This document shows positions 1 to 62,953 of a DNA stretch of 62,953 nucleotides, one piece after another (positions within the stretch are counted from its first letter, which is position 1; the number at the start of each line of letters is the position of its first letter). The notes below the pieces were generated by a model that ran no database searches, was not told the DNA's origin, and saw only the letters and a list, made by a program, of their open reading frames with translations. Made by a program: the position numbers and the translations under genes. This stretch comes from Candidatus Pacearchaeota archaeon. Lineage in GTDB: Archaea; Nanobdellota; Nanobdellia; Pacearchaeales; GW2011-AR1. Location of the stretch: assembly GCA_017609085.1 (NCBI GenBank), contig JAFCEO010000001.1, forward strand, positions 1-62,953. Reading direction: 5' to 3'.

Positions 1-13
1 TGTTTTTATTATT

Positions 14-1012
14 ATGGGGCTCCAAATAGGGAACCTAGTTCCACGAAAAAGCATAGAAATTTCAGATTTAAAAGGAAAAACATTGGCGGTTGACGCATTC
101 AATACAATTTATCAGTTTTTATCTACTATTAGACAGCCAGATGGAACTCCTTTGATGGACAAAAAGAAAAGGATTACTAGCCATTTATCCGGCTTATTTT
201 ATAGAAACATTAATCTTTTGAAAGAAGGTATAAAATTAATTTATGTTTTTGACGGCAAAGCTCCAAGATTAAAAGCAGGAACACACGAGAAAAGGCAAGA
301 GATTAAAGATAAAGCTTTTCAAAAATATGAAAAAGCTAAAGAAAAAGAAGATATTGAAGAGATGGCCAAGTATGCTAAACAACTTGCTTCTTTAGATGAA
401 GAGAAAATTCGCGAAAGTAAAGAATTGTTAGAAGCAATGGGTATAGCTGTTATTCAAGCACCCGGAGAAGGAGAAGCAGAAGCTGCATGGCTGGCTCGTC
501 AACAAAAAGTTTTTGCTGTAGCTTCTCAAGACTATGACAGCTTGTTATTTGGAGCCCCCAGACTTATACAAAACTTAACTCTTTCAAGAAAAAGAAAGAC
601 TTTTTCTGGTTATGTAAGTGTAGGACCTGAAATTATAGAATTAGAAAAGGTTTTAAACACTTTGCAAATAGATTTAGAACAATTAATCTGCCTCGGCATT
701 TTGTCAGGAACAGACTACAACCCTGGTGGAGTTAGAGGAATCGGACCTAAAAAAGCTCTTGACATCGTGAAGAGGAAAAAAGCTCCAGCGCTTATTTTTA
801 AAGAGTTTGATTTGAATTTTGATTGGCAAGAAGTGTTCGAATTATTTAAGAATCCTGATATTCTTCCCGTCGAGGTAAAATTTCCAAAAATCAATCAAGA
901 GAAAATTAAAGAGCTTTTATTAGACCATGACTTTAACGAAGAACGGGTAGATTCTGCTTTAAAAAAATTGGAAGAAGCAAGAGAGAAAGCTAAGCAAACC
1001 ACTTTATTTTAA
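14..1012 (+). CDS. fen: Flap endonuclease 1 (FEN-1), archaeal type
   Basis: 332-aa ORF. XPG-N start MGLQIGNLV..AVDAFNTIYQF, acidic metal site GEGEAEAAW, H3TH GIGPKKAL, C-terminal PCNA-box-like QTTLF. Confidence 0.95.
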   Translation: MGLQIGNLVPRKSIEISDLKGKTLAVDAFNTIYQFLSTIRQPDGTPLMDKKKRITSHLSGLFYRNINLLKEGIKLIYVFDGKAPRLKAGTHEKRQEIKDKAFQKYEKAKEKEDIEEMAKYAKQLASLDEEKIRESKELLEAMGIAVIQAPGEGEAEAAWLARQQKVFAVASQDYDSLLFGAPRLIQNLTLSRKRKTFSGYVSVGPEIIELEKVLNTLQIDLEQLICLGILSGTDYNPGGVRGIGPKKALDIVKRKKAPALIFKEFDLNFDWQEVFELFKNPDILPVEVKFPKINQEKIKELLLDHDFNEERVDSALKKLEEAREKAKQTTLF

Positions 1013-1031
1013 AACTATTTTTCAAATCTCC

Positions 1032-1733
1032 TCAATGATTTTCTTCATCATAACTTTCTAATTCCTTCTCAGCTATTTCTCCCATTGCTTGAATAGCTTT
1101 TTCTGCTCTTTCTGTTTTCTCTTTTTCTGATTCTTTTTCCCATTGTTTCATTAATCTGCTATAAATTATTATTATAATTACTGTGATTATAATTGCCACC
1201 CAGACAAGCCATATATTAGAAAGGACTGTCGTTAAAATATCTACTGCTTTAGTAATTGTTCCTGTCAATCCTATAATTGAAGAGATAATTATTGAAACCA
1301 CGAGGGCTAATATAGAATTAAAATCTATAAAAGCTTTTACAGGATGGTAAATTAAAATTATTAACAAAATCCAAATTCCTAATGAAAAAATAAAAGCCCA
1401 GGACCAAGAAAAAGGAATTCCAAAAATTGATTTCCAGAAGGGATTAAAAAAGGCAAAAAATTCATTTGTATAAAATAAAAAAGGTCCTAAGATTTTGTTT
1501 TTAGCCAGAATTTTTGTCCATTCTTGTTTTAAATATTCTTTTCTTTGCTCTTCTTCCGATAATTTGTCTGCTGTTTCTTTGAATTTATCAAAACTTCGAG
1601 GTAATCCTGTTTCTGGATTAAGTTCGCCAGAAGGAATTCCTGCAGGAATAGGTGATGTTTGTGCTTTTACTATAATAATCGAGGAGATAGTTAATAATAA
1701 AAATGCCAATAACAAGATACCTATTTTTCTCAT
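1032..1733 (-). CDS. Membrane protein: signal peptide, several TM helices, charged C-terminal tail
   Basis: 233-aa ORF. N-terminal signal ..IIIVKAQ, hydrophobic core, KE-rich tail. Same architecture as the two neighbouring ORFs. Confidence 0.6.
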   Translation of the reverse strand: MRKIGILLLAFLLLTISSIIIVKAQTSPIPAGIPSGELNPETGLPRSFDKFKETADKLSEEEQRKEYLKQEWTKILAKNKILGPFLFYTNEFFAFFNPFWKSIFGIPFSWSWAFIFSLGIWILLIILIYHPVKAFIDFNSILALVVSIIISSIIGLTGTITKAVDILTTVLSNIWLVWVAIIITVIIIIIYSRLMKQWEKESEKEKTERAEKAIQAMGEIAEKELESYDEENH

Positions 1734-1776
1734 AAAAAGATAAGAAGAGAGATATTTTTAAATGTTTTACTTTTTT

Positions 1777-2472
1777 TTAAACATTATAGCCTTCTATTTC
1801 TTCTTTTTGAAGTTGGTGTAATAGTTTTCCTCTCGTAGTAGTTTTTTCTCCTTTTTCTTTCAAAGCAGACATTTGGCCCTTTATAACCAAATTTCTTAAA
1901 GGACCTACAAAGATTATCATAAGAATCCCTGCCACTATCGCTCCAATGTATGGCAATGTATCTCCGGACCAGAAACCAGCTTTAGATGCGAATATCTCGT
2001 AGAGATATAAAGCAAAATAATATACTACAAAAAAAATCCAAACAATATGGGCAAGTAATCTGCTATTCACTTTTAATGTAAAAAATACTAGAATAGCAAA
2101 AGGAATAAGAGAAAGTAGCGCAGCGCCCATAGCACCATAAGTCGTTCTTATCGCTTCCAAGAAATTTGAAGGTATCGCCAACAAAGCTAATCCAGTAATT
2201 ATTATACTTGTTGCTAATGTTAATATTTTCTTCCCTTCAAAAAAGGAATCCATAACAGAATAGATTAATAAAAATAGTAAAAATGCAAGAAAAACTCTTG
2301 ACAACATTTCTTTTTCACCAAACAATGGCTGTAAAAAAGAAGAAATCCCTTCTCCTATTCCTACCAACACATTTTTAGTTCCTTCAGCAATCTCTTCTGA
2401 AGCAGGTTGTGCTAAAACTAAGGTTGTAATTAATAGTAAACTAATACTTAATCCTAATACGCTCTTTTTCAT
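1777..2472 (-). CDS. Membrane protein, paralog of 2620-3387
   Basis: 231-aa ORF. Signal ..TLVLAQP, then about 5 TM helices and a charged tail. Region ISSFLQPLFGE..LLFLLIYSV aligns by eye with ILTPIFEALLG..LLFFVIFTV of the next gene. Confidence 0.6.
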   Translation of the reverse strand: MKKSVLGLSISLLLITTLVLAQPASEEIAEGTKNVLVGIGEGISSFLQPLFGEKEMLSRVFLAFLLFLLIYSVMDSFFEGKKILTLATSIIITGLALLAIPSNFLEAIRTTYGAMGAALLSLIPFAILVFFTLKVNSRLLAHIVWIFFVVYYFALYLYEIFASKAGFWSGDTLPYIGAIVAGILMIIFVGPLRNLVIKGQMSALKEKGEKTTTRGKLLHQLQKEEIEGYNV

Positions 2473-2619
2473 ACCCCTTTAAAATTCTCAATATTTATAA
2501 ACTTTTTCTTTTAAAATTAATTTAATTTTAGTAATAAACTTTAAAAGAAAATATTTTTAAAGACAGTTTTCTTTTTTTTGAAGAAAAGAAACTTGAAAAA
2601 CAAGTTTTTAATTTTAAAA

Positions 2620-3387
2620 ATGAACAAAAAGAGAGGATTAGCTTTAGGATTAATTATAATCTTGAGTGTTCTTCCTTTAGTAAGTGCCCAAATTCTCCCT
2701 TATGATTGGGGCTCGACTTTTAGACAAGCTATTGAGAATGTTGAAGATATTTTAACTCCAATATTTGAAGCTTTACTTGGAACTGGATCGGGAGAGTATT
2801 TCTTTGCAAAAGTTTTACTGTTTTTATTATTGTTCTTTGTGATATTTACAGTGGTGGGTAAAATTCCTAATTTAGGAGACAATGCCGCTGTTGTTTTTAT
2901 TATTGCAACAGTCGTTTCGATCCTTTCTATAAGATATTTGCCTGAAGATACTTTTATTCTAGCACTGATGTTGCCTTACTCTACTATGGGTATGGCTATA
3001 GCCGTATTTTTGCCTTTTTTAATCTACTTTTTTTTTGTCCATACTTCTGTTCCAGGAACTTTTGGTAGAAGAATTGCATGGATCGTTTTTGGCATAGTCT
3101 TTTTATTCTTATGGATTGTGAGGGGGGCCGAGCTTGGAAGTGCGAATTGGGTGTATGCTGCAGGAGTTGGAGCAGTCTTTATATCCTTTCTTTTTGATTC
3201 TTCAGTTCATAGATATTTCCAATATGCAGGATTAAGTAGGGCCGTAAGTAAAGAAAAAGAAAGGATTAGAAGAGATATTAAGAGAGAAATGTTCCAATTG
3301 GCTGAAGATTGGAAAAGGGGAATTATCAGCAAATCAGAGTATAACTCTGCTGTGAAAGATTTAAAAAGAAAATACAAGTCTTTATGA
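2620..3387 (+). CDS. Membrane protein, paralog of 1777-2472
   Basis: The track ORF starts at TTG 2578. ATG at 2620 gives MNKKRGLALGLIIILSVLPLVSAQ (signal peptide), then multi-TM and a charged coiled tail. Confidence 0.6.
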   Translation: MNKKRGLALGLIIILSVLPLVSAQILPYDWGSTFRQAIENVEDILTPIFEALLGTGSGEYFFAKVLLFLLLFFVIFTVVGKIPNLGDNAAVVFIIATVVSILSIRYLPEDTFILALMLPYSTMGMAIAVFLPFLIYFFFVHTSVPGTFGRRIAWIVFGIVFLFLWIVRGAELGSANWVYAAGVGAVFISFLFDSSVHRYFQYAGLSRAVSKEKERIRRDIKREMFQLAEDWKRGIISKSEYNSAVKDLKRKYKSL

Positions 3388-3456
3388 TTTTTGATGCATT
3401 GTTAAGTTAGAGGGAGTTTTCGATAGATTTTTATAAAGAAATATTTTAACATTATT

Positions 3457-3789
3457 ATGGACAAGAAAAAAATAATCCCTTCTTCAGCTGAGATTGTTGA
3501 AGAAGCTAATAAAAGTAATCCAGAAGCAGATATTAATGAGATACATTCCAAAACTTTTGAATTGATTAAAAAATATAGAGGGGAATATTACAAGAATAAG
3601 GTTAAAATTCTTCTCTCTAGAGATAGTTTATCAAATATCCCGGAAGAGATAAAAATTAAGATAGAAAAAGAATTGTTAAAACCAATAAAAGTCGGTGATA
3701 AAAAATATAGCAACTTTATGGAAGAAACATCAAGAAGAATCAGCCAGACATTTCAAGGTATTTCTGGAAATATTGCAGAATTATGTTGA
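3457..3789 (+). CDS. Hypothetical 110-aa ORF, possibly the N-terminal part of the decayed transposase
   Basis: Same reading frame as the transposase remnant 3838-4275, separated only by in-frame TGA (3787) and TAA (3835). No recognisable motif. Confidence 0.35.
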   Translation: MDKKKIIPSSAEIVEEANKSNPEADINEIHSKTFELIKKYRGEYYKNKVKILLSRDSLSNIPEEIKIKIEKELLKPIKVGDKKYSNFMEETSRRISQTFQGISGNIAELC

Positions 3790-3837
3790 AAGAGAATTAA
3801 TAAAAGTCGGATTAAGGTTAGGAGTACATTATATTAA

Positions 3838-4275
3838 AAAAGCAGAAGAACAGATTTCATAATTTATTATCCTCAAAAACAGGGCTTTAAGAAAAAACAT
3901 AGAATTGAAGTAAAAAATGTTAAAGTAAGAGAAAAGGAAGCAATTAAGAGAATTTTAAAGAATATCAAAGTTAAAGCTGAAAATGAAATTAAAGTAATTA
4001 CAGCAGACGGATTAACAGCTTATACGAATATTGTTAAAAAAACTTTTGGCTACAATAATAAGTTAGGAAGATATGTTATAAGGTTGCATAATACAATTAG
4101 ACATAGGACTAAAACTTTTCGTGGCTTTCATGGTTCTTTGGATAGTGTTAAAGCGATAATGAAGGGGTTTGAGATTTATTATAATTTTATAAGGAAACAT
4201 CAAGGAATTGGTTGTTGTCCTTATGAATTAGCTGTTCCTGATTTAGAATTAGGTAAGAATAAATGGTTAATTTGA
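3838..4275 (+). pseudogene. DDE transposase remnant (IS6/IS240-like), N-terminally truncated
   Basis: Open frame without a start codon: ..IKVITADGLTAYTNIV..RLHNTIRHRTKTFRGFHGSLDSVKAIMKGFEIYYNFIRKHQGIG. It keeps the second-D TADGxxAY motif and the C-terminal YNFxRxHQ motif. The first catalytic D region is missing and the NNxIE segment is collapsed. Confidence 0.6.
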
Positions 4276-4391
4276 TTAAATTATCAAAGATTAAGAATTA
4301 GAGAGAAAAAGACAATCTATCAAAAGATATTTTTATTTTTAAATATCAATAACGCCTAAATCTTTTATATCAAATTTTCTTTCGATGATAC

Positions 4392-4847
4392 TTAACTCAC
4401 AGAGGAATTATTTTTTCTTATCCAATCATAAATTGCAATGTTTCCAGCAACAGCCGCATTTAAACATTCAACGCCTCCATACTGGGGGATATACATCTTA
4501 GAAATAGATCTATCTAAAATTTTTTGAGGAATACCCGATCCTTCATTCCCCATAACTAACATTGTATTTTTGGAGTGTTCATATTCAAAAATATTTCTAG
4601 AATCTTTTCCTATCTCAACAGAAACTATATTATAATTATTTTCTCTACAATACTTGATGAACTCGTCAGAAGTTCTCATTTTAACAACTTTAATTTTAGA
4701 ATGCGCCCCTGTTGCAGCCCCCCTATTCTATTTTTTCTTACCAACAATAATTATCTCCTTTAGGTTTGCGGCACTCGCTGTTCTCACTAAACCCCCAATA
4801 TTTGTTTCGTTCTCAAAATTCATTACAGCTACAGCAAGATTATTCAT
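4392..4847 (-). pseudogene. SpoU/TrmH-family RNA 2'-O-methyltransferase interrupted by one in-frame TAG
   Basis: ATG at 4847 gives MNNLAVAVMNFENETNIGGLVRTASAANLKEIIIVGKKK-TAG(4730-4728)-NRGAATGAHSKIKVVK, continuing in the same frame into track ORF 4392-4679. SpoU motifs LVMGNEGSGIP and IPQYGGVECLNAAVAG are present. Confidence 0.7.
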
Positions 4848-5290
4848 TTTTCTCCTTTCTATAATCTTTAATAGTAAATTTTTTGAAATATGTTTCTTTA
4901 TTTAAGGCTTTTTCTAATACCTTTTTTAAAAGTTTTTTATCATCATCCCATCTAATTATCTTAGTAAAATTATCGATATCTAACCACTTATATTTTGAAT
5001 GTTCTTCATTTAAAATAATCTTCCCAGGTTTTATAAAAGATACAAAGTTATATTCCTCGCAAATATCTCCTTTCCAATCGTATATAGAATCCCAATTTAA
5101 TGCAAAAATTTCTTCGACTAATAAGCCAGTTCTTCTTTAACCTCTCTTTTAACCGCGTCTTCAGCTGATTCTCCTCTTTCAATTGCTCCTGTCACAGCAA
5201 ACCATCCCCCCTATGTTCAAGATGTGGTTTACTATAAAGAGCTAATATCTTTTTTCCGTGAACAACAAAAGTTAATATTTTCTTCTGCAT
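4840..5290 (-). pseudogene. Nudix hydrolase with two frameshifts
   Basis: ATG at 5290 gives MQKKILTFVVHGKKILALYSKPH... A perfect Nudix box GAIERGESAEDAVKREVKEE(T)GL is recovered only after a shift at the C6 run 5206-5211 and a second shift near 5128-5136. The C-terminal part reads ..YKWLDIDNF.. and stops at 4840, overlapping the SpoU start. Confidence 0.7.
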
Positions 5291-5342
5291 TTTCAACAAA
5301 AGATTAGAAAGGTTTTTATATTTAATCCTTATCTTAAATTTT

Positions 5343-6346
5343 ATGTTAATAAAACCAAATAAATTACAGAAAGGAGATATTATTGCAATAATTTCACCTT
5401 CGGCAGGATTGGGAAAACGATATCCTCATAGAATTGACAATGCTATTAAATTTCTAGAGTCTCAAGGATATAAAGTAAAAGAGTTCCCATCTACTAGAAA
5501 AAGTAGTGGTTGGGAATCTGCTCCTGCAGAAGAACGGGCAAAAGATATAATGGGTGCTTTTCTTGATAAAGAAGTAAAAGCAATAATTTCATCTATCGGT
5601 GGAACAGTAGCAATACAAACTTTAAAATATTTAGATTTTGAAAAAATAAAAGAAAATCCTAAAATATTTTGTGGATATTCTGATATTTCTAATTTACATT
5701 ATGCATTTCTTACACAAGCAAATTTGATAACATTTTATGGACCCTGTGCAATGACCCAGTTTGGAGAGTATCCAAAACCATTAAGTTATACTCTCGAATA
5801 TTTCAATAAAGCAGTAACATCTGAAAAACCAATAGGTAAAATTATTCCATCTAATGGAGTAAAAAATTGGATTTAACAAGGCCCAGGAAGTTAAAGAAAA
5901 ATAAAGGATTTGAATGGTTGAGAAAAGGAAAAGCAGAAGGAGAGATTATTGGAGGATGCTTGACTTCTATTGTTCATCTTCCTGGAACTAAATACTGGCC
6001 GGATTATAAAGGTAAAATTTTATTTTTAGAGTTACCTGAAGGCCAAAAATTTGATCAGGGAGAACCTCTCCCTTATGTTGATTGGTATCTGGAACAATTA
6101 AATATTTTAGGAGTTTTTAATCAAATTAAGGGTTTAATTTTTGGTAGACCATTTAAATATAGCGAAGATGACACGGAAATGCTGAAGAAAAAAATATTAG
6201 AGAGAACCGAAGATTATAATTTTCCAATTTTGTTTGGAGTGGATATTGGACACACAGACCCTATGATTACAATTCCGATAGGAACGAGGGTTATGATTAA
6301 TTCTGAAACAAACATTTTTGAATTTTTAGAAAGGGGGGTAAGTTAA
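5343..6346 (+). pseudogene. S66 serine peptidase (MccF / LD-carboxypeptidase LdcA family), split by a frameshift in an A6 run
   Basis: Track ORFs 5343-5876 and 5867-6346 are the N and C halves of one S66 protein. The nucleophile motif CGYSDISNLH is in the first half and the His motif DIGHTDP in the second. The shift lies at A6 5861-5866. Confidence 0.75.
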
Positions 6347-7263
6347 TAATTATTTAAATGTGGAGAGATTATTTTATTTTTCTTTATTTCTTTCAAATAA
6401 TGTCTTTTTCCTATGAAGTACCCAATTGTAAAGGATGTTAATTTAGCCACCTGATAGATATACTCAAAAAAATTTATTTTCCCAAATCTTAAAGTAAAAA
6501 GATTTTTCCATAGTGCTAATGGAGAAAATTCCTTCTTGAATAAGTCGGGTCTTTCATATTTAATATGAATAGAAGCTTTTCCAAATTTATTATATCTTTT
6601 TAATTCTCCAATTAAACTTGGATATTTATGATAGACTATCACACTATCATCAAAGGTTATTTTTAATTTGTGTTGTTTAAACCTGTCCATGAGTATTAGA
6701 CTTTCTGCACCTGAAGAATAAAAATGTTTTAAATTATAACCCTCAATTTTAAAGTAGGCCTTCTTTTTGAATACTAAATTTTTGCCATCGGCCTGTTTTT
6801 GCTTATAAAATCTTATTTTATCCCACTCGCTTTCAGATAAAGAAAACCAATCTCTGTTAAAAGGCATAAAGTAGGCTCCCTGGATAACATCTGGAGATCT
6901 GTTCTTTAAAATAGAATGGTATATTCTTATAAGCCAATTCTTTTTTACGGTACAATCAGAGTCTATCAAAGCGACATAGTTATATTTAGCTAATTTGATT
7001 GCTTTATTTCTTACATAACTCAAACCCAATGGTCTCACCCTAATATGGGTAATATATTCTAAATTTAAATCTTTAACCATATTAGCAACTTCTTCACTTG
7101 TAGAATTATCCGCAATGATCACTTCAATTTGTGGATAAAAATTATTTTCTTTGTAGAAAGATTCTATAGATTTATCTATTGATCTTATCGTAGCATCTAA
7201 ATTTTTTGCGTTATTAAAAGATGGAACGATGATGCTCAAAGCAAACTTCTTATTAATTTTCAT
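6343..7263 (-). CDS. Family 2 glycosyltransferase
   Basis: 306 aa. LSIIVPSFNNAKNL N-terminal GT-A motif and DSD (DxD). Its start overlaps the upstream methyltransferase gene. Confidence 0.8.
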   Translation of the reverse strand: MKINKKFALSIIVPSFNNAKNLDATIRSIDKSIESFYKENNFYPQIEVIIADNSTSEEVANMVKDLNLEYITHIRVRPLGLSYVRNKAIKLAKYNYVALIDSDCTVKKNWLIRIYHSILKNRSPDVIQGAYFMPFNRDWFSLSESEWDKIRFYKQKQADGKNLVFKKKAYFKIEGYNLKHFYSSGAESLILMDRFKQHKLKITFDDSVIVYHKYPSLIGELKRYNKFGKASIHIKYERPDLFKKEFSPLALWKNLFTLRFGKINFFEYIYQVAKLTSFTIGYFIGKRHYLKEIKKNKIISPHLNNY

Positions 7264-8092
7264 TTAGAGGTTCAGAGGTATATAATTCAGGATCCTCCCA
7301 TAATTTTCTTTTAGATAAAATAAATATAGTATACCCCATATATGATAAATTATTGCGAAATAGAAACATAAAATTCTTATAAGTCTCTGATAATTTCTCA
7401 TAAGTTTCTTTTTTTAAATTTTGTAAATGCCTTCTCTTAAGGATATTAGCACAAAATTCTGAGATTTTCCTATCTTCTATATAACTGAATTTAAAATCTT
7501 TTGACCAATATATTTCCAATCTCGGTATTAAAAAGAAATCTATCCAATCCTGTTTATATTTTGGGGCAATATTGACTTTAATGGCTTCAGAGACTTTTTT
7601 TATAATCTCCTTTGGGGGCTCTTTTATATAATACATTGGTATGGCGACAATAAATCCATTTTTTTTAGAAACGCGCATGCATTCGTCTAAGGCTCTTTTC
7701 TTATTTTTCACTAAGGAAAAAACATTTCCCACTATAACAACATCAAAAGTTTCTGAATCGAATGGTAAAGAGCTCACATCAGCTTTAATAAATTCTATAT
7801 TATCATAATCTTCTTCACTTGCCCTTCTTTTAGCTTCTTTTAAACTCTCTTCATTTATGTCTATCGAAGTTATTCTACATTTAACCAATCTACTTATCTC
7901 TATTGGTGTAAACCCAGTGCTAGTTCCTATTTCCAAAATCCTACTTTTTTCTGTTAAATGAAGCCTATTAATAACTTCAAACACACTATTCCTCCCTCCC
8001 GGAGGACGATTAGTTTCTTTTACAATTCCAATTATTTGATTGTAATCCATTTTTTCTATATCTTCTACTGTGAAATCTTTAATTCCTTTCAT
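7253..8092 (-). CDS. Class I SAM-dependent methyltransferase
   Basis: 279 aa. Motif I RILEIGTSTGF, acidic motif II SIDIN, motif III DVVIVGNVF. Overlaps both neighbours, so it is translationally coupled. Confidence 0.8.
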   Translation of the reverse strand: MKGIKDFTVEDIEKMDYNQIIGIVKETNRPPGGRNSVFEVINRLHLTEKSRILEIGTSTGFTPIEISRLVKCRITSIDINEESLKEAKRRASEEDYDNIEFIKADVSSLPFDSETFDVVIVGNVFSLVKNKKRALDECMRVSKKNGFIVAIPMYYIKEPPKEIIKKVSEAIKVNIAPKYKQDWIDFFLIPRLEIYWSKDFKFSYIEDRKISEFCANILKRRHLQNLKKETYEKLSETYKNFMFLFRNNLSYMGYTIFILSKRKLWEDPELYTSEPLNEN

Positions 8093-9278
8093 ATTCTCTT
8101 ATTATTTGTTCAAGAGTTGATTCTTCTTGAATAAAAGATCTCCTATTTTGAACTTTTAATCCATGTTCTGTTATTAATATTGTCTTTGGTATACCAATAA
8201 AACGAGACGTTTTAATTTTACTATTAACTCGTGCATTTTTTCTATCATCTACTAAAACATGCATTCCAGCAGATTCCATTTTTTCTTGTAATAAAACTAA
8301 TCTGTTTAGTAGTTCTTGATTAGAGGGATTTTTTGGGATTAGGTAAACATCAAAAGGGGATAATTTTTCAGGCCATACAATCCCTTCTCTATCTCTATTT
8401 TGTTCTATAATTGCATATAATAATCTAGACATACCTATTCCATAAGTAGTTAAATAAGGATAAACTTCTTCATTCGAGTCGTCTCTAAACTTCACGTCTA
8501 ATTTTCTGGCAAAAAAATCATTAAAGACTTTAAACATGGCTATTCCTAACCCTCTTTGTAATCTTATATTTTGTCCACAAACAATACATGTTTCTCTTTT
8601 TTTATCATACCTAGTTACATGATTACCTTCACATACAAATATTCTATGTTGGCCTTTATTTGTCATTAGAAGAAAATTCCCATAATTTCTATCACTAGAC
8701 TCGACATAACGCAAGGTTAAATTTGATTGATTACATAAATCTTTAACTATTTTTTTAAATGAATCTACTTTCTCAATAGCAGAGTCTTTTCTATTGTGAA
8801 AGCTATATGCTTCAAAAACATCAAATTCACTGTTACTAATAAGTCCTCCAGCAGGAGTGTTATAAGAGAAAACTTCTCCAAATTGAAATAGACAAAGAGG
8901 AAGATGTCTTTTGAATAAATTATTTCTAACTAAATCATTTATTGTTTCCTCATTTGTACGAGATAAACAAAAATCTCCAAATTCTAAGGAAAGTCTGTAA
9001 ACACTAGCTACATAAGAATCCAATCTACCAGTTTCTCTCAGGAATCTTGTTGGTTGTATTTTTGGAAGAGAGATCTCCTGAAACCCTTCTTTCAATGCAG
9101 AATCCCTAATTATCTTCTGTAATGAATTAAAAACCCTTCTGCCCATTGGGAGAAGGACATAAAATCTTGAGCCAGAATAATGTACAATCCCCGCTTTTTC
9201 AATTAGTTGACTCGTTTCTAATCTAGATGGATCATGATGTTCTAATATATGTGGTGCATATAAATTTTGAATTTTCAT
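8079..9278 (-). CDS. Class IIa aaRS paralog: bacterial-type ProRS-like without the INS domain and with a degenerate motif 2
   Basis: 399 aa. TSQLIEKAGIVHY..YVLLPMG..L resembles the ProRS N-terminus. Motif 3 reads TYGIGMSRLLYAIIEQ..D.EGIVWP. The C-terminal HGTP-type anticodon-binding domain reads FDVYLIP..VLVDDR. Motif 2 reads FSYNTPAGGLISNSEF where ProRS has FRDE.RPRFG.MRSREF. Confidence 0.75.
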   Translation of the reverse strand: MKIQNLYAPHILEHHDPSRLETSQLIEKAGIVHYSGSRFYVLLPMGRRVFNSLQKIIRDSALKEGFQEISLPKIQPTRFLRETGRLDSYVASVYRLSLEFGDFCLSRTNEETINDLVRNNLFKRHLPLCLFQFGEVFSYNTPAGGLISNSEFDVFEAYSFHNRKDSAIEKVDSFKKIVKDLCNQSNLTLRYVESSDRNYGNFLLMTNKGQHRIFVCEGNHVTRYDKKRETCIVCGQNIRLQRGLGIAMFKVFNDFFARKLDVKFRDDSNEEVYPYLTTYGIGMSRLLYAIIEQNRDREGIVWPEKLSPFDVYLIPKNPSNQELLNRLVLLQEKMESAGMHVLVDDRKNARVNSKIKTSRFIGIPKTILITEHGLKVQNRRSFIQEESTLEQIIREYERN

Positions 9279-9279
9279 C

Positions 9280-10473
9280 TTAAGGTTTCAATCCTTTATC
9301 AACTCTTGGAAATTGAGAGGCACTCCAAATAAACGGCATTTCAAATAGTCCTTGAAGCAACCTTTCCCATCCCAACCCAAATCCAGAAGTTTCAACATAA
9401 TTTGGTGATCTCCTAGTTTGGAGATAAGGCCCATAATCTTCCTTAGGAAGATTAAAAATTCTTGCTTTTTCTTCAAGTTCAGAAATAGAACGTACACGAT
9501 GGCCGCTACCAATAATTTCTCTATATCCCGGCCAAATAAAATCTGTATTATCAGCAACCAAGGAACGTTTTTCTTTACCATCTTCTATCCATCTTTCTTC
9601 TACCCCATCAACACATGCATGATAAAATGGCACTTCTAGTAATGGAAAACATCCTATAGCAACCATACTGCCAAATATATGTGTTAACCTAACTTCTTCC
9701 CATTGTCCAAAATTTTTCATTGTAAATCTCTTATACTTATCTTGTTTAGTATCCTCATAGAGCGTATCCAGCGCTTCTCTAAATGTAATTTTTGGAATGT
9801 TTTTGATGTCAGAAGCAAATTCTTCAAGTTCTTTTACCCTATCTTTAGAAAGAAAAAATGCAATATCTTCTTCATTGTAGGTAAGCAAATCTGTGATAAT
9901 CTTTCCTACCAATCCTAAAGCTATTTTTTCGTTTGTAGGCTGATCTATTTTTCCTTCGTATTCGATATGGTGAAACTCAGAAAGATGAGTCGCATCCGCT
10001 TTTTCTTTTCTGAATGAATTATATATGGAATAGACTTGATCAACACCTTGCTGTATTAGTGCAAGCTCCAAATAAATTTGAGACGATTCCGATAAAAAAA
10101 CAGGTTTTTCTTCTTCAAACCATGTAAGCGTGATTGGGCATGTATCTGAAGTATAGTCTATCGCTTCCTTGCCATATACTGCTCCAGGAGAAGAAATCAT
10201 TCTGGTAGTCAGAGGTAAAGCTGTAAAGAGAGCACCCATATAGTCAAAATAGTCATTAGTGCTTTTATTTATCCGATGATTAATTCTAGCAATATGTGTC
10301 CACATTTCACTGGAATAAAAGTGGGCAATTCTGTTCCTAAATTCTTCTAATGGAATCTTTACAGAAGTAACATCTTTTATCGGTTTGAATATTTTGTTTC
10401 CTTTGTAGGAAATTGTTCCATTCATATTTGCACTGTATGGTCCTAGCATTTTAACTAATAAAACCAAACCCAT
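9280..10473 (-). CDS. Class IIb aaRS paralog: AsnRS/AspRS-like catalytic core lacking the OB anticodon-binding domain
   Basis: 397 aa. Motif 2 SFRKEKADATHLSEFHHIEYEG. AsnRS-like C-terminus EIIGSGHRV..DYGPYLQTRR..ETSGFGLGWERLLQGL..FPR. No N-terminal OB fold. The likely true start is ATG 10449, 24 nt downstream of a TTTATAAA box. Confidence 0.75.
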   Translation of the reverse strand: MGLVLLVKMLGPYSANMNGTISYKGNKIFKPIKDVTSVKIPLEEFRNRIAHFYSSEMWTHIARINHRINKSTNDYFDYMGALFTALPLTTRMISSPGAVYGKEAIDYTSDTCPITLTWFEEEKPVFLSESSQIYLELALIQQGVDQVYSIYNSFRKEKADATHLSEFHHIEYEGKIDQPTNEKIALGLVGKIITDLLTYNEEDIAFFLSKDRVKELEEFASDIKNIPKITFREALDTLYEDTKQDKYKRFTMKNFGQWEEVRLTHIFGSMVAIGCFPLLEVPFYHACVDGVEERWIEDGKEKRSLVADNTDFIWPGYREIIGSGHRVRSISELEEKARIFNLPKEDYGPYLQTRRSPNYVETSGFGLGWERLLQGLFEMPFIWSASQFPRVDKGLKP

Positions 10474-10480
10474 TTATAAA
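10473..10480 (-). promoter_or_regulatory. TATA box candidate for the aaRS-paralog operon
   Basis: The minus strand reads TTTATAAA, 24 nt upstream of ATG 10449. This is the same spacing as at other genes in the window. Confidence 0.4.
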
Positions 10481-10631
10481 GTATTTTGAAATATATCCAT
10501 TTCCTGTTCCAATATCTAATATTTTTTTATTTTGGGAAATCATTCCCACATATTCTAAAAAATCTTCATGTATTTGGTAAATTCTCCATTAGACAATTGG
10601 ATCGAATCACCATCTAGAACATGTGAAACAG

Positions 10632-11300
10632 TTAATGTAATGGTTTGTGGTTCTGAATTACATGCACCATCAGAGCAACCATATGGGCATATTTATAGGT
10701 TTCTATGTGAGAACCCGAAGAGTCACAATAATATTCAGCTAAATAATTTTCATACCCTTCATATTCATAACATCTATCATAACCTTTCCCTTCAGAACCA
10801 TAATCTATATACCCTTTTGTATAATAATCTTTTCCACCATCTGAATCATAACAATCTTTACATTTACTATTCTCACAGCCATAAGCACAATGCCAATAAC
10901 GAATCCAAGTAGAACTACAATCTGAATACTGATATTTTTGTTGGATATTATTTCCAGAACATCTATATTCATTTACATATCCAGATTTACAAGAGGATGA
11001 AATTGATTGTTGTATTTCTTCTTGTTGCTGTGATTCATCCTGCTGTTCCTGATATTTCTGCTCTTGTTGATGTCTTAGTCCTTCTTCATATTGTCTTTGC
11101 TGTTCTTCTTGTATCTGTTGGTAATAGTCTTCTTCTTGCTGTCTTTGTAATTCTTCATTATAATTGTCAATTACTTTTCCAGTTATGTCATCATGCATAG
11201 AGTGACGAATTATAGAATGACGAACAGCACTTGTCATAATTAATATAAACATAATTATGAAAATCCAAATCCACCAACTACTTCCTTTCTTATTCATCAT
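10632..11300 (-). CDS. Membrane-anchored Q/E-rich, Cys-rich protein (3' end frameshifted)
   Basis: 222 aa. N-terminal TM WWIWIFIIMFILIM, a QQEE low-complexity linker, and a Cys module ..CAYGCENSKC. A second copy of the module (ICPYGCSDGAC) is readable only in another frame near 10680. Confidence 0.55.
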   Translation of the reverse strand: MMNKKGSSWWIWIFIIMFILIMTSAVRHSIIRHSMHDDITGKVIDNYNEELQRQQEEDYYQQIQEEQQRQYEEGLRHQQEQKYQEQQDESQQQEEIQQSISSSCKSGYVNEYRCSGNNIQQKYQYSDCSSTWIRYWHCAYGCENSKCKDCYDSDGGKDYYTKGYIDYGSEGKGYDRCYEYEGYENYLAEYYCDSSGSHIETYKYAHMVALMVHVIQNHKPLH

Positions 11301-11503
11301 ATTTGAAGTAATATTATAAAACTTAGTCCTTCAGATATTTTGTCTGCTTCGCAGGATAATATTAAAAGCAACCCTTCCTTATTTTATTAAATTTCGGCGC
11401 TTCCCGCCATCCTAGAGTTCGTTTTAATTACGCCTAACTCCCGTTAACTTAACAATACAGATTTTTGAATAAATATTTTAAACCCTCTTTCTTTTTTAAA
11501 TTT

Positions 11504-12268
11504 ATGGCAAACTATGATATAATTGGAAGCATAGCCATATTAAAATTTAATAGGGAAAAGAAAAAAGAAAAGTTAAAACAAGCAAAACAGCTTTTAAAGA
11601 GAAAAAACATTAAAACAGTTTTAGAAAAAGCAGAAAGGGTTAAAGGAAGACTTCGAACTTTTAAGACGAAATTTTTAGCTGGCGAAAAAACAAGAGAAAC
11701 AGTACATAAAGAAAATAATTGTCTTTTTAAATTAAATGTCGAAACCTGTTATTTTTCTCCAAGATTAAGTGAGGAAAGAAAAGAGATAGCATCTTTTGTG
11801 AAAAAAAAAGACGCAGTACTTGTTTTATTTTCTGGTGTTGCCCCTTTTCCGATTGTTATTGCTAAACTGGCTAAGCCAAAAAAAATTGTCGCTATTGAAC
11901 TGTCCAGAGAATGTAATAAATATGCTAAGGGGAATGTTAAATTAAATAAATTGGATAATGTAGAGATAATTCAAGGAGATGTTAAGAAAAAGGTCACAAA
12001 AGAACTTGGAAAATTTGATGTTATTGTTATGCCCCGTCCGAACTTAAAAGAAACTTTTTTGAAAGAAGCATTTTCTGTTTCAAAAAAAGGAACAAGAATC
12101 TACTATTACTGTTTTTGCAAAGAAAATAAACTCAACAAACTAGTTGAAGAAGTTTATAAGGAAAGTAAAAATTCAAGAAAAAAAATTAAAATTTTAAATA
12201 TAAAAAAAGCAGGAGATATTGCACCTTATAAGTATAGGTATAGAATTGATATCAAAGTTTTAAATTAA
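11504..12268 (+). CDS. trm5: tRNA (guanine37-N1)-methyltransferase Trm5 (Met-10+ like)
   Basis: The track ORF starts at TTG 11465, and ATG 11504 gives MANYDIIGSIAILKF. Other motifs: ETCYFSPRLSEER, SAM site LFSGVAPF, VIVMPRP. Confidence 0.8.
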   Translation: MANYDIIGSIAILKFNREKKKEKLKQAKQLLKRKNIKTVLEKAERVKGRLRTFKTKFLAGEKTRETVHKENNCLFKLNVETCYFSPRLSEERKEIASFVKKKDAVLVLFSGVAPFPIVIAKLAKPKKIVAIELSRECNKYAKGNVKLNKLDNVEIIQGDVKKKVTKELGKFDVIVMPRPNLKETFLKEAFSVSKKGTRIYYYCFCKENKLNKLVEEVYKESKNSRKKIKILNIKKAGDIAPYKYRYRIDIKVLN

Positions 12269-12636
12269 TAAACTAATCCCGCAAAATAATTCTGCTCAGC
12301 CATAGCGGTTTCTCCTATTAACTCTGGGATATAATCTTTATTCCCCTTAACGTATTCCACTAAATCTTTAAATGTGAAATTTTTTCTCAAGGCATAATCT
12401 GGATTACCAATTGAAGGAACTCCGAAATTCATAAGAATTCTTCTTAATGATATTGGCTTTATCTTTACTTCTTGATAGTCTTTTTCTATCTTGATTCCTC
12501 TTTTAGATAATTCTCTCTTTAATAAACTCTCAATTGTTTTCCCATTCATGTTTGTCGTATTAATCCTTAAATTAGTTTTATGTCTGCTGTATTTCATTTT
12601 TCCCTGAACTTTTATTAAATTTTCAAATGGTATCAA
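12265..12636 (-). CDS. Hypothetical protein
   Basis: 123-aa ORF with no recognisable motif. Convergent with trm5, with a 4-nt overlap. Confidence 0.45.
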   Translation of the reverse strand: MIPFENLIKVQGKMKYSRHKTNLRINTTNMNGKTIESLLKRELSKRGIKIEKDYQEVKIKPISLRRILMNFGVPSIGNPDYALRKNFTFKDLVEYVKGNKDYIPELIGETAMAEQNYFAGLVY

Positions 12637-12711
12637 GAGATTTTTATTTTGTTCTAAAAGTATTAAATTTATTATATAAATGTTTTTAAATTTAACGTTT
12701 TATTTTTAAAA

Positions 12712-13830
12712 ATGGATGCTCCAAATGATAAAATGAAAGAAGGAAAGATTTCTAAAGTTTCAGAGGCAGTTTCTAAAACTGTTTCTAAGACTGTCGAATC
12801 CTTTTCAGAAGCAGTCTCGACTATTTCTAGAAAATCAAAACAGATTCATCCAGAACTCGAGGAAATTATATCAGGCGTTTTCTCTTATATCCGAAATAGA
12901 GCAGAAAAAAAAGAAAATATTTTAAATATCGATGAGGAAGATTATAAATTTTTTGAAGGAAGAATTTCTTCTATTGATAACAAGTTAATAGTTTCAAAAA
13001 GAAACCTTTTGGAGTGGGCTTTTCTTGTTCATGATTGGAACAGACAGCATATTTTTGAAGGTTATGCTAAAGAAGCAGGATTTATAACAACACCTGTTCA
13101 CGGAACTCTTATAGCAGCTCACGCTGAACAATACGTCTTGTCATATTTAAATGAAATTAACAGTTTAATTGACAGATTAAATGAAAAGAATGGACTTAGA
13201 GGGGAAAAAGCAATTGAGAAACTCTCCTACTCCAGACACAAAATCAGATTTGTAAATCCTTTATACTTGAAAAGAAGAAATGCAAAAGCAAACTGGAATC
13301 TCGATAGCATTACTGTAAAAGAAAATGGTCTTGAGTTGGGTTTTTATGGAACTGGTTTAAAAGAAAAAGAGGTTATTGTTGAATGCCCAAAAGTCAGTTT
13401 TAATATAGAAAGAAAATCTGATGTAGAAATGCTTCCTTTTTATAGGGATTATGTTAGAAAAAGCTATTTAGAAATAAAAGAAGGGGAAAGAGAAACCTTT
13501 TATAGATGTTTAGGTAAAAAATCTGGGAAACAAGTTTATTTTATGCATGTTTCTGCTTTCAGTATAGCTAGTTTGTTAGATTTATCTTCTGAAAGAACAG
13601 GAAGACCAGAGGGAACTTATGCAAGCGCCAATTTTGAATTTCACAATCTTCCTAACCCAGGGATATTTGAGGTTGTTATAAAAAAACCTCAATCTCCGAG
13701 AGAAGTAGAAGATAAAAACGGCAAAAATTGGTACGCTTATATATTTAAATCTCTCTGTGTTCAAAAAAATACGCCAATTTTAACTGGAAGAGTTGTTTGT
13801 TATTCTCCTTATAAATTTAATTTTCGTTAA
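12712..13830 (+). CDS. MaoC-like hotdog-fold protein with an N-terminal extension
   Basis: 372 aa. VHDWNRQHIFEGYAKEAGFITTPVHGTLIAAHAE resembles the MaoC dehydratase motif D.NP.H....A...GF...I.HG. Confidence 0.55.
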   Translation: MDAPNDKMKEGKISKVSEAVSKTVSKTVESFSEAVSTISRKSKQIHPELEEIISGVFSYIRNRAEKKENILNIDEEDYKFFEGRISSIDNKLIVSKRNLLEWAFLVHDWNRQHIFEGYAKEAGFITTPVHGTLIAAHAEQYVLSYLNEINSLIDRLNEKNGLRGEKAIEKLSYSRHKIRFVNPLYLKRRNAKANWNLDSITVKENGLELGFYGTGLKEKEVIVECPKVSFNIERKSDVEMLPFYRDYVRKSYLEIKEGERETFYRCLGKKSGKQVYFMHVSAFSIASLLDLSSERTGRPEGTYASANFEFHNLPNPGIFEVVIKKPQSPREVEDKNGKNWYAYIFKSLCVQKNTPILTGRVVCYSPYKFNFR

Positions 13831-15116
13831 ATTTTCTCTTCTTCTCTTTTAATTGCTATCGGAGACTCTCCGCCATGCCAGGTGAACCTTGGTCTTATTC
13901 TTATAGGATAAATCCTCTCACTGTTGTCGTCCAGAATTATAGCAGAACCTTTTAGGTTGGGCAATTCATCCAAATATTTTCTTATACTTTCGAGAAGATA
14001 TGTTTGCATTATATTATTTAATGCTGTTATGTCCGGCTGAGCCGTTACTCTGTGACTTATAATAATATCAGATTGTGTCATCACATCTTTATGAATGGCT
14101 CCGGGTTGTTGTGTTGCTAAAACAAGGGAGATGCCTGGCTGTCTTCCTTCTCTCAAAAGTTGTATTAAAGAGTCGGTAGCAGGAGTTTTCTCATTTTGAG
14201 GTAAAAACTCATGAGCTTCGTCAAGAAAAAGCCAAATCAAAGGCATTTCTTTTTTTTCGCTTCTTCCTTGTAAGGATAAAATCTCCTCTTTTTTCCTAGC
14301 AGCAATTCTTTCTACAAAAAGTTTTCTTGAAATTAAACCGATAACCAAGGCACGGACATTGAAAGTCGAAATAGAAGAATAACAGCTTAAATCAAGAATA
14401 GTAGTTTTTCCAGCTTTTATTAACTCACTTACTTCAACAGTTTCTTTTTCTGAAAAAATTCCCCATGTAGAAGCAGCTTCAAATAAGGCAGATGCAGCTT
14501 TTTTTATTTCTTCTTTTTCTTCTGAATTTTCAATTTTTTCAAGAATGTCTCTAATTGAGAAATCTTTTTCCTGCTCTTTTAAATCTGCTATAACTTTTTC
14601 AATTAATATCGATATAGGATCTATCATGTTTAAGTTAAAAGTTAAAAGCCAATCTTCTATTTCCAGTTCAGAGGCTTTAAGAGCAAATCCTTTATCCACT
14701 GGAATCTGGTTCTTTTCGTACTCTGAAAATCTTCCAAAAGGAACAAATATTCTTACAGGGAGATTTTTTGGTTTTAGTTTCCATTCTGAAAGTAAGGATT
14801 TTTCTTTTTCATTTTTATATTTCATTGTCCAAAAAATTCCCATTGTATCAAAAATAAGGGAACCAATATTATTCTTAACTTCTTCTGGTAAATCTGCTAA
14901 TTCTTCAGCTATAACTCCTATACTATACGACTTTCCAGAACCTCTTTTTCCAGCTATGAGGATAACATGACTCCTTACAACATCAAGCCAGATCAAATTA
15001 GAGAGAGAAGTATAGTTACCCATTCTGACATATCCCTTACCTAAATAAATAAGTCCTTTTTCCTTAAATCTTTTTTTATCCGCTTCATCTCTTCCTATAA
15101 TTATGTCATAAGGCAT
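13827..15116 (-). CDS. HerA/FtsK-superfamily P-loop ATPase (DUF87-like)
   Basis: 429 aa. Walker A GKRGSGKS, Walker B WLFLDEAHEF, QQPG..D.....I.HR C-terminal motifs typical of COG0433 ATPases. Confidence 0.8.
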   Translation of the reverse strand: MPYDIIIGRDEADKKRFKEKGLIYLGKGYVRMGNYTSLSNLIWLDVVRSHVILIAGKRGSGKSYSIGVIAEELADLPEEVKNNIGSLIFDTMGIFWTMKYKNEKEKSLLSEWKLKPKNLPVRIFVPFGRFSEYEKNQIPVDKGFALKASELEIEDWLLTFNLNMIDPISILIEKVIADLKEQEKDFSIRDILEKIENSEEKEEIKKAASALFEAASTWGIFSEKETVEVSELIKAGKTTILDLSCYSSISTFNVRALVIGLISRKLFVERIAARKKEEILSLQGRSEKKEMPLIWLFLDEAHEFLPQNEKTPATDSLIQLLREGRQPGISLVLATQQPGAIHKDVMTQSDIIISHRVTAQPDITALNNIMQTYLLESIRKYLDELPNLKGSAIILDDNSERIYPIRIRPRFTWHGGESPIAIKREEEKI

Positions 15117-15237
15117 ATTTAAAATAAGTCAAAGACATTTTTAAACTCTTTTGTGACAACCTCCTATATAAACAGAAACTTAAATAATCTTTCTCAATTA
15201 ATTTACATTTATTTAACTTAAAAGATGTTATGAGAAA

Positions 15238-15311
15238 AGCCTCAGGCAGGATTTGCACCTGCGACCTTCTCATTACGAGTGAGATGCTCTAACTAACTGA
15301 GCTACTGAGGC
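15238..15311 (-). tRNA. tRNA-Thr (anticodon CGU), no intron
   Basis: The minus strand folds as GCCTCAG/TA/GCTC-AGTTAGTTA-GAGC/A/TCTCA-CTCGTAA-TGAGA/AGGTC/GCAGG-TGCAAAT-CCTGC/CTGAGGC plus a discriminator. Confidence 0.9.
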
Positions 15312-15314
15312 ATA

Positions 15315-15482
15315 TTAAACAGATTTTATTTTTGCTTTTTCTAACCAGTCTTTCTCCTTTTGACACTCTGAACACACATAAATAAATTTGTTCTTATTCT
15401 CCTCTTTAACTTTAACTATTGTTCCTTTTAGTTTTCCATATTCTTCTTCAATTGGAGATTCACAGATAATGCACTTTGCCAT
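15315..15482 (-). CDS. Small zinc-ribbon protein (55 aa)
   Basis: Below the track length cut-off. MAKCIICESPIEEEYGKLKGTIVKVKEENKNKFIYVCSECQKEKDWLEKAKIKSV contains CxxC..CxxC. Confidence 0.45.
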   Translation of the reverse strand: MAKCIICESPIEEEYGKLKGTIVKVKEENKNKFIYVCSECQKEKDWLEKAKIKSV

Positions 15483-15502
15483 ATAAGAATATCGTGAGAA
15501 GT

Positions 15503-15514
15503 TTTATAAATATA
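15503..15514 (+). promoter_or_regulatory. TATA box candidate upstream of argS
   Basis: TTTTATAAATAT lies about 20-25 nt upstream of ATG 15532, which implies a leaderless or very short-leader transcript. Confidence 0.4.
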
Positions 15515-15531
15515 TTCTTCTTTTTTTCTTT

Positions 15532-17232
15532 ATGCCTTTAAAAAACGATTTTTTTGATATTAAAGAAAACATTGCGTCACTCCTTTCGGAACATATCTCT
15601 TTAGAGAAGGGGGAAATTAAAAATTTAATAGAGGTTCCTCCCAGTCAAGATTTTGGAGACTATGCGTTTCCTTGTTTTATTCTGAGTAAAATTTTAAAAA
15701 AATCTCCAAAGGAAATCGCTGAAATTCTTGCTTCTAAAATCAAATCAAGTAAGAACATTGAAAAAATTGAAGCAAAAGGTCCTTATGTCAATTTCTTTAT
15801 TAATAGGAAGTTAATGGCAGAAGAGATTTTAAAAATCAATGAGAATTACGGAAGAAAAAAGAAGAAAAAAGAAAAAATTATGGTCGAATTCTCTCAGGCA
15901 AATACACATAAAGCATTTCACATCGGGCACCTTAGGGGAACAAGTTTGGGGGAAAGTATAGCAAGAATTTTGGAATTTTTAGGAAACAAAGTCATTAGAG
16001 TTAATTATCAAGGAGATACTGGAATGCATGTGGCGAAATGGTTGTGGTGTTATTTAAAATATCATAAAAAAGAAAAATTAAAAGAGGATGAGAGATGGAT
16101 AGCCAATATATATGTAGATGCTGTGAGGAGATTGGAAAACGACAAAACAGAAAAACTTCAAAAAGAAGTAGAAGAAATTAATAGAAAACTCGAAAAAAAA
16201 GAAGATAAAGAATTGAATAAATTGTGGGAATGTACACGAAAAATCTCTCTCAAAATGTTTGAAAGAATATATAAAGAACTCGATACCAAATTTGACAAAT
16301 ATTTTTTTGAAAGAGAAGTTGAAAAGAGAGGAAAAGAAATCGCAAAAGAACTTTTAAAGAAGAAAATAGCAAAGATTTCAGAGGGAGCAGAAATTGTAGA
16401 TTTGAAAAAATTCGGACTCGGCGTTTGGATTTTGTTGAGAAAAGATGGTACTGTTCTTTATTCTGCCAAAGATTTAGCGTTAGCAGAAAAAAAATTTACT
16501 GATTTCAAAATTGATAAAAGCATTTATGTTGTTGGAGCAGCTCAAAAACTTCATTTTGAACAGCTTATGAAAACACTCGAAATTATGAAATTCAAAAACT
16601 TAAAGAATATTAAAATTATTCATTTTCAAGAAGTCAGGTTCCCCCATGGCAAAATGTCTTCAAGAACAGGCGAGAATATACTTTATTCAGATTTCAAATC
16701 AGAGTTGATTGATTACGCGAAACAAGAAATTAAAAAGAGACACCCAAATATATTCAAGCCAATTCTTGAAAAAAGAGCGTTAGATATTTTTATATCGGCT
16801 ATAAAATATTCGATGTTAAAACAAGATCCAAATAAAAATATTATTTTTATCAAGGAGGAGGCTTTTAATTTTGAAGGGAATACAGGGCCTTACTTGTTAT
16901 ATAGTTACGCAAGAGCATCTTCCATATTAAAAAAGGCAAAAAAAGTAAAGAAGAAAGTAAAATTCTCTAAATTAACGAATCAAGAGATAGCTTTGATTAA
17001 AAAAATATTTCTATTTCCAGAAATTGTTGAAAAAGCAGGACAATCATTGAACCCAAGTTTAATTGCTAATTACAGTCATGAACTTGCACAATTGTTTAAT
17101 GAATTTTACCATTCCTGTAGAGTTATCGGAGAAAAATCCGAGGAGTTTAGATTAAAACTTGTAGATGCTTTTAGGATCTGCATAAAAAATGCTCTTTATC
17201 TGCTCGGTATTAAAGTTTTAGAAGAGATGTAA
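15532..17232 (+). CDS. argS: Arginyl-tRNA synthetase
   Basis: 566 aa. HIGH-type AFHIGHLRG, degenerate KMSKS GKMSSRTG, C-terminal DALR-type anticodon-binding helices. Confidence 0.95.
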   Translation: MPLKNDFFDIKENIASLLSEHISLEKGEIKNLIEVPPSQDFGDYAFPCFILSKILKKSPKEIAEILASKIKSSKNIEKIEAKGPYVNFFINRKLMAEEILKINENYGRKKKKKEKIMVEFSQANTHKAFHIGHLRGTSLGESIARILEFLGNKVIRVNYQGDTGMHVAKWLWCYLKYHKKEKLKEDERWIANIYVDAVRRLENDKTEKLQKEVEEINRKLEKKEDKELNKLWECTRKISLKMFERIYKELDTKFDKYFFEREVEKRGKEIAKELLKKKIAKISEGAEIVDLKKFGLGVWILLRKDGTVLYSAKDLALAEKKFTDFKIDKSIYVVGAAQKLHFEQLMKTLEIMKFKNLKNIKIIHFQEVRFPHGKMSSRTGENILYSDFKSELIDYAKQEIKKRHPNIFKPILEKRALDIFISAIKYSMLKQDPNKNIIFIKEEAFNFEGNTGPYLLYSYARASSILKKAKKVKKKVKFSKLTNQEIALIKKIFLFPEIVEKAGQSLNPSLIANYSHELAQLFNEFYHSCRVIGEKSEEFRLKLVDAFRICIKNALYLLGIKVLEEM

Positions 17233-17343
17233 GATTCCTAATTAAAAACTTAAAGATACAAAACTCTCTCTTTTTTCGGCCTTTTTCTCGTTAATTACAA
17301 TTTCAAAGCCACTTCTTATTTCTCTTGTTTCTATTTTTTCTTT

Positions 17344-18168
17344 TTACTTCGTTGATTTAATTCTGCTTATAGGGTTCATATTGTTCCAAGATAGCTCAAA
17401 TAACTGCTCCAATGCAGGTGCGAAGAACTCTGTATTTATCCACACTCCCAAGTCATAGTTAGGATGGACCTTTTCATCATCCATCAACATAAATAAAATC
17501 TGTTCTCCATCAACAATCATGAATCTCGCTTTTAATCCATCCATGTTTCTTATTTCTGCAACTTTACTAAAATCTTTAGCAACTTTTAAATTCTGACTAT
17601 TTATTGGAGCTGCTATCCTTATCTTCACTCCTCTTTTCTTTGCTTTTTCTAGAGAAGGCATTAAAACCTCTAGTTTCCTATTTAATCCATCAGCTGTCGT
17701 AACAAGGGTTATTGTTTTTTTTGCCTCCCTTATCATCATATCCAGATGATTATATAAATTCTGTCTTCCTCTTAAACTTCCACTTAAATCTGCTGGTTGA
17801 ACGAACTTAACTCCTTGCGTGAATAAAATATTTAATTCTTTCAAAACATCGTCATCCTTTAAACTTTCTAACCTTTTACTTTTGTTCTGCGCTTCTATCA
17901 TTAGATTTTTCTTTACTCTCTCAATAACTTCTTCAGGCTTTAATGCAACAAATTTAATTGGCTTTCCGAGCTTCATTACAATGAATCCTTTTTTCTCTAA
18001 ACTTTCTAGGATATCATAAGTCCTACTTCTTGGAACATCACTTATATTGCTAAGTTCTCCTGCAGTACTAACGCCACGAGAAAGTAAAGCCGTCCATACT
18101 TTTACTTCATACAGATTCAAATCGAAAATTTTTCTCAATCTGCTTAAAAACTCCTCTTTCACAATCAT
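17344..18168 (-). CDS. TrmB-family transcriptional regulator
   Basis: 274 aa. N-terminal wHTH LYEVKVWTALLSRGVSTAGELS..SDVPRSRTYDILESLEKKGF followed by a TrmB C-terminal domain. Confidence 0.85.
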   Translation of the reverse strand: MIVKEEFLSRLRKIFDLNLYEVKVWTALLSRGVSTAGELSNISDVPRSRTYDILESLEKKGFIVMKLGKPIKFVALKPEEVIERVKKNLMIEAQNKSKRLESLKDDDVLKELNILFTQGVKFVQPADLSGSLRGRQNLYNHLDMMIREAKKTITLVTTADGLNRKLEVLMPSLEKAKKRGVKIRIAAPINSQNLKVAKDFSKVAEIRNMDGLKARFMIVDGEQILFMLMDDEKVHPNYDLGVWINTEFFAPALEQLFELSWNNMNPISRIKSTK

Positions 18169-18305
18169 TTTTTAACTCTTTTTTTACTACTTTGGTAGCA
18201 GGGAACTAAATTTTCCCATCTGTCGAAATTTTAAAGTTTATACAGTATTTAAATCTTTTCTTTTTTACTTTTATTTTTAATAAAAAATCTTAAAATTTGT
18301 AAATC

Positions 18306-21158
18306 TCATATTTTATTAAAAAGAATAATGATTTTTTTATCTTTTATTTTTTCTTCTACTTTGTTTTTGTATTTCTCTTCGTGTTTAATATCTTGAGCAA
18401 TTGTTATTTCAGAAGAATTCGTCCTTTCTTTTATAAAATCTTTTTGAGGTTCTATTATTCTTTTTAAGTTTTCATCAACAATTAAAGCAAGCTTGATTTT
18501 GTCTTTCTTAATAAATCCTTCTTTTTTACGAGCAGCTTGAACTTTTCTTGAAATTTCGCGGGCAAAGCCTTCTGACTCTAACTCAGGAGTAATTTTCGTA
18601 TCAAGTTCTACGTTCAATTTTCCTTTTTTAATTTCGAGTTTTTTCACATTTAATTGATTAGCAATTATCTTCTGTAATTCATTGCTTAAAGATTTATCCG
18701 TGCTGATTATAGCTTTTTTTAAGGGCCATCTTAATCCAATTTTAGCTTTATCTCTTTCAGAAAGACCTTTTTCAATAATATTTAAAACGACTAAAAAATC
18801 TTCTTCCAACTTTTTGTCAATTAATCTACTTTCTGGTTTTGGAAATTCAGATAAATGAATCGACTCCTCCTTTACAATTTTAGTTTTTCTCAATTCTTGC
18901 CAAATTTGTTCTGTTACGAATGGAGTTACAGGAGCGAGAAGTTTTAACAAACCAAGCCTAATTTTGTTTAGAACTTCATAAGTTTCTTCTTGCCTTTCTC
19001 TTATTATTTTAATATAAGTCTTTGACAAATCAACAATCAAAAAATTTTCAATTAATTGAACGACTTCTGAAAATTTAAATTTATTATAATTTTCTATAAC
19101 TTGTTTAACCAATGAATTAAACTTACTAACTATCCATTTATCCTCTACTTTAAGATTCGATTTTTTATTTTTTAATTGATCAATAAAATTATTAACATTA
19201 ATTAAAATTCTGAATGTCTTTTCGATTTCCTTAAACTCATTTTCGTTAAAAGCAAAATCTTCTCCTTTTGAAATTTTTGCAAAATAATATCTTAAATAAT
19301 CTCGCGAGTACTTTTTAATTATCTCGCCTGGAAAGATAATATTCCCTCTCGATTTTGACATTTTTCTTTTTCCTAAGTCCAAGACCATTCCATGAACAAC
19401 AATATTTCTAAATGGTTTTTTGTCAAATTTTATTTCAGAAAGAATTAATTGGGAGTTCCACCATCCTCTAATTTGGTCTTTTCCTTCGATATTTAAGTTG
19501 GCTGGCCAGAATTTCTTGAATTGTTTTTCATTTAGAACAGCCCAACTGCTTACACCCGAATCAAACCAAACATCCAATACTTCCTCGACCCTTTTCATTT
19601 TTCCACCACATTTACATTTTAGAAAAACATTATCAATATCAGGTTTATGAATTTCATTTATTTTTTTCTTCGATAATTTTTCTAACTCCTTAACACTTCC
19701 GACGACAATTTTATTGTCGCATTTTTCACAAATCCAGATGGGTAGGGGAGTTCCCCAGTATCTTTTTCTAGAAACAGGCCAATCAGAAATCCCCTCTAAC
19801 CAAGCTTTCATTCTTAATTTCATATAATTAGGAAGCCAGTTTGTTTCTGAATTTTCTTTTAATAACTTGTCGTGAATATCTGAAATCTTAAGGAACCATT
19901 GTGGTAAAGAAATCATTAATAATGGCGATTTACATCTCCAACAAAGAGGATAATCATGAGTGTAATTTAATTTATAGACTAGCTTATTTTCTTTTTCTAA
20001 ATCTTCAATAATTTCTTCGTCAACAACTCTTGCTTTTTTATTTGCATATTTTCCAGCGTCCTCTGTTAAAAGCCCATTGATGCCTACAGGGGAAGGCATG
20101 TCTAGACCATATTCTTTTCCCACCTCATAATCTTCTTTTCCATGACCTGGGGCGCAATGAACCAATCCTGTTCCTTCTTCTAAATTGACGTATCTTTTAG
20201 ATAACACTATTTTATAAGCATTCTTTACTTTTAAATTTAAATTTTTAAAAAGAGGATTTTCATATTCCCATCCTTCCATTTTTTTTCCTTTAAAAATTCT
20301 TTTGAGAGTATAACCTATTCCTAGCTCCCCCATAATTTTCGGAATAAGTTCTTTTGCTATAATCCATTTTTCCCTGTTTGAAAGCTCAATTTCTGCATAA
20401 TCAAAATCAGGATTAACCATCACTCCTGTATTTCCTGGTAAAGTCCAAGGGGTCGTTGTCCAAATTATTAAATAAGTATTTCCCTTCTTCTTCAGAGGAA
20501 ATTTTACAAAAATAGAAGTATCTTCTTGATTTGCATATTCAATTTCATTATAAGCAACAGCTGTCTCGCATCTAGGACAAACATGAATGGGGTATTTTCC
20601 TAAATACAAAAGTCCTTTTTTATCTGCAACTTTAAAACAATCCCAAATTTTTTCAATATACTCTTTATCTAATGTCAAATAAGGATTTTCGAAATCCATC
20701 CAAACACCCAAATTTTCAAATTCGTCATTCATAACTCCAATAAATCTTGTAGCAAATTCTTTGCATTTATTGATAAATCTCTTTACTCCATATTTTTCAA
20801 TATCTTTTTTTGATTTACTGCCTATTTCTTTTTCTATTTGAAACTCGATCGGAACTCCGTGAGTATCATAACCTGCTTTATCAAAAACATCTTTGCCTTG
20901 AAGCCTTTGGCTTCTCATGGCAATATCTTTAAGGACTTTATTTAAAGCTGTACCCATATGGATATGCCCTGTCGCATAAGGAGGCCCGTCCATCATATAG
21001 AATGGATCTCCTTTAGCATTTTTTCTTTTGCTTTTTTCATAAATTTTATTTTTCTTCCAGAACTTTAGAATTTCTCTTTCATGAGAATTTCTGTCCCGTT
21101 CAGATAATAATTTCTGAAAATCTGGTTGTTTTTTTGAATTGTTTTTATTTTCTTGCAT
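18306..21158 (-). CDS. ileS: Isoleucyl-tRNA synthetase
   Basis: 950 aa. PPYATGHIHMGTA (HIGH), KMSKSRGN, CP1 editing region TTTPWTLPGN, and Cys pairs CPRC, CWRC, CEKC. Confidence 0.95.
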   Translation of the reverse strand: MQENKNNSKKQPDFQKLLSERDRNSHEREILKFWKKNKIYEKSKRKNAKGDPFYMMDGPPYATGHIHMGTALNKVLKDIAMRSQRLQGKDVFDKAGYDTHGVPIEFQIEKEIGSKSKKDIEKYGVKRFINKCKEFATRFIGVMNDEFENLGVWMDFENPYLTLDKEYIEKIWDCFKVADKKGLLYLGKYPIHVCPRCETAVAYNEIEYANQEDTSIFVKFPLKKKGNTYLIIWTTTPWTLPGNTGVMVNPDFDYAEIELSNREKWIIAKELIPKIMGELGIGYTLKRIFKGKKMEGWEYENPLFKNLNLKVKNAYKIVLSKRYVNLEEGTGLVHCAPGHGKEDYEVGKEYGLDMPSPVGINGLLTEDAGKYANKKARVVDEEIIEDLEKENKLVYKLNYTHDYPLCWRCKSPLLMISLPQWFLKISDIHDKLLKENSETNWLPNYMKLRMKAWLEGISDWPVSRKRYWGTPLPIWICEKCDNKIVVGSVKELEKLSKKKINEIHKPDIDNVFLKCKCGGKMKRVEEVLDVWFDSGVSSWAVLNEKQFKKFWPANLNIEGKDQIRGWWNSQLILSEIKFDKKPFRNIVVHGMVLDLGKRKMSKSRGNIIFPGEIIKKYSRDYLRYYFAKISKGEDFAFNENEFKEIEKTFRILINVNNFIDQLKNKKSNLKVEDKWIVSKFNSLVKQVIENYNKFKFSEVVQLIENFLIVDLSKTYIKIIRERQEETYEVLNKIRLGLLKLLAPVTPFVTEQIWQELRKTKIVKEESIHLSEFPKPESRLIDKKLEEDFLVVLNIIEKGLSERDKAKIGLRWPLKKAIISTDKSLSNELQKIIANQLNVKKLEIKKGKLNVELDTKITPELESEGFAREISRKVQAARKKEGFIKKDKIKLALIVDENLKRIIEPQKDFIKERTNSSEITIAQDIKHEEKYKNKVEEKIKDKKIIILFNKI

Positions 21159-21369
21159 TTTATTGTTAAATTTTTATTATTTTTAAATTTGTCTCATAAA
21201 TATTTTTTCTTACACCCTACATTAATTTCTTCTTGTTTATTTGCTTTTTTTCTTGTGTTAGCCTGATACTTGTCTTATTCATATAGACCAGAGTACCTCT
21301 TTATAATTTAAATAAATCCTATGTGGTTATATATTAAGATAAGACTTTTTTAAAGGGATTTAAAAACAA

Positions 21370-21951
21370 TTACTCCAAACCAATTTCATCTTTAATTTTT
21401 TGCATTGCTTTAATCGCTATTTCAAAAAATTCATTTAACTCAAGGCCGGTTTGTTCAATCTCTCTTATAATTTCTCTGTTGCAATTTGCTGCGAAAGTTT
21501 TATCTTTAAATTTCTTTTTTAAACCTTTAACTTCCATATCACTTATTTTCTTGCCTCTCATAAGCGCATACGCATGTATTAATCCACTAATTGTCTCACT
21601 CGCTGCTAGAGCATGTTCGATCTTTTTTTCTCGTTTTTTATCTGCTAAAGCCGGAATTTCAGAATACCCATAAGCATGTGATTGAAGAATTTGAATAAAT
21701 TCGTTATCAAAGCCTTTTTCCTTCAAAATTCCTTCTGCTTTAATACAATGTTCCTTTAGATTTTCTTTAGTTAAAGCCCAATCAACATCATGTAAAAGTC
21801 CTAACATTCCCCAATATTCAACATCTTCTCCCAATCTTTCAGCTACTCCTCTCATTATAGCTTCTGATTCTAAATAATGATTCCAGTCAGATTGTTGTTG
21901 GGGCATTGATTTTAAGAGTTCAATTGCCTCTTCTCTTGTGATTGGTAACAT
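21370..21951 (-). CDS. HD-domain phosphohydrolase
   Basis: 193 aa. GLLHDVD and H..YG motifs. Confidence 0.75.
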   Translation of the reverse strand: MLPITREEAIELLKSMPQQQSDWNHYLESEAIMRGVAERLGEDVEYWGMLGLLHDVDWALTKENLKEHCIKAEGILKEKGFDNEFIQILQSHAYGYSEIPALADKKREKKIEHALAASETISGLIHAYALMRGKKISDMEVKGLKKKFKDKTFAANCNREIIREIEQTGLELNEFFEIAIKAMQKIKDEIGLE

Positions 21952-21975
21952 TTTAAGCTTATAATTTTTCTTTGT

Positions 21976-22680
21976 TTATTTTTCAAATCTTCTTAAAGCT
22001 TCTTCTTCTAAAAAATGAAGCTTTCCAGTAATAATAAAACAAAAAGGTTGCGAAATTTTTTGCTTTTTTAAACTATCGATCTTCCCGTATAGTATCTTAT
22101 TTTCTTTTGTTCCTAATTTAGAACATACAATAATCTTCTTAAAATTAATCTTCTTTTTTTCAGCTTCTTTTTTCAATCTACTTATTGCTTCTTCATAGCT
22201 CATACCAATATCAACCAATATTAAACTATGTGCTCCAATTTTTTGATTTTCTTTAACATACTTCATAAATTCAACTTCTTGTTTTGGCATACTTGCTGTT
22301 TTTCCAAATTTGTATAACTGCAAACCAGTTTCTGCTATTCCATCGAAGATAGAAGCAGAATGTATGACTTTATAAGGAATTTCTTCTTTTTCGCATTTCA
22401 ATATAAGCGATATGTGGGTGGTGGCTGCTAAAGCATTTCCATAAATTAATAATGCTATATCTTTTTTCTTAGCTTCATTTACAAATTCTTCATTCTCCAC
22501 TTTTTTTCTATTTAATTCTTCAATTTTCTTTCCTAAAAATTTTTCAAGTCTTTCTTTCTTGTAAGGAAAATCCACAGTATAATTTTCAAGATAGATTTTT
22601 TGACATTTTTTTACAACTTCGAAACCTTCTAAACTAATTCCCTCTTCGTTCAATCCCAGACCTATAAGATAAAATGTCAT
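21976..22680 (-). CDS. dph5: Diphthine synthase (Dph5/DphB)
   Basis: 234 aa. MTFYLIGLGL..GISLEG..V.K..KIYLENYT tetrapyrrole-methylase-like N-terminus typical of diphthine synthase. Confidence 0.85.
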   Translation of the reverse strand: MTFYLIGLGLNEEGISLEGFEVVKKCQKIYLENYTVDFPYKKERLEKFLGKKIEELNRKKVENEEFVNEAKKKDIALLIYGNALAATTHISLILKCEKEEIPYKVIHSASIFDGIAETGLQLYKFGKTASMPKQEVEFMKYVKENQKIGAHSLILVDIGMSYEEAISRLKKEAEKKKINFKKIIVCSKLGTKENKILYGKIDSLKKQKISQPFCFIITGKLHFLEEEALRRFEK

Positions 22681-22726
22681 TTTGATAAATAAAACTCTCC
22701 TTTTTAATTATACCTTATTTTACCTT

Positions 22727-22993
22727 TTAAAATCCATTTTTAATAAACTTTTTATCGTAACTTTTCCAAATGGATATTAAACATAAAATTATTATAAAAA
22801 ATAAGGTTAAAATTACCGGAACTTTAATTAAAAATCTACTAAAAGAGATAATGACAACAATCACTAAGGATATGGCTGAAAGAATAATAAACCACTTTCT
22901 TCCTGCTTGCAACTCATCTCTAGCTAACCAAGCTAGTAAGTAGCTCACTGGAAAACTTGCTAAAAGTATTAAAACATAAAACAATCTCCACAT
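22727..22993 (-). CDS. Small membrane protein (3 TM)
   Basis: 88-aa hydrophobic ORF with no motif. Confidence 0.4.
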   Translation of the reverse strand: MWRLFYVLILLASFPVSYLLAWLARDELQAGRKWFIILSAISLVIVVIISFSRFLIKVPVILTLFFIIILCLISIWKSYDKKFIKNGF

Positions 22994-23175
22994 ACAAAAA
23001 TTAATTCTTTATTGTTTTTAAATATAATGAATTAAAGTTTAAATCTACTTTTATCCTTAAAATAATAGACTTTTTTATTAATAAGGAAATTTTAAATAAA
23101 GTTATGTTACTATTAATATTGAGGATTATTTGATCCTTTACCAGTTTTAATATCGAATGATATGAGAATTAAAAG

Positions 23176-23967
23176 ATGAGATTCGCAGTAGTTTATTCAA
23201 GGAAAGATAAAGCTGGAATAAATATAGTTGAAAAGCTCAAACAGGTAGGTTTCATTCCACAAATTCCAATTATTGAATTAAAAAAAGAAACAATCTACTC
23301 GGAATTTTTTGAAAAAAAATATCCTGAACTTAGAAATATCGATTTTATTGTTTTTGCGTCGCGGCACGCGTCAAAAGAATCTCGCAAAACACTTTCTTTA
23401 CACGCTCCTGGAAACTGGAGGGGAGCAGATTATGGGGGGAAAGTAGGAAAAGTTTGTAAGACTTCAGCATTTATCTTGAAGTATCTTTTTCAACAATTAA
23501 ATAAACAAGCTGAAATAGAGAATCTTAAAGATTATGAAATAACCTTAGAGTGTACTCATCATGGTCCTTTAATAGATAAGCCTTGCTGTTTTATTGAATT
23601 AGGTTCAACAGAAGAACAATGGAAAGAGGAAAAACCAGCCAAAGTCATCGCTAAAACGATACTTTCTTTACAGAATTATCAAAGAGAGAACTGGATTCCT
23701 TCAATAGGTATTGGAGGACCGCATTATTGTCCCAACTTTAATAAAATCCAATTAAATAGCGAATATGCAATATCTCACATAATTCCTTCGTATGTTTTTC
23801 CATTGACAGAATCTATTCTAAAAGAAGCAATTAAGAAAACAGAAGAGATTGTCGGTAAAGTGATAATTGATTGGAAAAGTATGAAAAGTGAAGAAAGGAA
23901 AGAAATTATCAATTTAATAGAAAATTCAGGTTTAGAAATCAAAAGGACAAGCGAAATTAAAAAATAA
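23176..23967 (+). CDS. dtdA: D-aminoacyl-tRNA deacylase, archaeal type (DtdA)
   Basis: 263 aa. FASRHAS, LHAPGNW and ECTHHGP motifs. Confidence 0.85.
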   Translation: MRFAVVYSRKDKAGINIVEKLKQVGFIPQIPIIELKKETIYSEFFEKKYPELRNIDFIVFASRHASKESRKTLSLHAPGNWRGADYGGKVGKVCKTSAFILKYLFQQLNKQAEIENLKDYEITLECTHHGPLIDKPCCFIELGSTEEQWKEEKPAKVIAKTILSLQNYQRENWIPSIGIGGPHYCPNFNKIQLNSEYAISHIIPSYVFPLTESILKEAIKKTEEIVGKVIIDWKSMKSEERKEIINLIENSGLEIKRTSEIKK

Positions 23968-24804
23968 TTATTTATTTTTTCGTTCTACTTTTCTCTTCAT
24001 TAAATTAGAAAGTCGGGGCCACTTTTCTTCCAATGTTGGCTCCCTTTTCTGGAAAAAAATTCCGATTGGAATTTTTCCATTTTTGCTGTTGTAATCCCAT
24101 TCATCTGCTAACTCTAAAGCCCTTCGCATATCTCCTTTATTATCTTTAATTACATAAGTCAGTTTCCCAATTTCATTCATATCTTTATTAAACTGTAAAC
24201 AGGGTTGTATAACTTCAACAAAAGAAAAACCTTTATGTTTTATAGCAGCTTCTAAAATTTTAGTTGAGTGTTCTAAATTTAATGCGTATGTTCTTGCAAC
24301 AAATGTTGTTCCACTTACAAGAGCTAATTTTATAGGGTTAATAGGAACATTATGTTGTCCTTGAGGTTCTACTTTACTTTTGTAACCTTGTTGTGTTGTA
24401 GGAGTTGGTTGGCCAGTAGTCAAAGCAAAAGCTTGATTATCATGAACAACTAAAGTAATATCTGCATTATATCTTCCAGCATGAATAAAATGAGCCATAC
24501 CTTCAGCATAAGTGTCTCCATCACCTGCAAAACCTATAACACTTAAATTAGGATTCCCCAACTTTATTCCTAAAGCTGTTGGCAAAACTCTTCCATGTAG
24601 TCCATAAAATCCACTCACATTTATATAATCAAAAATTTTGGCATGACAGCCTATTCCGGTTACAATTGCGATATTGTTTTGTTTCAGTCCTTCTTTTATT
24701 AATTTAGCAAAGACTCTTTTTACACTTTCAAGTATCATAAAATTAGGACAGCCAGGACACCACGTTATTTCATTTTTCGTAGATAATCTCTCTTTCAAGC
24801 TCAT
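23968..24804 (-). CDS. 2-oxoacid:ferredoxin oxidoreductase, beta (TPP-binding) subunit
   Basis: WCPGCPNF Cys motif and TPP motif GFAGDGDTYAEG. The likely start is ATG 24804 (MSLKERL), immediately after the alpha-subunit stop. The track ORF extends to 24843. Confidence 0.9.
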   Translation of the reverse strand: MSLKERLSTKNEITWCPGCPNFMILESVKRVFAKLIKEGLKQNNIAIVTGIGCHAKIFDYINVSGFYGLHGRVLPTALGIKLGNPNLSVIGFAGDGDTYAEGMAHFIHAGRYNADITLVVHDNQAFALTTGQPTPTTQQGYKSKVEPQGQHNVPINPIKLALVSGTTFVARTYALNLEHSTKILEAAIKHKGFSFVEVIQPCLQFNKDMNEIGKLTYVIKDNKGDMRRALELADEWDYNSKNGKIPIGIFFQKREPTLEEKWPRLSNLMKRKVERKNK

Positions 24805-26318
24805 TTTATTTTCAAAATCTCCTTCTTTAATTCGTCTGAACAAAATGGCCTTGCATCATATTTCAATATTCTATTTTTAATTTTTATTCCCGTTTTCTCT
24901 CTAATTAGTCTTCCAAGTTGACCTGTAACATTATTCTCTATCAAAATTATATTTTCTGCTTTTAACAGCTCTTTCTTTATCTCGTCTGATAACGGCTTTA
25001 AATATAAAACCTGTAAAAATTTAAAATCCAAATCAGAAATGGCGTCTAGGATAGCTCCTTTTGTTGAGCCCCATCCAACAATAAGATTTTTGCTATTTTT
25101 ATTACCATGAATTTTTATCATTTCAAATTTTTTAACTTTATTTTTAATCTGTTGGTATTTCTTAATTCTTTTTTCTGCCCCTTCTGCAGTTAATCTTGAA
25201 TCTTCTGTCGTATTCCCTTTTGAATCATGTTCGTAACTGTTAGCTTTCACTATATCTTCTCCTGGAATTTTTCTTTTAATTTCTATTTTTAATGGTTTAC
25301 GAGGATTTCTGTCTGATGAAAATTCGGATTCGGCAAGGTGTTTATCGCTTAGCACTATTGATAATGTTCCAAATTTCTCAGCCAAATACATGGCTTCGTT
25401 TGTTTTTTCTATGCACTCAATTGGGTCGCCAGGCGCTATGACCACTCTGGGAAATTCTCCATGCCCCGCTCGCAAGGCAGAATCTAAATCCCCTTGGGAA
25501 GTGTAAGTAGGAACTCCTGTTCCAGGCCCTGGTCTCGAGCAATAATAAATAGTTAATGGAACTTCTGATTGTCCTTGCAAACTTAGAGCTTCTGTCATTA
25601 AGTCGACACCACCTCCAGAACTTCCTATCATAACTTTTGCTCCTGCAAAACTTGCTCCTAATGCAGCATTAGCCACTGCTATTTCATTCTCCGGAATAAA
25701 GACCATATATCCATATTTTTCTTGTTGCCCTGCTAATTCATGCAAAACACCAGTCGAAGGAGTCATTGGATATCCGATATATAAGTCAATTCCAGAATTA
25801 ATCGCTCCTTGAGCTATGGCTTGACTTCCAGTCATGATTGAAATTTTATTTTTTAATTTTTTTAATTTAAATTTTTCTTTTTGGCTTTTATACCCTCTCT
25901 CAGCCGCTTCACTACTTTTTTCGTTACGAAATCTTTTTTTAACCTCATCTATTAACAACTTCTTATCTATTCCAAGAACCTTAATTAAAGCTCCTGCAAG
26001 AGCGATATTCAGGTTTTTTCCTAAATTTTCAAACCCTTTATCTGTTATGATAAATCCCTCTCGTTTCAATTCTGATTTATGTTTTTCGATTGTTTTTTCA
26101 TCTAGAGCAACTATCCCATCTAACTCGCTTTCGTGACTTCCTACTTTTTTATCACTTATACTTAAAACATTAAAATTGTGGCCTCCCCGTATAAGAGAAG
26201 GGTAATCTCTATAATTAAAAGTAAAATAACCGTATTTTACTAAAACTGAAGAAACAATTCCAGACACAGCATTTATACCCTGTCCTGCTTTCCCTCCAAT
26301 AAGAACATTAAGTCTCAT
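24801..26318 (-). CDS. 2-oxoacid:ferredoxin oxidoreductase, fused gamma-alpha subunit (two-subunit type)
   Basis: 505 aa. N-terminal gamma-like LIGGKAGQGIN, then alpha domain MTGSQAIAQGA..GYPMTPST. Confidence 0.9.
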   Translation of the reverse strand: MRLNVLIGGKAGQGINAVSGIVSSVLVKYGYFTFNYRDYPSLIRGGHNFNVLSISDKKVGSHESELDGIVALDEKTIEKHKSELKREGFIITDKGFENLGKNLNIALAGALIKVLGIDKKLLIDEVKKRFRNEKSSEAAERGYKSQKEKFKLKKLKNKISIMTGSQAIAQGAINSGIDLYIGYPMTPSTGVLHELAGQQEKYGYMVFIPENEIAVANAALGASFAGAKVMIGSSGGGVDLMTEALSLQGQSEVPLTIYYCSRPGPGTGVPTYTSQGDLDSALRAGHGEFPRVVIAPGDPIECIEKTNEAMYLAEKFGTLSIVLSDKHLAESEFSSDRNPRKPLKIEIKRKIPGEDIVKANSYEHDSKGNTTEDSRLTAEGAEKRIKKYQQIKNKVKKFEMIKIHGNKNSKNLIVGWGSTKGAILDAISDLDFKFLQVLYLKPLSDEIKKELLKAENIILIENNVTGQLGRLIREKTGIKIKNRILKYDARPFCSDELKKEILKIK

Positions 26319-26375
26319 TTTATTTTATTCTGATTAAACTTTTCTAAAAGTTCTTTTTTTATTTTTTAAAGTTTA

Positions 26376-28355
26376 TTAAGTAGAATTTTCTTTAAGTACT
26401 TCTTTAATTCTTTCAACAGCTTCTGGATTAACTAATGTCATTAAACCTTTTGGTTCTTCGTTATTTAATAGATTTTTCAAGATTCTCCTCATTATTTTTC
26501 CGCTTCGAGTTTTTGGAAGGTCATTAACAAAATAAATTTTTGAAGGGCGGGCTGTAGGTCCTATTTTTTTGTCAACATGTTTTTTCAGTTCTTTTTCTAA
26601 ATTAATAGAAGGTTCACCTCTTTCTAAAACAACAAATGCGACTGGTACCTGTCCTTTAATTTTATCTGGTATTGGGACAACTGCAGATTCATTTACATAT
26701 TTACTATCATTTATGGCGTTCTCAAGTTCTGCTGTAGCTAACCTATGTCCCGCAACTTTCATAACATCATCTGTTCTTCCTGTAACTCTTATTAAACCAT
26801 TTTTGACATAGGCACCATCACTTGTATTATAATATCTTTTTTTGAATTTTGTCCAATAACGCCAATAAGTTTCAACATATTTTTTGTGATTATTATAAAC
26901 GCCATGCAACATTCCTGGAGCAAATGGAGGAACTTGAACTAAGAAACCTCCTTTTCCTTCTTTAACTTTTTTCCCTTTTTCGTCAACTACAATATGTTTT
27001 GTTCCTGGAAAACTTTTTCCTGCTACAGTCGGAATAAAAGGACCTATACCTGGCAAAACATTAATTGAAGTTCCGCCAGTTTCTGTTTGCCACCAAGTGT
27101 CAATTATAGGACATCTTCCCTTACCAATTTTTTTGAAATACCACATCCAAGTATCTTCATCTATTGGTTCTCCGACAGTTCCTAAAATTCTCAGACTATT
27201 TAGTTTGTATTTTTTTAACCATTTATCTCCCACTTTCATAAACATTCTAATTGCAGTGGGAGCAGTATAAAATACAGTGACTTTATTTTCATCTATAATT
27301 TTCCACCATCTTCCCGGATTAGGGAAATCAGGAGCTCCTTCATAAATTAGAGTAGTAGAGCCATTTAACAGGGGGCCATAAAAAGCATAAGTATGTCCTG
27401 TAATCCAACCAATGTCTGCAGTGCACCACATAATATCATCTTCATGTAAATTAAAATTCCATTTGGTAGTCCAATATGCTTGAACAGCATAACCTCCTGT
27501 ATCATGGACTATTCCTTTTGGCTTACCAGTTGTTCCACTTGTATAAAGAATAAACATAATATCTTCTGAATTCATTATTTCAGGTTTGCAATAAGAATAA
27601 GCTTTTTCAATTTCTTTTTGGAAATCTAAAAATTTTCCTCCCCTCTTCTTTTTCCTTAATCTAGAAACTACAATAATTTTTTTGACAGTTGTTTTTTCTG
27701 TAGCTTTTATAGCTTTTTCCAGTAAATTTTCTTCCTTTCCTCTTCTATAATAACCATCGGCTGTTATTAATAATTTAGCTTTTCCGTCTTGAATTCTTGC
27801 TTTTAAAGCATCTGCCGAAAATGCTGAAAAAACAACAGAGTGTATAGCACCAATTCTTGTGCAAGCAAGCATGGCTATTAAAGTTTCAGGAAGTATTGGC
27901 AAGTATATAGCCACCACATCTCCTTTCTTAATTCCTTGTTTTTTTAAGACATTTGCGAATCTATTGACTTTATCGTATAATTCAGCATAATTTAGTTTGA
28001 TTGGTTTTTCCTTTGTCGGCTCTGGAATCCATATGAGCGCCGTCTTACTTCCCTTATCTAAGTGTCTATCTAAACAATTAACACAGAAGTTTAGTTTTCC
28101 ATCTTTAAACCACTCAAAATATGGAAGTTTTTCTTCATAAGTTTTTTTCCATAATTCTTCCCATTTTATTCCTTCTTTCGCTTTTTCTTCCCAGAATTTA
28201 ACAGGATTTCTCGATGCTATTTCGTATATCTTCTCATTAGAAACCCACGCAATTTTCTTCATCTCTTTACTTGGCCAGTATATTTTTCCTTTTTTTATTA
28301 TGTATTTTTTAGGTTTCATTTTTTTTACCTTTCTTTTTTGATTTAAATTTTTCAA
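26376..28355 (-). CDS. acs: Acetyl-CoA synthetase (AMP-forming)
   Basis: 659 aa. YTSGTTGKPKG, WWQTETGG and PKTRSGKIMRR motifs. An alternative start is at M13 (28319). Confidence 0.95.
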   Translation of the reverse strand: MKNLNQKRKVKKMKPKKYIIKKGKIYWPSKEMKKIAWVSNEKIYEIASRNPVKFWEEKAKEGIKWEELWKKTYEEKLPYFEWFKDGKLNFCVNCLDRHLDKGSKTALIWIPEPTKEKPIKLNYAELYDKVNRFANVLKKQGIKKGDVVAIYLPILPETLIAMLACTRIGAIHSVVFSAFSADALKARIQDGKAKLLITADGYYRRGKEENLLEKAIKATEKTTVKKIIVVSRLRKKKRGGKFLDFQKEIEKAYSYCKPEIMNSEDIMFILYTSGTTGKPKGIVHDTGGYAVQAYWTTKWNFNLHEDDIMWCTADIGWITGHTYAFYGPLLNGSTTLIYEGAPDFPNPGRWWKIIDENKVTVFYTAPTAIRMFMKVGDKWLKKYKLNSLRILGTVGEPIDEDTWMWYFKKIGKGRCPIIDTWWQTETGGTSINVLPGIGPFIPTVAGKSFPGTKHIVVDEKGKKVKEGKGGFLVQVPPFAPGMLHGVYNNHKKYVETYWRYWTKFKKRYYNTSDGAYVKNGLIRVTGRTDDVMKVAGHRLATAELENAINDSKYVNESAVVPIPDKIKGQVPVAFVVLERGEPSINLEKELKKHVDKKIGPTARPSKIYFVNDLPKTRSGKIMRRILKNLLNNEEPKGLMTLVNPEAVERIKEVLKENST

Positions 28356-28395
28356 TTATTTGACAAATTTAATAATCCTCTTTAAACTACACATT

Positions 28396-28992
28396 TCATT
28401 TTATCCAATATCTTTTGTCACTGATTCCTTTCTCCCATAACATTTTAGTATATCCTGTGTTATCAATTTGTTCTTGTTTTATTCCTAATTCTTTTAAAGT
28501 TTGTCTGATTTTATTTTTTGCTTTCTGCATTTCAGAGGGTTGGCATAAATATTCAATTTCCATAAAATAGCCAAGATGTTCAACTTTATTTATTTCAATA
28601 ACAATCCTTTTATCTTTTTTATGCACATAAGATTCCGAGGTTTTTCTTTTTTTCATCCATTCTCGGAAGCCAAGATCTTTAAATAATGCCAAGAGTTTGT
28701 CAACATCCTCTTTGTTTTTTAAAGTAAACTCAAATTCTTGTTTAACAACAATATCTTTATCCCAATATTTTTTCAGCCATTTTTTAAAATTAACTTCATA
28801 TTTGTCAGGCTTTTTTCTAATTCTAAAAGCTTTTTTCGGATATTTTTTCCTTATAAATCTCCTTAAAGCAAAATAATCGTCTCCTCTTTCCTCTTTTTTA
28901 ACTAATCTAGCTATTTTCAGAATTTTTTTTCTTAGTTCAGGAACTTCATCTTTTCTTAGCTTAACCTTTGTTTCAACCTCTAGCCACGCCAT
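28396..28992 (-). CDS. CYTH-domain protein (CyaB-like class IV cyclase / triphosphatase)
   Basis: 198 aa. N-terminal EVETKVKL (ExExK signature). Confidence 0.75.
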   Translation of the reverse strand: MAWLEVETKVKLRKDEVPELRKKILKIARLVKKEERGDDYFALRRFIRKKYPKKAFRIRKKPDKYEVNFKKWLKKYWDKDIVVKQEFEFTLKNKEDVDKLLALFKDLGFREWMKKRKTSESYVHKKDKRIVIEINKVEHLGYFMEIEYLCQPSEMQKAKNKIRQTLKELGIKQEQIDNTGYTKMLWEKGISDKRYWIK

Positions 28993-29046
28993 TTTTCCTT
29001 TTTTTATGTCTTTTATAAAAAAAAGATATTTAAATATCTTTGGATA

Positions 29047-29730
29047 ATGGACAATATGAAATTGAAAGATATTGAAATGTTTTGGAAGTCAGTTTTACAT
29101 TCTCAATACTTTCCTTCTAAAGAGAATAATAGCTGTTGGTGGGATGTTACAGAACAAGAAAAATTAGAGAAAATAGTTAGGCATTTGTCAGATCCGAATA
29201 CAAAAGAAAGGAAAAAAATAAGAGAGATATTAGTTAAAAACGATATTTATAGTGTTTTAGATGCGGGATGTGGTGTCGGAACAGAATTAGAGAGTTATAA
29301 ATCTCACAACATGGATATAGAATATGTAGGAATGGAAAAAAGTAATAGAATGTTAGAAATTGCAAAAACAAGACATCCTTATAACAAATTTGTATATGGA
29401 GATGTCAATGAAATGCCGTTTCCTGATAATTCTTTTGAAGCTGTAATTTTAAAACATGTTTTAGAACATCTGCCTGATTATAGATCTGCTGTCAACGAAG
29501 CTGTCAGAGTTGCTTCAAAAATTGTAATCATCGATTTTTTTCATAAACTTTGGCCATTTGATTTTAGAAAAAGACATAGAGAAGGTTTTTGGGAAAATTG
29601 GTATAGTAAAAGAAAATTTGAAAAATTTATAACAGATTTGCCAGTATCAAATTATGAGGTATTTACCACTACCGGAACATCCAGACAAACAGCAGAAATT
29701 TATGTCTTACACAAAGAAAGATTTATATGA
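29047..29730 (+). CDS. Class I SAM-dependent methyltransferase
   Basis: 227 aa. VLDAGCGVGTE motif I and a Methyltransf_11-like layout. Confidence 0.8.
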   Translation: MDNMKLKDIEMFWKSVLHSQYFPSKENNSCWWDVTEQEKLEKIVRHLSDPNTKERKKIREILVKNDIYSVLDAGCGVGTELESYKSHNMDIEYVGMEKSNRMLEIAKTRHPYNKFVYGDVNEMPFPDNSFEAVILKHVLEHLPDYRSAVNEAVRVASKIVIIDFFHKLWPFDFRKRHREGFWENWYSKRKFEKFITDLPVSNYEVFTTTGTSRQTAEIYVLHKERFI

Positions 29731-29782
29731 TATGCTAAAACCTTTTAAAATAATAGTAAATTAAATTTCAACATTTTTTCAT

Positions 29783-30886
29783 ATGAAGATTGCAAAAGTT
29801 ATGGACCTGCCGTTACATTATGGTTCTTGTCCAAAGTGGCTTTACCCAAGGATGAAAAATTTAGCGGAGAAGATACTTATGATTTTGTGTGAAGAATACG
29901 GCGAAAAGAAATTACTGGAAAGGCTTTCTGATCCTTTATGGTTTCAGGCTTTTGGTTGTGTTTTAGGATTTGACTGGCATTCTTCAGGATTAACAACAAC
30001 AACGACGGCGGCAATTAAAGAAGCTTTACAAAAAGCTAATCTTAGTATTTATGGAGCCGGAGGGAAAGGCAAAACTTCAAGAAAAACAATTCAAGAAATT
30101 AAAGAGAATGCAGAAAAATTAAATTTATCTGATACTAAAATAAAAGAACTTACAAGAGCGAGTAAATTAGCTGCGAAAGTGGATACAGCAGCTTTACAAG
30201 ATTCTTTTGTTTTGTATCACCATACATTTTTTTTCTCGAAAAATGGTTGGGCAGTTATACAACAAGGAATGTTACAAAAAGGAAATTATGCTAGGAGATA
30301 TCATTGGAATAATACAGAAAATTTTCTCAACGAACCACATAAAGCTGTTTGTTGTGATAAAATTGTAAAGCCATTAAACATGGTAACTAAAGAAACAGAA
30401 GAAGCAAGAAAAGCTAGTTTAGACATAGCTAAAGATTATAAAAGTTATTTTTATAATGTCGGCAAAGAAGAAATTAAAGGACAAACCTCTTTGTTAGATT
30501 TTGGAGGAGTAGATATCATAAAATTCAAAAAACAGCATTTTCCAAAAATACCTTTAAGTTACCAAAACTTGCAAACTTTAAAACAAATTAGAGAGTATCA
30601 GCCAAAAAATTATGAAGAATTGCTTTTATTTAAGGGGGTAGGTCCTAAAATTATTAGAAGTTTGGCATTAGTTTCAGAACTCGTTTTTGGAACAGAATTA
30701 TCCTGGCGCGATCCAGTAAAATTCTCTTTTGCTCATGGAGGAAAAGACGGTTGGCCTTATCCAATTAACAGAAAACAATTTGATCAGAGTATAGAAATTC
30801 TTGCCCAAGCAATAAAATCAGCTAAACTCAAACAGAAGGATAAATTTAGAAGTCTAAAAAGATTAAAGAAGTTTGTACAGAATTAA
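29783..30886 (+). CDS. DUF763-family protein
   Basis: 367 aa. DLPLHYGSCPKWLYPRM..LSDPLWFQAFGCVLGFDWHSSG matches my recollection of the DUF763 N-terminus. Confidence 0.6.
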   Translation: MKIAKVMDLPLHYGSCPKWLYPRMKNLAEKILMILCEEYGEKKLLERLSDPLWFQAFGCVLGFDWHSSGLTTTTTAAIKEALQKANLSIYGAGGKGKTSRKTIQEIKENAEKLNLSDTKIKELTRASKLAAKVDTAALQDSFVLYHHTFFFSKNGWAVIQQGMLQKGNYARRYHWNNTENFLNEPHKAVCCDKIVKPLNMVTKETEEARKASLDIAKDYKSYFYNVGKEEIKGQTSLLDFGGVDIIKFKKQHFPKIPLSYQNLQTLKQIREYQPKNYEELLLFKGVGPKIIRSLALVSELVFGTELSWRDPVKFSFAHGGKDGWPYPINRKQFDQSIEILAQAIKSAKLKQKDKFRSLKRLKKFVQN

Positions 30887-30896
30887 TTTTGTTGTT

Positions 30897-31274
30897 TCAC
30901 TCAAAAAAGAAATCTTCATTCAATAAATCAGAATTAGCAATTATATCTGTAGCTGTTATAATTCCCACTAATTTTTCATTATTCATTACAGGCAATCTCT
31001 TTATTTTTTTTTCAGTCATAAGTAAGGCGGCGTTATCCAAACTTTCATCTTGATTTATAGTTATAACGTTTTTTGACATAATGCTAGAGATTTTTTTATT
31101 AAGAGAAGAAATATTTCTCAAAATATCTTTTTCTGTTATTATACCTTTTATCTTATTATTCTTTAAGAAAATTAAACTTCCTATATTTCTACTAGACATT
31201 ATTTTTGCAGCCTCTTTGACAGAAACATCATGCTCAATTACAACTGCCTTATTCATTATCTCTTTTACTTGCAT
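30897..31274 (-). CDS. CBS-domain pair protein
   Basis: 125 aa with two CBS repeats (VKEIMNK..; IMSKNVITI..). Confidence 0.85.
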   Translation of the reverse strand: MQVKEIMNKAVVIEHDVSVKEAAKIMSSRNIGSLIFLKNNKIKGIITEKDILRNISSLNKKISSIMSKNVITINQDESLDNAALLMTEKKIKRLPVMNNEKLVGIITATDIIANSDLLNEDFFFE

Positions 31275-31316
31275 TACAGATTAAAAAAATCGTAAGTATT
31301 TAAATTTTTTTTATCT

Positions 31317-32393
31317 TTAAATTTTCCACTTTCCTTTATCCTGTATTACTTTTCCATCTAAAATTATTCTTGCCTTTGACATGTCTTTAACAATATCCCA
31401 GTGTATAGCTGAGTCATTTCCACCACCGTTTTCTTTATATGCCATTCCCAGAGCTAAGTGGATTGTTCCAGAAATTTTTTCATCAAACAACAAATTTTTC
31501 GTAAATTTTTTTATTGAAGGATTCAAGCCGATGCCGAACTCTCCTACATATGACGCATTTTCATCTGTATTTAATATTGTTTTTAAAAAATCTTCATTTT
31601 TTTCAGCTTGTGCCTCTACAACTTTTCCATTCTCAAATTTTAAGTATACTCCAGAAACTTCCTTTCCATCACGTATTGCAGGGTATTCGAATTTTATCCA
31701 TCCTTTTAAACTTTCTCTAACAGGAGCCATAAATACTTCTCCGCCAGGCATATTTTCTTCTCCTTTATCTGCAACTGCATTTTTTCCTTCAATGGAAAAT
31801 TTTAAATCGACATTTTTTCCTTTCAACCACACTTCGTTTCCTTTTTCAAACTTTTTTCTAATTTTTTCTATTCTTTTACTTAATTTTTTCCAATTTTGCA
31901 GACAGGCAGAATAGACAAAATTTTCGTATTCTGTTAAAGACATTTCTGCTTCTTGTGCAAAGGAAGGGCATGGAAATCCTACTGTACATCTTCTTATCTT
32001 TTCTTTTTCATTAACAATGTAATCTGATATGGGTTTAATTATTCTCTGCCTCATAGCGATTTTCTTCGCATCTATAGAGGTTAATTCTCTTGTATTGTTC
32101 TCTGTATAAATTCCTATATATTTTTGCGCATTTTTTACAATATAATCCAGATGATCCGGAAATTTTTCAATTTGGTGTTTTTTAGCATACTTATAGAAAA
32201 AAGGAGTTAATCCTTTAGGAGATACTTTTAAAATTGGGTAAGCTCCCTTTAAAATTACTTCTTTGTATAGAGCAATAATAAAATCCTCTGCTTCTGTTCC
32301 TCCCGAGATTATTACATTCTCACCTTCTTTAATTTTTAGAGAATAATCCACGACAAGTTTCGCTAAAGCTCTTGTTCTTAAATCAATGGCCAT
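31317..32393 (-). CDS. M29-family aminopeptidase (AmpS/PepS-like)
   Basis: 358 aa. LAKLVVDYSLKIKEGENVIISG N-terminus and GEFGIGLNP, HLALG motifs. Confidence 0.85.
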   Translation of the reverse strand: MAIDLRTRALAKLVVDYSLKIKEGENVIISGGTEAEDFIIALYKEVILKGAYPILKVSPKGLTPFFYKYAKKHQIEKFPDHLDYIVKNAQKYIGIYTENNTRELTSIDAKKIAMRQRIIKPISDYIVNEKEKIRRCTVGFPCPSFAQEAEMSLTEYENFVYSACLQNWKKLSKRIEKIRKKFEKGNEVWLKGKNVDLKFSIEGKNAVADKGEENMPGGEVFMAPVRESLKGWIKFEYPAIRDGKEVSGVYLKFENGKVVEAQAEKNEDFLKTILNTDENASYVGEFGIGLNPSIKKFTKNLLFDEKISGTIHLALGMAYKENGGGNDSAIHWDIVKDMSKARIILDGKVIQDKGKWKI

Positions 32394-33262
32394 TTTACTT
32401 CCCCTCTGTGAAATTTAACTCCGGTTACAAATTTACTTACCCATTTTACCCAGTCAACACACGATTCATAATTGCAGACATTCTTAAATTTTCCGAATAT
32501 AATAATTTCTTTTAAGTCATTTAAGATTGTTTCATCATTATCTACATTTATTTTTTTTGAAAATTCTATATATGATAAACCTGCATTCTTAATCCAATGG
32601 GCGTTTGATGTAGCTATCCATGATTTTCCATGTTTTTTCGCTATTTTTTGAGTCATTCTATTTGCCATTTTTGTAAATGAATGAACATATGGCACTAAAA
32701 ATAGGGGATAAGGAAATATCATTTCTGAGTTATGCCCTTCTACTGCAGTATACTCTTGAATATATTCTTCTAATAATTTCTTTCCCATACCTCCATCGTT
32801 TTTACAAAGAGGATGCTCTGCTATTTGAATTAAACCATTATCTTTTCCGAACTCTATAGTATCTCTTAATGACATAAAATTTGGAACTTTATTGCTCCCA
32901 ACAACAAGATGGTTTATCTTTCTTCCTTTTTCAGAAACAATTACTGTTTGACTGTTCAATAAATAAACTCTCTTGCCGTTTTTTTCGACAATAATGACAT
33001 TTTTTCCTAACTTATCAGCTTTGTATTCTTTTGGTAAAGAAGAAATAAATTTTGTTAAATAGCCTAATCTGTCATTGATACTATTTTCAGAAATTTTATC
33101 TGCACTGCTTGTGATAGCACAAAAATCTAAATCTTTTTCAAAACAAGAATCTGCTATTTCTTTCAAAAGGTTTTTCCTTTCATATCCTTGGGTTTTTATC
33201 CAATAAGGATGGAATCCAATTAATCCGTGCATATGTAAATCTGCTTTCATTTTATGCTCCAC
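32378..33262 (-). CDS. PHP-domain-like metal-dependent phosphoesterase (divergent)
   Basis: 294 aa. ADLHMHG start. AITSS and TSNAH sit where PHP usually has AITDH and GSDAH. Overlaps the aminopeptidase gene by 16 nt. Confidence 0.6.
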   Translation of the reverse strand: MEHKMKADLHMHGLIGFHPYWIKTQGYERKNLLKEIADSCFEKDLDFCAITSSADKISENSINDRLGYLTKFISSLPKEYKADKLGKNVIIVEKNGKRVYLLNSQTVIVSEKGRKINHLVVGSNKVPNFMSLRDTIEFGKDNGLIQIAEHPLCKNDGGMGKKLLEEYIQEYTAVEGHNSEMIFPYPLFLVPYVHSFTKMANRMTQKIAKKHGKSWIATSNAHWIKNAGLSYIEFSKKINVDNDETILNDLKEIIIFGKFKNVCNYESCVDWVKWVSKFVTGVKFHRGEVKWPLI

Positions 33263-33525
33263 GGAAACTTCGATGCAAATCGAGGCCCATCCTACTACAA
33301 AAAAACATTCTATTTATAAATCTTGCTGTTGTTACCATTCTTAAATAAATATAGATTAGAACTATAAAGATATATAAAATTAAAGGATTGTTTTTTTAAA
33401 TAAAACTCACAAAAACTAATCTCATTCTTCATTGTATGGATAGCAAAAAAAACAAATATAATTTCTTAACAAGTTAAAACTAGAACTGCTAAAATATGAT
33501 TCTATACAACATATTCTTTTTTACT

Positions 33526-33843
33526 TTAACCTTCAATCTCTTCTAAAGTTTCTTCTTCAGCCGATTCACTTTTCTCTAATGTTTCTTGATTTTCCAGTTC
33601 TTTTACTGTTTCTGTTTGCTCTTCTTCTACTTTCAAGTCTTCTTCACTTATGCTATTTATTATTTCTCTAAAAGCAGAAAAAGATTCAGCAGGAATTTTT
33701 GTTCCCGATTTTGTGAATCCAGTATATCTTTCTCCTCTTACATATTCTCTTATTGTTACTCCAGGTCTTCCACCGAAATCGTCTATTCTTATAACAATAT
33801 CTGTTGTTTCATTTTTCTTTATTTTTCCAATGTCTTTTTCCAT
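33526..33843 (-). CDS. PC4/YdbC-like ssDNA-binding protein with an acidic tail
   Basis: 105 aa. DIVIRIDDFGGRPGVTIREYV...GFTKSGTKIP resembles the PC4 fold signature. E-rich C-terminus. Confidence 0.55.
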   Translation of the reverse strand: MEKDIGKIKKNETTDIVIRIDDFGGRPGVTIREYVRGERYTGFTKSGTKIPAESFSAFREIINSISEEDLKVEEEQTETVKELENQETLEKSESAEEETLEEIEG

Positions 33844-33940
33844 CTCAAAACTTAGTTTTTAGCATTTATAAAATTTTAGAAATTTAATAAAATTCTAAAT
33901 TTATCGGAACTTTTAGGGTTATTATCTTGGGACATTAAAA

Positions 33941-34025
33941 CGCCCGCGCCGGGATTCGAACCCGGATTGTAGCCGTTCTGCCAATGGTCGACAGGGCTAA
34001 GTGCTAGCCATTACACCACGCGAGC
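33941..34025 (-). tRNA. tRNA-Asp (anticodon GUC) with a 13-nt intron
   Basis: The minus strand folds as GCTCGCG/TG/GTGT-AATGGCTA-GCAC/T/TAGCC-CTGTCG[ACCATTGGCAGAA]C-GGCTA/CAAT/CCGGG-TTCGAAT-CCCGG/CGCGGGC/G. Anticodon at 33992-33990. Confidence 0.75.
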
Positions 34026-34136
34026 CTATTGAAAAATGTTATCTTCACTTTTTAAAGTTTTTTCTAACAGATATTCTAATTCTGATTTTTAAAAATAAAT
34101 GATAACATATTTAAATCTTATTTATCTCTTTTTTTT

Positions 34137-35111
34137 ATGAAGACAAAAAGAGGGGGGGCTTTTTTAATAATTTCATTAATTTTCTTTTTGATAATTTTAA
34201 TAATGGTTTCTTATTTTTTATTTCAAAATCTTCCAGGGGAACCCGAAAAGTTTAATGTAATTATTAAACAGTCTAGGTTAGAGACTGCTAATTTGAGTTA
34301 CAAGGTTAATCAATTTCGTCCCAATATGAAATTTAATCATAATTCAATTTCTTATAAAATTGATTCCGAGTGTAGTGAAGAAAAAAAAGAAAGAATGATT
34401 AGAGCTTTTAATGAGCTTTCTAAGAGAGTAGGTGTAATTAATTTTTATCTGTCTTTTGATAATCCTGATATTGATGTTAAATGCTCCGAAGAAGTTGTCA
34501 AATCGACAAAAAAAGATTTTTTTATTGCGGGGGAGGGAGGGGCAAACTTTGTTGTAGATACAGGAAGGTATAATGTTATTTTAAATGGAACAATTATTTT
34601 GCACGAGAATTCAAAAAAGGTTATTTATTGTAATTGGCCAAATGTAGAATTGCATGAACTTTTACATGTTTTTGGATTTGCCCATTCAAAAGATAAAAAT
34701 AGTTTGATGTATCCTTATCTAGAATCTTGTGAACAAAGACTTGATGATAGTATAGTTGAAGATTTAAAACAGCTATATACACAAAAAAATCTTCCTGATT
34801 TGTATTTTGAAGAAGTTAACGGAATTAAAAAAGGACGATATTTTGATTTTAATGTTACTGTAAAAAATTCAGGAACAATAGATGCGAAAAATGTTATTTT
34901 AAGTGTTTTTGATGATAATATTAAAATAGAAGATTTCAATCTAGGAAATATCCCTTTTGGAGGAGGCATGTCTTTTAAAGTTAACAATCTTAAATTAAAA
35001 AAAAGGTCTTCAGAGAATATAAAAATTATAATCGATTATGCCGACTCTATTAAAGAGATAGAGGAAGAGAATAATATAGCAGAATTAAATTTGCCTTTTA
35101 ATTCTCAATAA
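34137..35111 (+). CDS. Membrane-anchored metzincin-type zinc protease with a C-terminal CARDB-like domain
   Basis: 324 aa. N-terminal TM, HELLHVFGFAHS (HExxHxxGxxH), and an Ig-like tail YFDFNVTVKNSGTIDAKNV. Confidence 0.75.
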   Translation: MKTKRGGAFLIISLIFFLIILIMVSYFLFQNLPGEPEKFNVIIKQSRLETANLSYKVNQFRPNMKFNHNSISYKIDSECSEEKKERMIRAFNELSKRVGVINFYLSFDNPDIDVKCSEEVVKSTKKDFFIAGEGGANFVVDTGRYNVILNGTIILHENSKKVIYCNWPNVELHELLHVFGFAHSKDKNSLMYPYLESCEQRLDDSIVEDLKQLYTQKNLPDLYFEEVNGIKKGRYFDFNVTVKNSGTIDAKNVILSVFDDNIKIEDFNLGNIPFGGGMSFKVNNLKLKKRSSENIKIIIDYADSIKEIEEENNIAELNLPFNSQ

Positions 35112-35152
35112 ATAAGAAAGAAAAAAGAATTAAAAAAATAAAAAACATAAAT

Positions 35153-35320
35153 TTACTCACTTCCCTCTTCGGTTGAAGTTTCTTCTTCAGTTGATTCACT
35201 TCCCTCTTCAGATGAGGTCTCTTCTTCAGTTGATTCAGTCTCCTCTTCGGTTGAAGTTTCTTCTTCAGTTGATTCACTTTCTTCAGGTTGTTCAGTTTCT
35301 TGTTGTTCTTCACCTTCCAT
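35153..35320 (-). CDS. Putative 55-aa acidic S/T/E-repeat protein
   Basis: ATG 35320 is preceded by AGGAGA 9 nt upstream. The product is MEGEEQQETEQPEESESTEEETSTEEETESTEEETSSEEGSESTEEETSTEEGSE. An alternative Lys-rich frame (track ORF 35098-35313) starts at GTG. Confidence 0.35.
   Translation of the reverse strand: MEGEEQQETEQPEESESTEEETSTEEETESTEEETSSEEGSESTEEETSTEEGSE
35160..35276. repeat. Three tandem 39-bp repeats (plus a partial fourth)
   Basis: Units at 35160-35198, 35199-35237 and 35238-35276 share cttc(c/t)ctcttc(g/a)g(t/a)tga(a/g)gt(t/c)tcttcttcagttgattca. 39 bp equals 13 codons. Confidence 0.8.
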
Positions 35321-35417
35321 TTTTATTTTCTCCTAAATTTAATAAATGTTAGAGTAAAATACGGTTTTTAAAACTTTGGGTTTTAAGTTTATCAAAAAAA
35401 CTCATAACAATACAAAA

Positions 35418-35575
35418 TCCCACCACCAGGATTCGAACCTGGGATCTTCCGGGTACAGCATGGCTTTTAGGGTTTCATATTCTCCCGTGGGAAAAATCCA
35501 CCTTAGACAATGAGGATTTACTTCAATCCTAAAAGTTGTCTACAGCCGGACGCTCTACCACTGAGCTATGGTGGG
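35418..35575 (-). tRNA. tRNA-Tyr (anticodon GUA) with an 86-nt intron
   Basis: The minus strand folds as CCCACCA/TA/GCTC-AGTGGTA-GAGC/G/TCCGG-CTGTAGA..[86 nt]..CCGGA/AGATC/CCAGG-TTCGAAT-CCTGG/TGGTGGG/A. It has the C1:G72 pair typical of archaeal tRNA-Tyr. Anticodon at 35543-35541. Confidence 0.85.
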
Positions 35576-35705
35576 ATTTATATAAAATAAAAATAGTGTA
35601 TTTAAAGATTTTGTAAGCGAGTTAACAATATAAATAATCTTTCTATAAATTGTGGATGTAAGGAGAGTCTAATTTTTGCCAGATAATTAAGTGTTTCTAA
35701 ACTTA

Positions 35706-37091
35706 TTACTCTTCCGCCCTAATGCCTCTTGGCTCGCTTAAAAAGAAAACACGGTTGGAGGAAGTTTCTTTTATTTTTTCGTTTCTCTCATAAATAGCTT
35801 TTGCTGGGGGCAATTCGAACTTTCCCACAATTCCTATTTTAGAATATATTATATAAGAAAGAATTGTTTCTTCCCCCTCCCTTAAACTTTCGATATTCCA
35901 TTCTATTCTCCTATTCTTTTCGTCGATTCTATCTGGAGCTATAGTTCCATATCTCTCATACAGCTTTACTATTGGAGGAAGCTTATCGATAATATTTATT
36001 TTTTCAGCAGACCTTCTTGCTTTAACATTTATAGAAACTTTTAGAGCAAATTCTCCTCCTTTTGTTTTAACCAGACTTATTTTCTTTTTTAATATTATAT
36101 CCGATATAAAATAGGTTTGGGCTAAAAAAATCATCATTATAATAACTATTATAATGGCTATTGGAATGAGCCAGTTTGTTTTTGCTATAACGGTCAGGCT
36201 GTCATCAGGTCTTAGTTCCTCTCTCCAAGTATAAAAAACAATAAAGCCTTTTCTCTCCGCTTTATCAGGGGGGAGATTAAAACTTGTAAATAAACGCGAA
36301 ATTACATTTTTAGCGATAGTTATTTCAGCCAGGCTTATTAAATTTCCTTCATTTTTCTTTTTAATCTCATATCGAGAAATAAGCCAGCCTTCTTTGTGCT
36401 CTTCTGTCAATAAATCTGATTTTTCTAAAAATTTAATCGTCGATTTAATAGTCTCCGAGACATTGTCTATCTTTATGTTTGCGTCCAATATATAAGGCCC
36501 CGCCACTAACGTTTTAAGTTTTTCTTTATTTATTTCTGTTGTAAAAGACTTTTTTTCTAAAGATGATAGAGAAAAGTTTTCTTTAAAGTTAAAAAATACA
36601 GAAGAAAATTCTGCTTCTATATTCTCAAAATCAAAATTTTCAAGATTTTGAAGATAAATTACAGCTTCATTATCTTCTGGATTTATATTGTCTGCAGAAA
36701 GGTAAAAAATATCTTTTAAATTTACAAGCTTTATTGTTAATCTGTCTTCTTGTATTCCCGAGGAAGACTTAATCTTATAAACAAAATTAAAATATCCCGA
36801 ATTTTTCTTTACACTTTCTAAGGCATTCACTTTAACAGTCAATTTTTTTACTTCTCCTTTGTCTAAATGAAATGCTTTTTTTGGACTTATTTCTACTCCG
36901 ACAAGAGAGTAAAGCTCAAAATTATCCTCTTCACCAAGATTTTTTATCGTAAATTCAAATTGTGCAGGATTATCAAGTTCTTTTATGATTACATCATTTA
37001 TCGGATTTTTTTCTATCTTTAGATTTATTGCAAAAACAGAACTCATTAAACTAATAACAAATATAATTAAAAGAATAAATTTTTTTCCCAT
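35706..37091 (-). CDS. Surface/membrane protein (signal peptide, beta-rich ectodomain, one internal TM)
   Basis: 461 aa. Signal MGKKFILLIIFVISLMSSVFA, TM WLIPIAIIIVIIMMIFLAQTYF. No enzymatic motif. Confidence 0.6.
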   Translation of the reverse strand: MGKKFILLIIFVISLMSSVFAINLKIEKNPINDVIIKELDNPAQFEFTIKNLGEEDNFELYSLVGVEISPKKAFHLDKGEVKKLTVKVNALESVKKNSGYFNFVYKIKSSSGIQEDRLTIKLVNLKDIFYLSADNINPEDNEAVIYLQNLENFDFENIEAEFSSVFFNFKENFSLSSLEKKSFTTEINKEKLKTLVAGPYILDANIKIDNVSETIKSTIKFLEKSDLLTEEHKEGWLISRYEIKKKNEGNLISLAEITIAKNVISRLFTSFNLPPDKAERKGFIVFYTWREELRPDDSLTVIAKTNWLIPIAIIIVIIMMIFLAQTYFISDIILKKKISLVKTKGGEFALKVSINVKARRSAEKINIIDKLPPIVKLYERYGTIAPDRIDEKNRRIEWNIESLREGEETILSYIIYSKIGIVGKFELPPAKAIYERNEKIKETSSNRVFFLSEPRGIRAEE

Positions 37092-37172
37092 ATCAAGAAC
37101 AAATTTATGTCGTATTTAAATATTTTTCTTCTCTCTAATATGTTTTAGAAGATATAAGAAATTACTACTTGC

Positions 37173-37676
37173 TTATGAATGCTTTCCTTCCAGTGCAAGG
37201 AAACTTTTAACTTGTGCAATAACTTCATCGACCTCTCCAACCAACTTGTCTTCATAGTCTTCTATTCTACTTTTAATAATGTATCTTTCATATATTCCTC
37301 TTAAAAATTTAAGAAGAGGGCTGTTTTCCCATCTGTGCTCGTAGTCTTTTTCAAGTATTGCTGTAAATTTTATTTCTACATCTCCTTTATTCATCTTTAT
37401 CTTCGCCCCCTCTTTTTGAACCTCTACTTCTGTCAATCCGAGAACGCGCCAATTGGCCTTAATTATAAACCTAAAGTAATCAGATATCTTTTTTTTAGCT
37501 TCCCATTTAATTTCAATTTCTTTTCCATTTGGTTTAATTTTTTCTGTGTACCCTTTTTCTGTAATACTATAGCCTTTATCAACAAACCAATCATAGAGGA
37601 AGCGATATGTTTCTTTAAAATCCCAAATTCCTGTATATTTTGTTTTGCCTGAAAAAACCTCATCTTTCTCTGCCAT
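37173..37676 (-). CDS. Hypothetical soluble protein
   Basis: 167-aa ORF directly upstream of, and co-oriented with, 35706-37091. Confidence 0.5.
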   Translation of the reverse strand: MAEKDEVFSGKTKYTGIWDFKETYRFLYDWFVDKGYSITEKGYTEKIKPNGKEIEIKWEAKKKISDYFRFIIKANWRVLGLTEVEVQKEGAKIKMNKGDVEIKFTAILEKDYEHRWENSPLLKFLRGIYERYIIKSRIEDYEDKLVGEVDEVIAQVKSFLALEGKHS

Positions 37677-37786
37677 TTGTTATGAACTTTTTTTAGTTTC
37701 CCCTCTTTTCCTAAAAAAGAAAAAAAGCATTTAAATATTTTTTGTCATCATAAATTATTCTGAGAAAAGTTACTCTCTATAGTTTT

Positions 37787-38350
37787 TTACATAGCATCTC
37801 TACAACTCTCGCACAACATTCTATTGTCTACTTTATAGATGATGTCAAAGTTTCCGCATTCTTCACAAATCCCTTCTTTAAATGTTTCTCCTGCTTTTAC
37901 TCTTTTTAGCTTTTCGCTTTCTTCCCTGATTTGCATAATTTCAGAAGCAGATTCAAATAAACTTGGCTCTATTCTTAGTATGTCTTTTAATGTTAGAAAA
38001 CCAATAACATTTCCTTTTACTGTTACAGGAAGCCATCTATACTTTGTTCTTTTCATTAATTGTAGAGCTTGATAAAGGTCAGCAGAAGGCCTGATTGTCA
38101 CGAGTTTTTTTGGGGCTATATCTTCAGCCTTTATCATACTTAATTCTTTTTTTGATTTTTTCGTCATTGCCCAAATGATATCCCCCTCTGTTATTATTCC
38201 TTTCAGTTTGTCACTTTCTTTCAATATTAAACTTCCCACTCTTTTTTTTACCATCTTCTTTGCACACTCAAGGATGGGGGTAGAAGGCTTCACTGAAATA
38301 AAGTTTCGAGTCATAATATCTCCGACTTTAATTCCGATTTTCATAATCAT
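37787..38350 (-). CDS. CBS-domain pair protein with a C-terminal zinc ribbon
   Basis: 187 aa. Two CBS repeats, then CEECGNF..CESC. Confidence 0.8.
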   Translation of the reverse strand: MIMKIGIKVGDIMTRNFISVKPSTPILECAKKMVKKRVGSLILKESDKLKGIITEGDIIWAMTKKSKKELSMIKAEDIAPKKLVTIRPSADLYQALQLMKRTKYRWLPVTVKGNVIGFLTLKDILRIEPSLFESASEIMQIREESEKLKRVKAGETFKEGICEECGNFDIIYKVDNRMLCESCRDAM

Positions 38351-38409
38351 AAAAAATGGGGAGGGTTTATAAATTATACTAATAACTCTTTAGTTGTAAT
38401 TAATTTGTT

Positions 38410-38826
38410 CTACATTCTTTCTATATTCTCAAACAAAAATGGCTCACTTTCTGCTATTTCTTTTTTTGTTATTAATCCTTGAAAATTTTTCTCATCCTTA
38501 ACAACAATAAAATCTACATTGTTCTTTTTCATTAAAAGTAATGTTTCCAAGACATTCGTTTCAGGACTTATAACAACAAATTTTTTTCTAATTTTTAATG
38601 CATTTATGCTTATATTTTTGTCTTTACCTTGCAGAAGCCACTTTAAAATATCTTCTTTGCTTAAGATTCCTAAGAAGTTGCCCTCTTTAACGACAAGACA
38701 TGCTTTATGGTTTTTATTCATTTTTCTTATACAGTTTATTAAGGGTAGAGAGGAATCTATTATAAGAAAATTTCTATCCATAATTTCTTTTGCCAATATA
38801 TCCCTCCTTATAACTAAACTTTTCAT
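38410..38826 (-). CDS. CBS-domain pair protein
   Basis: 138 aa with two CBS repeats. Ends with TAG. Confidence 0.8.
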   Translation of the reverse strand: MKSLVIRRDILAKEIMDRNFLIIDSSLPLINCIRKMNKNHKACLVVKEGNFLGILSKEDILKWLLQGKDKNISINALKIRKKFVVISPETNVLETLLLMKKNNVDFIVVKDEKNFQGLITKKEIAESEPFLFENIERM

Positions 38827-38964
38827 TTTCTCTAATTTGATTGAATAAAAATTTTAATTTAAATTCAATAGTATCTTGAGATTTAAAACAGGGAGGATGT
38901 ATGCCCCAACTTTTTTCAGATGGCTGAGCCAGATCTCCCTGTAGTGATAAAAGAAATTCCATCT

Positions 38965-39070
38965 CTTATATATTTTTTATATATATAATATATACTTAAA
39001 CTTACCAAACTGAATTTTTTAAATATATATTGATATGTATTATATAAAATATATATTCTCTTATAATAAG
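38965..39070. repeat. TA-rich low-complexity tract in a divergent intergenic region
   Basis: Runs such as tatatataatatata and aaatatatattgatatgtattatataaaatatatat lie between divergent genes 38826(-) and 39162(+). Confidence 0.6.
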
Positions 39071-39161
39071 TCTTTTTAAACTCTTTTTACCTTCATTTCC
39101 TATGGAGACTAAGGGAAAATATCACCTTAGGTTATTGTAAATTTAATTTTATGTTAATAAA

Positions 39162-40142
39162 ATGGAGCAAAGAAAATTAATTAAGTTAGGAAATTCGAGT
39201 TTTACAATTGCTCTTCCAAAAAATTGGGTTAAAAAATCTGGGTTAAAAAAAGGAGATAATGTTTTTGTAATTCCTAATTCCAAAGGCGAACTTGTAATTC
39301 AATCCTCTTTCTCGAAAATTAGTGAGGAAAAGAAAATAGAGATAAATGTCGAGAATAAAGATAGCTTTACATTAAAGAGAGAATTAAGGGCATCTTATAT
39401 TAATGGTTATAACGTCTTTTGCATTAGGGGGAAAAGAAACAGGGACATTGCATCATTAATTAAAAAAACTATTGGGGAATTAATTGGGATGGAAATAATA
39501 AAAAACGAAAGCGAAGAAATAATTGCTAAAGATCTTTTAAATATGGATGAAATGGATATCAATAACTGCATAAGGAGGATTGATAACAATCTTCGCGAGA
39601 TGTTTGATATTATGGCAGAAGGATTTAAAAAACAAAAACTCTCCCAAACACTTTTTTCTGATATTGTTTCGGCAGATAAAGATATAACTAAATTTCATCT
39701 TTTAATTTCAAGAATTCTGTCTTTAGGTATAGATACTCCTGCAATCTTAACTAAGTTGAAAGTAACAGGCGTCCTTTTAATCAATACTTGGTGGTTTTCA
39801 GTTAATCTTGAGCATATAGGGGATAACATAAAAAGCGTAGCTAGAATAATCAAATTAGAGTCTTTGGAGAAGAAGGATAATGAAAAACTTTTTAAATTAT
39901 TTATTAGATTGAGAGACCTATATTGCAATTCTTTAGAATCTTTTTATAATGACGAGTTTACTAAAGAAAAAATTTTGAATCTTGCAAACGAAGGAAAAGA
40001 ATTGTGGGAGGAATTTGATAAACTTACTCTAAACAAGAACTCTACAATTGCAAAAATCGCTATGAAACTTAAAGAGGCAGAAACATTCATCTATCAAAAT
40101 ATGAAAATGGTTTTAAACAACAAAGATTTAAAGAAGGTTTAA
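39162..40142 (+). CDS. AbrB/SpoVT-domain plus PhoU-domain regulator
   Basis: 326 aa. N-terminal KLGNSSFTIALPKNWVKKSGLKKGD (AbrB swapped-hairpin), followed by PhoU-like helical repeats. Confidence 0.8.
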   Translation: MEQRKLIKLGNSSFTIALPKNWVKKSGLKKGDNVFVIPNSKGELVIQSSFSKISEEKKIEINVENKDSFTLKRELRASYINGYNVFCIRGKRNRDIASLIKKTIGELIGMEIIKNESEEIIAKDLLNMDEMDINNCIRRIDNNLREMFDIMAEGFKKQKLSQTLFSDIVSADKDITKFHLLISRILSLGIDTPAILTKLKVTGVLLINTWWFSVNLEHIGDNIKSVARIIKLESLEKKDNEKLFKLFIRLRDLYCNSLESFYNDEFTKEKILNLANEGKELWEEFDKLTLNKNSTIAKIAMKLKEAETFIYQNMKMVLNNKDLKKV

Positions 40143-40143
40143 A

Positions 40144-41541
40144 ATGGCAAATAATGATATACGCCCGGCTTTATCGAATTATGTTGGCGAGAGAGCACCA
40201 CAAATACTGAAACGTATAACTGGAGAATCTGTAGAGAACATCGAAATAAATAAACAGGGGATAGAAGTCATTAAAAGAGGTTTAGTTTCTAGTGTAGCTT
40301 CTTTATCACTTGGATATAAAAGTCACCAAACAGGCCAATCTGGAGAAATAAAGGTGTTAATAAAGTATTTTCCTGCATCAGAAGGAAAAAGCCATTATAA
40401 AGACTCTGCTCAGAGCACAGAAAATATTTGTCTTTTTTTAAGCGGAAGCGATTATTTTCCTGAATTTTATTTTGCTGATAGAACAAATTCAGGAACTTTC
40501 TTATTTCTCCAGCATATTGGAGAGAAAACACTTTATGATTTTCTGTTAGATTATAAAGGAGATATTACAGACTTATTACAAGCAATATTGCCTAGTATAT
40601 CTAAATTTCAAATAGATGCTACAAGAAGACTCTGGGAAAAAAGAGAATCTTTAACTAAAGAAAAGTACGAAAGTATATTCAAAAGAAGATCTTCAACTAG
40701 AAGAATAATAGATTACATAAGAGCAATTAAAGGAAAAAAAAGAGTAGAGGAGGTAGACAAAAATCTTGTAAACAAAGTTATTAAGTTGACTGTCCCAATA
40801 CAGAGAATATACATCCCCCGAAGCGACTCTTTCAGAGTTACTCATGGGGATCCTATAACTAAAAACATCATTTGTATGGAGGGAGGGTCTTATGGATTTA
40901 TAGATGCAGATCCCTTTTTAGGATTACCAGTTTCTGATCTTAGTGCCTTGCTTTCTACACCTGGTTTAAAATTAAATCCCAAAGATTGGTGGTTTTTAAC
41001 AGATGTATTTTTGGTTAATGACAAGAAAAAATTAGATGACATATTAGAAGAAATGCCTAAGAGTCTGAATTCGATGAGGCCTGAAATATTTCAAAGACTT
41101 TCGAAATTAGGAATAAAGTTCGATACCGAAGAAATGCCTGGAAACGAAAAATATTGTACTTTTATGGGAATCTTTTTTAGAAGTGCTAGGGTCTTGGCTA
41201 AGATTAGCGATTTAAGAAATAACCATAAAGAGATGTACGAAAAAATGGAGGCGGAAGATAAAACTTTAAAAGAAGCTTTTGGAGAGATGAGAAAAAATAT
41301 GGCTCTCTCTTTAGACTCTGTCGTTAACAATCCTCGAGCTTTTGAAGTGTCTCGCTCAGAATATGTAGATAAATTAGGAGAGTTTCAAGAATTGCTAATA
41401 GAAGAAGAAGTAATTGAGCCTACAAATAGGTATCTAAAGAACAATAAAAAAAATGGAAGGGGCGGAGAAATTTCTTCTCAAAATTTAGAAGTTTCCGAGA
41501 AAAATCCTCGGTTTAATTTTAATTATACTCCATTACAATAA
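40144..41541 (+). CDS. Kinase-like phosphotransferase (APH/ChoK fold)
   Basis: 465 aa. Catalytic-loop-like VTHGDPITKNI and FIDADPF (HGD...N / D motif). The start is 1 nt after the PhoU-like gene stop. Confidence 0.65.
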   Translation: MANNDIRPALSNYVGERAPQILKRITGESVENIEINKQGIEVIKRGLVSSVASLSLGYKSHQTGQSGEIKVLIKYFPASEGKSHYKDSAQSTENICLFLSGSDYFPEFYFADRTNSGTFLFLQHIGEKTLYDFLLDYKGDITDLLQAILPSISKFQIDATRRLWEKRESLTKEKYESIFKRRSSTRRIIDYIRAIKGKKRVEEVDKNLVNKVIKLTVPIQRIYIPRSDSFRVTHGDPITKNIICMEGGSYGFIDADPFLGLPVSDLSALLSTPGLKLNPKDWWFLTDVFLVNDKKKLDDILEEMPKSLNSMRPEIFQRLSKLGIKFDTEEMPGNEKYCTFMGIFFRSARVLAKISDLRNNHKEMYEKMEAEDKTLKEAFGEMRKNMALSLDSVVNNPRAFEVSRSEYVDKLGEFQELLIEEEVIEPTNRYLKNNKKNGRGGEISSQNLEVSEKNPRFNFNYTPLQ

Positions 41542-41616
41542 TCTTTAAAAATATGAACTTTTAAAAATTAAATTATATATTAAAATTGATGAAAAAGAAT
41601 TTATGGGATGTTAAAC

Positions 41617-41626
41617 TTTTTATAAT
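41617..41626 (+). promoter_or_regulatory. TATA box candidate upstream of the thermosome gene
   Basis: TTTTTATAAT lies about 24 nt upstream of ATG 41650. Confidence 0.4.
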
Positions 41627-41649
41627 CTTAAAAATTTAACTGAGTTAAA

Positions 41650-43263
41650 ATGGCGGAAAAACAACCTATTTTTATATTGCCAGAGAATGTGCAGAGAATA
41701 ATCGGAAAAGACGCACAAAGAAATAATATAATGGCTGCACGACTTGTGGCAGATTCTATTAAAACTACTCTTGGTCCTAAAGGAATGGACAAGATGTTAG
41801 TTGATTCTCTTGGAGATATAACAGTTACTAATGACGGAGTAACAATCTTGGAGGAAATGGAAATTGAGCATCCTGCTGCAAAAATGATGGTCGAAATAGC
41901 CAAGACGCAGGAGGATGAAGTTGGAGACGGAACTACAACAGCTGTAATGTTGGCGGGCAAGCTTCTTGAAAATGCTGAGAAGTTATTAGATAATAAAATA
42001 CACCCAACTGTAATAACTAAAGGTTACAGGTTGGCGGCAGAAAAAAGCCAGGAAATTTTGAAAGAATTGGCTGTCGATATTAATCCAGAACAAGAAGAAG
42101 TATTAAAACAAATAGCAATGACTGCTATGACTGGCAAAGGTGCAGAAACAGTCAAAGAAAAATTTTCAGATATTATAGTTAAAGCTGTTAAACAAATTGC
42201 AGAAAATAACAAAATAGATTTAGACAATATTAAAATAGAGAAAAATAAAGGTTCTGGTTTGGCAGAAACAGAGCTTATAGAAGGGATAGTTTTTGACAAA
42301 GAAAAGGTTTCAGTTGATATGCCTGATAAAGTAGAAAACGCAAAAATAGCTTTACTTGATTTAGCTTTAGAAATAAAAAGTCCTGAGGTAGATACAAAAA
42401 TTTCTATAAGCAGTCCTGAACAATTACAGGGGTTTATTGAGCAAGAGGAGAAAATTTTGAAAGAAATGGTGGAAAAAATTAAACAAGCTGGAGCAAATGT
42501 TGTTTTTTGTCAAAAAGGTATAGATGATGTAGCTCAATATTATCTTTCAAAAGAAGGAATTTATGCCTGTAGAAGAGTGAGCAAAAGTGATATGGAAAAA
42601 CTTGCAAGAGCTACGCAAGGAAAAATTATCAGTAATTTAAATGAATTAACTTCAGACCAACTTGGTTTTGCGAAGATGGTTGAGGAAGTGAAGAAAGGAG
42701 AAGATACTTATACCTATGTAAGGGGATGCGAAAATCCTAAATCCTTAACTATATTGATACACGGAGGAACAGAACATGTCTTAGACGAGATGGAGAGAGC
42801 GATTAAAGACGGATTAGGTGATGTCGCTTCTGCTTTGAGAGAAGGAAAAGTAGTTGCAGGAGCAGGAGCAGTAGAGGTAGAATTGGCGAGAAGACTACGG
42901 GAATATAGCAAAACTTTGGGCGGAAGAGAGCAGCTGGCGATAGAAGAATTTGCTTCTGCATTAGAATTTATCCCAATAACTTTGGCGGAAAATGCAGGAC
43001 TTGACCCTATTGATACTCTAACAGAACTGAAGGCAGCTCACGAGAATGAAAAGTATGCAGGAATAAATATATTTACAGGGAAAGTAGAAAATTCTCTTAA
43101 GGAAGGGATTATTGAACCTCTTAGAATAAAAAGTCAAGCAATTAACTCTGCATCAGAAGTTGCAATGATGATTTTAAGAATAGACGATGTTCTTGCTTCT
43201 GGAAAGAGCAGTAGCGGAGGAATGTCTTCTCAAAATATGCCTCCAACTGCTGATTATGATTGA
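41650..43263 (+). CDS. ths: Thermosome subunit (group II chaperonin)
   Basis: 537 aa. [24 protein letters not shown] and ITNDG motifs. Confidence 0.95.
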
Positions 43264-43349
43264 AAAAATTAAGAATTGAGTATCTATGGATAATTTTTGT
43301 AAAAAATTCATAACAATCTTTAAAAATCTTGTTCTTTTTTTAATATTAA

Positions 43350-43462
43350 GCGCGAGTAGTATAGTGGCAGTACGCAACGTTGCCACATCTCCTTCACTCT
43401 AGCCTATATAAAAGGAGAAATGTAAAAACGTTGTAACCCGGGTTCGAATCCCGGCTCGCGCA
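43350..43462 (+). tRNA. tRNA-Gly (anticodon GCC) with a 42-nt intron
   Basis: Folds as GCGCGAG/TA/GTAT-AGTGGCA-GTAC/G/CAACG-TTGCCA[42 nt]A-CGTTG/TAAC/CCGGG-TTCGAAT-CCCGG/CTCGCGC/A. Anticodon at 43382-43384, intron at 43386-43427. Confidence 0.8.
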
Positions 43463-43530
43463 TATTATTTATCAATATTTTCAATTTTTTTAATATTTTT
43501 ATTTAAGTTAAGTAGTAAAGATTTTGCGAA

Positions 43531-43542
43531 AAATTATAAATA
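43531..43542 (+). promoter_or_regulatory. TATA box candidate upstream of the sigma-like gene
   Basis: AAATTATAAATA lies 27 nt upstream of ATG 43569. Confidence 0.4.
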
Positions 43543-43568
43543 CCTCTCTTTCTTGTTAACATTATAGA

Positions 43569-44228
43569 ATGAAAAAAAGCAGAAGCGTTCTAAGAGAAAT
43601 TTTGATGAAATATAAGAAAACACATGATCCTAAATTAAGAAATCAGATAATGGATTCTTATACTTCTCTTGTTGAAAAAATAGCTTATCACCTTCATAAA
43701 AAAATTTATTTGAAAAGAATTGTGGATTTAGAAGACCTTATTCAATTGGGAAATTTGGGACTAATGGATGCAATTGAGAGTTACAATTCAAATAACGGTG
43801 GTATGAGTTTTGAAGAATATGCGAAAAAAAAGATAGGTTGGAAAATTATAGATGAATTAAGAAGATTGAAGTTAATACAGTATAGATCTCGTAAAAATCC
43901 TCCCTCTCTCTTAAACTTTAGTGAAATAAATTTTTATGGTAATTCTCATGGAAGATGCTTTATTGAAAATATTTTTGAAGACAAGAATTATATTTCTCCC
44001 GAAGATAAAATAGAGAAAAAAGACACAATGGAGTTTCTTACAGAAGGATTGAATAGAACTGAAAAATTGATATTAAAGTTATACTTCTTTCAGGGTTTCA
44101 CTTTTCAAGAAACAGGAAAAGTTGTGGGTCTTACTGAAGCACGAATCTCTCAATGTTGCCAGCAAGTTCTTTCAAAGATTAGAATAAGGTTAAAAAATAG
44201 AAATGTTTCTTATTACGATTTTGTTTGA
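43569..44228 (+). CDS. Sigma-70 family protein, sigma-28 (FliA/WhiG)-like
   Basis: 219 aa. Region 2 is DLEDLIQLGNLGLMDAIESYN...MSFEEYAKKKIGWKIIDELRRL. Region 4 HTH is LNRTEKLILKLYFFQGFTFQETGKVVGLTEARISQCCQQVLSKIR. Confidence 0.8.
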   Translation: MKKSRSVLREILMKYKKTHDPKLRNQIMDSYTSLVEKIAYHLHKKIYLKRIVDLEDLIQLGNLGLMDAIESYNSNNGGMSFEEYAKKKIGWKIIDELRRLKLIQYRSRKNPPSLLNFSEINFYGNSHGRCFIENIFEDKNYISPEDKIEKKDTMEFLTEGLNRTEKLILKLYFFQGFTFQETGKVVGLTEARISQCCQQVLSKIRIRLKNRNVSYYDFV

Positions 44229-44275
44229 TTTTGCCAACTAAAAGTTTAAATAATAATTAATTTTTATTTTTATTT

Positions 44276-44545
44276 ATGAATGAAGAAGACGAATTAAAAA
44301 AGAAACTTGAAAACTATTCTAAAAGATGCGGAATAAGATTGAATCCCAATGAAAAAATTGTTAATGCTATAATTAAAGGATTGATTAAAAATAAAAAAGA
44401 AAAAGGAGAGTATTACTGTCCCTGTAGAGTCCCTTCTGGCGATAAAGAAAAAGATAAAGAGATAATATGCCCCTGCGTCTTCCATAGAGGGGAAGTAGAG
44501 TTACAAGGAAAATGTCATTGCGGTTTGTTTGTTGCTAAATCTTAA
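44276..44545 (+). CDS. Ferredoxin:thioredoxin reductase catalytic-subunit-like protein
   Basis: 89 aa. CPC..(n)..CPC..(n)..CHCGLF cysteine pattern. Confidence 0.75.
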   Translation: MNEEDELKKKLENYSKRCGIRLNPNEKIVNAIIKGLIKNKKEKGEYYCPCRVPSGDKEKDKEIICPCVFHRGEVELQGKCHCGLFVAKS

Positions 44546-44846
44546 CAGCAGTTCCATAGACAAGAATTTCTGAAGCTCCTTGCATTACATTACTTGTTGC
44601 AAATCTTACCATAACAATACCATCGGCTTTTAATTTTTTAGCTTTTTCAATCATTCTATTAAGAGCTTCTTGTCTTGCATCATTAATCATTTTCGTATAA
44701 CTTTTAATTTCTCCCCCGATTATACTTTTTAATCCTGCTGCTATATCTCTTCCAAACCATCTTGCTCTTATTGTGTTTCCCCTGACTAAGCCAAGAATTT
44801 TTTTAGGATATTTTCCATTTATTGTTTCAGTCGTCGTAATTATCAT
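44535..44846 (-). CDS. YbjQ/UPF0145 family protein
   Basis: 103 aa. ITTT..I.G..I...LG.V.G..V.......D..A..K.I.GGE....T....ARQEA pattern. Confidence 0.85.
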   Translation of the reverse strand: MIITTTETINGKYPKKILGLVRGNTIRARWFGRDIAAGLKSIIGGEIKSYTKMINDARQEALNRMIEKAKKLKADGIVMVRFATSNVMQGASEILVYGTAVKI

Positions 44847-45081
44847 AACAAAGAAACCAAATCTAACTTTAAATAAATTTCTATTAATATTGATTTAATA
44901 CAAATAATATATACATAAGCTATATAAATAATTTTTACTCTAAAACAACATGAATGGGCACACGAATGTAAAGAGAATTTCGAATTCTTTAAGAGTCATA
45001 TTTCTATGTGCCTATAATAAGGTGATTAAATTTATGTAATTCCCGCTAATTTTCCGGGAATTGCACGATTTTTCTGTTAAA

Positions 45082-45481
45082 ATGTTAAAAAAAAGTTATA
45101 TGGTGCTTGAATGGTTTTCAGAGTGCCTCAACTGTCACGAAGTTATTTTCAATCCTATTTGTCCTGCTTGTTTAGCAGTAGAGATAGAAGCCTGGTTACA
45201 ACCAATTTTTCCTTATCATAAAAAAAATAACGAAAAAAATTGAAGATTATATTAGAAAAACAAATAATCTTGCAAGCAAGACAGGCAAATTAACAAAATG
45301 CATTTCCTGTAGGAAATTATCAGTTTCACTTTGTCCTTACTGTTTCACCGAATATGTTTTCAATCTTTTGAAAAAGATTAAGGTAAATAAAGCAATCTTA
45401 AAAGAATTCTTAGAATTTTTTAATTATGATTTTGAGCATACGGGATATAGCAAAGATGCTGAGGAGTTAGGTGCAATTTAA
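45082..45481 (+). pseudogene. Zinc-ribbon protein (four CxxC pairs) split by a +1 frameshift in a poly-A run
   Basis: The N part is MLKKSYMVLEWFSECLNCHEVIFNPICPAC..PYHKK. It continues in another frame as ..KKIEDYIRKTNNLASKTGKLTKCISCRKLSVSLCPYCFTEY..EELGAI. Both frames are open across 45188-45243, and the A8 run lies at 45220-45227. Confidence 0.5.
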
Positions 45482-45553
45482 ATAATAATCGTTTCTCTGA
45501 CAATGCTTATCTTTAGAAGAATAATTTTTAAATCCTTTTTCTTTTTATTTTTT

Positions 45554-46477
45554 ATGACCAAAGCGCTGGTTTTGTTTTCAGGTGGTTTGGACTCTCGTCT
45601 TGCTGTTAAACTTTTACAGGAACAAAATATAAAAATAGAGGCCATTTTCTTTTTACTTCCTTTTGGAGGAGGTTGTTGTAATGATGTTCTTTGTTCTTTT
45701 AGGTTTGCACAAATGCAAGGAATAAGATTACATATTATTGATTGCACAAAAGGTCTTTTGTTGCGTGAGTATCTTTCTATCGTTAAAAAACCAAAATATG
45801 GTTATGGCAGAGGAATAAATCCTTGCATCGATTGTAGAATATTTATGTTAAAAAAAGCTAAAAAACTAGCAAAAAAAATTAAAGCAGATTTTATTGCAAC
45901 AGGAGAAGTTCTAGGCGAAAGACCAATGTCACAACATAGACAATCTTTAATGTTAATAGAAAAAGAAAGCGGCTTGATAGGGAAAATTCTAAGACCGCTT
46001 AGCGCTAAACTTCTTCCTGAAACAGACCCCGAAAAAAAAGGTTTGATAGATAGAGAGAAGCTTCTTGATATTCATGGAAGAAATAGAAAAAAACAAATAG
46101 CGCTAGCCAAGAAATTTAGGATAAGTTATCCTCCTCCGGCAGGCGGATGTTTGTTATGCGAAGATACTTATTCAAGAAAATTAAAAGATTTATTTAAGCA
46201 TAAAAATAAAATAAGTATAGAAGATATAAAAGTATTAAACATAGGGAGACATTTTAGAAAAAATGGCAAGATTATTTTGGGAAGAAATAAAGAAGAAAAT
46301 GAAAAATTACAACTATTAAATAAAAAATTGAACTACAATATAATAATTCCGGAGATTCCTGGTCCGACAGTCCTTTTTGAAAACAAAAAAGACAAAAAAA
46401 CAGCTCTTGACTTGCAAAAGGCTTATTCTTCTAAAAACTTGGAGTTAAGAGAGAAATTTGAAAAATATAGATTATAA
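45554..46477 (+). CDS. PP-loop ATPase, probable tRNA thiolation enzyme (ThiI/MnmA-related)
   Basis: ATG 45554 gives MTKALVLFSGGLDSRLA (SGGxDS PP-loop). Also NPCIDCRIFMLKKA, ATGEVLGERPMSQ and CLLCED. Confidence 0.7.
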   Translation: MTKALVLFSGGLDSRLAVKLLQEQNIKIEAIFFLLPFGGGCCNDVLCSFRFAQMQGIRLHIIDCTKGLLLREYLSIVKKPKYGYGRGINPCIDCRIFMLKKAKKLAKKIKADFIATGEVLGERPMSQHRQSLMLIEKESGLIGKILRPLSAKLLPETDPEKKGLIDREKLLDIHGRNRKKQIALAKKFRISYPPPAGGCLLCEDTYSRKLKDLFKHKNKISIEDIKVLNIGRHFRKNGKIILGRNKEENEKLQLLNKKLNYNIIIPEIPGPTVLFENKKDKKTALDLQKAYSSKNLELREKFEKYRL

Positions 46478-46484
46478 AATTTAG

Positions 46485-47033
46485 TTATTCAGCTTCTACA
46501 ACAGGATAAACAAAATACGGAGTTTCATGCGTCATTAATCGATATACTTTATGTTCTGCTAAATCAGTAACCCAAAATTTTCTTATGTTCAAGCCCCAAC
46601 TATTCGCCCTCTCTCTTATCCCTCTAATTACAACATCTTCTAACTCTTTTATATTAAGACACTCTTCATAAGTTTTTTCATGAGCATAATTTGCTATAAT
46701 TCCCATACTTAAATTTTGTAAAGATTTATCAAAATCCTGGACCTCTAATAAAGCCCTTTTAGCATCTCTAATAGAATATTCAATTGCTCCACTTACAGCC
46801 AAAGTTACCTTATCTTTTGTTGTTATACTCTGATTTGGCAAATTTATAACTTGAGGAGTGATATCTAATTTTTTTATGTCATCAATAAGAGGTATTTTCC
46901 AGTAAAGACCCGGCTCTAGTGTTCTTCTATATTTTCCAAATCTTAAGAAAACACCTCCTTCGTTGGGAAATATTTTAGAGTAGGGAAGGGTTTTTGTTAT
47001 TTGCCTCCCAATAATTTCAATCCATCCACTCAT
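46485..47033 (-). CDS. SPFH/Band-7 domain protein
   Basis: 182 aa. RFGKY...LEPGLYWKIPLID.I..LD...Q......Q...TKD.V.L.V.G.I.Y.I.D. Confidence 0.8.
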   Translation of the reverse strand: MSGWIEIIGRQITKTLPYSKIFPNEGGVFLRFGKYRRTLEPGLYWKIPLIDDIKKLDITPQVINLPNQSITTKDKVTLAVSGAIEYSIRDAKRALLEVQDFDKSLQNLSMGIIANYAHEKTYEECLNIKELEDVVIRGIRERANSWGLNIRKFWVTDLAEHKVYRLMTHETPYFVYPVVEAE

Positions 47034-47110
47034 CCATTAATCTTGCATCTTGAAATTTTTAAAGATTGTTGTATAAAAAGATTTATATTATATTGATATT
47101 TTTACATAAA

Positions 47111-47605
47111 ATGCCCTGTAAAATTTGCAAAATCAAACCTGTATGGAAATTCACAAATCAAAGGCAGCTTTGCAATATGTGTTTTGTAAAGTATTTCGAA
47201 AAAAAAGTGAAAAATACGATAAGAAAATACAATATGCCTATCCATAAGATTAAAAACAAAAGTTTAAAAGCTAAAATAATTAATTTCATAATACAGAATC
47301 TTCCTGAAAGAAAAGGCAAATTACAGGAAGATAGTTTAGATGATATTTCTAACAAGATAATTTACGTGATGATGTATGACGAAAAAAATAAACTAAAAAA
47401 CCTGCTTCCAAAAAACCAACCGCTTTACTTTTTATCAGATAAAGAAATTTTACTTTACGCCAGAATTAAGAAGATTAAGGGAGAATTAAAGAGAAAAAGA
47501 AGAGAATTAAAAGAAATAGACAATTTTATTCAAACTGTTGAAGAAAAGAATCCTGATATAAGACACAACATTGTTAATGCGTTATTAAAATTTAATTTTT
47601 TGTAA
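47111..47605 (+). CDS. Reduced NcsA/Ctu1/TtcA-like protein lacking the PP-loop
   Basis: ATG 47111 gives MPCKICKIKPVW...LCNMCFVKYFEKKVKNTIRKY (N-terminal Zn finger of the family). It keeps PLYFLSDKEILLYARIKKI and EEKNPDIRHNI-like segments. No SGGKDS motif is present. 164 aa. Confidence 0.45.
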   Translation: MPCKICKIKPVWKFTNQRQLCNMCFVKYFEKKVKNTIRKYNMPIHKIKNKSLKAKIINFIIQNLPERKGKLQEDSLDDISNKIIYVMMYDEKNKLKNLLPKNQPLYFLSDKEILLYARIKKIKGELKRKRRELKEIDNFIQTVEEKNPDIRHNIVNALLKFNFL

Positions 47606-48221
47606 TTTTTCTTAAATCTTTGAAACTGTTTACGATAAAATCTGGACCTGCCTTTAAAATTTCTGCTCTATTGTCCCATGCACATTTATTGCTAATAATT
47701 ATGCTAACACAACCAACTTTTTTCGCTATCTTGATATCTGCCACTCTATCTCCTATATAATAACAATTTTCTTTTTTTATGCCTTTTTTCTTTATATATT
47801 CTTTAATAAATTCAGCCTTATCTGAAAAATCTTCTGCCCCGTAGATTTCTTTAAAACAGTTGAGTTTAAGATGTTTTATAATCGGAATTATAAATTCTTT
47901 TAAAGAGTTTGAAACAAGTATTTTATATCCAGGAATATTTTTAATCAAGTCGACATCTTTACATTTTTTCACTTTCCAAATATCTTTTTTAACATTTTTC
48001 ATAATTCTCTTCTGTAAGAACCAAGAGACCAAGAAAGAAAATCCCAGATTTCTTAAAGTTTTTTTTAGATTCATTCCCAAATCAATGGCCTTATCTATTT
48101 CCTTATAAGAATAACCACAAAATTTTAATTCATTGTATATTGCTTTATAATACAAACTTTTTGTGTCTGCTATAGTTCCGTCAAAATCAAAAATAAAAAG
48201 TTTTGATTTTATCTTAGCCAT
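47592..48221 (-). CDS. HAD-superfamily hydrolase (phosphatase)
   Basis: The likely start ATG 48221 gives MAKIKSKLFIFDFDGTIADT (DxDGT). Also VSNS and GDRVADI motifs. The track ORF extends to 48386. Confidence 0.8.
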   Translation of the reverse strand: MAKIKSKLFIFDFDGTIADTKSLYYKAIYNELKFCGYSYKEIDKAIDLGMNLKKTLRNLGFSFLVSWFLQKRIMKNVKKDIWKVKKCKDVDLIKNIPGYKILVSNSLKEFIIPIIKHLKLNCFKEIYGAEDFSDKAEFIKEYIKKKGIKKENCYYIGDRVADIKIAKKVGCVSIIISNKCAWDNRAEILKAGPDFIVNSFKDLRKITKN

Positions 48222-48276
48222 CTTTTGTATAAATATATATCCTAAATATATAAATCTTTTTAAATTTTTGAAGTAA

Positions 48277-48645
48277 ATGGGAAAATACTTAAGAGAGAAA
48301 GCTCTTAAACAAGGTTGGTCTAAATATCTTAATCTTATTGGAAAAATGACTCCTGAAAAATCTGATGGAAAATACCGTTTTTGCAAAAAAATAAATAGAC
48401 TACAATGGGAGTATCAAATTAGGTCTTTATTTAAAAACGAGTATAGGCGAAAAGGTAATCAATACTACGGGAAATTAGAAGTTATTAAAGAGACTGAAGA
48501 ATGTAGGAAAATGAGAGGGATTAAAGAGGAAATTCCTGTAAAAATATCATTCAGTATAGACCGTCCTTGTGTCTTATGCACAAAGGACAAGGAAGATTTA
48601 GAAATAATATTCAGAAAAGTTCTTGACGCTTTGTCGGGAAAATAA
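48277..48645 (+). CDS. Hypothetical protein
   Basis: 122-aa ORF with ATATATAAAT about 25 nt upstream. There is only a weak RusA-like pattern (PVKISF..DLEIIFRKVLDALSGK), which I do not trust. Confidence 0.4.
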   Translation: MGKYLREKALKQGWSKYLNLIGKMTPEKSDGKYRFCKKINRLQWEYQIRSLFKNEYRRKGNQYYGKLEVIKETEECRKMRGIKEEIPVKISFSIDRPCVLCTKDKEDLEIIFRKVLDALSGK

Positions 48646-48657
48646 TTTTCAATTTAA

Positions 48658-50625
48658 TTATTTCTGTTTTTCTCTAGTTTCTTCTTCCATTCTTTTTAAA
48701 AAATCTTGAACGAACATTCTATTTCTGTCGATGTCTATTATTCTTTTAACTTTAAAGATTTCCATTCCGTAAATTTCATTTTTTTCAGTTTTTATATCTG
48801 CAAGAGTTTTTTCATGGATAGCTTTACTTAATAAAACCTCTTGTTCTGATATGTCAGCCAATTTTTTTGATATGGTGAGAGTATTTCCTAGACTTGTAAA
48901 TTTTAATTTGTTGTCTTGTATCCTGCTTACAATATCTCCGCTATGTACAGCCACGCCAAAATCGATTTTATCTTTAAAATTTTTGTTATACTCTTTTAAT
49001 GTTTTTTCAATTTCTAAAGCAGTTTTAACAGCATTGACGTGATTTTTTAAAGTTCTTGTAATAAGAGGAGAAAATATAATTAGATTATACTCTCCAGATT
49101 TGTAAATTGCTGCTTTTCCTTTATGAGCATTATTTAAAACTTTTTTAAGATTTTCTCTAGCTGTTTCGCTTAACTCATTTTTAACTTTAAGACATATAAG
49201 CGCAGTATCATGTTTTTGTCCTTGTAGAACAAGACTATGCTCTGCTTCTCTTATTTTTATCGGGACACTTTCTTTTTCCTCGCTTGTTTTTACTTTAATA
49301 ATCCCTCTTCCTTCCTTAATTAAAGGAAACTTGTTAGAAAGAACAAATTTTCTTTTTAAAATTCTTCTGCCAGCAGTGAAAACAAACATCCCCATGATAA
49401 AGATAAGGAAGACCCATGCTAATATTTTATTTTTAGCAAAAAAGCCCTCTTCAACTTCTCTTATTCCTACAATATTTCCTGTTAGAAGAGCATTATAGGA
49501 AACAGAATTCTTGCCATCTGTTATTGTAAGATTATATTTGCCATGGGGAGCCTTAATTTCGTACTTCTTTTCTTCCCCGACTGCCAACTTTGTGTTTATT
49601 ACTTCAACTACATTTCCTATACTTATCTGAACAGCTTTGTTGTATTCTACGTTTCCTATATTTTTTATTATTAATGTACTGTTAATAATTTCGAACTTAG
49701 CCTCTTCATTTTCCTCTACATAAAATTGTCTCTCTCCATATATTCCAGAAGAATAAGCTTTAAGCTTGTAATAGCCTGAGGACAGGTTTTTTTCAATTGA
49801 AAATCTCTTACTTTCATCTATTTTTATTAATCCTTTCTCAAGAGAATTTTCTTTTGAATTTTCAATTAAAAAAGAAGCTTCTCCATCTATCATAGCTCCA
49901 GATTGGTCATACAATAGAATTTTAAAAATTAGATCGTTTCCAGGTTTGACACTTTGAGAGTCTAATGCAACTTCCAATTTATTAGGAATTTGTTTTACAT
50001 TTATACTCGCCTTCTTTTCACCTTTGTTCGTTATTTCTTCACCCTCTTTCTCATAGACAGTTATATTCATTATGTAATTTCCTGCTTTTATGTTTTCAGG
50101 AAGGGTTAAGTTGGCTTCAAATTTTCCTTTTTCTACTATTCCAGTAGTGCTAATATTAACATCTGATAAAATAATTTCAAAAAAACCTTCTAGAAGTTGT
50201 GTGTTCGCTTTTTCTGCTTCTCCTTTGACATTAATCTTTTCTCCAGGCGCATAATTCAATTTGTCTGTTTCGACATTTAAAAAAATGGCATCAGAAATCA
50301 AAAATCGCACACTTTCTGCTCTGTTTAAACCATATTTTGTAACAATTTTGCACTGCCCTATTATTCCATCAAGAAATGTTTTTGTGAGAGACTGAGAGAT
50401 ATCAATTACAGTTTCATTATCTAAATATTTTAAAAAAATTGTCTTGGTTTTGTTCTTACATACCAATTCTGCTTTTAGCTGTTCTCCCACTTCCGATACT
50501 GAAACAGAAAATTTTAATTTATCGCCAATATTATACACAGAATTCATATCAGAATTAAACCAAATTTCTGCAGAAACTGTCGAAATTAAAAATATGCTTA
50601 AAATAAAACAAGCTAACTTCTTCAT
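48658..50625 (-). CDS. Single-pass membrane receptor-like protein: Ig-like ectodomain plus a cytoplasmic degenerate nucleotidyl-cyclase-like domain
   Basis: 655 aa. Signal MKKLACFILSIFLISTVSA, beta-rich repeats, TM ILAWVFLIFIMGMFVF. The C-terminal domain TALICLKVKN..KAAIYKSGEYNLIIFSP..NAVKTALEIEK..IDFGVAVHSGDIV..FTSLGNTLTISKKLAD resembles the class III cyclase fold. Confidence 0.6.
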   Translation of the reverse strand: MKKLACFILSIFLISTVSAEIWFNSDMNSVYNIGDKLKFSVSVSEVGEQLKAELVCKNKTKTIFLKYLDNETVIDISQSLTKTFLDGIIGQCKIVTKYGLNRAESVRFLISDAIFLNVETDKLNYAPGEKINVKGEAEKANTQLLEGFFEIILSDVNISTTGIVEKGKFEANLTLPENIKAGNYIMNITVYEKEGEEITNKGEKKASINVKQIPNKLEVALDSQSVKPGNDLIFKILLYDQSGAMIDGEASFLIENSKENSLEKGLIKIDESKRFSIEKNLSSGYYKLKAYSSGIYGERQFYVEENEEAKFEIINSTLIIKNIGNVEYNKAVQISIGNVVEVINTKLAVGEEKKYEIKAPHGKYNLTITDGKNSVSYNALLTGNIVGIREVEEGFFAKNKILAWVFLIFIMGMFVFTAGRRILKRKFVLSNKFPLIKEGRGIIKVKTSEEKESVPIKIREAEHSLVLQGQKHDTALICLKVKNELSETARENLKKVLNNAHKGKAAIYKSGEYNLIIFSPLITRTLKNHVNAVKTALEIEKTLKEYNKNFKDKIDFGVAVHSGDIVSRIQDNKLKFTSLGNTLTISKKLADISEQEVLLSKAIHEKTLADIKTEKNEIYGMEIFKVKRIIDIDRNRMFVQDFLKRMEEETREKQK

Positions 50626-50671
50626 TTTATAATTAAGAAGAACTGGGATATTTAAATATTATGCTATAAAG

Positions 50672-50679
50672 TTTATAAA
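50672..50679 (+). promoter_or_regulatory. TATA box candidate upstream of trpS
   Basis: TTTATAAA lies 22 nt upstream of ATG 50701. Confidence 0.4.
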
Positions 50680-50700
50680 CCTTTTTTTTCTTTACTAATC

Positions 50701-51783
50701 ATGGAAAAAGAGAAGTTTATTGATCCTTGGGGAAGTGAATTGCCTGAAGATTATGCTAAGCTTATTAGGGAATTTGGTTTAGAGAAGTTCAACGTTTCTG
50801 ATTTCCCCAATCCTAATAAACTAATGAGGAGAGGTTTAGTTTTTGCTGGCAGGAGTTTGGGGATAATTAGCAGAGCAATAAAAGAGAAAAAACCATTTTA
50901 TGCTTTGACAGGAATAATGCCCTCTTCTGAAAAAATTCACTTAGGAAATAAGTGTGTAATTGATAATCTTGTCTACTTTCAAAAGCAGGGTGCTAAAACC
51001 TATATGTTGGTTGCAGATTTAGAAGCCGCTGCAACTCGTGGCATCAGTTTAGAAGAATCAAGAAAAAGAGCCCTTAACTATCATATTCCAGCTTATATTG
51101 CTCTCGGATTAAATCCTAGGAAAACAAAATTCTATTTCCAATCCTCGAATAAAGAAGTAACAAGTTTAGCTTTTTCTCTAAGCGGTAAAGCCACATTAAA
51201 CGAATATAGGGCGATATATGGTTCAACTTCTCCAGCGAGAATAATGTCTTCTGTCTTGCAAGTAGCTGATATTCTTTATCCACAACTTGAGGAAGAAATG
51301 CCTGGGATTATTCCAACAGGAATAGATCAGGATCCTCATATAAGGTTAACTCGCGATATAGCTAAAAGAGCTAAAGGATATAAGTTCTTTTTGCCTTCTG
51401 CAATATATCATAAGTACACTCCAGCTTTAGATGGCAGTTTAAAAATGTCAAAATCAAAAGGGAATTTTATTGAGCTTCCCGAATCTTCCGAAAGTATAAA
51501 GAAAAAAATTATGAAAGCTGTAACTGGGGGAAGAAAAACAGCAGAAGAACAAAGAAAACTCGGAGGACAGCCTGAAAAAGATATGATTTACGAATTATTT
51601 AAACAGCATCTTATAGAGGATGACAAAGAACTTTTACAAAGAATTAAGGATAATAAAGCAGGAAAAATTTTGAGTAGAGAGGATAAAGAATATGCCATAG
51701 AGCTTCTTAATAAATTTATGGACGATTTTAAAAGAAAATTTGAAAAAGCAAAAAATCTTGTGCCTAAGTTAGATATTAGTTAA
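50701..51783 (+). CDS. trpS: Tryptophanyl-tRNA synthetase (archaeal type)
   Basis: 360 aa. DPWGSELPEDYAKLIREFGLEKF N-terminus typical of archaeal TrpRS, HIGH-like SEKIHLGN, and KMSKSKGN. Confidence 0.9.
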   Translation: MEKEKFIDPWGSELPEDYAKLIREFGLEKFNVSDFPNPNKLMRRGLVFAGRSLGIISRAIKEKKPFYALTGIMPSSEKIHLGNKCVIDNLVYFQKQGAKTYMLVADLEAAATRGISLEESRKRALNYHIPAYIALGLNPRKTKFYFQSSNKEVTSLAFSLSGKATLNEYRAIYGSTSPARIMSSVLQVADILYPQLEEEMPGIIPTGIDQDPHIRLTRDIAKRAKGYKFFLPSAIYHKYTPALDGSLKMSKSKGNFIELPESSESIKKKIMKAVTGGRKTAEEQRKLGGQPEKDMIYELFKQHLIEDDKELLQRIKDNKAGKILSREDKEYAIELLNKFMDDFKRKFEKAKNLVPKLDIS

Positions 51784-51895
51784 TTAAATAAAAGCTTCAT
51801 AATTGATAAACAATCTACTTCTTAAGGAATATAGATAGATCCTTTCCATTTTTACAAGATACTTTTAGCTATTACAAATTCCAAATAAATAAAGA

Positions 51896-51905
51896 TTTAT
51901 AAATA
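51896..51905 (+). promoter_or_regulatory. TATA box candidate upstream of thrS
   Basis: TTTATAAATA, preceded by AAAGA, lies 30 nt upstream of ATG 51935. Confidence 0.4.
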
Positions 51906-51934
51906 ATGTTTAGCAATATAATAAAATAGATAAA

Positions 51935-53827
51935 ATGAAACTATTAAGTTTACACTGCGACTATATAAAATTTAAACCCATTAAGAGGGCCATTAAAGAA
52001 CCAGAAAATTTAAGTGAGGCAGAGAAAAAAAGGAAAAAAATAGAAGAGGTTTTAGTTGTTTTTACAGCAGTTGAGAAACAAGATGAGGAGGATCAAGAAA
52101 TAATAAAAAAATATATGGATAATATTAAAGATATAGCTGAACAAGTTAAAGTCAAAAATATCGTCCTTTATCCTTATGCTCATCTTTCTTCTTCTCTTGC
52201 AAGACCAGATTTCGCTCAAAAAGTGATGCAAGAAGCAGAAAAAGAATTAAAAAAAGACAAGAAATTTGAGGTTGAAAGAGCACCTTTTGGATATTACAAA
52301 GAGTTTGAGTTAAAATGTAAAGGACATCCTCTTTCTGAACTTAGCAGAGAAATTACAGCAGAATCAACTAAGAAAAAAGAAGGGAAAAAAAGAAAGAAAG
52401 GTTCTGAATTTTGCAAGTTTATCCTTATAGATAGTAATGGCAAAGAGTATATCGTTAATGAAAAAAATTGGAAAAAATCTCCTATATGGAAAAACAAGGG
52501 AGAAGAATATGATAGATTAAAACAATTTGTTAAAAATGAATTGGAAAAAGGAGAAGAAAAAGATAAGCCAAAACATGTTTATTACATGAGGGAATTGGAA
52601 TTAGTTGATTACTGCCAGGAGTCTGATTTAGGACATTTTAAATGGTACCCGAAAGGCATGCTAATAAAACAATTAATATTGGATTTTCAAGAAAAATTAG
52701 CAAGAGACTATGGGGCATTTAAAATACAAAATCCTCTTCTTTACAGACTGAGTGTTCCTTCTATAAGGGATCTTTTAGGAGAATTCCATGAAAAAGACTA
52801 CTCTTGGAAAGAATCTAATGACTCTCTCATTTTAAGATTTGCATCTGACCCCGGCGCATTTCCTTTTATGCAAAAAGTTAATTTTTCTTATAAACAGATG
52901 CCGATAAAAGAATACGAAGAGGCAATCTGTTTTAGAAAAGAGAGAAGTGGAGAGTTGAAAGGTTTGAGGAGAGTCAGAAATTTTTTGATGACAGACTTGC
53001 ACGCTTTTTGTAAAGATGAAGAGCAACAAAAAGAAGAATTTGAGAAATTGTGTTATATTTGTAAAGAATTAATGGACAATATTATAGCTAAAGGAAGATG
53101 GGTTCTTGGATGGGAGGGAACTGTCGACTTCTATAACAAAAATAAAAAATGGTTAATTAAAATTATAACACGGATGCAGGTTCCTTCTTTTTTTAAATTA
53201 ATGAAAGAAAGAAGCCATTATTATGATATGAAAAACGAATTTCAGAGTATAGAAAGTGACGGAGCCAATACTCAAATTTCTACAGTTCAATTGGATTCTA
53301 TAAATGGAAAGAGGTTTAATATATGTTATATGGATAAAGATAATAAAAAAAAGCCATGTCAGATTATCCATTGCTCGACTTTTGGAAGTATAGAAAGAAC
53401 ACTTGCAGCAATATTGGAAAATGCGGCTATAGATGAGCGGGAAGGAAGAAAACCGTTTCTTCCATATTGGCTTTCTCCAACACAGGTAAGAATTTTGCCC
53501 CTTTCAGAAAAATATGTTCAAGAAGCCGAACTACTTGCTAAAGACTTAAATGAAAAACAAAATATAAGGGCAGACGTCGATGATAGAGACCTTCCTCTTT
53601 CAAAAAAAGTTTCAGATGCAGAAAAAGAATGGATACATTATATTGTTACGATAGGTAAAAAAGAGTTAGAAAATCAGATCTTGAGTGTAAGAATAAGAAA
53701 AACAGGAAAGGTCGAGCAAATGAAGCCCCATAATTTTCGCGATATGCTTAAAAAAGAACAAGCTGAAATGCCATGGCGACCTTTACCTCTTCCTGTTTTA
53801 TTAAGTAAAAGACCTAAATTTGTGTAA
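51935..53827 (+). CDS. thrS: Threonyl-tRNA synthetase, archaeal type with the N-terminal DTD-like editing domain
   Basis: 630 aa. MKLLSLHCDYIKFKP editing-domain start, motif 2 FRKERSGELKGLRRVRNFLMTDLHAF, and anticodon-binding SPTQVRILPL. Confidence 0.95.
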   Translation: MKLLSLHCDYIKFKPIKRAIKEPENLSEAEKKRKKIEEVLVVFTAVEKQDEEDQEIIKKYMDNIKDIAEQVKVKNIVLYPYAHLSSSLARPDFAQKVMQEAEKELKKDKKFEVERAPFGYYKEFELKCKGHPLSELSREITAESTKKKEGKKRKKGSEFCKFILIDSNGKEYIVNEKNWKKSPIWKNKGEEYDRLKQFVKNELEKGEEKDKPKHVYYMRELELVDYCQESDLGHFKWYPKGMLIKQLILDFQEKLARDYGAFKIQNPLLYRLSVPSIRDLLGEFHEKDYSWKESNDSLILRFASDPGAFPFMQKVNFSYKQMPIKEYEEAICFRKERSGELKGLRRVRNFLMTDLHAFCKDEEQQKEEFEKLCYICKELMDNIIAKGRWVLGWEGTVDFYNKNKKWLIKIITRMQVPSFFKLMKERSHYYDMKNEFQSIESDGANTQISTVQLDSINGKRFNICYMDKDNKKKPCQIIHCSTFGSIERTLAAILENAAIDEREGRKPFLPYWLSPTQVRILPLSEKYVQEAELLAKDLNEKQNIRADVDDRDLPLSKKVSDAEKEWIHYIVTIGKKELENQILSVRIRKTGKVEQMKPHNFRDMLKKEQAEMPWRPLPLPVLLSKRPKFV

Positions 53828-53830
53828 GGT

Positions 53831-54031
53831 TTATTCTTTTTTAAGTTTTACACCCAGTTCTTCTAATCTTTTTAGATGTGCACGCATTATAGCCTCTACA
53901 TTTTGAATCATCTTAATCAACTCGTTTCTTTCCGCAATTAAAGTATTTAACGCCCCTTGATGAAATCCAATTTCTTCTTCTTTTGAAATCTTTTTTGAAT
54001 TGTCTTCCAATGTCATGAACTCAACAGCCAA
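53831..54031 (-). CDS. Small coiled-coil protein (hypothetical)
   Basis: 66-aa ORF with no motif. Confidence 0.35.
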   Translation of the reverse strand: MAVEFMTLEDNSKKISKEEEIGFHQGALNTLIAERNELIKMIQNVEAIMRAHLKRLEELGVKLKKE

Positions 54032-54153
54032 ATATCTTTTATAAAAGTATGCCTTAAATTGTATTGAGGGAATACCAATATATTTATAATATATGAAAAT
54101 TTAGTAAAAATAGAAGATAATAAAATTTGCAAATTTAAATCAAAAATATCATA

Positions 54154-54636
54154 ATGAATTTTTCATCTGTCGTTGAAAAAGTCGAATCTTCTCAGACATT
54201 TAAAAATTTCAAGAAAGAAAATAAAGATGCTGAGTTATGTGCAGGTTTCTTTGTTATTGATTACGAACAAGATAGAAAAGAGCAACAATTAGATTACTGT
54301 TTAAAAAATGGAAAGATTTACACTTTCACTATTAACAAAGAGATAACATTGGAAGAGGCAGAAACAATCGAAGGGAAAAAAGAAAAACTTCCAAAAATAA
54401 CTAAGGAAATTAAAATTGATATTTCTGATTTAGAAAAAATAGTTCAAGACAAAATCAAGAAAAAAATTCTTAAAATAATAGCCATTATTCAAAAATATAA
54501 AGATAAACAAATATGGAACCTCACAGTCATGACAGAGAGTTTCGAAATTGATAAGATACATATAGATACTCAAACTGGAGAAATTTTAAAATTTGAAAAA
54601 CGAAATTTATTTGATTTTGTTAAAAAAGTTAAATAA
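54154..54636 (+). CDS. Hypothetical protein (possible PepSY-like repeats)
   Basis: 160 aa. IHIDTQTGEILKFEK resembles a PepSY C-terminal strand. The match is weak. Confidence 0.45.
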   Translation: MNFSSVVEKVESSQTFKNFKKENKDAELCAGFFVIDYEQDRKEQQLDYCLKNGKIYTFTINKEITLEEAETIEGKKEKLPKITKEIKIDISDLEKIVQDKIKKKILKIIAIIQKYKDKQIWNLTVMTESFEIDKIHIDTQTGEILKFEKRNLFDFVKKVK

Positions 54637-55258
54637 TCTTTTTTACAATTACGTTAATATTTTTATTTTCCCAAATCTTTAAAATTTTAAATCCAATTTT
54701 TTTCAATAAAGATTTAAGTTCTTCTTTTTCATATATGTAATAATATCTATAATATTTCTTTCCTTCTTTAGTCCAAGGAATTTTGGCTTCTTTTGGCTTG
54801 TTTTTTATTCTTTCGTGATTTCTACTCCATACTGTTATTAATGCTTCTTTATTTTTTTTCAAGACTCTTCTTAATTCTTTTAATACCTTTTCCCTTTTTT
54901 TGGCTTTTTCTATACAATGCAAAGTCGCTATACAAATAGCAGAATCGAAAAAATTATTTTTAAAAGGCAACCTATCAGCTTCCGCTTTTTTAAAAATAGC
55001 CTTTACTTTTTTTCTTTTAGCATCTTTTTCAGCCAATTTCAACATTTCTTCAGAAAAATCAACACCATAAAATTCAACTTCTTTTAATTTTAAAATATGC
55101 CTTCCACTTCCACATCCTAAATCTAAGATTTTTCCTTTTTTGTTTTTTAAAAATTCAATAACTTCCTTTAAAGGCTTTTTTCTAAATTCCTGCCACGGTC
55201 TTGCAATCTCATTCCAAACTTGCTCCTGAGTTAATTTTTCTTTTTCCATAAAATACAT
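54629..55258 (-). CDS. Class I SAM methyltransferase, Trm9-like
   Basis: 209 aa. VWNEIARPWQEFRKKP..ILDLGCGSGRH..ADRLPF..FDSAICIATLHC..LKELRRVLK..ALITVWS parallels the Trm9/ALKBH8 methyltransferase pattern. Confidence 0.65.
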   Translation of the reverse strand: MYFMEKEKLTQEQVWNEIARPWQEFRKKPLKEVIEFLKNKKGKILDLGCGSGRHILKLKEVEFYGVDFSEEMLKLAEKDAKRKKVKAIFKKAEADRLPFKNNFFDSAICIATLHCIEKAKKREKVLKELRRVLKKNKEALITVWSRNHERIKNKPKEAKIPWTKEGKKYYRYYYIYEKEELKSLLKKIGFKILKIWENKNINVIVKKII

Positions 55259-55290
55259 AGATTTTTTAAGTTTAAAAATTTCTTTCCATA

Positions 55291-56664
55291 ATGAAACCTC
55301 CTAAATCAGGCGAAATTAGAAAGCCCACCAAAACATTAAGCGGGGTAGCTCCAGTAGCTGTCATGTTAAAGCCGCGCAAGTGTAAACATGGAACATGCCT
55401 TTATTGTCCGACATTAGATGTTCCTCAAAGTTATACGCCTAAAAGTCCTGCTGTTATGCGCGCTTTAATGTTAGATTATGACCCTTTTAAACAAGTAAAG
55501 GCAAGATTAAAAGCATTAAAAGTAATGAATCACCCTACTGACAAAATTGAGCTCATAATTATGGGAGGTACATTTCTTGATTATCCAACAAAATATCAAT
55601 ATAATTTTATTAAAGAATGTTATGATGCATTAAATGATAGGAAATGTAAGACTCTAGAACAAGCTAAGAAAATTAATGAGAAAGCGAAACATAGATGTGT
55701 CGCTTTATGTATTGAAACAAGACCAGATGTTTGCTCTAAAGAGCATATAAAGAGAATGCTGAAATTTGGATGTACAAGAGTTGAACTCGGAGTCCAAGCA
55801 ATTGATGACATGATATATAAAAAAATTAAAAGAGGCCATACAGTTAAAGAGGTGATTAATGCAACAAAGAGACTTAGGGAAGCTGGTTTTAAAATTGGTT
55901 ATCATATAATGCCTGGATTGCCAGGAAGTAACAGGAAAAAGGATATTGCTATGTTTAAAAAAATTTTCTCAGATGAAAACTTCAAACCAGATCAATTAAA
56001 AATTTATCCCTGCCAGGTTATTAAAGGTTCTGCTCTTGAAAAGTTGCACTATAAGGGGAAATATTCTCCCTACACAGAACAAGAAATTAAAAATTTAATA
56101 ATAAAATTTCTGAAACTTACGCCGAGGTACTGCAGAATTATGAGGATAATGAGAGAAATTCCCCCCGATTATCTTGTTGCCGGAACAACAAGAATTGATT
56201 TAAGAAAAGAGATAGAAGAGGAATTAAGAAAAAAACAAAATAAAATCAAAGAAATTCGTTTTAGGGAGATTGGTTTAAGAAGTAGATATCAAAAGCAGAT
56301 TGATAATAGAACGAGATTGAAAATTACAAGATATAAGGCGGTTGGAGAAGAATATTTTTTGGAAATTGTTAATAGTCAAGATGTTTTATTTGCTTTATGT
56401 AGATTACGAATTAATAAAAAAAATAAGAATAAAGCTATTATTCGTGAACTACATGTTTATGGGCAAGCTATAAATATTGGAAAAAGAGGAAAAATACAGC
56501 ATAAGGGTTTTGGCAAACAACTTATTGAAAAAGCAGAAGAGATAACGAAAAATAAAGGAATAAAAAAATTAAAAATTATATCAGGAGTGGGCGTTAGAGA
56601 ATATTATAGAAAATTGGGTTATAAATTAGATGAAGAAAGGGTTTATATGGTTAAGGAGTTTTAA
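55291..56664 (+). CDS. elp3: Elp3 homolog (radical SAM plus GNAT; tRNA U34 cm5 modification)
   Basis: 457 aa. CKHGTCLYCP cluster motif, radical-SAM barrel, and C-terminal GNAT QHKGFGKQLIEKAEE. Confidence 0.9.
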   Translation: MKPPKSGEIRKPTKTLSGVAPVAVMLKPRKCKHGTCLYCPTLDVPQSYTPKSPAVMRALMLDYDPFKQVKARLKALKVMNHPTDKIELIIMGGTFLDYPTKYQYNFIKECYDALNDRKCKTLEQAKKINEKAKHRCVALCIETRPDVCSKEHIKRMLKFGCTRVELGVQAIDDMIYKKIKRGHTVKEVINATKRLREAGFKIGYHIMPGLPGSNRKKDIAMFKKIFSDENFKPDQLKIYPCQVIKGSALEKLHYKGKYSPYTEQEIKNLIIKFLKLTPRYCRIMRIMREIPPDYLVAGTTRIDLRKEIEEELRKKQNKIKEIRFREIGLRSRYQKQIDNRTRLKITRYKAVGEEYFLEIVNSQDVLFALCRLRINKKNKNKAIIRELHVYGQAINIGKRGKIQHKGFGKQLIEKAEEITKNKGIKKLKIISGVGVREYYRKLGYKLDEERVYMVKEF

Positions 56665-56876
56665 TTTTTAATATAAATCATTGCCCTATATCTATTTTTT
56701 TCTGATTCTAAGATAAGAGCTATTTTGTCTGGCATTCCAATTTCTCTTAATAAATTATTTAATTCACTTAATTTCGCATAGCACACTCCCGATATACTCG
56801 TATCTATACTTATCCTTTTTACGTTTACTAACTTAAATCCTTCGTCAATTAAGATATCCTCGATTTTATTTGACAT
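56661..56876 (-). CDS. Hypothetical protein
   Basis: 71-aa ORF with no motif. Confidence 0.4.
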   Translation of the reverse strand: MSNKIEDILIDEGFKLVNVKRISIDTSISGVCYAKLSELNNLLREIGMPDKIALILESEKNRYRAMIYIKN

Positions 56877-56912
56877 TTTAAAGTTATTTATCGAGTTTTT
56901 ATTTTTAATAGT

Positions 56913-58184
56913 TTATTCACCTTCAAATTTTACAATAGAAAAAACTCTCCATTTGCTTAGTTTTTCTCTTCCTTTTAAATCAAGGAGCTCTATAATAAAA
57001 GCTATTTCTTCTATTTCTCCACCCAATTTTTCAACTAATCTTGCAGCAGCCTGAGCAGTTCCTCCAGTGGCTATAAGGTCATCTACTAATAAAACTTTCT
57101 GCCCCAATTGAATGGCATCTTTGTGAATCTCAACAGCATCTTTCCCATACTCAAGCTCGTATTCTTCTTTAATTGTTTCATAAGGAAGTTTGCCGAGCTT
57201 TCTTATAGGGACGAATCCTACTCCTAATCTGTTTGCTAACATTCCTCCAATAATGAATCCCCTACTCTCTACTCCTGCGACTATATCTATCTTCCTATCC
57301 TTATATCTTTTTTCAAGAATATCAATAACCTTTTTTAACCCTTCCTTGTCCTTTAAGAGGGTTGTTATATCTCGAAACATTATTCCTTCTTTTGGCCAAT
57401 TCGGAATTGTTCTTATTTTATCTTTAATAAATTCTTCATCTTTGTCGGCTATTTTCGGAATAACTTTCAAAAGGAGAGTTTTAACCTTATCTGCATTTTC
57501 TTTCATTCTTTGCTCTATTATTTCCCAAGTTACAGCTTCTTCATCTTGCTTCCAACAATCATAATCAGTCGACATAGCGATAGTTTGATATTCTAAACCT
57601 AGTTCATTGGCTAGAATTACCTCAGGACAAGTAGACATATTAATTATATCTGCTCCTAAATTTTTGAACATAAAACTTTCTGCTCTTGTGCTAAATCTTG
57701 GGCCTTCAATTGTGATAACAGTAACATCTTTATTATATTCAAATCCAAGTTCCTCGCATGTTTGGCATAAAATTTCCCTTAACTCTTTTGAGAAAGGCTC
57801 TGCCATTGGCGTGTGGATAACTTCTTCTTTATCGTAAAAACTCATTGCCCTTTGTTTAGTAAAATCGATAAATTGGTTAGGAAAAACTAAATTTCCTGGC
57901 TTTATTTCTTCTTTAAGTGAGCCTACGGCAGTTGTTGCTAAAATATGACTTACTCCTAATAATTTTAAGGCGTAAATATTGGCTCTATAATTTACTTGAC
58001 TCGGAGGGATAGTATGATTTTTTCCGTGTCTTGATAAAATACAAACTTCGATTCCATTAATTTTTCCACAAGTTATTAGAGAAGATGGTTTCCCATAAGG
58101 AGTCTCTATTTCTTTTTCTTCATAATTTTCAAGAAGTTTAGGATCATCTAATCCTGAGCCACCAATTATTCCTATTTTTATCAT
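56913..58184 (-). CDS. Fusion protein: 5'-methylthioadenosine/purine nucleoside phosphorylase (N) plus adenine phosphoribosyltransferase (C)
   Basis: 423 aa. The N-terminal about 250 aa carry [24 protein letters not shown] and INMSTCPE (MTAP). The C-terminal about 170 aa carry [22 protein letters not shown] and [13 protein letters not shown] (APRT). Confidence 0.85.
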
Positions 58185-58295
58185 TTTTCAAATCTTTTTT
58201 AAAAAATGAAGAGAATTTAAATAGATTTTTGCGATTGAAAATAATAGTTAGCATACAATTACTGTTTAAAAAATAGTAAAATTTGACATTTAAAT

Positions 58296-60062
58296 TTAAA
58301 CGCCCCACGTCGGATTCTCTTTTCTCTTTATAGACGCTATCTCCTGTAAAACTTGAATTTCTTCCTGGTTTAGAAGTTCTTTATTGGCTTTAAATTCTCT
58401 ATATTGCGCCTCCCCAATATTTGAAAAAAGATATTCTATGTCTTTTAATCTTCTTTCGAAATTTATACCGGGTAAGCTTATTGCAACTTCTTCTCCTTTT
58501 TTAGCTTCTTCTACAGATTTTCCTTCTGATTGAACAGTTTTAACTTTAGCAACTTCTTTTCCTTCCTCGTCTATTAAAGAAATTCCTTGTTTTAGCGTTC
58601 CTCCTTCTACAGCTACTCCAAAAATGGCAGGATTGCTATTATGAAAAACATATTGGTGAAGAATTTTAAGTTTACATATAGCAGAAAGTTTCATTAATTT
58701 TTCCCTGTTCATTTCTTTTATTTTCTCTTCTCTAAGTTTTTCTAAATCTTCTATTAGTCTATAAATAACGTCATTTTTTAGAACTTTGATGTTGGTTGTT
58801 TTAATTAACTCCTTTACTTCTTCATCTTCCTTCACATTGAAGCCCAAAATTATAGCATCTAATGGGTTTGTCTCAAGATTGGTTTGTGCCGAAATTACGT
58901 CTATTTTGTTAATGTCTCCAATTCCTGCTTTCCCTACTTTTATATTTTCTTGCCTTAACATTAGAAGGAGGGCCTCTAAACTACCGAGAGAATCTGCCTT
59001 AACAATTATACCTTGTTTGTCAGTTTTTATATCTTTTGCAACCCCCTTAGACAAAGCCTCAATCTCTTTTTCGTTTTCAAAAGTTTGAAAAGGCATTCCT
59101 ACTAAAATTTCATGAGGTTCGGTCAATTGGAATCTTATGCCTGTCGCCGCGCTACATGAAAATACAGGTTTAAATTTATTAGACAAAGGCAAAACTTCTT
59201 CTAGAACTCTTATTTTACTAGTAACTGCTTTATCAAAAGATGCTATGGCAATTTCATCATTTCTTTTTAATATTCCATCATACAAAATAGCTTCAATATA
59301 GTTAAATGTTTTTTCTTTTTTTATTTCTAAAATGACGCCTTTTGCCTTTTCACTTAATGCAAGCCTTCCCCGCAAAAATTTCTGGCTTAATCCACATAAA
59401 ATCATTAATAATTCTGCTATGCCTTCGCCAGTTTTTCCAGAACAAGGAACTAAAGCGAGTTTAGTTGTGAAGTCTTTAACTTCCCAGTAAGGAGCAGCAT
59501 TAAAACCATGGCTGTAGAGAGCACCTTGTAAAGTTAACAATTTCTCTTTGAAATCTAAATTGACAGAAGAAGCTTGCATGTCGATATTTTCTTTTAAATT
59601 TTCACTAAGCTTTTGCCAGCCAGAAATTTTATCTATTTTATTTAAAGCTACTACAAAAGGAGTTTTGTTTAATTTTAAAATCTCGATAACTTCTGCTGTT
59701 TGTGGTTTAATTCCTTCATTAATATCAATAACAAGTATTGCTAAATCTGCGAGAGAGCCTCCTCTTTTTCTTAAGTTAGTAAATGCAGCGTGTCCAGGGG
59801 TATCTATAAAAAGGAAGCCCGGAATTTCTAGTTTTACATTATGCTTATCTATTAAAGGACATCTTTGCCTTAATTTAGATGCTGGAAATAATGTAAAAGA
59901 AATTTTTTGAGTTATGCCTCCTACTTCAGATTCAGCTACAGCTGTCCTTCTAATACTATCCAGTATTGTTGTTTTTCCATGATCAACATGACCTGCTATT
60001 GTGATAATTGGTTGACGTATTTTCATATATTTTTTATTATAATATTCTTTAAAAATGTTCAT
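58296..60062 (-). CDS. infB: Translation initiation factor aIF5B (IF2 homolog)
   Basis: 588 aa. GHVDHGKTT, DTPGH and NKID GTPase motifs, plus aIF5B domains. Confidence 0.95.
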   Translation of the reverse strand: MNIFKEYYNKKYMKIRQPIITIAGHVDHGKTTILDSIRRTAVAESEVGGITQKISFTLFPASKLRQRCPLIDKHNVKLEIPGFLFIDTPGHAAFTNLRKRGGSLADLAILVIDINEGIKPQTAEVIEILKLNKTPFVVALNKIDKISGWQKLSENLKENIDMQASSVNLDFKEKLLTLQGALYSHGFNAAPYWEVKDFTTKLALVPCSGKTGEGIAELLMILCGLSQKFLRGRLALSEKAKGVILEIKKEKTFNYIEAILYDGILKRNDEIAIASFDKAVTSKIRVLEEVLPLSNKFKPVFSCSAATGIRFQLTEPHEILVGMPFQTFENEKEIEALSKGVAKDIKTDKQGIIVKADSLGSLEALLLMLRQENIKVGKAGIGDINKIDVISAQTNLETNPLDAIILGFNVKEDEEVKELIKTTNIKVLKNDVIYRLIEDLEKLREEKIKEMNREKLMKLSAICKLKILHQYVFHNSNPAIFGVAVEGGTLKQGISLIDEEGKEVAKVKTVQSEGKSVEEAKKGEEVAISLPGINFERRLKDIEYLFSNIGEAQYREFKANKELLNQEEIQVLQEIASIKRKENPTWGV

Positions 60063-60076
60063 GTAGACATATCTTT

Positions 60077-60370
60077 ATGACAAAATCTTATCAATATTGC
60101 GTTGTTTTGAGAAAGGGAGAAAATAGTGGGATAAGACAGTATAGATGGAGTTCTAGAGAAAAAATAGTTCTTGCAATGTATAAAATTTATTATTATCCTA
60201 AAAAAAATAGAGAAGACCTTTTTTCTCTCGTTTTAAAAGATTTTCAAAATGCAAAAGTTAAATTTAAAGCAGGAAGAATAGGTTCTTTAGAAATAGAAGC
60301 AGAGAGGGAAGATTTGGCAAATAAAGTAGCTGAATATTTAGGTTTGCCTCCACCTTTTAATTACGAATAA
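60077..60370 (+). CDS. Hypothetical protein
   Basis: 97-aa ORF with no motif. Confidence 0.4.
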   Translation: MTKSYQYCVVLRKGENSGIRQYRWSSREKIVLAMYKIYYYPKKNREDLFSLVLKDFQNAKVKFKAGRIGSLEIEAEREDLANKVAEYLGLPPPFNYE

Positions 60371-60653
60371 TCTTTCCTTTTTTTATTTTAATTCCTTCTT
60401 TCCGCAACAATTTAATTTTTATTTTTGGCTTAAATTTCCCTTTGAATGTATATCCTCCAATTTTACCGTCACTTCTTATTACTCTATGGCACGGAATTTT
60501 TATTGGTCTTGTATTTAAAGAAAGAATTTTTGCAACCGCTCTTGGAGATGTTTTAAATTTGTCTGCTATTTGTTTGTAAGTAAGAACTTTGCCTCTTGGA
60601 ATTTTTGAAACTTCTTTTAAAACTTTTTCTTTCAAGTTATTTTTATCTTTCAT
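60357..60653 (-). CDS. ogt: Methylated-DNA-protein-cysteine methyltransferase, C-terminal domain only
   Basis: 98 aa. IPRGKVLTYKQIA and the active site IPCHRVI. Confidence 0.85.
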   Translation of the reverse strand: MKDKNNLKEKVLKEVSKIPRGKVLTYKQIADKFKTSPRAVAKILSLNTRPIKIPCHRVIRSDGKIGGYTFKGKFKPKIKIKLLRKEGIKIKKGKIIRN

Positions 60654-61026
60654 TAGCTCTTAGAAGATAATTTTCAATTATATTGTTAAATTCCCTCGCA
60701 ATTTTTTTAACGAGTTCTTCTTTTTTATAGGGAAGACCATAAGTGTCATCAATGTGCAGGATTACTCTTCTTAAGTTGTTATTATTCGCGCATATGTCCG
60801 GTATGATATAATCTATTGAAACAGGGAAGTTTCTTATTATCTTTTTGCGCATGATTGAATATAATCTAAATGAATTTATTTCATATTTGTCCGACGTAAG
60901 ATTGAATTCTAAGTAAGGATCTTTTTTCTCTTTACCTCTGAAATTCCCTCTATAGAATTTTACATTTCTGATTCCGTTAATCTTTTCTAAGTTCTCTTTT
61001 AATTTTTTAGTAAGCTTTTCATCCAT
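60643..61026 (-). CDS. Hypothetical protein
   Basis: 127-aa ORF that overlaps the ogt start by 11 nt, so it is co-transcribed. Confidence 0.45.
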   Translation of the reverse strand: MDEKLTKKLKENLEKINGIRNVKFYRGNFRGKEKKDPYLEFNLTSDKYEINSFRLYSIMRKKIIRNFPVSIDYIIPDICANNNNLRRVILHIDDTYGLPYKKEELVKKIAREFNNIIENYLLRANER

Positions 61027-61076
61027 ATTTTAACATAGATAGCAAGATATAAAAGCATTATTACATTAAAAAATAT

Positions 61077-61319
61077 ATGGAAAAATTAATAATTGCAGGG
61101 TTTATCGTTATGTTTATAGGGATATTATTAATAGTAGTTGGAAGTATTGGTTTAGCCTTGTTTGGAAAAGTTAAAGCTAAGAATGTTGACATAGGTATCG
61201 GAGGATTTATAGGTCCGATTCCTTTCGGATTTTTCACAAGTAAGAAGATATTTTTGATTTGGTTGTTATTTTTAATTTTTACTATAATAATTTGGTTTTT
61301 TATAAGGAACCGCCTTTAG
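61077..61319 (+). CDS. Small archaeal membrane protein (DUF131-like)
   Basis: 80 aa. Two TM helices flank IGIGGFIGPIPFGF. Ends with TAG. Confidence 0.5.
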   Translation: MEKLIIAGFIVMFIGILLIVVGSIGLALFGKVKAKNVDIGIGGFIGPIPFGFFTSKKIFLIWLLFLIFTIIIWFFIRNRL

Positions 61320-61329
61320 AATTTTAAAG

Positions 61330-61635
61330 ATGCAAGTCAAATCAATTTCAGAAATTCAGAAAATTTACGATTTAGAATTAGATAAAATAGTTAAAACTAT
61401 AAAAAAGCAAAAAGCTAAACTCGTTCTTCTTCAATTTCCAGACGGTTTAAAACCTCATTCTACTGTTATTGCAAATGAAATTGAGAAAAAATGCAGAAAA
61501 GATAAAATGAATGTCAAGTGTTTAATTTGGTTTGGAAGCTGTTATGGGGCATGTGATGTTCCTATTCAAGTTGAAAAACTGAAACCGAAAATAGATTTGA
61601 TTGTTCAGTTTGGACATTCTAAATGGAAATTTTAA
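61330..61635 (+). pseudogene. dph2: Dph2 (diphthamide radical-SAM ACP-transferase) N-terminal domain only
   Basis: 101 aa. YDLELDKIVKTIKKQKAKLVLLQFPDGL, GSCYGACDV and LIVQFGHS match Dph2 domain 1. The ORF stops after GHSKWKF, and the next 18 nt run into the 3' end of a convergent gene. Confidence 0.7.
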
Positions 61636-61652
61636 GTAAAATTTACTCACAT

Positions 61653-62699
61653 TTATCCTCTTATTAAACTTATTCCACACTTTGGACATTTAAGTGTTGA
61701 GCAAGGAATTCCTTTTTCATGTTTTTGTCTATAACCACATTTCTTACATATACAATCACCGCCAGGACCGGCTCCTCTCGCTTCTTCAAATTCTTCTTTG
61801 AATTTTCCCCTCCTTCTCCATCCAAATCCTCTTCCAAAAGCAGGTTTGTAGTATCCTACTTCTACATGGTGGGACTTTATTTGGATAGATGTATACTCAA
61901 GATTTTTAATTTGAGATGTTAATTTTTCTTCTAGTTTTTTTGTTAAAGCTTCGGCTTCTTCTACTTTTAATTTTGCAGGGAGTCTAATTGTGATTTCTGC
62001 AAAAGCCTTGCTTCCCAGCTTTTGTGTTTTTAAATCAACTAAATCAATCTTTTCTTGTTTTAAAATTTCTCTAATTTTCTCTTCGGTTTCTTTATCTGAT
62101 TTACCTAATAAAGAATCTGTACTTTCTTTCCCAAGTTTAAATGCTTCTCTCGCCACATATAACCCAATTAATAAAGCAAGAAGAGAGTCGAGGTAAAGCC
62201 AATATTTTATAAAAAATAAACCAATGAAAACCCCCAAGGAAGTTAAAACATCTATTCTTGAATGAACTCCATCTGATATTAAACTTACACTATTGTATTT
62301 TTTCCCATAATATATTTTAAGTTTTGACATAATAAAATTAATTAAAGCAGAACTAGCCATAACAACAAATGCTACTGTTGATAAGGACGCTATTTCTGGT
62401 TTAAAGAAGCCTTTAATTGCATCATAAATAATAAATAAAGAAGAAATAAAAATAACTATTGTTATAATGAATCCAGATAGAACTTCTGCTTTTTCGTGTC
62501 CATATGGATGTTCTTTGTCAGCAGGTTTTTTTGCTGTTCTTATTCCTATATAGTTCACGACTGAAGCAAAAACATCTGTTCCTGAATTTATACCATCAGC
62601 CAATATCGAGTTTGCTTTTGCTAAAATTCCAATAATTATCTTGGCTACAGCTAATAAAAAATTTACAACAATTCCTAAGATTGATATTTTTTCTTTCAT
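61653..62699 (-). CDS. Cation diffusion facilitator (CDF) transporter with a C-terminal Cys4 zinc-ribbon extension
   Basis: 348 aa. Six TM with ADGINSGTDV and SDGVHSRIDV metal sites, a cytoplasmic domain, then CICKKCG..CPKCG. Confidence 0.9.
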   Translation of the reverse strand: MKEKISILGIVVNFLLAVAKIIIGILAKANSILADGINSGTDVFASVVNYIGIRTAKKPADKEHPYGHEKAEVLSGFIITIVIFISSLFIIYDAIKGFFKPEIASLSTVAFVVMASSALINFIMSKLKIYYGKKYNSVSLISDGVHSRIDVLTSLGVFIGLFFIKYWLYLDSLLALLIGLYVAREAFKLGKESTDSLLGKSDKETEEKIREILKQEKIDLVDLKTQKLGSKAFAEITIRLPAKLKVEEAEALTKKLEEKLTSQIKNLEYTSIQIKSHHVEVGYYKPAFGRGFGWRRRGKFKEEFEEARGAGPGGDCICKKCGYRQKHEKGIPCSTLKCPKCGISLIRG

Positions 62700-62700
62700 G

Positions 62701-62952
62701 CTAAATTATCAATTTCTCTAAATTTCCTAAAATTTCCTCTGGAATTTTTACTGGCTTCTCTATATTTAATTTTACAAAAGCGTGCTCGATTTCTGCTGTT
62801 GCTTTTTCTTCTCCTTGATGGTACATTATTTCCTCTCCTCCATTTATTTGACTTTTATATTTGTAATTTGAAGCAACTACGAAAAGTCCAAGTCCTCTCT
62901 TTTTTAACTCGCTATCATAAATTCCTACTTTCCTTAAAGCCGAAACTCTCGC
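62701..62952 (-). CDS. Hotdog-fold acyl-CoA thioesterase (partial, 5' end outside the window)
   Basis: The open frame to the window edge reads ..ARVSALRKVGIYDSELKKRGLGLFVVASNYKYKSQINGGEEIMYHQGEEKATAEIEHAFVKLN.. (4HBT/YbgC-like). TAG stop at 62701-62703. Confidence 0.55.
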   Translation of the reverse strand, partial: ARVSALRKVGIYDSELKKRGLGLFVVASNYKYKSQINGGEEIMYHQGEEKATAEIEHAFVKLNIEKPVKIPEEILGNLEKLII

Positions 62953-62953
62953 T

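Follow-up and report, generated by a model that had tools for sequence, protein, structure and literature searches.

A minimal archaeal gene cassette that probably makes an agrocin-84-type aminoacyl-adenylate mimic

The agn biosynthesis and immunity cluster was reportedly described by Kim et al. in 2006 from plasmid pAgK84 of Rhizobium rhizogenes K84. Its product, agrocin 84, mimics Leu-AMP, yet AgnC1 is derived from a ProRS, so the ancestry of the aminoacyl-tRNA synthetase (aaRS)-like partner in such a cluster need not reveal the acyl group of the product. The Streptomyces compound phosmidosine, a mimic of prolyl-adenylate with a P-N bond, is a prolyl-phosphoramidate of 8-oxoadenosine that is O-methylated on the phosphate, and we know of no published gene cluster for it. 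In microcin C, the P-N nitrogen derives from asparagine. Agrocin 84, a "Trojan-horse" antibiotic of bacterial origin, acts by poisoning a tRNA synthetase. The agn cluster, in which AgnB2 is an agrocin-resistant LeuRS, has been reviewed (PMC8323819).

We analysed a 62,953-nt stretch of Candidatus Pacearchaeota DNA (all of contig JAFCEO010000001.1), hereafter the window. An earlier note, made from the letters alone, had described four packed minus-strand ORFs (10473-9280, 9278-8079, 8092-7253 and 7263-6343, here ORF1-ORF4) and four intact housekeeping aaRS genes (argS, ileS, trpS and thrS) in the same window. The ORF list and domain searches agree with this description in coordinates, domains and spacing: ORF1 and ORF2 are separated by 1 nt, ORF2 and ORF3 overlap by 14 nt and ORF3 and ORF4 overlap by 11 nt. 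A convergent S66 gene at 5343-6346, which that note missed, is a fifth conserved member of the locus. The features are as follows.

10473..10480, minus strand: TTTATAAA box, read directly from the sequence; probable archaeal TATA element of an operon with leaderless mRNA
9280..10449, minus strand: ORF1, AgnA-type truncated AsnRS catalytic core, 389 aa from M9 (PF00152)
8079..9278, minus strand: ORF2, degenerate bacterial-type ProRS paralogue and AgnC1 homologue, 399 aa (PF00587 and PF03129)
7253..8092, minus strand: ORF3, class I SAM-dependent methyltransferase and AgnB1 orthologue, 279 aa (Pfam and BLASTP)
6343..7263, minus strand: ORF4, GT2 glycosyltransferase, a sub-clade-specific accessory, 306 aa (PF00535, E 1.3e-19)
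5343..6346, plus strand: MccF/AgnC5-type S66 serine peptidase, transcribed towards the operon (S66 domains, N- and C-terminal, from Pfam)
15532-17232: ArgRS, above the NCBIfam cut-off
18306-21158: IleRS, above the NCBIfam cut-off
50701-51783: TrpRS, above the NCBIfam cut-off
51935-53827: ThrRS, above the NCBIfam cut-off

Although the open reading frame of ORF1 does span 10473 to 9280, the start given for it at 10473 needs correction. Because every homologue begins at the shared MLGPY, which corresponds to M9 of the original ORF1, the true start is probably the ATG at 10449. The TTTATAAA box sits 24-31 nt upstream of this ATG, the spacing expected of an archaeal TATA box if the mRNA is leaderless, and a promoter role for the box is probable.

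ORF1 has PF00152 as its only Pfam domain, and because its alignment is limited to positions 115-449 of the AsnRS profile, it lacks the OB anticodon-binding domain. Profile search and motifs alike uphold the proposal that it is an AsnRS/AspRS-type catalytic core without that domain: the motifs FRKE, THLSEFHHIEYE, GFGLGWERLL and QFPR are present and invariant among 26 homologues, and the top Foldseek matches of its AlphaFold2 model are AsnRS structures. Also invariant in the family alignment are the motif-2 arginine R155, the motif-3 arginine R371, and E171 and R326, which align with Glu225 and Arg368 of T. thermophilus AsnRS. A conserved N-terminal extension (MLGPY...LPLTTRMISSPG) sets the protein apart from AS-AR and AsnA, and the ORF1 sequence is 65-70% identical across many MAGs. 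Automatic pipelines name members of the family asparagine--tRNA ligase or asparagine synthetase A, but ORF1 scores far below the equivalog cut-offs for both AsnRS (125 versus 414 bits) and AsnA (85 versus 389 bits).

ORF2 combines PF00587 with PF03129 and has no INS/YbaK (editing) domain. Its top profile match is bacterial-type ProRS, at 203 bits versus a cut-off of 558. The motif-2 arginine, the residue that serves adenylate chemistry in class II enzymes, is gone (FRDE to FSYN, Arg to Ser), whereas the motif-3 arginine is kept and a TNEE element equivalent to the ProRS THEE motif is retained. Bacterial ProRS architecture with a C-terminal anticodon-binding domain and a degenerate active site is thus what these domains and FSYN reveal, as first described. 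Judging from the lost arginine, ORF2 may be a non-catalytic binding protein. The sub-cut-off scores and the degenerate ORF2 support the view that neither aaRS-like gene encodes a housekeeping enzyme, which had been suspected from the outset.

Pfam matches likewise confirm ORF3 (Methyltransf_11/25/31) as a class I SAM methyltransferase and ORF4 as a GT2 enzyme. Among the 47 non-redundant loci whose flanks were long enough to give complete neighbourhoods, the methyltransferase adjoins the ORF1 family in 35 and is its tightest partner, the two being naturally fused in P0182; a further natural fusion joins an AgnA-like protein to Asparaginase_2 and HIT. The GT2 gene is confined to window-type loci (the window, L001/L028, L002 and L003/L004), and a related Exiguobacterium plasmid cluster carries a different glycosyltransferase.

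The S66 gene is present in 37 of the 47 neighbourhoods. In the window a frameshift, close to an A6 run at ~5858-5876, divides it into halves that form the ORFs 5343-5876 and 5867-6346. Compared with the intact protein of L001, these halves show 77% and 73% identity and ~6 aa are absent at the junction; their translations contain GYSD and GHTD motifs. The frameshift may have left the window cassette defective, or it may be a sequencing error. An intact homologue scored 162-223 bits against MccF-family structures and 48-93 bits against murein LD-carboxypeptidases; by this measure the protein belongs to the MccF family and not to the LdcA family.

The earlier note did not recognise the gene combination as a described pathway, but ORF1, ORF3, ORF2 and the S66 gene are homologous to agnA, agnB1, agnC1 and agnC5, respectively. 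ORF1 shares 28% identity with AgnA (BLASTP E 7e-26; family HMM E 1.4e-40), and a 263-aa alignment of ORF3 with AgnB1 shows 43% identity (E 7e-77). The latter match is specific by profile score, with the ORF3 family HMM giving 287 bits to AgnB1 and 37 bits to AgnC3, the other methyltransferase of agn. AgnC5, annotated as MccF-like, shares 37% identity with the S66 halves. Alignment of the ORF2-type family with the AgnC1 family by hhalign gave a probability of 95.2% (E 2.5e-8, 303 columns), in agreement with the published description of AgnC1 as remotely ProRS-like (PMC8323819). Gene order is also shared: L026 and L077 are arranged ORF1 homologue > methyltransferase > LeuRS-like > ProRS-like > S66, mirroring agnA > agnB1 > agnB2 > agnC1 ... 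agnC5.

The window order of ORF1, ORF2, methyltransferase and GT2 with a convergent S66 gene is found in three further sequence-distinct loci (L001, L002 and L003/L004), whose ORF2 proteins are 45-66% identical to that of the window. Synteny in related loci, which had been named as a test, is thus strongly conserved, and because the five-gene arrangement recurs in this way, it is not due to chance; the proposed operon holds up as a conserved functional unit. More widely, a core of ORF1, methyltransferase and S66 occurs in DPANN archaea, CPR bacteria, Natrinema, Haloarcula and Bacillales plasmids, and the ORF1 family is also present in cultured haloarchaea. The core is constant and its partner varies: an aaRS-like gene is found in 43 of the 47 loci, mostly divergent and Pro-, Lys-, Asp-, Leu-, His- or Ala-like. 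ORF1-family proteins are 63-74% identical to window ORF1 across ProRS-, LysRS-, LeuRS-, HisRS- and AlaRS-like partners, irrespective of partner type. This independence, the invariant pocket residues and the natural fusions suggest that the role of ORF1 is constant across cassettes.

In L009, L061 and L068 the degenerate copy has a bona fide ProRS as its neighbour, and bona fide extra ProRS, LeuRS, AlaRS or GlyRS genes lie beside the cassette in these loci and in L059, L064, L092 and L093. Accessory genes in related loci encode HIT, S51, RimJ/RimL-like GNAT, PLP decarboxylase and RlmN/Cfr-like adenine methylase proteins. Related cassettes are common in ultra-small archaea and bacteria. An antibiotic cassette this common and conserved is unusual for genome-reduced symbionts. 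The role of the product could be physiological and not antagonistic.

Going by its genes, the locus is likely a minimal archaeal agrocin-84-type cassette that makes a non-hydrolysable aminoacyl-adenylate mimic, probably a prolyl-like one decorated with a sugar by the GT2 enzyme. The product class would be an N-acyl phosphoramidate nucleotide that inhibits an aaRS. ORF1, with its intact class II adenylation site and AsnRS-type pocket, would act with the methyltransferase and the S66 amidase to install the P-N nitrogen on the nucleotide, in steps independent of the acyl amino acid. In one route that is attractive chemically, asparagine would undergo MccB-like chemistry to yield an aspartamidyl-adenylate, from which the MccF-type peptidase would then strip Asp to leave adenosine 5'-phosphoramidate. 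With its motif-2 arginine lost, ORF2 cannot function as a ProRS; it might provide the acyl group, which is probably prolyl and could come from Pro-tRNA if the transfer step ran backwards. GT2 might attach a sugar for uptake or self-protection, like the glucose-phosphate carrier of agrocin 84, and the bona fide extra aaRS genes beside cassettes would parallel AgnB2 in a resistance-gene logic. We infer this stepwise chemistry, since the agrocin 84 pathway is unsolved and the route to its P-N bond was unknown as of 2025 (PMC8323819, PMC12596934). That the operon builds or handles an amino-acid-derived small molecule, as originally proposed with aminoacyl-nucleotide antibiotic clusters among the precedents, is supported as most likely.

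Alternatively, the locus might be solely an immunity or detoxification island that makes no compound and guards against imported aminoacyl-nucleotide toxins by MccF-type cleavage and by decoy or sequestering aaRS-like proteins. S66, HIT, S51 and GNAT proteins, which recur in these loci, are documented microcin C immunity enzymes, many of them stand-alone (PMC9239234), and ORF2 without its key catalytic arginine could serve as a decoy. However, ORF1 retains every adenylation residue, the AgnB1-type methyltransferase is assigned a biosynthetic role in agn (PMC8323819), and the ORF1-methyltransferase fusions suggest a synthetic pathway over hydrolysis, so that we consider immunity alone unlikely. 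It is quite unlikely that the product is a non-toxic nucleotide/amino-acid conjugate serving as a signal, storage form or cofactor, which would account for the frequency of the cassette in host-dependent DPANN and CPR organisms. The wide distribution, the high conservation of ORF1 and the many loci, including the window, without exporter or resistant aaRS are consistent with it, but all characterised relatives of the core (agn and the mcc immunity enzymes) handle adenylate mimics that poison aaRSs (PMC9239234, PMC8323819), and the bona fide aaRS copies beside many cassettes fit self-resistance.

The suggestion that ORF1 and ORF2 form a two-piece ligase, ORF2 binding and ORF1 catalysing, which charges an acceptor such as a glycan or lipid with an amino acid before the acceptor is methylated and glycosylated, fits the adjacent, overlapping genes, the anticodon-binding domain found in ORF2 and not in ORF1, and the GT2 enzyme in the operon. 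Nevertheless, ORF1 is paired with many unrelated aaRS-like partners, class I enzymes included, without co-diverging, and because the partner switches type while ORF1 stays conserved, ORF2 is unlikely to be its binding half. The GT2 gene is restricted to one small sub-clade, all core genes have agn counterparts, and the methyltransferase and MccF-type amidase point to nucleotide chemistry; with S66/MccF, HIT/MccH, S51/MccG and MccE-like RimJ/RimL-type GNAT companions all from aminoacyl-nucleotide (microcin C) families, there is no indication of a glycan or lipid as acceptor, and we regard this ligase as very unlikely. Least probable, and in our judgement highly unlikely, is a role in primary metabolism or translation, with ORF1 an unusual AsnRS or an AsnA/AS-AR asparagine synthetase and ORF2 an odd ProRS linked to it by chance. 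The pipeline names, the intact Asn/Asp pocket and the strong conservation of ORF1 in DPANN would suit such a role, but the profile scores, the absent OB domain and motif-2 arginine, the patchy distribution over DPANN, CPR, haloarchaea and plasmids, the conserved synteny with methyltransferase and S66, and the true ProRS beside the degenerate copy in three loci all argue against it.

Among known systems, archaeal AS-AR and bacterial AsnA resemble ORF1 as free-standing AsnRS-like cores without an OB domain, and NCBI pipelines give ORF1-like plasmid genes the asparagine synthetase name, but the methyltransferase/S66/aaRS-like cassette context is a feature of ORF1 and not of AsnA. The agn cluster shares with the window a truncated AsnRS that has no anticodon domain (AgnA), a SAM methyltransferase, which in agn follows directly downstream (AgnB1), a protein remotely like ProRS (AgnC1) and an MccF-like S66 peptidase (AgnC5). 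Agrocin 84 has no obvious methyl group to account for the universally conserved methyltransferase; it does bear a sugar-based carrier moiety, with which the GT2 gene is comparable. The hosts differ (an archaeon versus Rhizobium), as does gene number (five versus 17): we found in the window no exporter (AgnG), no resistant aaRS of AgnB2 type or ProRS copy, and no agn genes for 3'-deoxyarabinose, dihydroxy-methylpentanamide or N6 glucose-phosphate. Several related loci of DPANN archaea, halophiles and Bacillales resemble agn in having a resistant aaRS, like AgnB2, within the cluster. At the site of the proline-binding T-x-E-E element of ProRS, which ORF2 retains, AgnC1 reads RPDAAL; the acyl group therefore probably differs from that of agrocin 84 and is prolyl-like, not leucyl-like.

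Microcin C shares with the window MccF (S66), one of the enzyme families that surround its aspartamidyl-nucleotide phosphoramidate. The sister loci further share with it an MccH-like HIT protein, MccG-like S51, MccE2-like GNAT, MccE-N-like PLP decarboxylase and an MccD-like SAM-fold enzyme, and these accessory families correspond to those known from immunity and tailoring in microcin C systems (PMC9239234; PMC12596934). Unlike in microcin C, the adenylating enzyme of the window cassette is a class II aaRS core, and Pfam scans detected no ThiF/E1-like (MccB) domain in its five genes; nevertheless, the AsnRS-type pocket of ORF1 parallels the use of asparagine as the source of the P-N nitrogen in microcin C. 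Phosmidosine, whose likeness is chemical only, is a plausible kind of product for a ProRS-derived module combined with a methyltransferase and an AgnA-like enzyme.

The four minus-strand ORFs were recovered by ORF calling with exactly the coordinates and spacing given in the earlier note (a gap of 1 nt between ORF1 and ORF2, an overlap of 14 nt between ORF2 and ORF3 and one of 11 nt between ORF3 and ORF4), and Pfam and NCBIfam profile searches agreed with the domains assigned to each of them. A convergent S66 peptidase gene, absent from the earlier list, is the fifth gene of the unit. We conclude that the operon is probably an agrocin-type aminoacyl-nucleotide cassette.

Genes of the cassette
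ORF1: 10473-9280 as first read, corrected start at ATG 10449, minus strand, PF00152 only
ORF2: 9278-8079, minus strand, PF00587 and PF03129
ORF3: 8092-7253, minus strand, class I SAM methyltransferase
ORF4: 7263-6343, minus strand, GT2 enzyme
S66 peptidase: 5343-6346, plus strand, convergent, split by one frameshift

The class IIb catalytic domain PF00152 is the sole Pfam domain of ORF1. On the AsnRS profile its alignment spans positions 115-449, which indicates that the OB anticodon-binding domain is absent, and a Pfam scan did not find PF01336 (OB) in it. Motif 2 (FRKE) and motif 3 (GFGLGWER) are kept, residues E171 and R326 align to Glu225 and Arg368 of Thermus thermophilus AsnRS, the residues in contact with the asparagine side chain, and the best structural matches of the AlphaFold2 model (pLDDT 76) are AsnRS structures. 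All ORF1 homologs start with MLGPY, which places the start codon of ORF1 at ATG 10449. Measured from this codon, the TTTATAAA box (10480-10473) is 24-31 nt upstream, as an archaeal TATA box would be for a leaderless transcript, and it is a candidate promoter. Directly upstream of ORF1 and overlapping this putative TATA box is a 30-aa ORF, MISQNKKILDIGTGNGYISKYFINGFGFIS (10451-10543, minus strand), with a sequence resembling motif I of class I methyltransferases (ILDIGTGNG), which may be the remnant of a lost methyltransferase gene.

Could these proteins simply serve translation? As a housekeeping AsnRS, ORF1 falls far below the relevant cut-offs (124.6 vs 414 for NF003037 and 107.7 vs 342.6 for TIGR00457) and the OB domain is absent; a split or otherwise unusual housekeeping AsnRS is rejected on the same scores and missing domain, together with the occurrence of the family in haloarchaea and on plasmids. 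Asparagine synthetase A (AsnA or AS-AR) fits no better, the best AsnA model, NF005055, scoring 84.8 vs a cut-off of 389. Hundreds of ORF1-type genes are now mislabelled as one or the other, that is, as asparagine--tRNA ligase or asparagine synthetase A. ORF2 combines the class IIa core PF00587 with the HGTP anticodon domain PF03129 and is closest to bacterial-type ProRS, with the INS editing domain absent. ORF2 retains the arginine of motif 3 and, as TNEE, the T-x-E-E element of ProRS, but motif 2 has changed from FRDE to FSYN, so that the invariant arginine is gone, and the loop arginines are also lost. A housekeeping ProRS is rejected on this missing arginine and on a score of 202.8 vs the NF006625 cut-off of 558. 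The ArgRS, IleRS, TrpRS and ThrRS of the window, called intact in the earlier note, each exceeded their equivalog cut-offs in a profile scan.

For the S66 protein, the candidate to be weighed was a murein LD-carboxypeptidase (LdcA). MccF-family structures fit far better (162-223 bits vs 48-93 bits for murein LD-carboxypeptidases), and murein is not expected in archaeal hosts. The window gene is frameshifted beside an A6 run, with the junction at about 5858-5876 and about 6 residues missing, and its halves are 73-77% identical to an intact ortholog; the gene may have been inactivated recently, or the break may be an artifact of sequencing or assembly. A gene for a SpoU-family RNA methylase also looks split (4392-4679 and 4728-4847, both minus strand). 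Its C-terminal part matches PF00588, and the short upstream ORF was taken by eye, from its sequence, as the N-terminal part. The occurrence of a second, apparently broken gene less than 2 kb from the S66 frameshift suggests sequence errors or decay.

The window is archaeal, encoding a thermosome subunit, aIF-2 and Elp3, and has a GC content of about 30%. Three tRNA genes of 85-158 nt (33941-34025, 35418-35575 and 43350-43462) were found by Rfam and missed by ARAGORN, and introns are the simplest explanation of their extra length. In a 423-aa protein (56913-58184, minus strand), methylthioadenosine phosphorylase (residues 1-251) is fused to adenine phosphoribosyltransferase (248-422).

A tblastn search of plasmids with ORF1 matched agnA ('Agrocin84-synthetase') on pAgK84, the agrocin 84 plasmid of Rhizobium rhizogenes K84. 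The locus there comprises agnA, a SAM methyltransferase gene (encoding AgnB1), agnB2, agnC1 and, further along, agnC5 ('MccF-like protein'), with AgnB2 annotated as an agrocin-resistant LeuRS. The earlier note had held the gene combination to be undescribed; its core is in fact that of agrocin 84.

Matches between cassette and agrocin 84 proteins
ORF1 and AgnA: 28% identity, E 7e-26 (BLASTP); family HMM E 1.4e-40
ORF3 and AgnB1: 43% identity over 263 aa, E 7e-77; family HMM 287 bits (37 bits for AgnC3)
S66 halves and AgnC5: 37% identity; family HMM 314 bits
ORF2 family and AgnC1 family: hhalign probability 95.2%, E 2.5e-8, 303 columns

The last of these homologies is visible only in profile-profile comparison after building an AgnC1-family profile: the HMM of the ORF2-type (ProRS-like) family did not match AgnC1, and hhalign against the lone AgnC1 sequence gave a probability of 1%. 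AgnC1 had earlier been reported to be remotely ProRS-like (PMC8323819).

Natural fusions also bear on the core. One protein from a 50%-identity representative library (P0182, 667 aa) joins an ORF1-type AsnRS-like domain (residues 5-370) to an ORF3-type methyltransferase (392-666), which ties the two kinds of protein together and predicts that ORF1 and ORF3 share an interface. Three others of 1298-1569 aa (P0286, P0294 and P0297) carry carnitine-acyltransferase, Asparaginase_2 and HIT domains followed by a C-terminal AgnA/ORF1-like tRNA-synt_2 domain, and P0285 (859 aa) has Asparaginase_2 and tRNA-synt_2 only. Asparaginase_2 is the isoaspartyl peptidase/asparaginase family, and these domain combinations link the ORF1-like domain to Asn/isoAsp and phosphoramidase chemistry. 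Fusions of AgnA-like, Asparaginase_2 and HIT domains fit an Asn-derived phosphoramidate but are no proof of one.

ORF2 has few close relatives, and those assignable to a contig (L001, L002 and L003/L004; 45-66% identity to the window protein) all lie in the same five-gene arrangement of ORF1-type, ORF2-type, methyltransferase and GT2 genes with a convergent, intact S66 gene. This recurrence is the synteny expected from the earlier note, whose view of a real operon of synthetase paralogs with a role outside translation has held up. Relatives of ORF1 number in the hundreds (about 378 aa, 64-70% identity, one at 84%), with a methyltransferase, an S66 and a class II synthetase-like gene nearby in variable order. 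A scan of GTDB species representatives for the ORF1 family yielded 80 loci, found in DPANN archaea (Woese-, Nano-, Micr-, Parv- and Aenigmatarchaeota), in CPR/Patescibacteria (43-49% identity) and in the cultured haloarchaea Natrinema gari, N. altunense and Haloarcula regularis (49-56%).

ORFs were called and clustered in all loci, and genes within five genes of the ORF1 homolog were counted as neighbors in the 47 non-redundant loci with enough flanking sequence. S66 occurs in 37 of these 47, an ORF3-type methyltransferase in 35 and at least one synthetase-like partner in 43. The mapped stretches of L039, L044, L045, L050, L052, L056 and L057 contain no S66 gene. These seven loci instead encode a cluster c8 protein (about 325 aa), which matched no Pfam or NCBIfam model and is frequently accompanied by a HIT protein; the c8 protein may stand in functionally for the amidase. 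Among the haloarchaeal loci (L059, N. gari JCM 14663; L060, N. altunense AJ2; L072, H. regularis), the two from Natrinema contain ORF1-type, methyltransferase and S66 genes and a full-length LeuRS, along with ABC ATPase-like and permease-like ORFs judged by eye from their translations. Two Bacillales plasmids, of Peribacillus (L092, NZ_CP068052.1) and Exiguobacterium (L093, NZ_CP053558.1), carry a methyltransferase and an ORF1-like 'asparagine synthetase A' (plus S66). They also encode a full AlaRS next to an AlaRS-related protein, ATP-grasp enzymes, and either an MFS transporter or a glycosyltransferase. From this gene content they look like alanyl-type members of the cassette family.

The synthetase-like partner varies among loci. 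Typed with NCBIfam profiles and by comparison with the plasmid loci, partners are ProRS-like, LysRS-like with an OB fold, AspRS-like, LeuRS-like without the CP1 editing region, weakly HisRS-like or AlaRS-related, and nearly all score well below equivalog cut-offs. A weak HisRS Pfam match is the sole lead for cluster c9, and cluster c24 is connected to AlaRS-related proteins through the plasmid loci only; sequence searches of the PDB with both families gave no match. Bona fide ProRS genes stand beside degenerate copies in L009 (557 and 226 bits), L061 (495 and 152 bits) and L068 (526 and 208 bits), a full LeuRS (1043 bits) lies beside the cassette in Natrinema, and a GlyRS (605 bits) does so in L064. 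The identity of ORF1 does not track the type of partner: window ORF1 is 68-71% identical to homologs that have a LysRS-like or LeuRS-like partner, and 63-67% identical to those with an ORF2-type partner. The ORF1 step thus seems to be independent of the amino acid of the partner.

Accessory genes in sister loci encode HIT, S51 peptidase and RimJ/RimL-like GNAT proteins, a PLP-dependent decarboxylase of the Orn/DAP type, an ATP-grasp enzyme and an RlmN/Cfr-like radical SAM enzyme. The last (about 298 aa; L024, L025, L033, L070, L073 and L082) lies beside or near a full-length class IIb partner, which is LysRS-like in the two loci typed, L024 and L073. RlmN/Cfr enzymes are adenine C2/C8 methylases, and this one may modify the adenine of the product. 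Four enzymes are known to disarm the aspartamidyl-nucleotide warhead of microcin C, namely MccF (S66), MccH (HIT), MccG (S51) and MccE2 (GNAT) (PMC9239234). The presence of these companion families around the cassettes points to aminoacyl-nucleotide chemistry.

How might such a cassette work? The earlier note's model of ORF1 and ORF2 as one two-piece enzyme is not favored. In an agrocin-type cassette, ORF1, the methyltransferase and the S66 amidase would be constant machinery placing an amide nitrogen on a nucleotide phosphate, the synthetase-derived partner (here ORF2) would deliver the acyl group, and the GT2 enzyme would attach a sugar. Homology, synteny, the retention or loss of catalytic residues and the exchange of partners are observed directly; the following route from ORF1 through S66 to ORF2 is speculative, and we think it rather unlikely to be right in all its steps. 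Asparagine would be adenylated by ORF1, and an MccB-like succinimide intermediate would trap a second AMP on the nitrogen. The MccF-type enzyme would then cleave Asp from the N-P nucleotide, a known reaction of such enzymes, to leave adenosine phosphoramidate. ORF2, with a proline pocket, an anticodon-binding domain and no motif-2 arginine, would transfer proline, with Pro-tRNA as a possible donor, and so yield a mimic of prolyl-adenylate.

A broader reading, to which we give slightly less than even credence, is that DPANN archaea and CPR bacteria widely carry an AgnA-like/AgnB1-like/MccF-like platform that makes aminoacyl-adenylate-mimic toxins. The core would install the phosphoramidate nitrogen on a nucleotide, degenerate Pro, Lys, Asp, Leu, His and Ala modules would be interchangeable, the targets would be the tRNA synthetases of hosts or competitors, and the window would encode a glycosylated prolyl-type member. 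If so, an antibiotic class would, to our knowledge, have been predicted for the first time in DPANN archaea, and the minimal P-N-forming machinery of agrocin 84 would have been identified. The pattern predicts a family of natural synthetase inhibitors with swappable specificity. Ecologically, it suggests that symbionts with reduced genomes put resources into attacking translation chemically or into manipulating it. Five-gene systems are small enough for reconstitution, and the related loci of cultured Natrinema and Haloarcula offer direct experimental access.

Among known systems, microcin C has MccB and a ribosomal precursor peptide ending in Asn, and its phosphoramidate is tailored by MccD (SAM-dependent) and MccE (a decarboxylase) (PMC12596934). 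In contrast, a Pfam scan found no ThiF (MccB, E1-like) domain in the five cassette genes, and the 180-nt spacer upstream of ORF1, read by eye for a microcin-C-type precursor, holds a single small ORF, MISQNKKILDIGTGNGYISKYFINGFGFIS, which ends in Ser.

The agrocin 84 pathway, including its route of P-N installation, is unsolved in the literature, where AgnA is described as a truncated AsnRS and proposed phosphoramidate former and immunity is conferred by AgnB2 (PMC8323819; PMC12596934). The window cassette lacks an exporter and a resistant ProRS: it contains no bona fide extra synthetase of the AgnB2 type, ORF2 being degenerate, and AgnG (exporter) and the 3'-deoxy nucleoside/pentanamide genes AgnC2-C7 and AgnD-F are not among its neighbors, which are unrelated (a Cys-rich protein, Trm5/TYW2 and the SpoU fragments). 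Agrocin 84, for its part, shows no methyl group to account for the conservation of the methyltransferase. AgnB2-type extra synthetases are present, as in agn, in sister loci L009, L061, L068, L059, L092 and L093, and L026 and L077 have the agn gene order itself (ORF1-type, methyltransferase, LeuRS-like, ProRS-like, S66). AgnC1 is ProRS-derived yet agrocin 84 mimics Leu-AMP, so the ancestry of a partner leaves its specificity unfixed. The conservation of four agn genes as a portable core in archaea, CPR bacteria, haloarchaea and Bacillales plasmids makes it likely that they perform the core chemistry, and on these comparisons AgnB1 and AgnC5 would move from tailoring and immunity to probable core roles. 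Searches of the available literature found no paper tying agrocin-type clusters to archaea, DPANN or CPR, and searches on synthetase-like, LD-carboxypeptidase and methyltransferase combinations found no description of the cassette loci. A 2021 review placed agrocin-like clusters in Ensifer and some Actinobacteria only (PMC8323819); new relative to agrocin 84 are the occurrence in archaea, haloarchaea among them, and in CPR bacteria, a very compact form with five genes, synthetase-derived modules that can be interchanged, and the GT2-bearing ProRS-type variant of the window.

What the first reader, a model, noticed from the sequence alone, without database searches (positions are those of the whole stretch)
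43569..44228. Bacterial sigma-28 (FliA/WhiG)-type sigma factor gene embedded in an archaeal chromosome
Seen: the 219-aa ORF has sigma-70 region 2 (DLEDLIQLGNLGLMDAIESYN..FEEYAKKKIGWKIIDELRRL, compared with FliA ..DLIQ.G..GL..A...YD...G..F..YA..RIRGAM.DELR) and the region 4 HTH (LNRTEKLILKLYFFQGFTFQETGKVVGLTEARISQCCQQVLSKIR). It sits 300 nt downstream of the thermosome gene and 107 nt downstream of an intron-containing tRNA-Gly. It has the same AT-rich codon usage as its neighbours, and an archaeal-style AAATTATAAATA box lies 27 nt upstream. Known: archaeal RNA polymerase uses TBP and TFB, and sigma factors need the bacterial core enzyme. tRNA genes are common integration points for foreign DNA, and the neighbours (FTR-like, YbjQ) are also bacterial-flavoured. 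Inference: this is a horizontally acquired and domesticated sigma-like protein. It could act as a plain HTH regulator, or it could interact with a bacterial partner's RNAP if the organism is an episymbiont. I cannot verify from memory whether such genes have been formally described in DPANN genomes.
Basis: partly seen in the sequence, partly recalled or inferred. Interest (0 to 1): 0.75.

Follow-up and report, generated by a model that had tools for sequence, protein, structure and literature searches.

The report
Bacterial-type sigma factor gene in an archaeon
A small archaeon of the Pacearchaeota/Woesearchaeota group carries an intact, selectively maintained gene for a shortened bacterial-type sigma factor. 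Such genes have already been reported in these archaea, and what they do without a bacterial RNA polymerase is still unknown.

Summary
ORF 43569-44228 (+, 219 aa) passes Pfam Sigma70_r2 and Sigma70_r4 and the sigma-70 superfamily model. It folds confidently as sigma2 plus sigma4 joined by a disordered 45-residue linker, and it has no sigma3. Its closest families and solved structures are FliA/WhiG, but it fails FliA/WhiG membership: it scores 117 bits against a 189.6 cutoff, lacks region 3, and has KIGW and KLIQY in place of RIRG and DWxPR.

The contig is archaeal on both sides and belongs to the Pacearchaeota/Woesearchaeota group (thermosome up to 86% identical to such MAGs). The gene matches its neighbours in GC3 and has the same TATA-box promoter layout.

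Only one true ortholog turned up among 1.84 billion representative proteins (40% identity). It too sits directly upstream of an FTR-like gene that is native to Pacearchaeota. dN is 0.45 with synonymous sites saturated, which indicates purifying selection. No viral, defence, tRNA-integration or flagellar context was found, and sigma28-type promoters are not enriched.

Castelle et al. 2021 already reported sigma-70 genes in DPANN archaea, with no anti-sigma factor and no known mechanism. This is therefore a new member of a known kind. My best guess at its function is a co-opted DNA-binding regulator. Interest is moderate.

The parts
43569..44228 (+). Sigma-70 family gene, 219 aa, with two domains. 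Sigma2 is roughly aa 5-99, sigma4 roughly aa 144-210, and aa 100-143 form a disordered linker. There is no sigma3.
   Evidence: ORF. Pfam r2 and r4 above their cutoffs. TIGR02937 above its cutoff, with FliA/WhiG the best families but below cutoff. AlphaFold2 mean pLDDT 86.4. All top Foldseek PDB matches are sigma factors.
43496..43544 (+). Promoter region of the sigma gene. It holds a T-rich/AAGTAGT block (43496-43519) that is conserved with the ortholog locus, then GATTTTGC (43520-43527), an A-rich stretch, and the TATA box TTATAAATACC (43534-43544). 26 nt separate the box TTATAAATA (43534-43542) from the ATG.
   Evidence: Sequence. The same TATA-to-ATG layout is seen at many genes of the window. 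The block matches L002 at 20 of 24 positions and TATAAATACC is identical; ten shuffles gave a maximum of 18-19 of 24. That this is a promoter is inferred, not shown.
43350..43462 (+). tRNA-Gly(GCC) with a 42-nt intron, the upstream neighbour. It is not part of the conserved module.
   Evidence: Rfam tRNA, 55.3 bits. Anticodon and intron read from the sequence. No repeat of its 3' end occurs downstream. The ortholog locus has no tRNA.
44217..44236 (+). 10-nt tandem duplication (GATTTTGTTT / GATTTTGCCA) spanning the sigma stop codon. Without it the C-terminus would read YYDFAN*, matching YADFAN* in the ortholog.
   Evidence: Alignment of the sigma-FTR junctions. Interpretation from the sequence.
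44245..44253 (+). TATA box TTTAAATAA of the FTR-like gene, 22 nt upstream of its ATG and identical in the ortholog locus.
44276..44545 (+). Gene for an FTR-like protein (ferredoxin:thioredoxin reductase catalytic subunit-like, CPC...CPC...CHC motifs), 89 aa. It is the conserved downstream partner of the sigma gene.
   Evidence: Pfam FeThRed_B, 84 bits. The ortholog locus L002 also has sigma followed by FTR, and the FTR proteins are 54% identical. The family is widespread in Pacearchaeota.

Best explanation
The ORF is a real, expressed-looking and selectively maintained gene in a Pacearchaeota/Woesearchaeota-type DPANN archaeon. It descends from a bacterial group-3 (FliA/WhiG/SigD-like) sigma factor that was taken up by horizontal transfer. 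Since then it has lost sigma3 and the sigma-28 promoter-specificity motifs, acquired an archaeal TATA-box promoter, and settled directly upstream of a native FTR-like redox gene. That arrangement is kept in the one other known member of its lineage.

The most likely function is inferred, not shown. I think it no longer acts as a canonical sigma, because no bacterial core enzyme is seen here. Instead it probably works as a sequence-specific DNA-binding transcription regulator, using its intact sigma4 helix-turn-helix and perhaps sigma2, on promoters that the archaeal TBP/TFB/RNAP machinery reads. Its own promoter and that of the adjacent FTR-like gene are the obvious candidate targets. Short motifs specific to this lineage, in the linker (NFSxINxYxxSH) and at the C-terminus (LKxRNxxYxDF), would serve new partner contacts.
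For: Identity:
- Pfam r2 and r4 and TIGR02937 are above their cutoffs.
- The AlphaFold2 model has pLDDT above 90 in both domains, and only sigma factors appear among the top Foldseek matches.
- The best PDB sequence matches are WhiG 7lq4 and 6pfv and FliA 9wsf and 6pmi.

Bacterial ancestry:
- Apart from the one ortholog, the best of 9522 hits are proteins of about 250-290 aa, 30-39% identical. The few checked carry region 3.
- These hits lie next to CheC/CheD or PilZ genes and are named FliA/WhiG, one from a Bacillota bacterium.

Archaeal host:
- The window carries a thermosome, three intron-containing tRNAs, the archaeal ThrRS editing domain, aIF5B, Elp3, FEN1, DTD2, TrmB and Trm5.
- The thermosome is 86/82/81% identical to Woesearchaeota/Pacearchaeota MAGs.
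- The left flank is syntenic with about 40 relatives, and the right flank (FTR ... A2M-like ... aaRS) with L087.

Domestication:
- GC3 is 0.228, like the neighbours.
- The TATA box sits at the same distance from the ATG as at other genes of the window.

Maintenance:
- The ortholog P0007/L002 is 40% identical over its full length, and identities cluster in regions 2.2, 2.4 and 4.2, the linker and the C-terminus.
- The sigma-FTR order is the same in both loci.
- dN is 0.45 and pS is 0.74 (saturated). For FTR dN is 0.36.

Not a canonical sigma-28:
- There is no r3 and the score is below the FliA_WhiG cutoff.
- Four of the E. coli sigma-28 DNA-contact residues listed by Shi et al. are lost: R58->S71, T69->E83, R98->P112, K208->Q180. 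RIRG has become KIGW and DWVPR has become KLIQY (using the E. coli sequence from memory).
- GCCGATAA-like -10 elements are not enriched: 35 observed against 30.6 +/- 5.4 expected.
- The window holds no flagellar, FlgM or bacterial RNAP genes.
Against: - No binding site, target gene or partner has been shown. The regulator role rests on general knowledge that archaeal regulators are mostly bacterial-type HTH proteins.
- Region 2.2, the surface that binds the beta-prime clamp helices in bacteria, is well preserved (DLEDLIQLGNLGLMDAIE). A plain HTH regulator would not obviously need this.
- GATTTTGC lies just upstream of both TATA boxes, but it occurs at chance frequency in the window (4 observed, 4.3 expected). 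The copy at the FTR promoter is explained by a recent 10-nt duplication of coding sequence.
- Only two members of the lineage exist, so the conservation statistics are thin.
- Closer relatives by FTR identity (76-79%) lack the sigma gene. It is therefore dispensable or patchily inherited.
Confidence: 0.55

Rival explanations
1. The protein still works as an initiation or specificity factor, but on the archaeal RNA polymerase. Sigma2 would dock on the Rpo1 clamp coiled-coil, which is homologous to the beta-prime clamp helices, and sigma4 would read DNA. It would modulate or compete with TFE, TFB or Spt4/5.
For: Region 2.2, the core-binding helix, is strongly conserved and resembles sigma-70 (sequence). 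The two-domain sigma2-linker-sigma4 layout matches minimal functional (ECF-type) sigmas. The disordered linker carries a conserved motif, as expected for a segment that contacts a partner. Purifying selection acts on the whole protein. Castelle et al. found no anti-sigma factor and left the mechanism open.
Against: I know of no precedent for sigma binding an archaeal RNAP. N62 and M66 of region 2.2 are not kept in the ortholog. G..GL..A is also a structural core motif, so its conservation need not reflect core binding. The gene is absent from close relatives, so it cannot be a general factor.
Confidence: 0.1
2. It is a bona fide sigma factor that acts on a bacterial RNA polymerase, for example after delivery into a bacterial host or partner of the episymbiont.
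For: It has an intact sigma2 and sigma4 fold. DPANN archaea are generally thought to be symbionts (abstract of PMC8204110).
Against: By eye, the N-terminus (MKKSRSVLREILMKYKK) has no signal-peptide-like hydrophobic stretch; no predictor was run. The sigma-28 specificity residues are lost. The gene has an archaeal promoter and sits among housekeeping genes. Known DPANN hosts are archaea. No secretion genes lie nearby.
Confidence: 0.04
3. It is a decaying or functionless relic of a transfer, or a passenger of a mobile element or provirus.
For: Its distribution is patchy: one ortholog among 1.84 billion representatives, and it is absent from 80 related thermosome loci and from FTR loci 65-79% identical. 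DPANN proviruses carrying rpoS-like genes have been reported (PMC12647753). A 10-nt duplication lies at its stop codon, and a neighbouring gene is frameshifted.
Against: The ORF is intact and the fold is confident. dN is far below the saturated dS across 40%-identity divergence, at a rate close to that of the native FTR gene. Promoter blocks are conserved. There are no integrase, att repeats or phage genes, no close viral relative and no defence-system context.
Confidence: 0.12
4. It is an assembly or binning artefact: a bacterial fragment joined to archaeal DNA.
For: Synteny with relatives breaks exactly between the thermosome and the FTR-like gene. A conserved tRNA gene lies at that point and could seed a chimeric join.
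Against: The sigma gene is contiguous with 18.7 kb of archaeal genes to its right. The sigma-FTR junction is reproduced in an independent assembly from another sample (L002). GC and GC3 are uniform. The promoter is archaeal-type. L060 shows the thermosome lying 3.7 kb from the g11-g13 pair, as in the window. A join at the tRNA would at worst link two Pacearchaeota genomes and would leave the sigma gene archaeal.
Confidence: 0.03

Closest known systems
Sigma-70 family genes reported in DPANN archaea (Castelle et al. 2021, Front Microbiol, PMC8204110, family fam00359, 'particularly prevalent in Woesearchaeota')
   Same: A sigma-70 family protein encoded on a contig with archaeal marker genes in the Woesearchaeota/Pacearchaeota group. 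There is no anti-sigma factor nearby and the mechanism is unknown. NCBI already labels such proteins 'sigma-70 family RNA polymerase sigma factor [Candidatus Pacearchaeota archaeon]'.
   Different: This one belongs to a tiny lineage of its own: two members, with the next relatives 30-39% identical. It derives from FliA/WhiG-like ancestors and is paired with an FTR-like gene. The only other sigma found in 80 related loci (L045) is RpoD/RpoS-like and just 28% identical, which points to separate acquisitions. Whether this protein falls inside fam00359 could not be checked.
Bacterial sigma-28 / FliA / WhiG / SigD (group 3 sigma factors; PDB 6pmi, 9wsf, 1rp3, 6pfv, 7lq4)
   Same: These are the best-scoring families and solved structures. 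The protein shares the region 2.2, 2.3 and 2.4 framework (F81, Y84, D95, R98, R108) and the region 4.2 HTH, including R192, which corresponds to E. coli R220.
   Different: It has no sigma3 and scores 117 bits against a cutoff of 189.6. RIRG has become KIGW and DWVPR has become KLIQY, and four DNA-contact residues are lost. There is no flagellar, chemotaxis or FlgM context, and sigma-28 promoters are not enriched. The host has archaeal transcription machinery.
ECF (group 4) sigma factors
   Same: The same minimal architecture: sigma2, a flexible linker and sigma4, about 200 aa. The end-to-end match to the TIGR02937 'sigma70-ECF' superfamily model is above its cutoff.
   Different: Its sequence affinities lie with group 3, not with any ECF family. 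No co-encoded anti-sigma factor is present.
rpoS-like sigma genes on DPANN proviruses (Nat Commun 2025, PMC12647753)
   Same: Sigma-70 family genes associated with DPANN genomes.
   Different: Nothing here looks viral: no integrase, att sites or phage proteins, and no close relative in IMG/VR. The affinity is FliA/WhiG-like, not RpoS-like.

Membership tests
Sigma-70 family (superfamily level) | Region 2 (sigma2) domain detected by a curated profile | tested here: met
   Pfam Sigma70_r2, aa 29-101, 34.2 bits against a cutoff of 24.
Sigma-70 family (superfamily level) | Region 4 (sigma4) helix-turn-helix detected by a curated profile | tested here: met
   Pfam Sigma70_r4, aa 160-205, 37.5 bits against a cutoff of 24.1.
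Sigma-70 family (superfamily level) | Whole-protein match to the superfamily model and a sigma fold | tested here: met
   TIGR02937, 81.7 bits against a cutoff of 42.9. AlphaFold2 pLDDT 86.4. All 50 listed Foldseek PDB matches are sigma factors.
Sigma-70 family (superfamily level) | Binds bacterial core RNA polymerase and directs promoter-specific initiation | not testable with these tools
   None of the roughly 45 ORFs of the window scanned against Pfam is a bacterial RNAP subunit. The rest of the genome is not available.
FliA/WhiG (sigma-28, group 3) | Score at or above the curated family cutoff (TIGR02479, 189.6 bits) | tested here: not met
   117.2 bits. NF005413 FliA gives 112.3 against 201, and NF004935 WhiG gives 114.3 against 343.
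FliA/WhiG (sigma-28, group 3) | Presence of the sigma3 domain (region 3) | tested here: not met
   No Sigma70_r3 hit. aa 100-143 are modelled without secondary structure, and pLDDT is below 50 over aa 110-131. Bacterial hits match in two stretches separated by their r3.
FliA/WhiG (sigma-28, group 3) | Family motifs RIRG...DELR...DWxPR and the -10/-35 contact residues | tested here: not met
   The window has KIGW...DELR...KLIQY. Lost: R58->S, T69->E, R98->P, K208->Q. Kept: R84, R94, R220, and R74 and R95 as K (with the E. coli FliA sequence taken from memory; its numbering agrees with all 13 residues named).
FliA/WhiG (sigma-28, group 3) | Flagellar, chemotaxis or developmental gene context with an FlgM/RsiG anti-sigma factor, and TAAA-N15-GCCGATAA promoters | tested here: not met
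   No such genes in the window. -10-like sites are at chance level, 35 against 30.6 +/- 5.4.
ECF (group 4) sigma factors | Two-domain sigma2-sigma4 architecture with sequence membership in an ECF group and a cognate anti-sigma factor | tested here: inconclusive
   The architecture is met. The best specific families are group 3, not ECF. No anti-sigma candidate lies next to the gene.
DPANN archaeal sigma-70-like proteins (Castelle et al. 2021) | Sigma-70 domains on a contig whose other genes are phylogenetically archaeal (DPANN), with no anti-sigma factor | tested here: met
   Archaeal markers lie on both flanks and the thermosome is up to 86% identical to Woesearchaeota/Pacearchaeota MAGs. Synteny holds on both sides. 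Formal membership in fam00359 could not be checked.

The most novel reading that the evidence does not exclude
A bacterial-type sigma factor has been co-opted into archaeal transcription as a true RNA-polymerase-binding factor. Sigma2 docks on the archaeal clamp coiled-coil and sigma4 reads DNA, giving some Pacearchaeota a sigma-like promoter-selectivity switch on top of TBP/TFB/TFE. The adjacent thioredoxin-system genes suggest it could be tied to redox or proteostasis stress.
Probability: 0.07. Interest if true: 0.9.

Novelty: new member of a known kind. Interest (0 to 1): 0.42.

Why it matters
Sigma factors are the hallmark of bacterial transcription initiation, whereas archaea use TBP, TFB and TFE. 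A sigma gene kept under selection in an archaeon therefore asks what the protein binds. The occurrence of such genes in DPANN archaea is already published, so the finding itself is not new.

This analysis adds a concrete, testable example:
- It has a minimal sigma2-linker-sigma4 form derived from FliA/WhiG.
- It has an archaeal promoter.
- It is paired with an FTR-like redox gene, and the pairing is conserved.
- It carries conserved motifs specific to its lineage.
- Pacearchaeota appear to have picked up different sigma types independently.

It is a good candidate for DAP-seq and RNAP-binding experiments that could settle whether archaeal sigma-like proteins are ordinary regulators or something more unusual.

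Tried and rejected
- tRNA-targeted integration was rejected. The only other match to the tRNA 3' end is another tRNA, there is no integrase, and the ortholog locus has no tRNA.
- Viral or defence origin was rejected. PHROGs gives only generic sigma families. PADLOC gives only a weak region-2 match to MzaA. IMG/VR has only partial region-2 matches at 31-48% identity.
- The first genome-collection scan with the two-sequence sigma alignment found nothing, because the tool picked variable stretches as search patterns.
- The metagenome scan returned only generic FliA at 32% identity or less, and none of those loci has an adjacent FTR gene.
- The FTR-like protein as a sigma-specific partner or anti-sigma factor was rejected. 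FTR is widespread in Pacearchaeota without a sigma gene.
- GATTTTGC as a shared operator stays unproven. It lies upstream of both TATA boxes, but the FTR-side copy comes from a recent 10-nt duplication of the sigma C-terminal coding sequence and is absent from sigma-less FTR promoters.
- The donor clade could not be resolved. The top bacterial hits form a flat 95-115 bit plateau and few carry names; one is from Bacillota.
- The supplement of Castelle et al. held as text does not contain fam00359.
- A literature search for archaeal FTR-like proteins gave nothing usable.
- The window's own protein could not be traced to a public record.
Full report
**1. Observation**

- Pfam finds Sigma70_r2 over aa 29-101 (34.2 bits, cutoff 24) and Sigma70_r4 over aa 160-205 (37.5 bits, cutoff 24.1).
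- NCBIfam places it above the cutoff of the sigma-70 superfamily model TIGR02937 (81.7 against 42.9). The best specific families are FliA_WhiG, WhiG and FliA, all far below their cutoffs (117 against 189.6, 114 against 343, 112 against 201).
- The thermosome gene ends at 43263.
- Rfam reports a 113-nt tRNA at 43350-43462. Read by hand, it is tRNA-Gly(GCC) with a 42-nt intron after position 37.
- The box AAATTATAAATA lies at 43531-43542, 26 nt before the ATG.

All the stated facts are therefore correct.

**2. Structure and anatomy**

An AlphaFold2 model built on 71 homologs has mean pLDDT 86.4.
- A helical sigma2 domain covers roughly aa 5-99 and a sigma4 HTH domain roughly aa 144-210. Both have pLDDT mostly above 90.
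- About 45 residues with no predicted secondary structure join them, and pLDDT is below 50 over aa 110-131. There is no sigma3 domain.
- The 50 listed Foldseek matches in the PDB are all sigma factors.
- By sequence the nearest solved structures are WhiG (7lq4, 6pfv) and FliA (9wsf, 6pmi, 1rp3).

I compared the protein with the E. coli sigma-28 residues that contact promoter DNA (Shi et al., bioRxiv 10.1101/2020.01.02.893370). The E. coli sequence came from memory, and its numbering agrees with every residue named in that paper.
- Kept: R84 (R98 here), R94 (R108) and R220 (R192). R74 and R95 are kept as lysines.
- Lost: R58 (S71), T69 (E83), R98 (P112) and K208 (Q180).
- The near-invariant RIRG motif reads KIGW, and the family's DWxPR motif reads KLIQY.
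- Region 2.2 (DLEDLIQLGNLGLMDAIE) is very well preserved.

The protein is thus a two-domain derivative of a group-3 sigma with altered promoter-reading residues. It does not qualify as a FliA/WhiG family member.

**3. Is the setting really archaeal?**

Pfam scans of about 45 ORFs across the window found typical archaeal genes on both sides:
- FEN1, Trm5/TYW2, DTD2, HerA and TrmB;
- the thermosome;
- a ThrRS with the archaea-specific editing domain;
- Elp3 and aIF5B.

Three tRNAs carry introns. GC content is about 0.30 throughout.

The thermosome is 86%, 82% and 81% identical to those of MAGs titled Candidatus Woesearchaeota or Pacearchaeota archaeon. All 80 loci retrieved are archaeal and nearly all are DPANN.

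The gene order to the left (two conserved unknown genes, CBS, CBS, PhoU-like, thermosome) recurs in about 40 of those relatives. The order to the right (FTR-like, small zinc-ribbon gene, A2M-like on the minus strand, class Ib aaRS) recurs in loci found through the FTR-like protein.

Synteny with relatives breaks exactly between the thermosome and the FTR-like gene, which is where the tRNA-Gly and the sigma gene sit. That could in principle reflect a chimeric join at the tRNA. Several results argue that the sigma gene is archaeal regardless:
- It is contiguous with 18.7 kb of archaeal genes on its right.
- The sigma-FTR junction is reproduced in an independent assembly (section 4).
- One relative (L060) has the thermosome 3.7 kb from the same g11-g13 gene pair as in the window.

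Contamination or misassembly is therefore very unlikely to explain a sigma gene in archaeal DNA.

**4. Relatives**

A full HMMER search of 1.84 billion representative proteins gave 9522 hits at E <= 0.001, but only one close relative, P0007.
- P0007 lies on a 1.5-kb contig from a different sample, SRR32194794 (locus L002).
- Reading the DNA shows the ORF continues upstream and is interrupted only by a 1-nt shift in an A-run.
- The repaired protein is 224 aa and 40% identical to the window protein over its whole length.
- Identities cluster in regions 2.2, 2.4 and 4.2. Two further motifs are specific to this lineage: NFSxINxYxxSH in the disordered linker and LKxRNxxYxDF at the C-terminus.

In L002 the sigma gene is likewise followed directly by an FTR-like gene, 54% identical to the window's. 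It is preceded by the end of what reads like an M48/HtpX peptidase gene; that identification rests on the C-terminal motif HPSLEKRIEILERM and not on a profile hit.

All other hits are 30-39% identical.
- Most are about 250-290 aa and match the query in two stretches. The few that were checked carry region 3.
- Those examined sit in bacterial motility contexts, next to CheC-CheD or PilZ genes.
- Those with names are called FliA/WhiG, one of them from a Bacillota bacterium.

Scans of JGI metagenomes and IMG/VR found nothing closer. None of those 85 loci has an FTR gene beside the sigma gene.

**5. The FTR-like neighbour is native**

The 89-aa FTR-like protein has more than 900 homologs at E <= 1e-5. 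Many are 60-79% identical, and several are named as coming from Candidatus Pacearchaeota or Nanoarchaeota.

In three such loci the order is M48 peptidase, zero to two intervening ORFs, then FTR. A LemA gene lies just upstream of M48 in one locus family and about 1 kb away in another. None has a sigma gene. The sigma gene therefore occupies a slot directly upstream of a resident gene.

It is found in two lineages whose FTR proteins are only 54% identical, yet it is absent from lineages whose FTR is 65-79% identical to the window's. This patchiness implies repeated loss or transfer within the group.

Among 80 thermosome loci from relatives (about 1.2 Mb) only one other sigma gene was found, in L045. 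It is also directly downstream of the thermosome and is followed by a VIT1-like gene and a thioredoxin reductase gene. That protein is RpoD/RpoS-like, 28% identical to the window's, and is itself an orphan. Pacearchaeota therefore seem to have acquired different sigma types more than once. The recurrence next to chaperone and thioredoxin-system genes is noted but not tested.

**6. Signs of domestication and selection**

- GC3 of the sigma gene is 0.228, against 0.215-0.275 for ten other genes of the window.
- Many genes of the window have a TTTAAATA or TTATAAAT box roughly 20-35 nt upstream of the ATG, which suggests short or absent leaders. The sigma and FTR genes follow the same pattern.
- About 50 nt upstream of the sigma gene is conserved with L002: 20 of 24 positions in one block, plus an identical TATAAATACC. 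Ten shuffles reached 18-19 of 24 at most. The promoter has evidently travelled with the gene.
- Between the two orthologs dN is 0.45 and synonymous sites are saturated (pS 0.74). For the FTR gene dN is 0.36. The sigma gene is thus under purifying selection of a similar order to a native gene.

**7. What it probably does**

Shown: it is a conserved two-domain sigma-family protein with no visible viral, defence, flagellar or anti-sigma context, and sigma-28-type promoters are not enriched in the window.

Inferred:
- By eye the N-terminus shows no signal-peptide-like hydrophobic stretch, so I take the protein to be cytoplasmic; no predictor was run.
- No bacterial core enzyme is seen here, and archaeal regulators are generally bacterial-type HTH proteins.
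- The most economical reading is that it now acts as a sequence-specific DNA-binding regulator alongside the archaeal machinery. Its own promoter and the FTR promoter are candidate targets.

I give this about 0.55.

The strong conservation of the core-binding helix (region 2.2) and of a linker motif keeps open the more unusual possibility that it docks on the archaeal RNAP clamp (about 0.1 as a rival, 0.07 in the full form stated as the novel case). Action on a bacterial partner's polymerase (about 0.04), a functionless relic or mobile-element passenger (about 0.12) and an assembly artefact (about 0.03) are less likely, for the reasons listed with each rival.

A candidate shared motif, GATTTTGC, lies just upstream of both TATA boxes, but it is weak evidence. 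It occurs at chance frequency overall, and the FTR-side copy stems from a recent 10-nt tandem duplication at the sigma stop codon.

**8. Comparison with what is known, and novelty**

Castelle et al. 2021 (PMC8204110) reported sigma-70 family genes (fam00359) in newly reconstructed DPANN genomes and called them 'particularly prevalent in Woesearchaeota'. They ruled out mis-binning, found no anti-sigma factors and called the mechanism unclear. NCBI already annotates such proteins in Pacearchaeota MAGs. A 2025 study reported rpoS-like genes on DPANN proviruses.

The core finding is therefore already known in kind, and this gene is a new member.

New here are:
- the FliA/WhiG ancestry combined with loss of sigma3 and of the sigma-28 specificity motifs;
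- the conserved pairing with an FTR-like gene;
- the evidence for purifying selection;
- the indication that different sigma types were acquired independently.

Interest is moderate (0.42). The gene is a clean experimental entry point to an open question but not a new discovery.

Noticed in passing
L045 11586-13940 (Candidatus Pacearchaeota archaeon QQ_201901_bins_15, JAWAEI010000001.1): A second, unrelated sigma-70 family gene sits directly downstream of the thermosome gene. It is 249 aa, has an RpoD/RpoS-like region 2 with WWIR, lacks region 3, and has no close relatives. A VIT1-like gene and a thioredoxin reductase gene follow it. Two different sigma types thus lie next to chaperone and thioredoxin-system genes in Pacearchaeota.
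   Followed up: partly
window 44217-44236: A 10-nt tandem duplication (GATTTTGTTT / GATTTTGCCA) spans the sigma stop codon. Without it the C-terminus would read YYDFAN*, as in the ortholog (YADFAN*). The displaced copy now lies just upstream of the FTR TATA box.
   Followed up: yes
window 43520-43527 and 44227-44234: GATTTTGC occurs four times in the window, which is chance level. Two of the four copies lie immediately upstream of the TATA boxes of the sigma and FTR genes. L002 has the reverse complement (CAAAATC) at the matching place in its sigma promoter. This may be a shared operator or a coincidence.
   Followed up: partly
L002 266-290: The ortholog's reading frame is shifted by 1 nt in an A-run between its likely ATG (266) and the rest of the ORF. 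The database therefore holds only a 169-aa fragment. This is either a sequencing error in a raw Logan contig or a real frameshift.
   Followed up: partly
window 45061-45478 (+): A conserved small double zinc-ribbon gene (122-133 aa in L087, L090 and L092, always downstream of FTR) is split into two overlapping ORFs by a frameshift in the window.
   Followed up: partly
window 33941-34025 (-), 35418-35575 (-), 43350-43462 (+): Three of the four tRNA genes are longer than the 71-nt tRNA model (85, 158 and 113 nt). This implies inserts of about 14, 87 and 42 nt, presumably introns. Rfam finds them, but ARAGORN in its default mode reports only the intronless tRNA-Thr.
   Followed up: partly
window 35706-37091 (-) and 37173-37676 (-): A pair of genes (461 aa and 167 aa) with no Pfam match is conserved at 40-75% identity and in the same order across about 40 Pacearchaeota/Woesearchaeota loci near the thermosome gene.
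   Followed up: no
window 40144-41541 (+): A 465-aa ORF between the PhoU-like gene and the thermosome has no Pfam match. Its only detectable homolog among the 80 related loci is in L017, at 26% identity. This slot seems to be variable.
   Followed up: no
window 43263-44276 compared with L007-L012 and L087-L093: The thermosome's 3' end is a synteny breakpoint. The closest relatives share everything upstream of it but nothing in the 10 kb downstream. The window's right half matches loci where M48 precedes FTR, with LemA further upstream in two of the three locus families.
   Followed up: yes
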